From positions 403,426-435,425 of the forward strand of contig NZ_LR134201.1 in NCBI RefSeq assembly GCF_900635955.1: a DNA stretch of 32,000 nt. Direction: 5' to 3'. This document shows positions 1 to 32,000 of the stretch, one piece after another. The notes beneath the pieces were generated by a model. The model made no database searches. It was not told the origin of the DNA and saw only the letters and a list, made by a program, of their open reading frames with translations. Both the position numbers and the translations under genes were made by a program. The DNA is from Cedecea lapagei. Its GTDB lineage: Bacteria; Pseudomonadota; Gammaproteobacteria; Enterobacterales; Enterobacteriaceae. Numbering within the stretch: position 1 is the stretch's first letter; each line of letters opens with the position of its first letter.

Positions 1-975
1 TGGGCGTTTGCTCTGTTGTGGGCGCTGAACGCCTTTTTCCAGGGCTGGGGATCGCCGGTCTGCGCCAGGCTGCTGACGGCGTGGTATTCCCGCAGCGAAC
101 GGGGCGGCTGGTGGGCGGTATGGAACACGGCCCACAACGTTGGCGGCGCGTTAATCCCCATCGTTATGGGCGCAGCGGCGCTGCATTACGGCTGGCGCAT
201 TGGGATGATGATTGCCGGAGGTCTGGCGATCCTTGCCGGATTATTCCTCTGCTGGCGACTGCGCGATCGACCGCAAACCGTGGGCCTGCCGGCGGTGGGC
301 GACTGGCAGCATGACGAGCTGGAGATCGCCCAGCAGCAGGAAGGGGCAGGGCTGACGCGCAAAGAGATCCTCTACAAATACGTGCTGGTGAACCCTTATA
401 TCTGGCTGCTCTCCCTCTGCTACGTGCTGGTTTACGTGGTAAGGGCGGCGATCAACGACTGGGGCAATCTTTATATGTCGGAGACGCTCGGCGTCGGGCT
501 TGTTACCGCTAACTCGGCGGTGACGATGTTTGAGCTGGGCGGGTTTATTGGTGCGCTGGTTGCGGGCTGGGGATCTGACAAGCTGTTCAACGGCAACCGT
601 GGGCCGATGAACCTGATTTTCGCCGCCGGAATTTTGCTCTCCGTTGGCTCGCTGTGGCTAATGCCGTTCGCCAGCTACGTGATGCAGGCGGCGTGCTTCT
701 TCACCACCGGATTCTTCGTCTTTGGCCCGCAGATGCTGATTGGTATGGCGGCGGCGGAGTGTTCACACAAAGAGGCGGCAGGCGCGGCAACCGGCTTTGT
801 GGGGCTATTTGCCTACCTCGGTGCTTCGCTTTCCGGCTGGCCTCTGGCACGGGTAATCGACATCTGGCACTGGAGCGGTTTCTTCGCGGTGATTGCCATT
901 GCGGCCGGAATATCGGCTTTGCTGCTGCTGCCGTTTTTAAACGCCCAGGCCCCGCGCGAGGCTAACGAAGCGTGA
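1..975 (+). CDS. uhpC: MFS hexose-6-phosphate sensor protein UhpC, 5'-truncated by the window edge
   Basis: Frame 1 is open from base 1 to the stop at 973-975. The translation (WALNAFFQGWGSP...VWNTAHNVGGALIP...) is an organophosphate:Pi antiporter-type MFS protein. It lies directly upstream of uhpT, as in the uhpABCT locus. Confidence 0.88.
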   Translation, partial: WAFALLWALNAFFQGWGSPVCARLLTAWYSRSERGGWWAVWNTAHNVGGALIPIVMGAAALHYGWRIGMMIAGGLAILAGLFLCWRLRDRPQTVGLPAVGDWQHDELEIAQQQEGAGLTRKEILYKYVLVNPYIWLLSLCYVLVYVVRAAINDWGNLYMSETLGVGLVTANSAVTMFELGGFIGALVAGWGSDKLFNGNRGPMNLIFAAGILLSVGSLWLMPFASYVMQAACFFTTGFFVFGPQMLIGMAAAECSHKEAAGAATGFVGLFAYLGASLSGWPLARVIDIWHWSGFFAVIAIAAGISALLLLPFLNAQAPREANEA

Positions 976-1014
976 TACTCCTCACCCTTTTGCCCGATAA
1001 AGGGCAAAACTAAG

Positions 1015-1090
1015 AAATTTTCCTGGTTTCTCCTGGATGCTATCTCAGGCGTCTTTGCTGGCTGATTTTTACAATGCGGCAAAAATCAGC
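1015..1090 (+). promoter_or_regulatory. Probable uhpT promoter region: direct TCCTGG repeats (UhpA-box-like) plus a TACAAT -10 flanked by a 10-bp inverted repeat
   Basis: ttcctggtttctcctgga is at about 1019-1036 and TACAAT is at 1070-1075. gctgattttt (1061-1070) and aaaaatcagc (1081-1090) form a perfect inverted repeat. The position matches the UhpA-dependent uhpT promoter as I recall it from E. coli. Confidence 0.4.
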
Positions 1091-1107
1091 TCAGGAGTAA
1101 CTCAGTC

Positions 1108-2499
1108 ATGCTGGCCTTCTTAAACCAGGTGCGTAAACCCACCCTGGATCTGCCGCTCGAAGTGCGGCGTAAAATGTGGTTCAAACCGTTTATGCAGTCG
1201 TACCTGGTGGTGTTTATTGGCTACCTGACGATGTACCTGATCCGCAAAAACTTCAACATCGCCCAGAACGACATGATCTCCACCTACGGGCTGAGCATGA
1301 CGCAGCTGGGGATGATCGGCCTCGGCTTCTCAATCACCTACGGCGTCGGTAAAACGCTGGTGTCGTATTACGCGGACGGCAAAAACACCAAGCAGTTCCT
1401 GCCGTTTATGCTGATCCTTTCCGCCATCTGTATGCTCGGCTTCAGCGCCAGCATGGGCTCGGGTTCGGTTAGCCTGTTCCTGATGATTGCCTTCTACGCC
1501 CTGAGCGGCTTCTTCCAAAGCACCGGCGGGTCGTGCAGCTACTCCACCATCACCAAATGGACGCCACGCCGCAAGCGCGGTAGCTATCTGGGTATGTGGA
1601 ACATCTCCCACAACCTCGGCGGCGCAGGCGCGGCAGGCGTTGCCCTGTTTGGCGCTAATTACCTGTTTAACGGCCACGTCATAGGGATGTTTATCTTCCC
1701 GTCCGTTATCGCGCTGATTGTCGGATTTATTGCCCTGCGCTACGGCAGCGACTCCCCTGAGTCCTACGGTCTCGGCACCGCCGAAGAGCTGTTTGGCGAA
1801 GAGGTCAGCGAAGAAGACAAAGAAGCCGAAGATAACTCGATGACAAAGTGGCAGATTTTTGTTGAGTACGTGCTGAAAAACAAAGTGATCTGGCTGCTGT
1901 GTTTCTCCAACATCTTCCTCTACGTGGTGCGTATCGGTATCGACCAGTGGTCTACCGTCTACGCGTTCCAGGAGCTGAAACTCTCCAAAGAGGTGGCGAT
2001 TCAGGGCTTCACGCTGTTTGAAGTTGGGGCGCTGGTTGGCACGCTGCTGTGGGGCTGGCTCTCTGACCTCGCCAACGGTCGTCGTGCGCTGGTGGCCTGC
2101 GTGGCGCTGGCATTAATCATCGCTACGCTGGGCGTCTATCAGCATGCGAGCAACCAGTATGTTTACCTGGCTTCTCTGTTCGCACTTGGCTTCCTGGTCT
2201 TCGGACCGCAGCTGCTGATTGGCGTGGCCGCCGTGGGCTTTGTGCCTAAGAAAGCTATCGGCGCAGCCGACGGCATCAAAGGTACCTTCGCCTACCTGAT
2301 CGGCGACAGCTTTGCCAAGCTGGGCCTGGGGATGATTGCCGACGGTACGCCAGTCTTTGGCCTGACCGGCTGGGCAGGGACTTTTGCCGCGCTGGATGCC
2401 GCCGCCATTGGCTGTATCGTGCTGATGGCCGTGGTTGCGGTCTTCGAAGAGCGCAAAATTCGCCGTGAGAAAAAGATCCAGCAGCTGAACATCGCCTGA
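1108..2499 (+). CDS. uhpT: Hexose-6-phosphate:phosphate antiporter UhpT
   Basis: The 463-aa ORF is near-collinear with E. coli UhpT as I recall it ([49 protein letters not shown]...[14 protein letters not shown]) and has the same length. Confidence 0.96.
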
Positions 2500-2519
2500 T
2501 CGTCTTGTTGACTGCTTCC

Positions 2520-2546
2520 AGCCCGGCTTAACGCCGGGCTTTTTTA
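2520..2546 (+). terminator. Rho-independent terminator of uhpT
   Basis: Stem gcccggc (2521-2527) pairs with gccgggc (2533-2539) across loop ttaac, followed by a T6 run. Confidence 0.75.
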
Positions 2547-2586
2547 TGCCTGCGGTTAACGCCGGCATCAGACATTACTGAGAAAA

Positions 2587-3108
2587 ATGAATGCGCTATA
2601 CTCCACGGCGTTGATTGATAGCACATTGCCGATAAGCTACCGGGTATCTCACTTCATGATTTGGATTATGTTAGCCACGCTTTGCGTGGTGTTTATTGTA
2701 GGGTTTCGGGTACTCACCTCTGATTCACGCCGGGCAATTCGTCGGCTGAGTGAGCGGCTGGGGATCGATGTGGTGCCGGTTGAATCGATGATCGATCAGA
2801 TGGGGAAAGCGCAGGGCGACGCGTTTTTGCAGTATCTGCACCGTCCGGATGAGTCTCACCTGCAAAATGCCGCGCAGGTTATGCTTATCTGGCAAATGGT
2901 GATTGTAGACGGCAGCGATCAGAATTTACAGCAGTGGCATCGTCGGCTGCAGAAGGCACGGCTGGCAGCGCCGGTGACCGATACCCAGGCTCGCCTGGCG
3001 TTAGGGTTCCTGCGTGAAATGGAGCCGGACAAGTCAGAGATTCAGGCTTTTCAGATGCGCTATAACGGCTATTTTCAGCCGCAGGACGGCGTGCACTGGC
3101 TGCACTGA
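2587..3108 (+). CDS. yicN: DUF1198 / YicN-like small membrane-anchored protein (alternative start ATG 2656 gives 150 aa)
   Basis: From M24 onward (MIWIMLATLCVVFIVGFRVLTS...ESMIDQMGK...FQMRYNGYFQP..GVHWLH) the translation resembles E. coli YicN as I recall it. yicN lies near uhpT in E. coli. Confidence 0.6.
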   Translation: MNALYSTALIDSTLPISYRVSHFMIWIMLATLCVVFIVGFRVLTSDSRRAIRRLSERLGIDVVPVESMIDQMGKAQGDAFLQYLHRPDESHLQNAAQVMLIWQMVIVDGSDQNLQQWHRRLQKARLAAPVTDTQARLALGFLREMEPDKSEIQAFQMRYNGYFQPQDGVHWLH

Positions 3109-3128
3109 TCCCTGTTCTGGCACTGCGA

Positions 3129-3650
3129 TTACAGCGCTTTGATCATTCTGACTTCGCAATCCACATGGCCGGTGCAGCCGAGCGCCTCTGAAATATGCTC
3201 GAAGCCCAGGTGCTCGTACAGCGCGATGGCCTCTTTCAGAAACGCCGTGGTTTCAAGATAGCAGCGCTTAAAGCCCTGACTGCGTGCGTGCTCAAGCGCC
3301 TGCAGCGCCAGCTTCTTGGCTAAGCCTTTGCCGCGCACCACCGGCAGGAAATACATCTTCTGCAGCTCGCAAATATCCGGCTCGCTACACGATAACGGCG
3401 CAACGCCGCCGCCTCCCACCACTTCGCCGTCGATCTCCACCACCCAGTACGCATGGCCAGGCTGGCTGTAGAGCTGAAACAGCTCATCAAGGTTCGGGTC
3501 AGCGACGGTATAGCCTTTGTCGGCCGTCAGGCCGTATTCGGCCGAAACCTGGCGAATGACCCGGGCGATAGCCGAATTGTCTTCGGCAGTTATCCGGCGC
3601 AGCTGGAGCTTCACATCTACCGGAGCTGTGGTGTTCATCATGCGACTCAT
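3129..3650 (-). CDS. yjgM: GNAT-family N-acetyltransferase YjgM
   Basis: The 173-aa ORF has a GNAT core ([59 protein letters not shown]). It closely parallels E. coli YjgM and sits next to valS as in E. coli. Confidence 0.85.
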
Positions 3651-3707
3651 ATGCTTAGGGAAGGATAAAGGGAGTTAATAGCACTTCATTACGGAGGGTG
3701 CAAGCCG

Positions 3708-3740
3708 CAAACAAAACGCCCTGCACCGAAGTGCAGGGCG
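3708..3740 (-). terminator. Rho-independent terminator downstream of valS
   Basis: Stem cgccctgcac (3717-3726) pairs with gtgcagggcg (3731-3740) across loop cgaa. On the minus strand it is followed by TTTTGTTT. Confidence 0.7.
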
Positions 3741-3759
3741 AATGATGCAGCGTGGCTGA

Positions 3760-6615
3760 TTACAGCGCGGCGATAACGGCCTGCTGTTCAATCAGCTTAG
3801 CTTTTGCGTCGGCAAAGCCTTCCAGGCGCTCGCGCTCTTTGGCGACAACGTCTGCCGGAGCACGGGCCACGAAGCCTTCGTTGGACAACTTGCCTTCGAT
3901 CTTGCCGATTTCGATTTCGATCTTAGCGACTTCTTTTGCCAGACGCTCAATCTCAGCGGCTTTATCAACCAGACCTGCCATCGGGATCAGCAGCTCTGCG
4001 CCATCGATAATCTTGGTCACGGAAACCGGACCTTTATCATCGACAGGCAGCAGGGTGATGCTTTCCAGGCGAGCCAGGTTCTGCAGGAAGGTGCGGTTTT
4101 CGGTAACGCGACGAATCGCCTCTTCGCTGCAGCCGCGCAGCAGCACGTCCAGACGCTTGCTCGGCGCAATGTTCATCTCGGCGCGAATGTTGCGCACCGC
4201 GGTGATCACATCCTTCAGCCACTCGGTGTCGGCGAAGGCTGCTTCATCAACCTGAGACGCATCGTAGGCCGGGAATGCCTGCAGCATAATGGTATCTGCG
4301 GTGATGCCCTTCAGCACTTTGACGCGCTGCCAGATGGTTTCGGTGATGAATGGAATGATCGGATGCGCAAGGCGCAGCAGGCCTTCCAGCACGTTCACCA
4401 GCGTGTTACGGGTGCCGCGCAGTTCCGCTTCCGTGCCGCCGTTCATCACTGGCTTGGTCAGCTCCAGATACCAGTCACAGAACTGGTTCCAGGTGAATTC
4501 GTACAGGATGTTGGCGGCGATGTCGAAGCGGTAGCTGTCCAGCGCTTCACGGTACGCTTTCACGGTGCGGTTGAACTCGGCCAGGATCCAGCGATCGGCC
4601 AGAGAGAGCACCTTTTCACCGCCGTTGAAGCCGCAATCCTGCTCTTCGGTGTTCATCAGCACGAAGCGGCTAGCGTTCCAGAGCTTGTTACAGAAGTTGC
4701 GGTAGCCTTCCAGGCGCTTCATATCCCAGTTGATGTCGCGGCCGGTAGAGGCCAGCGCCGCCAGGGTGAAGCGCAGGGCGTCGGTGCCGTGCGGCTCGAT
4801 GCCGTTCGGGAATTGTTTCTCGGTGCGCTTGCGGATCTTGTCTGCCAGCTGCGGCTGCATCATGTTGCCGGTGCGTTTCTCCAGAAGATCTTCCAGCGAG
4901 ATGCCGTCCACCATATCCAGCGGATCGATAACGTTGCCCTTGGACTTGGACATCTTCTGGCCTTCGTCGTCGCGAATAAGACCGGTCATATAGACGGTCT
5001 TAAACGGCACCTGCGGCTTGCCGTCTTCATCTTTGATGAAGTGCATGGTCAGCATGATCATGCGCGCAATCCAGAAGAAGATAATGTCGAAGCCGCTGAC
5101 CATTACGCTGGTCGGGTGGAAGGTGCGCAGCGCTTCGGTGTTCTCCGGCCAGCCCAGGGTGGAGAAGGTCCACAGGCCTGAGGAGAACCAGGTGTCCAGC
5201 ACGTCTTCGTCCTGGCTCAGCGCAACGTCGTCGCCCAGGTTGTTTTCGGCGCGAACTTCCGCTTCGTTACGGCCAACGTAGACGTTGCCTTCTGCATCGT
5301 ACCAGGCCGGGATACGGTGACCCCACCACAGCTGACGGGAGATACACCAGTCCTGAATATCGCGCATCCAGGAGAAGTACATGTTTTCGTACTGCTTAGG
5401 TACGAACTGGATATCGCCCTGCTCAACGGCCTCTACCGCGACTTTCGCCAGCGGCGCGGTACGCACGTACCACTGGTCGGTCAGCATTGGCTCGATAACC
5501 ACGCCGCCGCGGTCGCCGTAAGGAACGGTCAGATCGTGCGGTTTAATTTCGTCCAGCAGGCCCATTTCGTCGAACTTCGCGACCACGGCTTTACGCGCGG
5601 CAAAGCGTTCCAGATTCTGGAATTCTGCCGGGATATCGGAGGCGTAAACGGTGGACTCTTCGCCGTTGGTGTCGAACACTTCTGCCGCTTCGCGGATATC
5701 ACCGTCGAAGGTCAGAATGTTGATCATAGGAAGCGCGTGGCGACGGCCAACTTCGTAGTCGTTAAAGTCGTGCGCCGGGGTGATTTTCACGCAGCCGGTG
5801 CCTTTCTCCATGTCCGCGTGCTCGTCGCCCACGATTGGAATGCGGCGGTTAACCAGCGGCAGCAGCACAAATTTACCGATCAGATCTTTGTAACGCGGAT
5901 CTTCCGGGTTAACGGCCACGCCGGTATCACCGAGTACGGTTTCCGGGCGAGTGGTAGCGACGATCAGGTAATCTTTACCGTCGGCGGTTTTTGCGCCGTC
6001 GGCCAGCGGGTAGCGCAGATGCCACATGGAGCCTTTGGACTCGCGGTTTTCAACTTCGAGGTCGGAAATCGCGGTGCGCAGTTTCGGGTCCCAGTTTACC
6101 AGGCGCTTGCCGCGGTAAATCAGATCTTCTTTATAAAGGCGGACGAACACTTCTTTCACCGCGTTGGACAGGCCTTCGTCCATGGTGAAACGCTCGCGCT
6201 CCCAGTCTACGGAGTTACCGAGACGACGCATCTGACGGGTAATGGTGCCGCCGGACTCTGCCTTCCACTGCCAGATTTTGTCGATGAACGCGTCGCGGCC
6301 GTAATCGTGGCGGGTTTTTCCCTCTTCGGCGGCGATTTTACGTTCTACAACCATCTGGGTCGCGATACCGGCGTGGTCGGTGCCCGCCTGCCACAGGGTG
6401 TTTTTGCCCTGCATGCGCTGGTAACGGATCATGGTGTCCATGATGGTTTGCTGGAAGGCGTGACCCATATGCAAACTGCCGGTGACGTTCGGCGGCGGGA
6501 TCATGATGCAGAAGCTTTCCTGGCTGGTGTCGCCATTCGGTTTGAAGTAGCCCTGCTGTTCCCAGTGCTCGTAAAGCGGCTGTTCGATATCTTGCGGGTT
6601 ATATGTCTTTTCCAT
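3760..6615 (-). CDS. valS: Valine--tRNA ligase
   Basis: The 951-aa ORF carries the class I HIGH motif ([15 protein letters not shown]) and KMSKS ([10 protein letters not shown]), plus a C-terminal coiled coil. Length equals E. coli ValS. Confidence 0.98.
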
Positions 6616-6621
6616 TGTCTG

Positions 6622-7080
6622 CTATGTCGTTCCCGGCGGGGTGTAGGTCGCCGTAGTCAAGTGGAAACCGGCAACGCGGTACGCTTTATAGCGCTCGCGG
6701 GCCAGTTGTTTCTGGGATTCTTCGTAAGGTACGAAGTCTACCACTTCCAGGAAAGCGGTGGCAAAATCTGCGAAGTGCGGCAGCAGGCTAATCAGCAGAT
6801 CGCGTGGGGCGCTGCCCCGGCGCTGAGGCCATGCCAGCTCAACCGGTGCGCCGTAGCGCGGGCCTTCGCCGGCCAGGTTATGCGGAACGAATGCCTGAGC
6901 GTCTCGCTGCCAGAGCGCTTCATCCAGGCGAACCGCCTGCTGCTCGTTCTCACAGGCTATCAGCACCCGCTTACCTGCACGGAATCCCTCCGCAGCCAGC
7001 TCGCACACCAGCTGTTCAACGGCGCTGAGCCCTTCGGCGTGCGTGTCGTTATCCAGCAGGTAAAACGTTGCGTTTTTCAT
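6622..7080 (-). CDS. holC: DNA polymerase III subunit chi
   Basis: The 152-aa ORF begins MKNATFYLLDNDT...LSAVEQLVCE...RERYKAYRVAGF, matching E. coli HolC. The pepA-holC-valS order is conserved. Confidence 0.94.
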   Translation of the reverse strand: MKNATFYLLDNDTHAEGLSAVEQLVCELAAEGFRAGKRVLIACENEQQAVRLDEALWQRDAQAFVPHNLAGEGPRYGAPVELAWPQRRGSAPRDLLISLLPHFADFATAFLEVVDFVPYEESQKQLARERYKAYRVAGFHLTTATYTPPGTT

Positions 7081-7111
7081 GAGACCAGCTTGTTAAGTTA
7101 AATGTTGTTGC

Positions 7112-7181
7112 CCCTCACCCTGACCCTCTCCCCAAAGGGGGGAGGGAACGAAACGGTTTTTTACGCCCGTCGGGGTGAGGG
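7112..7181. repeat. REP-like nested palindromic element (ccctcaccc / ccctctcccc ... ggggggaggg / ggggtgaggg)
   Basis: The inner hairpin is ccctctcccc-aaa-ggggggaggg. The outer arms are ccctcaccc (7112-7120) and ggggtgaggg (7172-7181). The same motif family recurs at 12375-12396 and 13725-14060. Confidence 0.65.
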
Positions 7182-7194
7182 TAAAGCTTTACGC

Positions 7195-8709
<1,515 letters not shown>

Positions 8710-8980
8710 CTACGCTCCTGAATCTTAAAGACAACGGCGGGGGCTACAGGCTAGAATTGCAAGCTTTCGTAACTCATCTCCGCTGTTGCGATGACTTCGT
8801 GTTAATCTTAACGAATGGATTTACGTTTTCTATTATGTCTGAACATCGCCCCGTAAAGCGAGTTCGCCGGGATATCTAATCTTAGCGATGTTTTCGACGA
8901 TTAAAGAGAATAAATGACGTATAAGCGATGAAACAAGCGATTTTCCTGCAAAAAGACTCGTTTCCACAGGCGTATTTAAT

Positions 8981-10081
8981 GTGATTATCATAAGATATCT
9001 GGTTCGGGAGACGCTGAAAAGCCAGCTGGCGATCCTGTTTATCCTGCTGCTGATTTTTTTTGCTCAGAAGCTGGTCAGGATCCTCGGTGCTGCCGCCGAC
9101 GGCGAAATCCCAACAAATCTGGTGCTTTCCCTGCTGGGTTTAGGCGTGCCTGAAATGGCGCAGCTAATCCTCCCCTTGAGCCTTTTCCTCGGCTTGCTGA
9201 TGACGCTTGGGCGTTTGTACACCGAGAGTGAAATCACGGTAATGCATGCCTGCGGTCTGAGTAAAGCGGTACTGGTGAAAGCCGCGATGGTACTCGCACT
9301 CTTCACCGGTATTGTGGCGACCGTAAACGTGATGTGGCTGAGCCCCTGGTCCTCCCGCCATCAGGATGAAGTGCTGGCCGAAGCCAGGGCTAACCCCGGC
9401 ATGGCCGCGCTGGCACAGGGCCAGTTCCAGATAGCCACGGACGGCAACGCCGTGCTGTTTATCGAAAGCGTTCAGGGCAAGGAGTTCAAAGACGTCTTCC
9501 TTGCTCAGGTGCGCCCGAGGGGCAGCACGCGTCCTTCCGTCGTGGTCGCGGACTCCGGCCAAATCTTCCAGCGTCCGGATGGCTCTCAGGTGGTGAAGTT
9601 AAACACCGGCAGCCGCTTTGAAGGCACCTCTACGCTGCGCGACTTCCGTATTACTGATTTTAAAGATTATCAGGCGGTGATCGGTCATCAGGCCGTGATG
9701 CTGGATCCGTCCGACACCAGCCAGATGGGCATGCGTGACCTTTGGAAAAGCCACGATCCCGCGGCGCGTGCAGAGCTGCACTGGCGCCTGACGCTGATTA
9801 TGTCGGTGATCGTTATGGCCCTGATGGTTGTGCCGCTGAGCGTGGTGAACCCGCGTCAGGGGCGCGTGCTGTCGATGCTTCCGGCGATGCTGCTCTACCT
9901 GGTCTTCTTCCTGCTGCAAAGTTCTCTGCGCTCCAGCGGGGCGAAGGAGAAGCTGGATCCGATGATTTGGATGTGGGCGGTAAACCTGGCGTACCTGGCG
10001 CTGGCTGTCGTCCTGAACCTGTGGGATACGGTGCCGATGCGCAAACTGCGTGCCCGCTTTAGCAAGAAAGGAGCGGTTTAA
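8981..10081 (+). CDS. lptF: LPS export ABC transporter permease LptF (GTG start)
   Basis: The 366-aa ORF begins MIIIRYLVRETLKSQLAILFILLLIFF and is collinear with E. coli LptF. It is divergent from pepA. Confidence 0.96.
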   Translation: MIIIRYLVRETLKSQLAILFILLLIFFAQKLVRILGAAADGEIPTNLVLSLLGLGVPEMAQLILPLSLFLGLLMTLGRLYTESEITVMHACGLSKAVLVKAAMVLALFTGIVATVNVMWLSPWSSRHQDEVLAEARANPGMAALAQGQFQIATDGNAVLFIESVQGKEFKDVFLAQVRPRGSTRPSVVVADSGQIFQRPDGSQVVKLNTGSRFEGTSTLRDFRITDFKDYQAVIGHQAVMLDPSDTSQMGMRDLWKSHDPAARAELHWRLTLIMSVIVMALMVVPLSVVNPRQGRVLSMLPAMLLYLVFFLLQSSLRSSGAKEKLDPMIWMWAVNLAYLALAVVLNLWDTVPMRKLRARFSKKGAV

Positions 10082-11161
10082 ATGTTTGGTGTACTTGACC
10101 GTTACATCGGTAAAACCATCTTAAACACCATCATGATGACGCTGTTTATGCTGGTGTCGCTGTCGGGAATCATTAAGTTCGTTGACCAGTTGAAGAAAAC
10201 GGGTCAGGGCGCCTATTCCGCAGCGGGGGCGGGGATGTATACCCTGCTCAGCGTTCCGAAAGATATTCAGATCTTCTTCCCGATGGCCGCGCTGTTAGGC
10301 GCGCTGCTGGGGCTGGGGATGCTGGCGCAGCGCAGCGAGCTGGTGGTTATGCAGGCTTCGGGCTATACCCGCATGCAGATCGCCTCCTCGGTGATGAAAA
10401 CGGCGATCCCGCTGGTGCTGCTGACCATGGCCATTGGCGAGTGGGTCGCCCCTCAGGGCGAGCAGATGGCGCGTAACTACCGCGCGCAGATGCTGCTGGG
10501 CGGTTCGCTGCTCTCCACGACTAACGCCATTTGGGCGAAAGACGGCCACGACTTCGTCTATATCGACCACGTGAACAGCGACTCTGAAATTGCTGGCATC
10601 ATGATTTATCACTTCAACGGTGAGCGTCGTTTGCTCTCAGTGCGCAACGCTGCCTCCGCGAAGTATGACGCCGGGCATAAAGTGTGGCGCCTGTCTCAGG
10701 TTGATGAGTCAGACCTTACCGATCCTAAGCAGATTACCGGCTCGCAGACCGTGACGGGGGAATGGAAGACTAATCTGACGCCGGATAAGCTCGGGGTGGT
10801 CGCGCTGGATCCAGAGTCACTTTCGATAACCGGCCTGCATGATTACACCAACTATCTGAAGTCGAGCGGCCAGGATGCCCGCAAGTATCAGCTGAATATG
10901 TGGAGTAAGATCTTCTCCCCGGTCTCGGTGGCGGTGATGATGCTGATGGCGCTGTCGTTCATCTTTGGCCCGCTGCGCAGCGTGCCGATGGGCGTGAGGG
11001 TCGTTACGGGGATCAGTTTCGGCTTTATCTTCTACGTGCTGGACCAGGTCTTCGGCCCGCTCACGCTGGTTTACAACATTCCGCCCATCGTCGGCGCGCT
11101 GTTACCTAGCGTGAGCTTCCTGCTTATCAGCCTGTGGATGCTGACAAAAAGAGCGGGATAA
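10082..11161 (+). CDS. lptG: LPS export ABC transporter permease LptG
   Basis: The 359-aa ORF starts one base after the lptF stop. FGVLDRYIGKTI...MMTLFMLVSLSGIIKFVDQLKK matches E. coli LptG. Confidence 0.96.
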   Translation: MFGVLDRYIGKTILNTIMMTLFMLVSLSGIIKFVDQLKKTGQGAYSAAGAGMYTLLSVPKDIQIFFPMAALLGALLGLGMLAQRSELVVMQASGYTRMQIASSVMKTAIPLVLLTMAIGEWVAPQGEQMARNYRAQMLLGGSLLSTTNAIWAKDGHDFVYIDHVNSDSEIAGIMIYHFNGERRLLSVRNAASAKYDAGHKVWRLSQVDESDLTDPKQITGSQTVTGEWKTNLTPDKLGVVALDPESLSITGLHDYTNYLKSSGQDARKYQLNMWSKIFSPVSVAVMMLMALSFIFGPLRSVPMGVRVVTGISFGFIFYVLDQVFGPLTLVYNIPPIVGALLPSVSFLLISLWMLTKRAG

Positions 11162-11194
11162 GTTTACCTTAACCCTTATGTCTTGATCCTCCCC

Positions 11195-11399
11195 GCCAGT
11201 GCGGGGAAGATCCCCGACTGATCATCGGGAGGTTGCCGGTGAGCATCCCCTAGCCCTGGTGCCCCTGAGCCCGCGGGAGAGATTATGCCCCGGCAGCCTT
11301 TCTCCCTGTCGCCTCAAGACCGAACGGTATCCTGTGCCTCTGAGCACCCACACATAAGGATGGTCTGGCGATATTATTCATAAGGTTACGGAGAATCAT
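11195..11399 (+). ncRNA. Candidate bridge/seek RNA region in the non-coding left end of the IS110 element
   Basis: This is a structured, ORF-free 205-nt leader with hairpins such as ccccgc-cagt-gcgggg at 11191-11206. It contains short segments identical or complementary to the right junction: gggagagat 11275-11283, tctccct 11301-11307, acggtatc 11324-11331. IS110 elements are known to encode bridge RNAs in this position. Confidence 0.35.
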
Positions 11400-12359
11400 A
11401 TGACCCTCACTTCTGTCGGCGTTGATATTGCTAAGCTAAAATTTGATGTCGCTGTCCTGCTGCCTAATCAGAAATACAAAACTAAAAAGTTTGCTAACAC
11501 GCATGCGGGATGCCGTGAGTTTATTCACTGGCTGGCCCGTTTTGGAGACTGTCACGTCTGTATGGAGGCTACCGGCAGCTACAGCACGGAACTCGCCACG
11601 GCATTGTCCGATGGCGGCTATCGAGTCAGTCTGGAAAACCCTGCCCGTATTCATGCCTTCAGTCATACCGAACTGGCCCGAAATAAAACGGATAAAAGCG
11701 ATGCCGCACTGATAGCGCGGTATTGTGCCCTGTATCAGCCAGCACAATGGCATCCGGCCCCTCTCAGCCAGCGACAGCTGACCGCGCTGGTACGGCATCT
11801 TAAAAATCTTGAAGAGATGCGACAGATGGAAGAGAACAGGCTGGAGGCCGCAGATGAGGTCATAACCGGTTCGTTAAAAGAACACATCGCCACGCTGGAC
11901 GAACTGATAAAAGAAACAAAAAAGAAAATCAGACAGCATATCGACGATGACCCGGACCTGAGAAAAGACAAGGCGCTGCTGGAGAGTATCCCGGGTGTGG
12001 GAGATGTGCTGAGTACGAATCTTCTGGCCTTCGCGGGAAACCTGAGGCGATTTAGCAGCAGTAAGGCTCTGGTGGCTTATGCAGGCCTGAACCCACGACG
12101 TTGTGAATCCGGGATGTGGAAAGGAAAAAGCAGGTTGTCGAAAGTGGGGAGCCGTGAGCTGCGTAGCGTACTGTATATGCCTGCGGTGGTGGCGGGAAGG
12201 TGTAATGAAGTGGTGAAAGACCTGATGAGGCGGCTGGAGAGTAGAGGTAAGGCAGGAAAAGAGCGAGTATGTGCAGGAATGAGAAAGCTACTGCAGCTGG
12301 CTTATGGCGTGGTGAAATCAGGGCGTGAATTTGACGCCGAAATACCGCTTGCCGGATAG
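11400..12359 (+). CDS. IS110-family DEDD transposase
   Basis: The 319-aa ORF has an N-terminal RuvC-like DEDD region (VGVDIAKLKFDV, CMEATGSY, NKTDKSDAALIA). The C-terminal Tnp domain motifs are LESIPGVG, YAGLNPRRCESG and SKVGSRELRSVLYMPAVVA. It has a good SD (ggagaatcatATG). Confidence 0.92.
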   Translation: MTLTSVGVDIAKLKFDVAVLLPNQKYKTKKFANTHAGCREFIHWLARFGDCHVCMEATGSYSTELATALSDGGYRVSLENPARIHAFSHTELARNKTDKSDAALIARYCALYQPAQWHPAPLSQRQLTALVRHLKNLEEMRQMEENRLEAADEVITGSLKEHIATLDELIKETKKKIRQHIDDDPDLRKDKALLESIPGVGDVLSTNLLAFAGNLRRFSSSKALVAYAGLNPRRCESGMWKGKSRLSKVGSRELRSVLYMPAVVAGRCNEVVKDLMRRLESRGKAGKERVCAGMRKLLQLAYGVVKSGREFDAEIPLAG

Positions 12360-12398
12360 CCGACAAGACGGTATCTCTCCCTAAAAGGGAGAGGGGCA

Positions 12399-13628
12399 TC
12401 AGTGGATAAACATCACCGACACACACAAAATCCCGACAATCAGCGTCAGCAGATTGGCCAGTGAACGCCACGGCTTAAGCGCGGGCACCAGATAAGTCGA
12501 CAGGGTTGGCATAATAAACAGAATCAGCGCGATAAGCGGCCCGCTGATGGCGTAAATCATCGCCAGAGCGTTCGGGTTGATATAACACACCACGAAGGTC
12601 AGCAGGGAAATCAACGTGATGGAAAGCGCCCGACAGAAGGCTCTGCTTTTACTCACGCCAGCGGCGCCCAGCGAGGATTTAACAATCGCCGTCGCCCCTT
12701 CAATCACGCCAAAATAGGTGCCCAGGAACGACTTGGACATCGCCACTATCGCGACGATAAAGCCTGAAATCCCCAGCCATGCCGGCGTACCCTGGACCAT
12801 CGACAGCGCTGAGAGGATCGTCAGACCCTGCGCCTTTGCCGCCGTAATATCCTCAGCCGGAATCGACAGGAAGCAGCTAAACACAAAGAACAGCACGCTG
12901 AGGCAAATCACGAAGTACGCCACGCGCATGATCTTCTTACTGTTATCCATTGCCCCTTCGCCGTGGCTTTCGCGCTGGGCCACCGCAAATGTCGAGATAA
13001 TCGGCGTGTGGCTGAAGGCAAAGACCATCACTGGAATCGACATCCAGATCTCACCCAGCGCGTGCCGGTCGAGCACCAGGCCCTCGGTGAGCAGGGATGT
13101 TTGCCAGCTGCTGGTTAAATATAAGGATAAAAACAGGAAGTAAGCAATCAGCGGGAATACCAGGAAGCCCATCACTTTGATGGTGACCTGCCGCCCCATC
13201 AGGAAGATGAGGTTCAGCGCCGCAACAACGCCGAGGCTGACCAGCACCCTGACGGTGGTGGTAATCGGCCCGTGTTTGGCCAGCTGCTCGATGAGGGAGT
13301 TGGTAATGGCGACGGCATAAATCAGGATCACCACAAAAAACGCCACAAAGTAGAGCCCGGTGATCAGGTTACCGATGGTTTTGCCGTAGTAATGGGTGAC
13401 GGCGCTGGTGATGCCGCCGCTGCCCGACGTTTTCGCCGACAGAATAAACTGACACAGCGCCCGGTGCGGCCAGTAGGTCAGCGGGTAGGCAATCAAGGCC
13501 GTCAGCAGGAGAACGATGGCCCCGGCGGAGCCGAGCTGAATAGGGAGAAAAAGGGTTCCTGCGCCCACGGCAGTACCATATAAGGCGAAACTCCACAAAG
13601 TTTCTTCTTTTGTCCAGAATTTGCGCAT
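12399..13628 (-). CDS. Hydroxy/aromatic amino acid permease (HAAAP) family transporter (SdaC/TdcC/YhjV-like)
   Basis: The 409-aa polytopic ORF has motifs shared with TdcC/SdaC: YGTAVGAGTLFLPIQLG, WPHRALCQF, VMVFAFSHTPIISTF, AKAQG, KSFLGTYFGVIEG. Confidence 0.8.
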   Translation of the reverse strand: MRKFWTKEETLWSFALYGTAVGAGTLFLPIQLGSAGAIVLLLTALIAYPLTYWPHRALCQFILSAKTSGSGGITSAVTHYYGKTIGNLITGLYFVAFFVVILIYAVAITNSLIEQLAKHGPITTTVRVLVSLGVVAALNLIFLMGRQVTIKVMGFLVFPLIAYFLFLSLYLTSSWQTSLLTEGLVLDRHALGEIWMSIPVMVFAFSHTPIISTFAVAQRESHGEGAMDNSKKIMRVAYFVICLSVLFFVFSCFLSIPAEDITAAKAQGLTILSALSMVQGTPAWLGISGFIVAIVAMSKSFLGTYFGVIEGATAIVKSSLGAAGVSKSRAFCRALSITLISLLTFVVCYINPNALAMIYAISGPLIALILFIMPTLSTYLVPALKPWRSLANLLTLIVGILCVSVMFIH

Positions 13629-13724
13629 TATTTAATCTTTTCTTCTGACTGATTTCCAAAAACCGGCGTAATCTAGCATAAAATCGCCGTTGTCAGTCAT
13701 GTGGCTGTTATTGCAGGTTTTATT

Positions 13725-14060
13725 ACCCTCACCCCGGCCCTCTCCCTGGAAGGGAGAGGGGGAAAGAAAGAAGTACTGGCGCAATTGATCGGGCAGAAAG
13801 AGAAAGATCCCCTCTCCCTGGAAGGGAGAGGGGGAAAGAAAGAAGTACTGGCTCAATTGAACGGGCAGAAAAAGAAAGATCCCTTCTCCCTGGAAGGGAG
13901 AACGGGAAAGAAAGAAGTACTGGCTCAATTGAACGGACAGAAAGAGAAAAGTCTCCTCTCCCTCGAAGGGAGAGGGGGAAAGAGAGAAGTACTGGCGCAA
14001 TTGAACGGGCAGAAAAAGAAAAGTCCCCTCTCCCTTGAGGGAGAGGGTCAGGGTGAGGGG
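13725..14060. repeat. Tandem array: exact 72-bp period, 4 full units plus a terminal hairpin, each unit a REP-like hairpin plus a 47-nt purine-rich spacer
   Basis: The motif tctccct(g/c/t)g recurs at 13740, 13812, 13884, 13956 and 14028, each exactly 72 bp apart. The hairpin is ccctctccc-tggaa-gggagaggg. The spacers (gaaagaaagaagtactggc.caattgaacgggcagaaa.agaaa..tc) are about 90-95% identical to each other. The array is bracketed by outer arms ccctcacccc (left) and gggtgaggggg (right). Confidence 0.9.
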
Positions 14061-14073
14061 GAAATGACGAAAC

Positions 14074-15576
14074 CTAGCGCTTACGCCCCCCCATAATGCT
14101 GCCCAGCACGCCGCGAATAATCTGGTTCGTGACCTGCCTTGCAGCGCTCTTCGCCATCGTCTGCACCACGCCGTCGCGCTTGCCGCCTCGCGGCCCGGTG
14201 CTGCCAAACAGGATGTCTTTTAGCCCGCCGAGAATACCGTCATCCACCTCCACGCTTTGGCCTCTGGCCGGGGGCGCATCCTGCTTATCGCCCGCGGCCT
14301 GTACGCCTTTCTGCAGCATTTCGTAGGCCGATTCCCGGTCAATCGCTTCGTCATACTTGCCGTACAGCGGGGAGTGGTTCAGCAGGCCATTGCGCTCGTC
14401 GTCCGTTACCGGCCCCATGCGCGAACAGGGAGCGATGACCATCGCACGCTCGACGACCGACGGGCTACCTTTGGCATCCAGGAAGGAAATCAGCGCCTCG
14501 CCGGTGCCCAGCTCCTGAATGGCTTTTTCGGTGTCGAAAGCCGGATTAGCCCGCATGGTCTGCGCCGCCGCTTTCACCGCCTTCTGGTCTTTTGGCGTAA
14601 AGGCGCGCAGGGCGTGCTGAACGCGGTTGCCGAGCTGGCCGAGCACGATATCGGGGATGTCGGACGGGTTTTGCGTCACGAAGTACACGCCCACGCCTTT
14701 GGAGCGGATCAGGCGGATCACCTGCTCGACTTTGTCCAGCAGGACCTGCGGAGCGTCGTTAAACAGCAGGTGAGCTTCATCGAAGAAGAAGACCAGCTTA
14801 GGCTTATCGAGATCGCCCGCTTCCGGCAGCTGCTCGTAAAGCTCGGACAGCATCCACAGCAGGCTGGCGGCGTAGAGCTTCGGCATCTGGTAGAGCTTTT
14901 CCGCCGACAGGATGTTGATGATCCCTTTGCCGTTAGAGTCGGTGCGCATCCAGTCTTTGATATCCAGCATCGGCTCGCCGAAGAAGTACTCTGCGCCCTG
15001 CTGCTCGAGGGAAAGTAGCCCGCGCTGGATGGCGCCCACCGAGGCGCTGCTGATATTGCCGTACTGCGTCTGGAAGGATTTGGCGTTATCGCCGATGTAC
15101 TGGGTTAAGGCGCGCAGATCTTTAAAATCCAGCAGCAGCAGGCCCTGGTCGTCCGAAATGCGGAAGATAATTTGCAGCACGCCGCTTTGCACGTCGTTCA
15201 GGTTAAGCAGGCGAGCTAAAAGCAATGGCCCAAGGTCAGACACGGTGGCGCGAACCGGATGGCCTTTTTCCCCAAAGATGTCCCATAGCACGACCGGGTT
15301 GCCGTGCGGGGACCAGTCCGTCACGCCGATATTGGCGAGCCGGGCCAGCAGCTTCTCTGACTCTGCGCCTTCTTCGGCAACGCCGGTTAAGTCTCCCTTC
15401 ACGTCGGCCATAAACACCGGCACGCCGATCTCCGAGAATGACTCTGCCAGCTTTTGCAGCGTGACGGTTTTGCCCGTCCCGGTTGCGCCGGTGATAAGTC
15501 CGTGGCGGTTGGCCATGTTGGGCAGAATATGCAGTTCAGTCTCTTTGGTTCTGGCAATCAGCAGTGGTTCAGTCAT
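14074..15576 (-). CDS. yjgR: DUF853-family P-loop NTPase YjgR (HerA-like ATPase)
   Basis: Starting at ATG 15576 ([12 protein letters not shown]...) gives 500 aa, the E. coli YjgR length. It has Walker A GATGTGKT and Walker [10 protein letters not shown]. The 24 upstream codons of the ORF-track entry are taken to be non-coding. Confidence 0.9.
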
Positions 15577-15713
15577 CAGCGTTTCCCTGTGGCAACATTT
15601 GTCTAAAGCATAGCTTTCCGCACGAATTGAGCATCGGGATCTTCCCATGTTTACCCCGGAGGTCGGGCAAAGGGCTATGCTTTGCAGACCTCTTTCTGAA
15701 TACAGGGAAAGCT

Positions 15714-17354
15714 ATGTCCAGATTCTTTTATAACGATCGTAAGCAGCTGGTCAACGATGCCATCGAAGGCGTGATTATCAGTTCCCGCCACCGCAACCTT
15801 GTGCGCCTGGATATTGACCCCGCCATTCGCGTAGTCGCCCGCAGCGACTGGGACAAAAGCAAAGTCGCGATTATCTCCGGCGGCGGCTCGGGCCATGAAC
15901 CAGCGCACGTCGGCTTTGTTGGCAAAGGGATGCTGACCGCTGCGGTATGCGGCGACCTGTTTGCCTCGCCGAGCGTGGACGCTGTACTGAACGCCATTGT
16001 CGGCGTTACCGGCGACCGCGGCTGCCTGCTTATCGTCAAAAACTACACCGGGGACCGGCTGAACTTCGGCCTGGCCGCCGAGAAAGCCAAAAGGCACGGC
16101 CTGAAGGTCGAGATGGTGATCGTCGGGGACGACATCTCGCTACCGGATAACAAACAGCCGCGCGGCATCGCCGGAACGGCATTAGTCCACAAAATTGCGG
16201 GCTATGCCGCAGAGCAGGGTAAATCTCTTGGTGACGTGCGTGACATCGCGCAAAAGGCCTGCGACAGCATTGCCAGCATGGGCGTGGCGATGCAAACCTG
16301 CAACCTGCCGGGCAGCGATGAAGAAGAAGGGCGCATTAAAGGCGGCCACGTCGAGCTTGGGCTGGGCATTCACGGCGAGCCGGGTGCCAGCACGGTAGAT
16401 ACTCAAAACAGCAAAGAAGTGATCGCCACGCTGGTGAAGCACCTGGGTAAAGCGACGGGTAAAGAGAGCGAGCTGGCGGTGCTGATCAACAACCTCGGCG
16501 GCGTCTCGTCGCTGGAAATGGCGCTGCTGACCAAAGAGCTGATGCACTCGGAACTCGGCTCGCAGATCAAATACCTTATCGGCCCCGCGCCGCTGGTTAG
16601 CGCCCTCGACATGAAAGGTTTCTCGCTCTCCACCATTAAGCTGACTCCGGACTTTATCAAGGCGCTGGAGTCAGACGTGGAAACCGCAGGCTGGCAGCCG
16701 ATGGTGAAATACCACAAGATGCCGGCGCAGAAGCAGCCGGCAATCCGGGAAGACCATACGGTTAAAGCGTCTGCTAACGAGGACGTGAAAGCGCTGGTGG
16801 CCAGCGTGACCCAAACGCTGATCGCCCAGGAGAATCATCTCAACGCGCTGGATGCCAAAGTGGGCGACGGCGATACCGGCTCAACCTTTGCCGAAGGCGC
16901 ACGCGACATCGCCAACCTGAACGACAAAGGCAAGCTGCCGCTGAACGACGCCGCCGCGCTGCTTGGGCTGGTGGGCGAGCGGCTCGCCACCGTGATGGGT
17001 GGCTCCAGCGGCGTGCTGATGTCGATCTTCTTTACCGCAGCCGGGCAGAAAGTTGGCGAGAAACAGCCGCTGGCCGAATCCCTGCTGTTTGGCCTGGCGC
17101 AAATGAAGCGCTACGGCGGCGCGGATCTGGGTGACAGAACGCTGATCGACGCCCTGCAGCCGGCGCTGGAAGCGTTAAGGGATAAAGACCTGAAGGCCGC
17201 CGCGAAGGCAGCAGAGAAGGGTGCGGAAGAGACGGCGAAGATGCAAAAAGCCAACGCCGGTCGCTCATCCTACGTGAACAGCGATAATCTGGAAGGGGTA
17301 AAAGACCCGGGGGCAGTCGCCGTAGCGGCGGTGTTTGCCGGGCTAGTGAAGTAA
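15714..17354 (+). CDS. dhaK: ATP-dependent dihydroxyacetone kinase (fused DhaK-DhaL, Citrobacter Dak type)
   Basis: Starting at ATG 15714 (MSRFFYNDRKQLVNDAIEG...) gives 546 aa. The Dak1 motifs are ISGGGSGHEPAH and KNYTGDRLNF. The Dak2 motif is DAKVGDGDTGST. The upstream 50 codons of the track ORF overlap the yjgR start. Confidence 0.9.
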   Translation: MSRFFYNDRKQLVNDAIEGVIISSRHRNLVRLDIDPAIRVVARSDWDKSKVAIISGGGSGHEPAHVGFVGKGMLTAAVCGDLFASPSVDAVLNAIVGVTGDRGCLLIVKNYTGDRLNFGLAAEKAKRHGLKVEMVIVGDDISLPDNKQPRGIAGTALVHKIAGYAAEQGKSLGDVRDIAQKACDSIASMGVAMQTCNLPGSDEEEGRIKGGHVELGLGIHGEPGASTVDTQNSKEVIATLVKHLGKATGKESELAVLINNLGGVSSLEMALLTKELMHSELGSQIKYLIGPAPLVSALDMKGFSLSTIKLTPDFIKALESDVETAGWQPMVKYHKMPAQKQPAIREDHTVKASANEDVKALVASVTQTLIAQENHLNALDAKVGDGDTGSTFAEGARDIANLNDKGKLPLNDAAALLGLVGERLATVMGGSSGVLMSIFFTAAGQKVGEKQPLAESLLFGLAQMKRYGGADLGDRTLIDALQPALEALRDKDLKAAAKAAEKGAEETAKMQKANAGRSSYVNSDNLEGVKDPGAVAVAAVFAGLVK

Positions 17355-17355
17355 C

Positions 17356-17383
17356 TAAAAAGGCTCCCTCGGGAGCCTTTCTT
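17356..17383. terminator. Bidirectional hairpin terminator between dhaK and ahr
   Basis: The sequence is aaaa-aggctcc-ctcg-ggagcct-ttt (stem 17361-17367 / 17372-17378), with an A-run upstream and a T-run downstream. Confidence 0.65.
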
Positions 17384-17386
17384 ACA

Positions 17387-18406
17387 TCAGAAATCCACTT
17401 TCAACACCACGCGATAGCGGGCTTTGCCGTCCCGCACGTGCTGGATGGCCTCGTTGATTTTCGACATCGGATACAGCTCGATCTGCGGCTGCACCTTCGT
17501 GCGGCCCGCCAGCTTCATCAGCGAACGCAGCTCGTGCGGAGAACCGGTTGCCGACCCGGAGACACTGCGGTCGCCGCCAATCAGGGTGAAGGCCGGTACC
17601 TTGAGCGGCTTCATCACCACGCCGACGGTATGGAAGTTTCCGCCGAACGCCAACGCCTTGAAGTATGGCATCCAGTCGAGATCGACGTTGACGGTATTGA
17701 TGATCAGATCGAACTGGCCTGCCAGCGCGGTTAACGCTTCCGGATCGCGGCTGTTCACCACTTTATCGGCACCCATCGCCAGCACTTCTTCTTTTTTGGA
17801 AGGGTTAGAGCTGAACGCCGTCACCTCGCAGCCCATGGCGTGCAGCAGCTTGATGGCGATATGCCCTAGGCCGCCGATGCCTATCACGCCCACGCGGCTG
17901 GTGGCGGTGACGTGGTGCATCAGCAGCGGTTTAAACACCGTTATGCCGCCGCACAGCAGCGGCCCGGCGGATTCGATATCGATGGACTCCGGCAGCGGGA
18001 TCGCCCATTGCCAGTCGGCACGAATTTTATCGGCGAAGCCGCCGCGGTTGACGATGGTGGGGACGCTGCCTTCCTGACAGTTGACCTGGCTGCCGCTGAT
18101 GCAGGCGTCGCAGTGGCCGCAGCTTCTCGCCGTCCAGCCGATGCCGACGCGTTGCCCAACTTTCAGCCCTTTATTCTGTGCCGCCGAGCCCAGCGCATGT
18201 ACGCGCCCAATCACCTCATGCCCGGCGACCAGCGGATACTGCGAGAACCCCCATTCGTTATCGATCATCGACAGGTCCGAATGGCAGATGCCGCAGTATT
18301 CGACCTTAACCTCGACGTCTTCCGGCAGCAGATCGCCCGCGTCGAAATCCTGAAGCGCCAGCTCCGCACCGGCCTTTGGCGCGGCATAACTTTTGATAAC
18401 AGACAT
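17387..18406 (-). CDS. ahr: NADPH-dependent aldehyde reductase Ahr (YjgB), Zn-dependent MDR family
   Basis: Starting at ATG 18406 ([13 protein letters not shown]...) gives 339 aa, the E. coli Ahr length. The match is near-collinear ([31 protein letters not shown]...[14 protein letters not shown]). Confidence 0.93.
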
Positions 18407-18527
18407 TCGCTCTTCCTCTGTATTGGCTCTGCAACCAGTGTAGAACATTGGGCGTGGGATGCGATCTGTCCCGGCCCGATGATGGCGATTCGCACAGGAG
18501 AAGTGGTGGGGTTTGGCATGGGGCAAG

Positions 18528-19106
18528 TTAGCGGCGAATAAGAATAACGTTCAGCCATCGCTCATCCCGGTCAGGGCGAACATCGCGAGTGAGCCATTGC
18601 TCTGCTATCTCCAGCTCCGGCGGATCCTTTAACAAGGCTGTTAGCCTTGCCTCGTTGATATCGGTAAAGCTGCGGCCATCCTTCTCCCGTTCGCTATCGC
18701 CGTATTTAAACGAGAAGTACCAGATGCCTCCGGGTTTTAAGGCCGTCGCCAGCTTCTGCATCGTGCCGGGTAGCTGTGCAAAAGGCACATGCAGCAGCGA
18801 GGCGCAGCACCATATACCGTCGTACTCTTGCTGCGCATCTACATCGGCAAACGTCATTTGCCTCACCGGCAGACCGCTATGCTCTCGTGCCAGCATCACC
18901 AGTTCAGAAGATGCGTCGAAGGCATCTACCTGAAAGCCCATCTGCGTGAAGGCCAGCGCGTCCCGCCCGGAGCCGCACCCTGCATCCAGCACTTTTGCAC
19001 GGGCAGACAGGCGGCTGGTAAATGCGGCATACAGCGAGGACATATCCACGTTCACCGTGCCGTCGAAGAAGGCTTGGGCGTGGGTCTGGTAATAATCCTG
19101 GGGCAT
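18528..19106 (-). CDS. Class I SAM-dependent methyltransferase (small-molecule/TehB-UbiE-like fold)
   Basis: The 192-aa ORF has motif [16 protein letters not shown] and post-I DAFD, plus [12 protein letters not shown] and [11 protein letters not shown]. Its start codon overlaps the stop of the upstream HNH gene by 1 nt (TGATG). Confidence 0.8.
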
Positions 19107-20113
19107 CAGAAGGTAGCCTCTGCTTCCGTTTCGGGTTTCCAGGTATGAAATGCCCGCTCGTTTTTAACCACCTGCCAGTTAGCTTTGAGGAAGGCGAGGC
19201 GCTGTGCGGGGTTCTTACCGGTTTGCTGAACGATGGTCTGGTGGAGAGGCAGTTTACTCTGAATGAAAAATTCATTCCTGGTGTTCAGCCGCTCCAGATA
19301 ATTTAATTCCGCCAGGCGCGAGGATTTGCGGCTGTTACAGCTTTTGCAGGCAAGCACCAGGTTCCACACGCCGTTGATGTTCGGCACGTAGCTCCGGCCC
19401 GCCCAAGGAATGAAGTGGTCCACGTCTGCGAGCTGCTCATCGCCCGATTGGATGCTTATTGGCCTGTAGCAGTAGAAGCAGGAGCCTTTCTGGTAGCCGT
19501 TGATGCTGTCCCGGCAGCTGGTGATATTGACCCGGCGCTCGTTCACTCTGCTGAAGAGCAGGTTGTCTTCTGCGCTGTACTCCACGGCAACGAGATTGGT
19601 GGAAATGCCCGTCGCCCAGGCATGCTCCACCAGACGCCAGCGTGCTTCCGTCTCGATAATCAGGTTCTGGTACTGCTGCCGCTCGGCAAGCTGGTAGAAA
19701 TTATCCGTCAGCCGAATACCTTTATGCGTTTTGCGCTCGTCCAGGAAGAAGCGTTTATCCAGCTCCGCGAAATTCACGTTGTGAAAGGCATCAATCACGT
19801 TATTAAAACCGTCCCGCACCGTGGCCTCCAGGAGTGCGTTCAGAGTGAGTTCACCCCGGTTAAATTGCTCGCAGACGGCCAGGTACTTGCTGCTGGCGGA
19901 AGTGATTTGCTTTGGGGCATGGAGAAGATGCCTGCACAGATGCTGGCTGAACGGGAGCGCGAGCGCCTCCAGGGTAACCAGATCGCTGCCGGATTTATCT
20001 GTCTCATACAGGGCGTGCGCGAGGGCAAATTTGTAAGATGCGACGTTCTTTCCAAAAAGGATAACGCCGCGCCAGTAGTTCTCGAGCGCACGATCGTGCT
20101 GGATGAAATCCAT
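19106..20113 (-). CDS. HNH endonuclease-domain protein with an uncharacterised ~230-aa N-terminal domain
   Basis: Starting at ATG 20113 (MDFIQHDRALENYW...) gives 335 aa. The C-terminal zinc-finger HNH reads CFYC...DVDHFIPW...NGVWNLVLACKSCNSRK. The 52 upstream codons in the track ORF look non-coding. Confidence 0.78.
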   Translation of the reverse strand: MDFIQHDRALENYWRGVILFGKNVASYKFALAHALYETDKSGSDLVTLEALALPFSQHLCRHLLHAPKQITSASSKYLAVCEQFNRGELTLNALLEATVRDGFNNVIDAFHNVNFAELDKRFFLDERKTHKGIRLTDNFYQLAERQQYQNLIIETEARWRLVEHAWATGISTNLVAVEYSAEDNLLFSRVNERRVNITSCRDSINGYQKGSCFYCYRPISIQSGDEQLADVDHFIPWAGRSYVPNINGVWNLVLACKSCNSRKSSRLAELNYLERLNTRNEFFIQSKLPLHQTIVQQTGKNPAQRLAFLKANWQVVKNERAFHTWKPETEAEATF

Positions 20114-20320
20114 ACGTGTCCTGTTACGGTTTGGCGGTGCAAGGGGATGGGTACGAAAACCCGTAACTGGATCACATAACAAATGAAAGCTGATGTAAAC
20201 CGTAGAGCGATAGATTTGCTGAATGTGTGAGGTGGAGGAGTGCTTATCAGATGGGGAAGGGTATTCCAAATGGGAGCGCTGAAAAATTCAGCACTTAACA
20301 ACACTTAGGAACCGCGCCGC

Positions 20321-20348
20321 TTGCAAGGCCGCCTGCGACAGGTATAAT
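20321..20348 (+). promoter_or_regulatory. Sigma70 promoter of leuX
   Basis: The -35 TTGCAA (20321-20326) and the -10 TATAAT (20343-20348) are separated by a 16-bp spacer. The -10 lies about 29 nt upstream of the tRNA 5' end. Confidence 0.65.
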
Positions 20349-20376
20349 CCACAACGTTTCCGCATACCCCTTCAGT

Positions 20377-20461
20377 GCCGAAGTGGCGAAATCGGTAGAC
20401 GCAGTTGATTCAAAATCAACCGTAGAGATACGTGCCGGTTCGAGTCCGGCCTTCGGCACCA
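20377..20461 (+). tRNA. leuX: tRNA-Leu (anticodon CAA)
   Basis: The 85-nt sequence GCCGAAGTGGCGAAATCGGTAGACGCAGTTGATTCAAAATCAACCGTAGAGATACGTGCCGGTTCGAGTCCGGCCTTCGGCACCA has anticodon CAA at 20411-20413, a long variable arm and an encoded CCA. It is essentially identical to E. coli leuX as I recall it. Confidence 0.97.
20442..20461 (+). repeat. attL core (3' end of leuX), direct repeat of 31466-31485
   Basis: gagtccggccttcggcacca here compares with gagtccggccttcgcaccat at 31466-31485. They are identical over the 20 aligned bases apart from one deleted G in the distal copy. Confidence 0.8.
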
Positions 20462-20624
20462 TTAGTACTTCCAAGACTATCCGAGAAAGTCCAATTTTCC
20501 CTTAAAAATCAATGCTTGTAGTGTTTATTACGTCCTGCATCGTCCGAGATAGTCCGTTGAAATCCGGGGGGCACTGGGGGCATAATTGGGGGCATCTTAA
20601 CTTCGATTAGAAATGTGCCCCCAA

Positions 20625-21887
20625 ATGAAGCTCAATGCCAGGCAGGTAGAGACCGCAAAGCCCAAAGACAAAAACTATAAAATGGCCGACGGCGGCGGTT
20701 TGTATCTTGAGGTTTCGGCTAAGGGTTCTAAATACTGGCGCATGAAATACAGACGTCCTTCTGACAAAAAAGAGGATCGCCTGGCATTTGGTGTTTGGCC
20801 GACCGTGACTCTTGCGGAAGCAAGGGCAAAACGTGATGAAGCCAAAAAGCTATTAGTTCAGGGCATCGACCCAAAAGCCGAACAGAAGGAAGCTCAGGCC
20901 GAGAACGCTGGGGCATATACTTTCGAAACCATCGCCCGCGAATGGCATGCCAGTAATAAACGCTGGAGTGAAGACCATCGCTCGCGCGTTCTTCGTTATC
21001 TTGAGCTGTATATCTTCCCTTATATTGGTTCATCTGATATTCGTCAGCTCAAAACCAGCCAGCTATTAGCCCCGATTAAAAAAGTTGATGCAAGTGGCAA
21101 GCATGACGTCGCACAGCGCCTTCAACAGCGCGTCACGGCCATAATGCGTTACGCCGTACAGAACGATTACATCGACTCCAATCCGGCCAGTGACATGGCC
21201 GGTGCGTTATCTACAACCAAAGCGCGACACTATCCCGCATTACCCTCCAGCCGCTTCCCTGAGTTTCTTGCGCGTCTTGCCGCATACCGTGGCCGTGTAA
21301 TGACACGGATCGCGGTCGAGCTTTCACTGCTGACTTTTGTTCGCTCTAGCGAAATGCGTTTTGCCCGTTGGGATGAGTTTGATTTTGAAAAGGCTCTCTG
21401 GCGCATACCGGCGAAGCGAGAAGAGATAAAAGGCGTGCGTTACTCCTACCGTGGCATGAAGATGAAAGAGGAACATATTGTTCCACTTAGCCTACAAGCT
21501 GTGGCGTTGTTAGAGCAGCTCAAGCAAATCAGTGGTGATAAAGAGCTGCTCTTTCCGGGGGATCACGACGCAACGAAGGTCATGAGTGAAAACACTGTGA
21601 ATAGTGCGTTACGCACGATGGGCTATGACACTAAGACGGAGGTTTGCGGGCATGGTTTTAGGACTATGGCGCGAGGTGCTCTAGGAGAGTCGGGGTTATG
21701 GAGCGATGACGCGATAGAACGGCAACTGAGCCATTCAGAACGCAATAATGTACGCGCTGCGTATATTCATACATCTGAGCATTTGGATGAACGACGTTTG
21801 ATGGTGCAGTGGTGGGCTAACTATCTCGATGCCAACAAAAATGAATTTGTAACTCCATTCGATTATGCAAAACATCAAACATATTGA
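20625..21887 (+). CDS. int: P4-type tyrosine integrase (alternative start 20613)
   Basis: MKLNARQVETAKPKDKNYKMADGGGLYLEVSAKGSKYWRMKYR is the typical P4-Int/IntB N-terminus. The C-terminal catalytic region reads HGFRTMARGALGE...HSERNNVRAAYIH. It lies immediately downstream of the tRNA. Confidence 0.94.
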   Translation: MKLNARQVETAKPKDKNYKMADGGGLYLEVSAKGSKYWRMKYRRPSDKKEDRLAFGVWPTVTLAEARAKRDEAKKLLVQGIDPKAEQKEAQAENAGAYTFETIAREWHASNKRWSEDHRSRVLRYLELYIFPYIGSSDIRQLKTSQLLAPIKKVDASGKHDVAQRLQQRVTAIMRYAVQNDYIDSNPASDMAGALSTTKARHYPALPSSRFPEFLARLAAYRGRVMTRIAVELSLLTFVRSSEMRFARWDEFDFEKALWRIPAKREEIKGVRYSYRGMKMKEEHIVPLSLQAVALLEQLKQISGDKELLFPGDHDATKVMSENTVNSALRTMGYDTKTEVCGHGFRTMARGALGESGLWSDDAIERQLSHSERNNVRAAYIHTSEHLDERRLMVQWWANYLDANKNEFVTPFDYAKHQTY

Positions 21888-21897
21888 TGTTGAGAGT

Positions 21898-21932
21898 ATT
21901 TGCCTCTCTCTTTTCGAGAGAGAGGCAAATGC
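21898..21932. terminator. Bidirectional hairpin between the convergent int and cargo genes
   Basis: atttgcctctctc (21898-21910) pairs with gagagaggcaaat (21918-30), a 13-bp stem. It is followed by gctttt on the plus strand. Confidence 0.6.
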
Positions 21933-21934
21933 TT

Positions 21935-24688
21935 TTAAGCAGAAACAATCCTTCTATAGCGTTGACTAAATGCGTCTCTGCCCCCTTCCATTATGTCACA
22001 GATGTTTTTTCTTACTTCACGTTCTTGTAATCCTCCAAAGGAAAGGAAATCAGTGATACCTGACTGCTGGCTTAATGAAACAACTAGTTCAGAGTCTCCG
22101 TTCACAACAATGTTAGGATTGTGAGTTATTATAATTATTTGCCTTTTGCATTTGCTTTCTTTTATTTTCTTCACAATAAGCTCATAAACTAGTTGGTTAT
22201 CTAAATCATCTTCAGGCTGATCTAAAATTATAGGGTCATCTCCATAGGAAAGTAAAAATGCGAGAACTGTTGCTGCCTTCTGGCCTGCTGAGCCCTGAGA
22301 TAGATCTTTAAATCTTCGACCATCATTATATTTTACTGTGATTGAATCACTAGGGAACCAGCATATTAAGGCGGTGACCTCTTCCTCAGACAATGAGTTT
22401 TTAAAATCGAAGAAACGCTTGCTTAACTTCACATCCAATATTGTGTTAGCGGTTTTATCAAAAAATCCATTTTTTAGGTCTTGTATTTTATTTATAATCC
22501 CATCATTGTCCTCTGAGATTTCTTTAATCTTAGTGTTTAATATATTTAAAAAACCATTATCATCTTCATTGTATATTTCATTGCTGAATGTAGTATCATT
22601 TTTATCGATAGCGTTTCTAAAACTACTTTCAAGGAATTGTTTATCACCACAAAAATCAACATTAACTTTAAAGTTAGCATTATTATCATTTATGTCGACA
22701 AGGAATTGTCTTCTCCGGGCTGTGATTTCCTTACGAAGTTCAACTAATTTATTGTAACTTTGAACAATTTCTGATTCTTTTTGTTCAATGGTTTTTTCAT
22801 CGGCAGCGATTTTACTTAATCGTTCTGACAGTGCTTTCCTTGTACCAATAAGGCTTTCATACTCGCTTGGGTTATTAACCCCACTAGCTTGTAGGTTAGC
22901 TACTAATGTGGTGTATTGATTTTTATTGGCAATGATTTCTTGCTTCAATGCAGATGAGTCAAACCAATTGCTTAGACCTTTAATTTCGTCAGTGACATCA
23001 TTGATGGTCTTATTGAATGTGATAATATTATCTTCAACTTTTTGTTGAAGCTCTAGGATTTTGTTTTGGGTAGTCGTTTCATTTTGATTGATAAAAAGTT
23101 CAGGATTGACTTCAAGTTTAATTGGTCTGGTTTGAGTGATGTAACTAGTTATATTTTCTAAGAAATCAACATTTCCTGTAATGAAATTACGTATCAAATT
23201 ATCTTGGTTTAAAGATTTCTGATAATTTGCTAATATGCTAGCATGACTGGATCTTTCAATAGATGCTATTTTTTGATTGATATCATTTAATTGACCGGTT
23301 AAGGTACTTTTAGTGGATATATTTGTCTTTAAATCTTTAACTTCTCTTCTTAACTGAAAAATTGTGCTAACTTCATTTTCCCATTTATAGTTCCATTCGG
23401 TTAAGTTAACAATGCTTGACTCATCAATCAGGTTTAAAAGATAATTTGGTGAGCGAGATATTTCATATATTTGCTTTTGACTAAATATTTTCACGGGGAA
23501 TCTACTTATTACATTCCCTTCTTCTTGGATGACGTTTTGCCCATCAATTCGGTTTATGGATATTTGCTGGTCGCCATATCTCCATTCTAACTTATAATGA
23601 TTTTCTCCTTTTAAGTACTCTACGTGAATGCTACTATCTTCTAAAAAGACACCATCATCATCTCTGCTCTGTGCTTTTTTGGCTAGTTTAGAATAAGAGT
23701 TAAACATTTCTTTGTTGGATGATAACTGCTCCAGCTCTTTCTCTCTTCCCAAAGCCGTTCTCATAAATTCTAAAATGGTTGATTTACCGCTTCCTCTCCC
23801 ACCTATAATACAATTTAACCATGGGTGAAACTGTATTGAAAATTCATTTATTCTCCCGCAGTATTTAGTTTTGTTTATCTTTATGGATGTAATTCTGTTT
23901 TCCGCGTAAATATTTGGAGAGTTTGGGTATTGATCTGATCTTTTTAATGAGTCATCACCGTCAAATAAAGCAAGCTTTAATCCATCAATTGATGGTGTAC
24001 CCATTTTTACCCACGTAAAAGCTCTACCAACTCTGTTTGGGTGGTGAGAATCTGAACCAATTACCTCAGGAAGTCCTGTTTGTAACGAAACATACCCATG
24101 TAGTGGACTTGAACCTGGCTGGTTGGTTTCATATTCATCATGCGTTCTTATTATTTCAACTGCAGAAGCATTAGTAAGTATCTGCTTTAGGGTCGCACCT
24201 GAAGAATGAACGGTGCAAAGCCCGCTCGCTTTGTCAATATGTGCTGGAATCGCAACTCCCCCACGATTAATGATTAAATCAATAACGTCTTGCGGACTGA
24301 TTTGAGTTACTGCATCACTATCCCCTTCTGTACCGGAGTAGTTAGTTGCACCAATTATCTGAGATATAAAGCTAGATGTTTTATCAATGTCGAATATACC
24401 TAAAATATGAATGTTACCATGTGCTGTAATCTCTATACTTGGAAATATGTATATTGAATGCCCTTCTGATCTTAAATTTTCTGCTTCTATCTTTAATCTG
24501 TCGATCCATGACCCAGTATTATGATCGGTCACTGCTATGCATTCAATTCCGTGTTGAATATAATCTAATAACCATTGCCTCGGGGTCATTGTTTGTTTTA
24601 TTTGATGGTCTGCTTTACCGTAATCCATTGATGCGGGTGTATGTGTGTGGAAATCAAACTTCCACCACTTCGAACCTATTTGCTGCAT
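21935..24688 (-). CDS. PHP-domain phosphoesterase fused to a Rad50/SbcC/RecN-like coiled-coil ABC ATPase (candidate single-gene defence protein)
   Basis: The 917-aa ORF has a strong SD (caggaggatgtcATG). PHP motifs are FDFHTHTP (aa 11-18), VTDHN (53-57), IPAHID and GSDSHH (211-216). Walker A GGRGSGKST is at aa 296-304. A long K/E/N/I-rich central region follows. Then come LSQGSAGQK, Walker B IILDQPEDDLD (about aa 820) and ITHNPN. The gene is markedly AT-rich relative to its flanks. Confidence 0.85.
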   Translation of the reverse strand: MQQIGSKWWKFDFHTHTPASMDYGKADHQIKQTMTPRQWLLDYIQHGIECIAVTDHNTGSWIDRLKIEAENLRSEGHSIYIFPSIEITAHGNIHILGIFDIDKTSSFISQIIGATNYSGTEGDSDAVTQISPQDVIDLIINRGGVAIPAHIDKASGLCTVHSSGATLKQILTNASAVEIIRTHDEYETNQPGSSPLHGYVSLQTGLPEVIGSDSHHPNRVGRAFTWVKMGTPSIDGLKLALFDGDDSLKRSDQYPNSPNIYAENRITSIKINKTKYCGRINEFSIQFHPWLNCIIGGRGSGKSTILEFMRTALGREKELEQLSSNKEMFNSYSKLAKKAQSRDDDGVFLEDSSIHVEYLKGENHYKLEWRYGDQQISINRIDGQNVIQEEGNVISRFPVKIFSQKQIYEISRSPNYLLNLIDESSIVNLTEWNYKWENEVSTIFQLRREVKDLKTNISTKSTLTGQLNDINQKIASIERSSHASILANYQKSLNQDNLIRNFITGNVDFLENITSYITQTRPIKLEVNPELFINQNETTTQNKILELQQKVEDNIITFNKTINDVTDEIKGLSNWFDSSALKQEIIANKNQYTTLVANLQASGVNNPSEYESLIGTRKALSERLSKIAADEKTIEQKESEIVQSYNKLVELRKEITARRRQFLVDINDNNANFKVNVDFCGDKQFLESSFRNAIDKNDTTFSNEIYNEDDNGFLNILNTKIKEISEDNDGIINKIQDLKNGFFDKTANTILDVKLSKRFFDFKNSLSEEEVTALICWFPSDSITVKYNDGRRFKDLSQGSAGQKAATVLAFLLSYGDDPIILDQPEDDLDNQLVYELIVKKIKESKCKRQIIIITHNPNIVVNGDSELVVSLSQQSGITDFLSFGGLQEREVRKNICDIMEGGRDAFSQRYRRIVSA

Positions 24689-24818
24689 GACATCCTCCTG
24701 TCAGATTAATGGTTCATTATGATTTTTTTGCTTTTCAGTGTTACCAGACCTACTTTAACCCTTTTTTATATCCCAAACATCCTACCAAAATATAATTAAT
24801 TAATACTTACCGCGCGCA

Positions 24819-24837
24819 ATGCTCTCCCCGCCACGCC
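24819..24837 (-). other. P2/186-family cos site (cohesive-end sequence)
   Basis: atgctctccccgccacgcc is the reverse complement of GGCGTGGCGGGGAGAGCAT. From memory the 186 cos is GGCGTGGCGGGGAAAGCAT and the P2 cos is GGCGAGGCGGGGAAAGCAC, giving 1 and 3 mismatches. It sits between the cargo and psu, as in P4. Confidence 0.5.
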
Positions 24838-24935
24838 TGCCCGCTTCAGGGGGCGGTTTTAATGCAGGTGCATGAGAGGGCTCAGGACGCGCCAGCACTG
24901 GTGCGGCGGGGTGTGAAAAAATACGGGGAATAAAT

Positions 24936-24975
24936 GCAAAACCATGCAGCGTATGCATGCATGGTTATTTTTATT
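24936..24975 (-). terminator. Hairpin terminator after the sid-delta-psu operon
   Basis: aaccatgca (24940-24948) pairs with tgcatggtt (24958-24966). On the minus strand it is followed by TTTTGCATTT, and on the plus strand by ATTTTTATT. Confidence 0.5.
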
Positions 24976-25054
24976 AAATAAAAGCGGATTTTCGGGGCGT
25001 TTTATGCGGATTTTTTGCTCTTCTGCGCGGTCAGCCGGTGCATGAAAACCGGGC

Positions 25055-25567
25055 TCAGTGTCTGGCCTGATTATCTGTCCGGGATGCCCTGTCAGGCCGG
25101 AACCCAATGGCCGTCAGAATATCCCGGTCGTCCTCCGCATAATGCACCTCAACCCCGCTTGCCAGATGGACGGATAAGGCTTCGCGGATGCTGGCGGCAG
25201 CGCGGTCGAGGGCGCATTCCCTGACCCTTTCCGGCAGTTCGCGGAGGTGCATCACCTCGGGTGCCAGGGCAACGGCCAGCGCCGTGCCGTTCTCCTGCAT
25301 AAAGGCGTGGAGCTGGCGACGGATGCTGATTCGCTGTACCGCCTCATGGTCGCGGATGTAACACCCGGCAGACTGGCTGACCTCCCGTTTTTTCAGGTCG
25401 GCGGCATTGCGCAGCGCCTGTATTTCCTCCGGCTCCGGGGGGCGACCGGTGAGCTCCCGCTCCCGGAGTGCCATCTCAGCCTGTGCCAGCCCGGCTTTGG
25501 CGGTCAGCCAGGCAGTTTTGCTTTTCTGGCAGACCTCAAAGGCCTGCTCCAGTGGTGTACGATTCAT
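25055..25567 (-). CDS. psu: Polarity suppression protein Psu (capsid decoration / Rho inhibitor) homologue
   Basis: The 170-aa ORF has LEQAFEVCQKSKTAWL...AGCYIRDHEAVQRISIRRQLHAFMQENGTALAVALAPE...DILTAIGFRPD. This parallels P4 Psu as I recall it (LQQAFDTCQNNKAAWL...AGRYIRSHEAVQHISIRDRLNDFMQQHGTALAAALAPE...DILTTIGFRPD). Confidence 0.85.
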   Translation of the reverse strand: MNRTPLEQAFEVCQKSKTAWLTAKAGLAQAEMALRERELTGRPPEPEEIQALRNAADLKKREVSQSAGCYIRDHEAVQRISIRRQLHAFMQENGTALAVALAPEVMHLRELPERVRECALDRAAASIREALSVHLASGVEVHYAEDDRDILTAIGFRPDRASRTDNQARH

Positions 25568-25582
25568 ACCTGTTCTCCTGAA

Positions 25583-25828
25583 TCAGTGGCGCAGTGACGA
25601 GCGGGCGCAGTCCAGCACGCGACGGGGTGGCACAGCGGCCGCCGGAGCAGGCTCTGGCGGGGCGGTCTCTGCCGGAGGGCGTATCACCTCGTCAATGGAT
25701 TCGATGGTGCGGAACGTGGCCGAGCAGAACACGTTGACGCACTGGAGATAGCTCTGTTTGACGTTATCCGACAGGTAACGACTGGTGCGCACATGGGCAG
25801 CCTTTTTGCAGAACGGGCAGCGCATCAT
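25583..25828 (-). CDS. delta: Ogr/Delta-family zinc-finger late transcription activator (single-domain, 81 aa)
   Basis: MRCPFCKKAAHVRTSRYLSDNVKQSYLQCVNVFCSATF carries the CxxC...CxxxC Ogr/Delta zinc finger. Its start overlaps the sid stop (ATGA). It lies between sid and psu, as in P4. Confidence 0.85.
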   Translation of the reverse strand: MMRCPFCKKAAHVRTSRYLSDNVKQSYLQCVNVFCSATFRTIESIDEVIRPPAETAPPEPAPAAAVPPRRVLDCARSSLRH

Positions 25829-26667
25829 GCTCTTGCCCTCGCCGCTGCCTGCGCTTTTTCCTTCAGGGCGACCTCCTCAGCCAGTCTGCGCTGGTGCCAG
25901 GACGCATTTTGCTGGGCGGCTGTCTGGTATTTACTCATATCGACGCCGGGAAGTTCAGGGCGATTGAGGCCAAGCTGCGAGATAACCGGCTCCTGATTCA
26001 TATCCCACGCGTAGAACTCACTCTGAGTGAATACCGTGCCGCCCAGCTCGGCCATCAGGGTGGCATGGGGCAGTTTTTCCCCTTGCATCTGCATGGCGCG
26101 CAGGCGGAGCCTGAATGCCCGCACCAGAGCCGGAGAGATATTCTGGATGGCGGCTGACCACTCATGCTGTGCATACACGACCAGGGCGTCACGGTGGGTA
26201 TTGATACATGCCATGCCTGACTCGCGTGAAGCGGCCTCGGCCTGCGCTTTTTCTTCCCTGAGACCTGCCACCATCTCAGTTTTCAGCGCAATAAGGTCAT
26301 TTGCTATCTCACGGTCGGCGACCTGCTGGTAACGCTCGGCTTTCATTTCCGGGGTCATCGCCCCCAGCACTTCGCGGAAGCGGCTGCGCCAGCTTTTTTC
26401 AGCCTGTTCGCGTTCCTTCTGCGCGCTCTCGATTTCCTGCTCGTTGCGGGTAATCGCCCGTGTTGCCTCCTCCAGTTTCAGCATATTGTCTGCGTGCACG
26501 GCTTTTGCCTGGCTGAAGGCTGCCATCGCATTATTCAGGTCAGCCTCAGCTTTCTGTCGGGCTGGCTCATTCACGGTTTCCAGCGCGGCATTGATAACCG
26601 CGCGGGTGGTCTCATCCTGGGTACTGCCAAGGGTTTTCATTACTGCGTTAAACATGTCAGCTTTCAT
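25825..26667 (-). CDS. sid: Sid-like capsid size-determination (external scaffold) protein
   Basis: The 280-aa ORF is alpha-helical and A/E/Q-rich. It is the first gene of the sid-delta-psu block, downstream of an Ogr/Delta-type late promoter. It shows loose similarity to P4 Sid from memory. Confidence 0.65.
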   Translation of the reverse strand: MKADMFNAVMKTLGSTQDETTRAVINAALETVNEPARQKAEADLNNAMAAFSQAKAVHADNMLKLEEATRAITRNEQEIESAQKEREQAEKSWRSRFREVLGAMTPEMKAERYQQVADREIANDLIALKTEMVAGLREEKAQAEAASRESGMACINTHRDALVVYAQHEWSAAIQNISPALVRAFRLRLRAMQMQGEKLPHATLMAELGGTVFTQSEFYAWDMNQEPVISQLGLNRPELPGVDMSKYQTAAQQNASWHQRRLAEEVALKEKAQAAARARA

Positions 26668-26741
26668 CGTCGGGCTCTCTCTGTGTTTTCAACCTGACGC
26701 CATTCTGCCGCTCACCAGACAACAACTCGATTGATTACGGT

Positions 26742-26759
26742 TGTGGCACCGGTGGCACA
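26742..26759 (-). promoter_or_regulatory. Ogr/Delta activator site (TGT-N12-ACA dyad) of the sid late promoter
   Basis: tgtggcaccggtggcaca is a near-perfect dyad centred about 84 nt upstream of the sid ATG. This fits the -55 position of P2/P4 late promoters with a short leader. Confidence 0.6.
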
Positions 26760-26836
26760 AACAGACCTTAAAAATCAGGCTGGCCAGAGAAAGGTCTCAG
26801 GAAACCCCTGTTTCTGTTTGTTTTTTTATATATAAC

Positions 26837-26940
26837 TCTTCACCACTGTTCACCATAAAGAAAAAAATAAGTAATACAGTAAGTTAAAGGGTGAACAGTT
26901 GAGGGTCTGACTGTTCACCGTCTGTTCACCACTGTTCACC
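26837..26940. repeat. crr-like cluster of P4 alpha-binding iterons (TGTTCACC)
   Basis: TGTTCACC occurs at 26847, 26912, 26923 and 26933. An inverted GGTGAACA is at 26890 and a degenerate tcttcacc at 26837. TGTTCACC is the type I iteron of P4 ori/crr. Confidence 0.72.
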
Positions 26941-27032
26941 CTCCTGTTTTTGAGGGGGGTTACTCTCTTAGATCTTTTTGCGATTAATAAACTAAAATAT
27001 ATAAACAAAATAAATATTTAATGAGTCATCAC

Positions 27033-27080
27033 TTTGCCAACGTTTGCCAAACAATGGCCAACATTTGCCTCTGTTTGCCA
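27033..27080 (+). promoter_or_regulatory. Five helically phased TTTGCCA-like boxes upstream of the vis/alpA operon
   Basis: The boxes are tttgcca 27033, tttgcca 27043, aatggcca 27053, tttgcct 27064 and tttgcca 27074, spaced 10-11 bp apart. They are flanked by a very AT-rich tract. Confidence 0.45.
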
Positions 27081-27267
27081 TTTGGTTTATCGATAAAAAG
27101 TCAATGTTTGTTTTCGCGAAAATCAAACATGACCTGAGGAAAAATATATACATAATAAGGAGCTACCCGAAGCCGGACGGACACGCCCGGTACTGTATGG
27201 ACTTTATGAGGTAGCCCGATGCACACCGCTTTTTCTTCCCCCGTCTTCTGCCCCTGCGGCACCGCTG

Positions 27268-27486
27268 ATGCCGGTATCTGATATCACTCAGGAGCGTTTT
27301 TTACGCCTGCCCGAAGTGCTTCACCTGTGCGGCCTGTCCCGCTCCACGGTTTACGACCTCATCAGCCGGAACGCTTTCCCACAGCAGATTTCCCTCGGCG
27401 GTAAAAATGTGGCCTGGGCACACACCGAAATCACCGCCTGGATGGCCGACCGTATCGCCGCCCGTAACCGGGGCTGTGACGCATGA
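27268..27486 (+). CDS. alpA: AlpA/Vis-family phage transcriptional regulator / excisionase-like wHTH protein
   Basis: The 72-aa ORF has the canonical AlpA motif [23 protein letters not shown]...[23 protein letters not shown]. Confidence 0.88.
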
Positions 27487-27613
27487 GGATCCCCGTTCTG
27501 CAAAAAGCCCCTTTTTCTGGCTTGCGTCCGTTGTGTGTTTCCTGGTACAGTTTTCCCGCTGTCGCAAAATCGGCAGCCGGAATTGGCGTTCCGAATAACT
27601 TCAAGGCGACACG

Positions 27614-27637
27614 ACACGCGCCATGCGTGTTTTTTTA
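27614..27637 (+). terminator. Intrinsic terminator in the leader between alpA and the C4-like RNA
   Basis: acacgc (27614-27619) pairs with gcgtgt (27625-27630) and is followed by a T-run of six to seven. Confidence 0.5.
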
Positions 27638-27709
27638 TGTCGTTGCTCAGGCACACCCATATTCAGGGCTGTGGTGTTTATTCGTGCACCAGGGTTCTAT
27701 TCTGATAAT

Positions 27710-27789
27710 GGTAGTCCGGGCGGGGCAGCCTTCGGGCTGGCCGGTTTCCTTGAAGGCCGGTTACGCCAACCCTGTTCGGGCTACCACCA
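27710..27789 (+). ncRNA. C4-like antisense immunity RNA (P1/P7 c4 and isrK family architecture), about 80 nt
   Basis: A 9-bp acceptor-like stem (27710-27718 with 27777-27785) is followed by ACCA. There is a UUCG-capped hairpin (cagcc-uucg-ggcug). A hairpin loop carries CCUUGAAGG (27748-27756) and a single-stranded ACGCCAA is at 27763-27769. Both are complementary to two flanking target sites, one of which covers the icd-like SD. Confidence 0.45.
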
Positions 27790-27845
27790 GTGAAATTGGC
27801 GTTTCCGGTGGTAGTTTTTCAAACTACTTCAAGGAGGCTGCCATC

Positions 27846-28040
27846 ATGGCTACAACCCTCACCCTGTCACACCCGCAATTCGTCTTTGTTTTCGCTGCCG
27901 TTCGCCGCGCAGACCGCAAACCCCGTATCTGTATGCTCCGCACCGTTGCCGGGGATGAACGTACCGCCCGTCTTTCCCTTGTTCGCGACTACATCCTCGC
28001 GTTTGCCGGTCGTCTGCCAGTGACGGAGGTGTGCGCATGA
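27846..28040 (+). CDS. Icd-like small protein (often annotated Ash-family in the long form starting at 27708)
   Basis: The 64-aa ORF has a strong SD (aaggaggctgccatcATG). The translation is [21 protein letters not shown]...[13 protein letters not shown]. Its position downstream of a C4-like RNA mirrors P1 c4-icd. Confidence 0.55.
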
Positions 28041-28264
28041 AACAGCCGACCCTCACCCTGAAAGATCTCGAATGCCTGGAGCACCTGCGTAACGTCGGCC
28101 AGCTCGTCACAGAAATGGCACAGGAGCAGGACTGCACTACGTTGCAACATGCCCCGGAACAGCGGTTACAGCTCACCTCCGTAATTTACCTCATGACCGC
28201 CCAGCTCGACGGCGTGGTCGAGCGCTGTAATCACCGCTGGCTTACCGGGGAGGCGAGCGCATGA
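28037..28264 (+). CDS. Hypothetical satellite protein (75 aa)
   Basis: The ATG at 28037 overlaps the icd-like stop (ATGA), and the stop overlaps the next ORF start (ATGA). This suggests a translationally coupled chain leading to alpha. Confidence 0.5.
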
Positions 28265-28581
28265 AAATGACCTTAACGCCCGTCCTTCGGGCTGCTTTGT
28301 ATCGTCGCGCCGTAGCCTGTGCCTGGCTGACGGTGTGCGAGCGTCAGCAGCGTTACCCGCACCTCACCCTTGAAGCGCTGGAGAGCGCCATCGCCGCCGA
28401 GCTGGAGGGGTTCTACCTGCGCCAGCACGGCGAGGAGAAAGGCCGCCTGATTGCCTGCGCCCTGCTGGAAGACTTGATGGAAGCCGGTGCCCTGAAAGCT
28501 GTCCCGGCGCTGTCCTTCCTCGGGCTGGCTGTGATGGATGAACTTTGCGGCCGGCATATTACTCCGCCGGTTCTGCACTGA
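28261..28581 (+). CDS. Hypothetical satellite protein (106 aa)
   Basis: The ORF is coupled to its upstream neighbour by an ATGA overlap and ends 15 nt before the alpha start. I recognise no motif. Confidence 0.5.
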
Positions 28582-28595
28582 GGGAGAGAACAGGA

Positions 28596-30929
28596 ATGAA
28601 AATGAACGTAACGGAAACCGTAAAACAGGCCTGCGGCCACTGGCCGCACATTCTCCCGGCGCTGGGCGTGAAGGTCATTAAAAACCGGCATCAGGCCTGT
28701 CCGGTCTGCGGCGGCGCTGACCGCTTCCGCTTTGACGATAAAGAAGGGCGCGGGACGTGGTTCTGTAACCAGTGTGGCGCGGGTGACGGGCTGAAACTGG
28801 TTGAGAAGGTCTTAGGTCTGAACGCCGGAGAGGCTGCGAAACAGGTCAATGCCGTGACCGGCAGCCTGTCGCCGGTTGCCCCGGAGGTCATTGCCGCAGC
28901 GGAGGCCGAAACCGAGGCCAGCCGCAAAGCGGCGGCTGAGCTGGCCGCGAAACTGACTGAGAAAACCCGCCCGGCCACCGGCAACGCCTACCTGACCCGC
29001 AAGGGCTTCCCCGACCGGGAAGGCCTGACGCTGACCACCGGCCACAAAACCGGCGGCGTGAGCTACCGTACCGGGGATGTGGTGGTGCCGCTGCATGATG
29101 AAAATGGGGTGCTCGTAAACCTCCAGTTGATTAATGCTGACGGCCTCAAACGCACCCTGAAAGGCGGCCAGGTGAAAGGGGCATGGCATACCCTCGAAGG
29201 GCAGAAACAGGCCGGGAAACGGCTGTGGATTACCGAGGGCTATGCCACGGCGCTGACCGTGCATCACCTCACCGGGGAAACCGTGTGGGTGGCACTATCC
29301 TCCGTGAACCTCCTTTCTCTGGCGAGCCTTGCCCGGCAGAAATACCCGGCCTGCCAGATTGTGCTGGCGGCTGACCGCGACCTCAACGGCGACGGCCAGA
29401 CCAAAGCCAGCGCCGCCGCGACAGCCTGCGAGGGACTGGTCGCCCTGCCGCCGGTCTTCGGTGACTGGAATGACGCGCATGTACAGCAGGGGGAAGCGGT
29501 CACCCGTCAGGCGCTGAGGGATGCCCTGAAACCGCCGGTTGCCAGCCCGTTCGACACCATGAGCGAGGCGGAATTTACCGCCATGAGTACCAGTGAAAAG
29601 GCGATGCGGGTGCATGAGCATTATGGCGAAGCGCTGGCGGTTGACCCGAACGGCCAGCTCCTGTCCCGCTATGAGGCCGGAGCCTGGAAGGTTATCTCCC
29701 CGGCAGATTTCTCCCGCGACGTGGCCGCGCTCTTTCAGCGTCTGCGCGCCCCGTTCTCATCCGGGAAAATTGCCTCCGTGGTGGAGACCCTGAAACTGAT
29801 TATTCCCCGGCAGGACGCCCCGGCGCGGCGTCTGATTGGCTTCCGCAATGGTGTGCTCGATACCAGTTCCGGGATGTTCAGCCCCCACAATAAGGCGAAC
29901 TGGCTGCGTACACTGTGTGAGGTGGACTTTACGCCGCCTGTGGAGGGCGAGTCTCTGGAGACCCACGCCCCGAACTTCTGGCGCTGGCTCGACCGTGCCG
30001 CCGGTGGCCGTTCTGATAAACGTGACGTAATACTCGCCGCACTGTTTATGGTGCTGGCGAACCGCTACGACTGGCAGCTCTTTCTCGAGGTGACCGGGCC
30101 GGGCGGCAGCGGGAAAAGTATTCTGGCCGAAATCGCCACCCTGCTCGCCGGGAAAGATAACGCCACGTCTGCGGATATCGATACGCTGGAAGACCCCCGC
30201 AAACGTGCCTCCCTCATTGGCTTCTCGCTTATCCGTCTGCCTGACCAGGAGAAATGGAGCGGGGACGGGGCTGGCCTCAAAGCCATCACCGGCGGCGATG
30301 CGGTTTCCGTTGACCCGAAATACCAGAACCCGTACTCAACGCATATTCCGGCGGTGATTCTGGCCGTGAACAATAACCCGATGCGCTTCACCGACCGCAG
30401 CGGCGGTGTGTCCCGTCGCCGGGTGATTATCCACTTCCCGGAGCAGATTGCCCCGGAGGAGCGCGACCCGCAGCTCCGGGACAAAATTGCCTGTGAGCTG
30501 GCCGTGATTGTGCGCCAGCTTATGCAGCGGTTCAGCGACCCGATGAGCGCCCGGAGCCTGCTCCAGTCACAGCAGAACTCCGACGAGGCGCTCAGCATCA
30601 AACGCGACGCTGACCCGACCTTTGATTTTTGCGGCTACCTTGAAGCGCTCCCGCAGACCAACGGGATGTTTATGGGGAATGCGAATATCGTCCCGCGCCA
30701 GCCCCGGAACTACCTCTATCACGCCTATCTGGTGTATATGGAGGCCAACGGCTACCGGAACGTGCTGAGCCTGAAAATGTTCGGGCTAGGGCTGCCGGTG
30801 ATGCTGAAAGAATACGGCCTGAACTACGAGAAGCGGCACACGAAACAGGGGACACAAACCAACCTGACGCTGAAAGAGGAAAGCAACGGCGAGTGGCTGC
30901 CGAAGTGCGACGACCCCGAAGCGACATAA
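28596..30929 (+). CDS. alpha: P4 alpha-type replication protein (zinc-finger primase + TOPRIM + D5/SF3 helicase + origin binding)
   Basis: Starting at ATG 28596 (MKMNVTETVKQACGHWPHILPALG) gives 777 aa, the P4 alpha length. It has the zinc finger CPVCGGADRFRFDDKEGRGTWFCNQC, the TOPRIM motif WITEGYATAL...AADRD and Walker A GPGGSGKS. Confidence 0.94.
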   Translation: MKMNVTETVKQACGHWPHILPALGVKVIKNRHQACPVCGGADRFRFDDKEGRGTWFCNQCGAGDGLKLVEKVLGLNAGEAAKQVNAVTGSLSPVAPEVIAAAEAETEASRKAAAELAAKLTEKTRPATGNAYLTRKGFPDREGLTLTTGHKTGGVSYRTGDVVVPLHDENGVLVNLQLINADGLKRTLKGGQVKGAWHTLEGQKQAGKRLWITEGYATALTVHHLTGETVWVALSSVNLLSLASLARQKYPACQIVLAADRDLNGDGQTKASAAATACEGLVALPPVFGDWNDAHVQQGEAVTRQALRDALKPPVASPFDTMSEAEFTAMSTSEKAMRVHEHYGEALAVDPNGQLLSRYEAGAWKVISPADFSRDVAALFQRLRAPFSSGKIASVVETLKLIIPRQDAPARRLIGFRNGVLDTSSGMFSPHNKANWLRTLCEVDFTPPVEGESLETHAPNFWRWLDRAAGGRSDKRDVILAALFMVLANRYDWQLFLEVTGPGGSGKSILAEIATLLAGKDNATSADIDTLEDPRKRASLIGFSLIRLPDQEKWSGDGAGLKAITGGDAVSVDPKYQNPYSTHIPAVILAVNNNPMRFTDRSGGVSRRRVIIHFPEQIAPEERDPQLRDKIACELAVIVRQLMQRFSDPMSARSLLQSQQNSDEALSIKRDADPTFDFCGYLEALPQTNGMFMGNANIVPRQPRNYLYHAYLVYMEANGYRNVLSLKMFGLGLPVMLKEYGLNYEKRHTKQGTQTNLTLKEESNGEWLPKCDDPEAT

Positions 30930-30936
30930 CCTACAC

Positions 30937-30962
30937 AGACCGGCATTCGCCGGTCTTTTTGT
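30937..30962 (+). terminator. Rho-independent terminator of alpha
   Basis: agaccggc (30937-30944) pairs with gccggtct (30949-30956) across loop attc, followed by TTTTTGT. Confidence 0.75.
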
Positions 30963-30978
30963 ATCTGGCGGCACCGAA

Positions 30979-31250
30979 GGTGAACATTCCACTGTTCACC
31001 CTTCACCGTATATTCACCCGCTAACACAATGAAAATAAAGTGAAAAAATGCAGGGTGAACAGAGTGAACAATAAAACCAGAAAAAACTTTTTTACCCCCT
31101 CCCGGCATCCCCCTCCGACAGCCTGTGACAACCAGAGCGGCCAGCCCCTTGTCTGGGTGAAGAATCGATTGTTCACTCTTCACCAACTCATCACCACTTA
31201 TCTTTATGATACTAAACAGAAAAACCATGAGGTGAACAGTGTGAACAGTT
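30979..31250. repeat. ori-like cluster of TGTTCACC/GGTGAACA iterons
   Basis: ggtgaaca is at 30979, tgttcacc at 30993, cttcacc at 31001 and tattcacc at 31011. ggtgaaca/agtgaaca are at about 31054 and 31063, and ttgttcac/tcttcacc/tcatcacc at about 31169-31195. ggtgaaca/gtgaaca are at about 31230 and 31240. The cluster lies about 4.1 kb from the first one. Confidence 0.72.
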
Positions 31251-31465
31251 ATACGGAAAAAAAGAATTTTACTGGCGTGCAATATTACCCCGGTTAGGAT
31301 CCGTATGACGGAACCTAACCATTGAATGAAAAATATCCATTTCCTTATGAATACCAAACAGTTGTGAACTTAAGGGGCATAGAAAAGCATGGGGGCATAA
31401 AAGGGGGCACATGTTTGTAGTGGTTAATTAATTTTCTTTATATTCAGTATGTTGTTTTGTATTTT

Positions 31466-31485
31466 GAGTCCGGCCTTCGCACCAT
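31466..31485 (+). repeat. attR core of the satellite, which is also the attL-like junction for the next island
   Basis: gagtccggccttcgcaccat duplicates the leuX 3' end (20442-20461) with one G missing. Confidence 0.8.
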
Positions 31486-31497
31486 CGGAACATCAAT

Positions 31498-31522
31498 AGA
31501 CGTCAACGGACGTCTTTTTTTG
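31498..31522 (+). terminator. Hairpin terminator following the tRNA-end repeat
   Basis: agacgtc (31498-31504) pairs with gacgtct (31509-31515) across loop aacg, followed by a T7 run. Confidence 0.6.
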
Positions 31523-31682
31523 TGCCTGAAATCCAGTACCCGCAAGGCTTTCCTCGCTTTTTCATTCAACCTAAGTCAACCTGATTCAATCTACATCAAC
31601 TTACTGATGCGGGTACAACTGCGGGTATATCGCGGTTCGATAATGTTTGTACCCACATAGAACCCTTGAAAGGATACTCATC

Positions 31683-32000
31683 ATGGCTCTGAGTGATGTG
31701 AAGGTTCGTTCGGCTAAGCCTGAAGCAAAAGCCTATAAGCTTACTGATGGTGAAGGCATGGTTTTGCTGGTTCACCCTAACGGTTCCAAATACTGGCGGC
31801 TTCGTTATCGCTTTGGCGGCAAAGAGAAGATGCTGGCGCTGGGAAAATACCCTGAAATGTCGTTGGCGGATGTCCGGGCACGCCGGGATGAAGCCCGTAA
31901 GCTGTTAGCTAATGGTGTCGATCCCAGTGAGAACAAGAAAGCCGTTAAGGTAGAGCAGGAGCAAGAGGCGATAACGTTTGAAGTGGTTGCCAGAGACTGG
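31683..32000 (+). CDS. Second P4-type tyrosine integrase, 3'-truncated by the window edge (first 106 codons)
   Basis: This ORF is not in the ORF track because it has no stop in the window. It starts at ATG 31683 with an upstream aagga. The translation MALSDVKVRSAKPEAKAYKLTDGEGMVLLVHPNGSKYWRLRYRFGGKEKMLALGKYPEMSLADVRARRDEARKLLANGVDP is the canonical IntB/P4-Int N-terminal arm-binding domain. Confidence 0.9.
   Translation, partial: MALSDVKVRSAKPEAKAYKLTDGEGMVLLVHPNGSKYWRLRYRFGGKEKMLALGKYPEMSLADVRARRDEARKLLANGVDPSENKKAVKVEQEQEAITFEVVARDW

Follow-up and report, generated by a model that had tools for sequence, protein, structure and literature searches.

What function does a single AT-rich gene have in the P4-like satellite where it is found, and by what mechanism would its product act? 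The gene lies in a window of 32,000 nucleotides of DNA from Cedecea lapagei, in the position that corresponds to the psu-int hotspot for variable anti-phage cargo in P4-like satellites, as defined by Rousset et al. 2022. The reading favoured here, which blends parts of different strength and is fairly likely when taken as a whole, is that the gene encodes a Ppl/TrlF single-polypeptide anti-phage nuclease, that the satellite carries it in its int-cos hotspot as exchangeable cargo, and that it would work by a Ppl-like mechanism. Part of this is already known, in that the family has been named, has dedicated PADLOC and NCBI models, and has a published mechanism for its E. coli member Ppl. An earlier note on this DNA, which spoke of a candidate anti-phage system, therefore understated the case.

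The satellite and its variable slot

The element is a P4-like satellite of about 11 kb, integrated at the tRNA-Leu(CAA) gene of C. lapagei. This leuX-type gene (20377..20461, plus strand; ARAGORN and Rfam tRNA) ends in the attL core at about 20442-20461, and a copy of its 3' end with one base deleted, GAGTCCGGCCTTCGCACCA, was found by local alignment at 31466..31484 on the plus strand. When this copy is taken as attR, the length of about 11 kb follows. The features that define a P4-like satellite are all present, i.e., int, psu, delta, sid, alpA, alpha primase and the CI/C4 RNA, together with cos and the att repeats at the tRNA. The P4-type tyrosine integrase (20613..21887, plus strand) has the Pfam domains Arm-DNA-bind_3, Phage_int_M and Phage_integrase. 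On the minus strand follow psu (25055-25567; Pfam Psu, PHROG Psu/Sid-like), delta (25583-25828; Pfam Ogr_Delta) and a sid-like gene (25825-26667; PHROG Psu/Sid-like), whose E. coli counterparts are annotated as sid or capsid protein. The remainder of the backbone, 27268..30929 on the plus strand, extends from alpA (27268-27486) over an ASH/repressor-like gene (27483-28040) and the isrK and C4/CI RNAs (27558-27791; Rfam) to DUF5375 and then the alpha primase, which ends at 30929; the protein genes in this part were assigned from Pfam, PHROGs and gene calls. The satellite DNA is 78% identical to P4 alpha, ORF106 and crr. The cos region (24812..25004, minus strand) is 75% identical to P4 over 199 nt that span the P4 cos junction, and its 19-nt cohesive-end sequence, GGCGTGGCGGGGAGAGCAT (24837..24819, minus strand), agrees with P2/P4 cos in 16 of 19 bases, where 0.04 chance matches are expected. 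A neighbouring HerA-like gene was considered as a defence partner and rejected, as it proved to be yjgR, a conserved chromosomal gene that lies beside ahr and leuX in E. coli too.

The variable cargo slot, 21888..24811, extends from the int stop codon to the end of the cos-region homology, so that homology to P4 stops at 24812, and across the slot the G+C fraction falls to 0.28-0.42. In P4 the same slot is occupied by gop-beta-cII, according to the P4 annotation. The related leuX satellites of E. coli, whose int-cos interval the earlier note had suggested for a survey, have a SIR2 gene or IS elements there, so the slot is variable. The cargo is thus located between psu/cos and int, in a slot with different genes in related satellites, as hotspot cargo should be, and the assignment to the hotspot made in the earlier note is borne out by the cos homology, the Pfam genes and the SIR2 or gop-beta-cII occupants of related slots. 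In 5,426 complete E. coli genomes there is no near-identity match to the cargo gene, which therefore is not E. coli hotspot cargo; the E. coli matches are to the satellite backbone only, at about 81%. In the accessible parts of Rousset et al. 2022, the text and the E. coli supplementary tables make no mention of Ppl or PHP, which data presented only in figures could include. The same applies to the texts of a 2026 P4/P2 survey and of an Enterobacter satellite paper, where Ppl is not named and figure-only data could include it.

The cargo gene and its product

The gene (21935..24688, minus strand, ATG start) was delimited by the ORF list and by profile searches, and its 917-aa product matches the C. 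lapagei protein record WP_126354451.1 exactly. Alignment with homologues begins at residue 1, in agreement with this start. The gene stands alone between the integrase and the cos/psu-delta-sid block, exactly as the earlier note had it, with the convergent int on one side, the cos region on the other, and no partner gene. The low G+C noted earlier also holds over the full length: the fraction is 0.349 in the gene versus 0.566 in the remaining window, and 60-nt blocks within the gene range from 0.22 to 0.50 with a median of 0.33, versus 0.57 for the flanks. The gene is AT-rich relative to every host of the gene that was compared.

Putative expression signals, from a consensus scan and from the sequence itself, are found at 24694..24744 on the minus strand. 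A Shine-Dalgarno sequence AGGAGG (24699..24694) is placed 5 nt before the ATG, and upstream of it there is a -35/-10-like pair, GTAACA-17-CATAAT, at 24744..24716. The gene is therefore likely to have its own expression signals, where the promoter is a pattern match in a region with fewer promoter-like sites than shuffled sequence. The deposited names are "cobalt transporter ATP-binding subunit" and "PHP-associated domain-containing protein".

Sequence and structural model together show that the product is a single polypeptide in which a PHP phosphoesterase is fused to an SMC/Rad50-class ABC ATPase. The PHP domain, residues 1-250 (23939..24688, minus strand), is defined by motifs, their invariance, the model, fold matches and Pfam PHP_C. 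Its predicted metal ligands are H14, H16, D22, H56, E86, H94, H150, D213 and H215, and they reside in or between the motifs FDFHTHTP (11-18), VTDHN (53-57), IPAHID (147-152) and GSDSHH (211-216). The N-lobe of the ATPase, residues 264-428 (23405..23899, minus strand), was placed by profiles, motifs, alignment and model, and contains the Walker A sequence GGRGSGKST (G296-T304, nt 23777-23803, with lysine K302) and the Q-loop glutamine Q404. The C-lobe, residues 782-917 (21938..22345, minus strand), has the signature LSQGSAGQK (796-804, with S800-A-G-Q803), the Walker B sequence IILDQPEDDLD (820-830, with D823 and E826, and the D-loop D827-D830) and ITHNPN (854-859, with the H-loop H856). In an alignment of 41 homologous sequences, with identities down to 42%, the PHP and ABC motifs are invariant or nearly so: H14, H16, D22, H56, H94, H150, D213, H215, K302, Q404, S800-Q803, D823, E826 and H856 do not vary, and E86 is conserved in at least 90% of the homologues. 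Judged from the alignment, the catalytic residues are all intact. The motifs are thus where the earlier note had read them from the translation.

In the AlphaFold model (pLDDT 86.6, pTM 0.72) the protein is a PHP barrel with an SMC/Rad50-like head and a coiled coil. The best fold matches of the ATPase part are the heads of SMC, Rad50, MukB, JetC and RecN, and those of the PHP part are the PHP enzymes EndoQ, BAD_1165 and RNase AM. The earlier expectation of a Rad50-like head with a coiled coil is in this respect confirmed, while the size of the coil has to be revised. Instead of about 400 residues, the antiparallel coiled coil comprises about 240, residues 429-667 (22688..23404, minus strand; model secondary structure, fold matches and a CxxC scan). 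Its apex loop is at about 520-534. Between Walker A and the signature, the residues outside the coil belong to the ABC N-lobe or to a small mixed domain. A CxxC zinc hook is absent from the whole protein, and the apex loop has no cysteine. The coiled coil is also the least conserved region, with a mean column identity of 0.45. Of the profile support that the earlier note had asked for, the ATPase and PHP parts are both covered by full-length family profiles, and Pfam PF13263 PHP_C scores 25.1 bits against a cutoff of 21.3, while PF02811, the PHP profile named there, gives no score on the protein. The PHP assignment accordingly follows from PHP_C, from the full-length Ppl and TrlF profiles and from the matches to PHP enzyme folds. 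No solved Ppl structure was retrieved from the PDB, either by sequence, which gave SMC and AriA head fragments only, or by fold, which gave generic SMC/Rad50 heads and PHP enzymes, and PHROGs contains no meaningful family for the protein.

Family membership

Ppl is reportedly a single-gene system of PHP plus P-loop described by Gao and co-workers in 2020, and a relation to it and to the NCBI TrlF-like ATPases had been suggested as a possibility in the earlier note. That suggestion proved right, and the cargo protein almost certainly belongs to the Ppl/TrlF family. The PADLOC profile for Ppl (PDLC02208) matches residues 3-916 over profile positions 2-894 of 894 with E = 5.7e-149 and 495.9 bits, and the NCBIfam profile NF045780, "TrlF family AAA-like ATPase", matches over positions 2-943 of 944 with 650.1 bits, where the cutoff is 350. 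Among close homologues with a name, almost all are called "TrlF family AAA-like ATPase", and clustering at 50% identity divides the family into about 1,210 clusters (E <= 1e-30). The family name makes no functional claim, and a literature search for the origin of "TrlF" returned only papers on spectroscopy (TRLFS). In the broad sense of Ppl, i.e., one polypeptide with an N-terminal PHP domain, a C-terminal P-loop/ABC ATPase, intact motifs and no obligatory partner, the protein is a Ppl. In the strict sense it is not: on the Ppl equivalog NF042955 it scores 606.7 bits versus a cutoff of 1000, where an annotated E. coli Ppl scores 1330.4.

The PGAP-annotated E. coli Ppl WP_015059139.1, which may not be the allele that was tested, is 28% identical to the cargo protein (E = 7e-121) and colinear with it from residue 4 to residue 916, all motifs being conserved. 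E. coli Ppl is, moreover, an outlier in its own family, 28-30% identical to every other branch, compared with 35-47% between those branches. Because of the 28% identity, the failed equivalog cutoff and this outlier position, the trigger or the regulation of the cargo protein could differ from those of E. coli Ppl.

Distribution and context of relatives

The 90%-identity cluster of the protein spans Cedecea, Salmonella, Citrobacter and Cronobacter, with a patchy distribution across genera. Satellites of the P4-like or a variant P4-like type harbour the branch in at least seven genera, whichever identity tier between 50% and 100% is considered. In these satellites the pairing of integrase with cargo is retained even as psu and sid become divergent, and the integrase of the C. 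lapagei element is 94-96% identical to those of elements with the same cargo in Mangrovibacter, C. murliniae and K. variicola. The repeated association of the branch with satellites of Enterobacterales, over the whole span of 50-100% identity, is modestly new, as is the position of distant relatives within BREX and type III R-M loci, often beside a Schlafen/AlbA_2 partner.

Most of the wider family has other locations than satellites, namely BREX or R-M loci, plasmids and islets. Of the distant relatives, surveyed in 80 loci, many are embedded in BREX or in R-M loci of type III or type ISP; IncF-plasmid relatives adjoin type II R-M systems, and others reside in small integrase islets. In 29 of the 80 loci a Schlafen/AlbA_2 protein (Schlafen-AlbA_2/HATPase_c_4) is conserved downstream, a hint that some members may operate in another arrangement; such a partner is found neither beside the cargo gene nor beside E. 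coli Ppl. There are no repair genes among the recurrent neighbours in these loci, and the orthologues, which the earlier note had considered might belong to non-mobile repair operons, are instead in mobile and defence contexts. A split version of the family protein was seen in a Vibrio prophage.

Proposed mechanism

The earlier note took trigger and mechanism to be uncharacterised, but for E. coli Ppl they have been published (Xu et al., Mol Cell 2026;86:180). As summarised in papers that cite this work, Ppl is a 3'-5' ssDNA exonuclease that NTPs inhibit and that becomes active on NTP depletion together with 3'-OH overhangs. Ppl restricts T7, with defence conferred from a plasmid in a setting without a satellite, and a phage counter-defence protein, Bas63 gp130, is known. 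The citing papers place Ppl together with Gabija, Septu, KELShedu and QatD among the nucleases that are released as NTP pools fall.

By analogy with this tested relative, an anti-phage role of the cargo gene is distinctly probable, and the chance that trigger and gating are those of E. coli Ppl is about even. To exemplify what such gating would mean, consider a cell with the satellite. Before infection, NTPs bound at the PHP site and at the ATPase would hold the 3'-5' ssDNA exonuclease off, if the account given of E. coli Ppl applies. During infection the NTP pool would drop and the phage DNA would acquire ends with 3'-OH overhangs, which in the case of T7 are said to be produced by the Gp5.3 homing endonuclease. 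These two changes together would free the nuclease, phage DNA would be degraded from its 3' ends, and replication would halt. The gain for the satellite, as its context suggests, would be that the cargo shields the host, and hence the satellite, from unrelated lytic phages.

The cohesive ends of P2 and P4 are 5'-protruding, so that they would not offer the activating 3' overhang. One may speculate further, although this is rather doubtful, that the main TrlF branch with its satellite sub-clade is a lineage distinct from E. coli Ppl, which has long travelled with the P4-type satellites of Enterobacterales, always AT-rich and often integrase-linked, that its end-polarity sensing, given the 5'-protruding cos ends, might let a satellite carry a DNA-end nuclease without harm to itself or its helper, and that the relatives in BREX and type III R-M loci, many of them with a Schlafen-AlbA_2/HATPase_c_4 partner, might be differently wired accessory effectors.

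Alternative explanations

It is conceivable, though on the whole unlikely, that the protein is a TrlF-family defence nuclease with another trigger or mode than E. coli Ppl, so that it responds to another DNA structure, acts against plasmids or other mobile elements, or causes abortive infection by damage to self DNA. The distance of E. coli Ppl from all other branches, at 28-30% against 35-47% among themselves, speaks for this, as does the fact that the coiled coil, likely to be the sensing or dimerising element, is the part that is least conserved. The many relatives that belong to BREX or type III R-M operons, or that are paired with a Schlafen-AlbA_2/HATPase_c_4 protein, suggest other regulatory wiring, and the IncF-plasmid copies adjoin R-M systems. 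Against it, all catalytic and nucleotide-binding residues are common to both proteins, which are colinear with no domain gained or lost, and the cargo gene stands alone as E. coli Ppl does. A role in the satellite life cycle or in conflict with the helper, e.g., processing of P2-type helper DNA in favour of satellite packaging, would account for the persistence of the branch in satellites of at least seven genera over all identity tiers and for the pairing of integrase and cargo while psu and sid diverge. Such a role is nevertheless improbable, since SIR2, insertion sequences or gop-beta-cII in the same slot argue against a core satellite function, most of the wider family resides elsewhere, and the tested relative stops T7 from a plasmid.

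Two further readings take the ATPase as their point of departure. A fused functional analogue of SbcCD/Mre11-Rad50, processing chromosomal breaks or hairpins as a housekeeping repair enzyme, would fit with the resemblance to Rad50, SMC and RecN heads and with weak RecN and Rad50 profile matches, but these are far under their cutoffs and the zinc hook is absent. Furthermore, the gene is in the variable slot of a mobile satellite with a G+C of 0.35 versus 0.57, has no near-identity copy in the complete E. coli genomes, is patchy across genera and, in the 80 loci, has no recurrent repair-gene neighbour; a housekeeping role is very improbable indeed. The deposited name "cobalt transporter ATP-binding subunit" is backed by weak local matches to ECF/cobalt transporter ATPases at the signature and Walker B, but these span only about 70 residues, with 27 bits versus cutoffs of 315-463. 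A coiled coil separates the lobes, in the manner of SMC-type proteins, a PHP domain precedes them and there is no adjacent gene for a membrane partner, so that the architecture refutes a transporter subunit, the likelihood of which is negligible.

Implications

The deposited names are wrong or uninformative, and an annotation as anti-phage nuclease of the Ppl/TrlF family, carried by a P4-like satellite, would be proper. The known range of P4 hotspot cargo gains one system, and an entire sub-clade of the family circulates on satellites across Enterobacterales genera. No new class of system is opened, and the BREX- or R-M-embedded, the Schlafen/AlbA_2-partnered and the split Vibrio prophage configurations can now be compared with the Ppl mechanism.

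Comparison with known systems

The earlier picture of a fused analogue of SbcCD/Mre11-Rad50 holds for the architecture, a nuclease with an SMC/Rad50-class ABC ATPase and a coiled-coil insertion, predicted by analogy to act on DNA ends. It does not hold in detail: the nuclease is PHP and fused, while theirs is calcineurin-type and a separate subunit, none of which is adjacent to the cargo gene; the coil is short and lacks the CxxC hook; the Rad50 profile NF003034 gives 14.3 bits versus a cutoff of 700, so that the resemblance is at the level of fold only; and the gene is in a context of defence and mobile DNA, not of housekeeping functions. Gabija GajA, Septu PtuA and PARIS AriA have local ATPase similarity in the P-loop and signature regions only (E from 1e-8 to 1e-4), and their nuclease modules are TOPRIM, HNH or separate effectors, so the cargo protein is not a member of these systems. 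Compared with other P4 hotspot cargo (gop-beta-cII, SIR2, Septu, Kiwa, PARIS, retrons and others; Rousset et al. 2022), the gene occupies the same int-cos/psu slot and is likewise AT-rich, exchangeable and probably its own transcription unit, but it belongs to a different protein family.

Within the TrlF family the protein passes NF045780 at full length, and it is solitary where many members have a partner or belong to BREX or R-M loci of several genes. E. coli Ppl agrees with it in form, as a single gene on a mobile carrier in which PHP is joined to a P-loop ABC ATPase; the two proteins are colinear over their whole length and have HxH, DHN, AHID, GSDxHH, GxRGSGKST, SxGQK, LDQPEDDLD and the H-loop in common. 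The two differ in sequence (28% identity; 607 bits versus the equivalog cutoff of 1000 and 1330 for a true Ppl), in gene G+C (0.53 for E. coli Ppl versus 0.35) and in carrier, which is an IncF-type plasmid for E. coli Ppl and a P4-like satellite for the cargo gene.

Family Membership of the Cargo Protein

The cargo gene is an open reading frame at 21935..24688 on the minus strand, exactly where the earlier note had placed it, and it encodes 917 aa from an ATG start with a Shine-Dalgarno-like AGGAGG 5 nt before it. A candidate -35/-10-like pair at 24744..24716 is a pattern match only, of a kind not enriched over shuffled sequence. The abrupt change in composition is confirmed: the gene has a G+C content of 0.349, against 0.566 for the remaining window, and its 60-nt blocks vary from 0.22 to 0.50. 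The exact protein is the Cedecea lapagei entry WP_126354451.1/VEB95324.1, and one housekeeping protein from the window is likewise an exact sequence of this species. VEB95324.1 and UniRef name the cargo protein "cobalt transporter ATP-binding subunit", and WP_126354451.1 has "PHP-associated domain-containing protein"; both names are misleading, as is the label "ABC transporter" of close Salmonella fragments.

Judged by its sequence, the protein is a member of the Ppl/TrlF family, as had been guessed. The PADLOC Ppl model matches it over its full length (E = 5.7e-149), and it passes the NCBIfam model "TrlF family AAA-like ATPase" with 650 bits at a cutoff of 350, while it falls short of the narrow NCBIfam equivalog "anti-phage protein Ppl" (606.7 bits, cutoff 1000). 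The Pfam domains above cutoff are SMC_N, AAA_21, AAA_23 and PHP_C. Both the PHP and the ABC-ATPase assignments, on which the earlier note had staked its reading, are supported by Pfam, PADLOC and NCBIfam. An E. coli Ppl (WP_015059139.1, plasmid pGUE-NDM, PGAP-annotated ppl) is colinear with residues 4-916 of the cargo protein at 28% identity (E = 7e-121), and the two share every catalytic motif. This E. coli protein reaches 1330 bits against the Ppl equivalog and clears the TrlF cutoff as well, so that Ppl proper is nested within TrlF. The family comprises more than 3,300 proteins in a word-indexed search and 1,210 clusters at 50% identity (E <= 1e-30), and among the matches listed nearly all are full-length, with about 900-950 aa. 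Within it the cargo sequence is an ordinary one. In a pairwise matrix it is 35-47% identical to branches outside its own satellite-borne sub-clade.

Fold and Active Sites

Each motif quoted from the translation in the earlier note is found at its residue and nucleotide position, including the Walker A motif GGRGSGKST with K302 at nt 23777-23803. In an alignment of 41 sequences, reaching down to 42% identity, the PHP ligands H14, H16, D22, H56, H94, H150, D213 and H215 are invariant, and E86 is at least 90% conserved. In the same alignment, the invariant ATPase residues are G296...K302 and S303 of Walker A, Q404 of the Q-loop, S800-A-G-Q803 of the signature, D823, E826, D827 and D830 of Walker B and the D-loop, and H856 of the H-loop.

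The AlphaFold model has high confidence (pLDDT 86.6, pTM 0.72) and contains both the Rad50-like head and the coiled coil that such a model was expected to reveal. It consists of a PHP domain (residues 1-250), an ABC N-lobe (264-428), antiparallel helices (429-667) with an apex loop at about 520-534, a small mixed region (668-781) and an ABC C-lobe (782-917). The length of the coiled coil is therefore about 240 aa rather than the roughly 400 aa estimated from the sequence. Conservation within the protein is lowest here, with a mean column identity of 0.45, compared with 0.71 for the PHP domain and 0.79 for the C-lobe. Foldseek relates the ATPase part to SMC, Rad50, MukB, JetC and RecN heads, and the N-terminal domain to the PHP enzymes EndoQ, BAD_1165 and RNase AM; sequence and fold searches of the PDB returned no solved structure of a close relative.

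The P4-Like Satellite

The cargo gene sits within a P4-like satellite, which is integrated at a tRNA-Leu(CAA) gene (20377-20461) and has an attR (31466-31484) that copies the 3' end of the tRNA with one base deleted. Between these lie the integrase (20613-21887), the cargo gene, a cos region (24812-25004), psu, Ogr/Delta and a sid-like gene (25055-26667), alpA (27268-27486), isrK and the C4/CI RNAs (27558-27791), and DUF5375 and the alpha primase, ending at 30929. The cos region is homologous to that of P4 through the cohesive-end cut site, with the 19-mer GGCGTGGCGGGGAGAGCAT at 24837..24819, and the region of alpha, ORF106 and crr is 78% identical to P4 DNA. Since homology to P4 ends at 24812, the variable slot is 21888-24811, which is the psu-int hotspot as defined by Rousset et al. 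2022 and bears out the position claimed for the cargo. Related satellites fill this slot with the same cargo in Citrobacter murliniae, with gop-beta-cII in P4 and with a SIR2 gene in an E. coli leuX satellite.

Several further features of the window were recorded. The Rfam matches to isrK (27558-27635) and C4 antisense RNA (27704-27791) mark the P4 immunity (CI RNA) region, which overlaps a 185-aa ASH/repressor-like ORF at 27483-28040. Directly beyond attR, at about 31682, a second integrase gene starts and runs off the window; at the locus whose gene calls served for the satellite backbone (L081) its product is a 428-aa Arm-DNA-bind_3/Phage_integrase protein. A second integrative element therefore lies tandem to the satellite, at the displaced remnant of tRNA-Leu. 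On the other side of the satellite, between ahr and tRNA-Leu (18528-20269), a gene for a 387-aa HNH-domain protein abuts one for a 192-aa SAM methyltransferase, the stop codon of the former overlapping the start of the latter by one base. The pair, with weak PADLOC matches to PtuB-type HNH and mad2, looks like an extra small insertion, because ahr directly adjoins leuX in E. coli FG92-1. The chromosomal part of the window holds a strong Rfam match (178.7 bits) to the Yersinia sRNA Ysr276 at 7954-8148, inside or antisense to long ORFs.

Carriage across Enterobacterales and Beyond

The 90%-identity cluster of the cargo protein spans Cedecea, Salmonella (one member on 377 contigs), Citrobacter and Cronobacter. 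Citrobacter murliniae has essentially the same satellite, and Mangrovibacter and Buttiauxella have the integrase, the cargo and a partial psu. The K. variicola relative, at 77% identity, lies in a classic P4-like element. Those at 62% (Cronobacter), 62% (Pantoea) and 50% (Enterobacterales 8AC) belong to a variant type of satellite, in which DUF5375, a Zn-ribbon/Toprim/DUF927 primase, a sid/psu-like gene, Ogr/Delta and then the cargo follow on the same strand. At 43-45% there is no P4 context: the relatives of Pseudomonas and Xenorhabdus lie in small islets with an integrase, and that of Aeromonas is an isolated gene amid genes for metabolism and transport, its 6-kb flanks holding no integrase.

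When 20613-26667 is compared with the Mangrovibacter, C. murliniae and K. variicola elements, the integrases are 94-96% identical and the cargo proteins 77-95%, in contrast to 50-53% for psu and 43% for sid. Integrase thus tracks cargo while psu and sid are far more diverged, and this suggests that the two are exchanged between satellite backbones as one module. We do not claim carriage on satellites as unreported: neither "Ppl" nor "PHP" occurs in the available text of the E. coli tables of Rousset et al., of which two files are truncated, and Ppl is not named in the text of a 2026 survey, for which DefenseFinder and PADLOC were run on 3,437 P4-like satellites, but the figure data of that survey may well include it.

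For 80 species-representative loci, the first three ORFs to either side of the gene were clustered, and representatives of the largest clusters were scanned. A placement mainly in conserved repair operons, which the earlier note held to be decisive against its reading, was not seen: repair genes are not among the recurrent neighbours at the 80 loci, where relatives occur in defence and mobile contexts. At 29 of the loci the next gene downstream on the same strand (+1) encodes a protein of about 413 aa with Schlafen-AlbA_2 and HATPase_c_4 domains, which may serve some members of the family as a partner or regulator. These loci include L016, L020, L023, L028-L030 and L033, with relatives about 33-37% identical to the cargo protein; neither the window nor the E. 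coli ppl loci contain this downstream gene. In six loci (L006, L009, L011, L012, L046, L053) the relative lies within type 1 BREX in the order BrxC-PglX-[TrlF]-BrxHI-PglZ, and in about seven, among them L020, L025, L028, L033 and L044, it lies between Mod and Res of a type III R-M system, as if the TrlF-family genes were accessory modules of those systems. Elsewhere relatives adjoin type ISP/IIG enzymes, IS66 or serine recombinases.

The family is also common among plasmids. Near-full-length matches occur in 493 plasmid records, and of 1,162 matching plasmids most are conjugative; an IncF-plasmid copy adjoins a type II R-M pair. The IncF-plasmid TrlF of Klebsiella/E. coli (L084:6001-8754) is 89% identical to a BREX-embedded copy (L009:8001-10721) on a contig assigned to an Oleidesulfovibrio MAG; either the gene crossed between phyla very recently or the contig was mis-binned. 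A split version, about 27% identical and with separate PHP and ATPase ORFs, lies at 1343-3959 of PQ189346.1 by the integrase of a temperate Vinavirales (PM2-type capsid) Vibrio prophage, and a full-length relative, 26.5% identical, is present in two Listeria "phage" records 18-20 kb long.

Mechanism and Alternatives

Gao et al. 2020 are credited with Ppl, among other single-gene systems; T7 is restricted by a strain that expresses ppl, and Bas63 gp130 counteracts Ppl. As citing papers summarise the work of Xu et al. (Mol Cell 2026;86:180-193), the E. coli enzyme is a single-gene 3'-5' ssDNA exonuclease that requires two signals: phage-induced depletion of the NTP pool, which lifts inhibition by NTPs bound at both the PHP and the NTPase domains, and detection of 3'-OH ends from phage homing endonucleases, T7 Gp5.3 being named as their source in a previous version of the paper's title. 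Elsewhere in the literature Ppl is classed as an NTP-gated nuclease together with Gabija, Septu, KELShedu and QatD. With this mechanism and the gp130 counter-defence on record, the earlier note's view that trigger and mechanism are uncharacterised is out of date, while its structural reading and its family guess stand.

What is established for the cargo protein is its fold, its intact active sites, its family membership and its mobile hotspot context. Most likely, by analogy with E. coli Ppl at 28% identity, it would be an NTP-gated 3'-5' exonuclease set off by 3'-OH overhangs as the NTP pool falls. By textbook accounts, the cohesive ends of P2 and P4 are 5'-protruding. Such ends would present no activating end to the cargo nuclease, which would therefore be compatible with packaging of the satellite's own DNA.

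The main alternative is an enzyme of this class that responds to another trigger or is wired differently. It is suggested by the depth of the split between the cargo protein and E. coli Ppl, by the variability of the coiled coil and by those relatives that stand within BREX or R-M loci or beside a Schlafen partner, and we consider it unlikely. A role specific to the satellite is distinctly improbable. A housekeeping role in repair, with relatives in defence and mobile contexts, is very improbable indeed, and a transporter subunit, as in the deposited annotation, scarcely credible. The value of the analysis is modest: an annotation is corrected, a satellite-borne sub-clade is recognised and multi-gene configurations in distant relatives are flagged.

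Comparison with Known Systems

The likeness to Mre11-Rad50 is one of architecture only. The cargo protein, which the earlier note likened to a fused SbcCD/Mre11-Rad50, is not a member of that family; it has no CxxC hook and scores 14 bits on the Rad50 profile at a cutoff of 700. Closer is E. coli Ppl, which is the outlier in the pairwise matrix, with 28-30% identity to each other branch. The two also differ in composition: the G+C content of E. coli ppl is 0.53, while that of the satellite-borne genes is 0.33-0.36 whatever the host, with flanks of 0.48-0.59.
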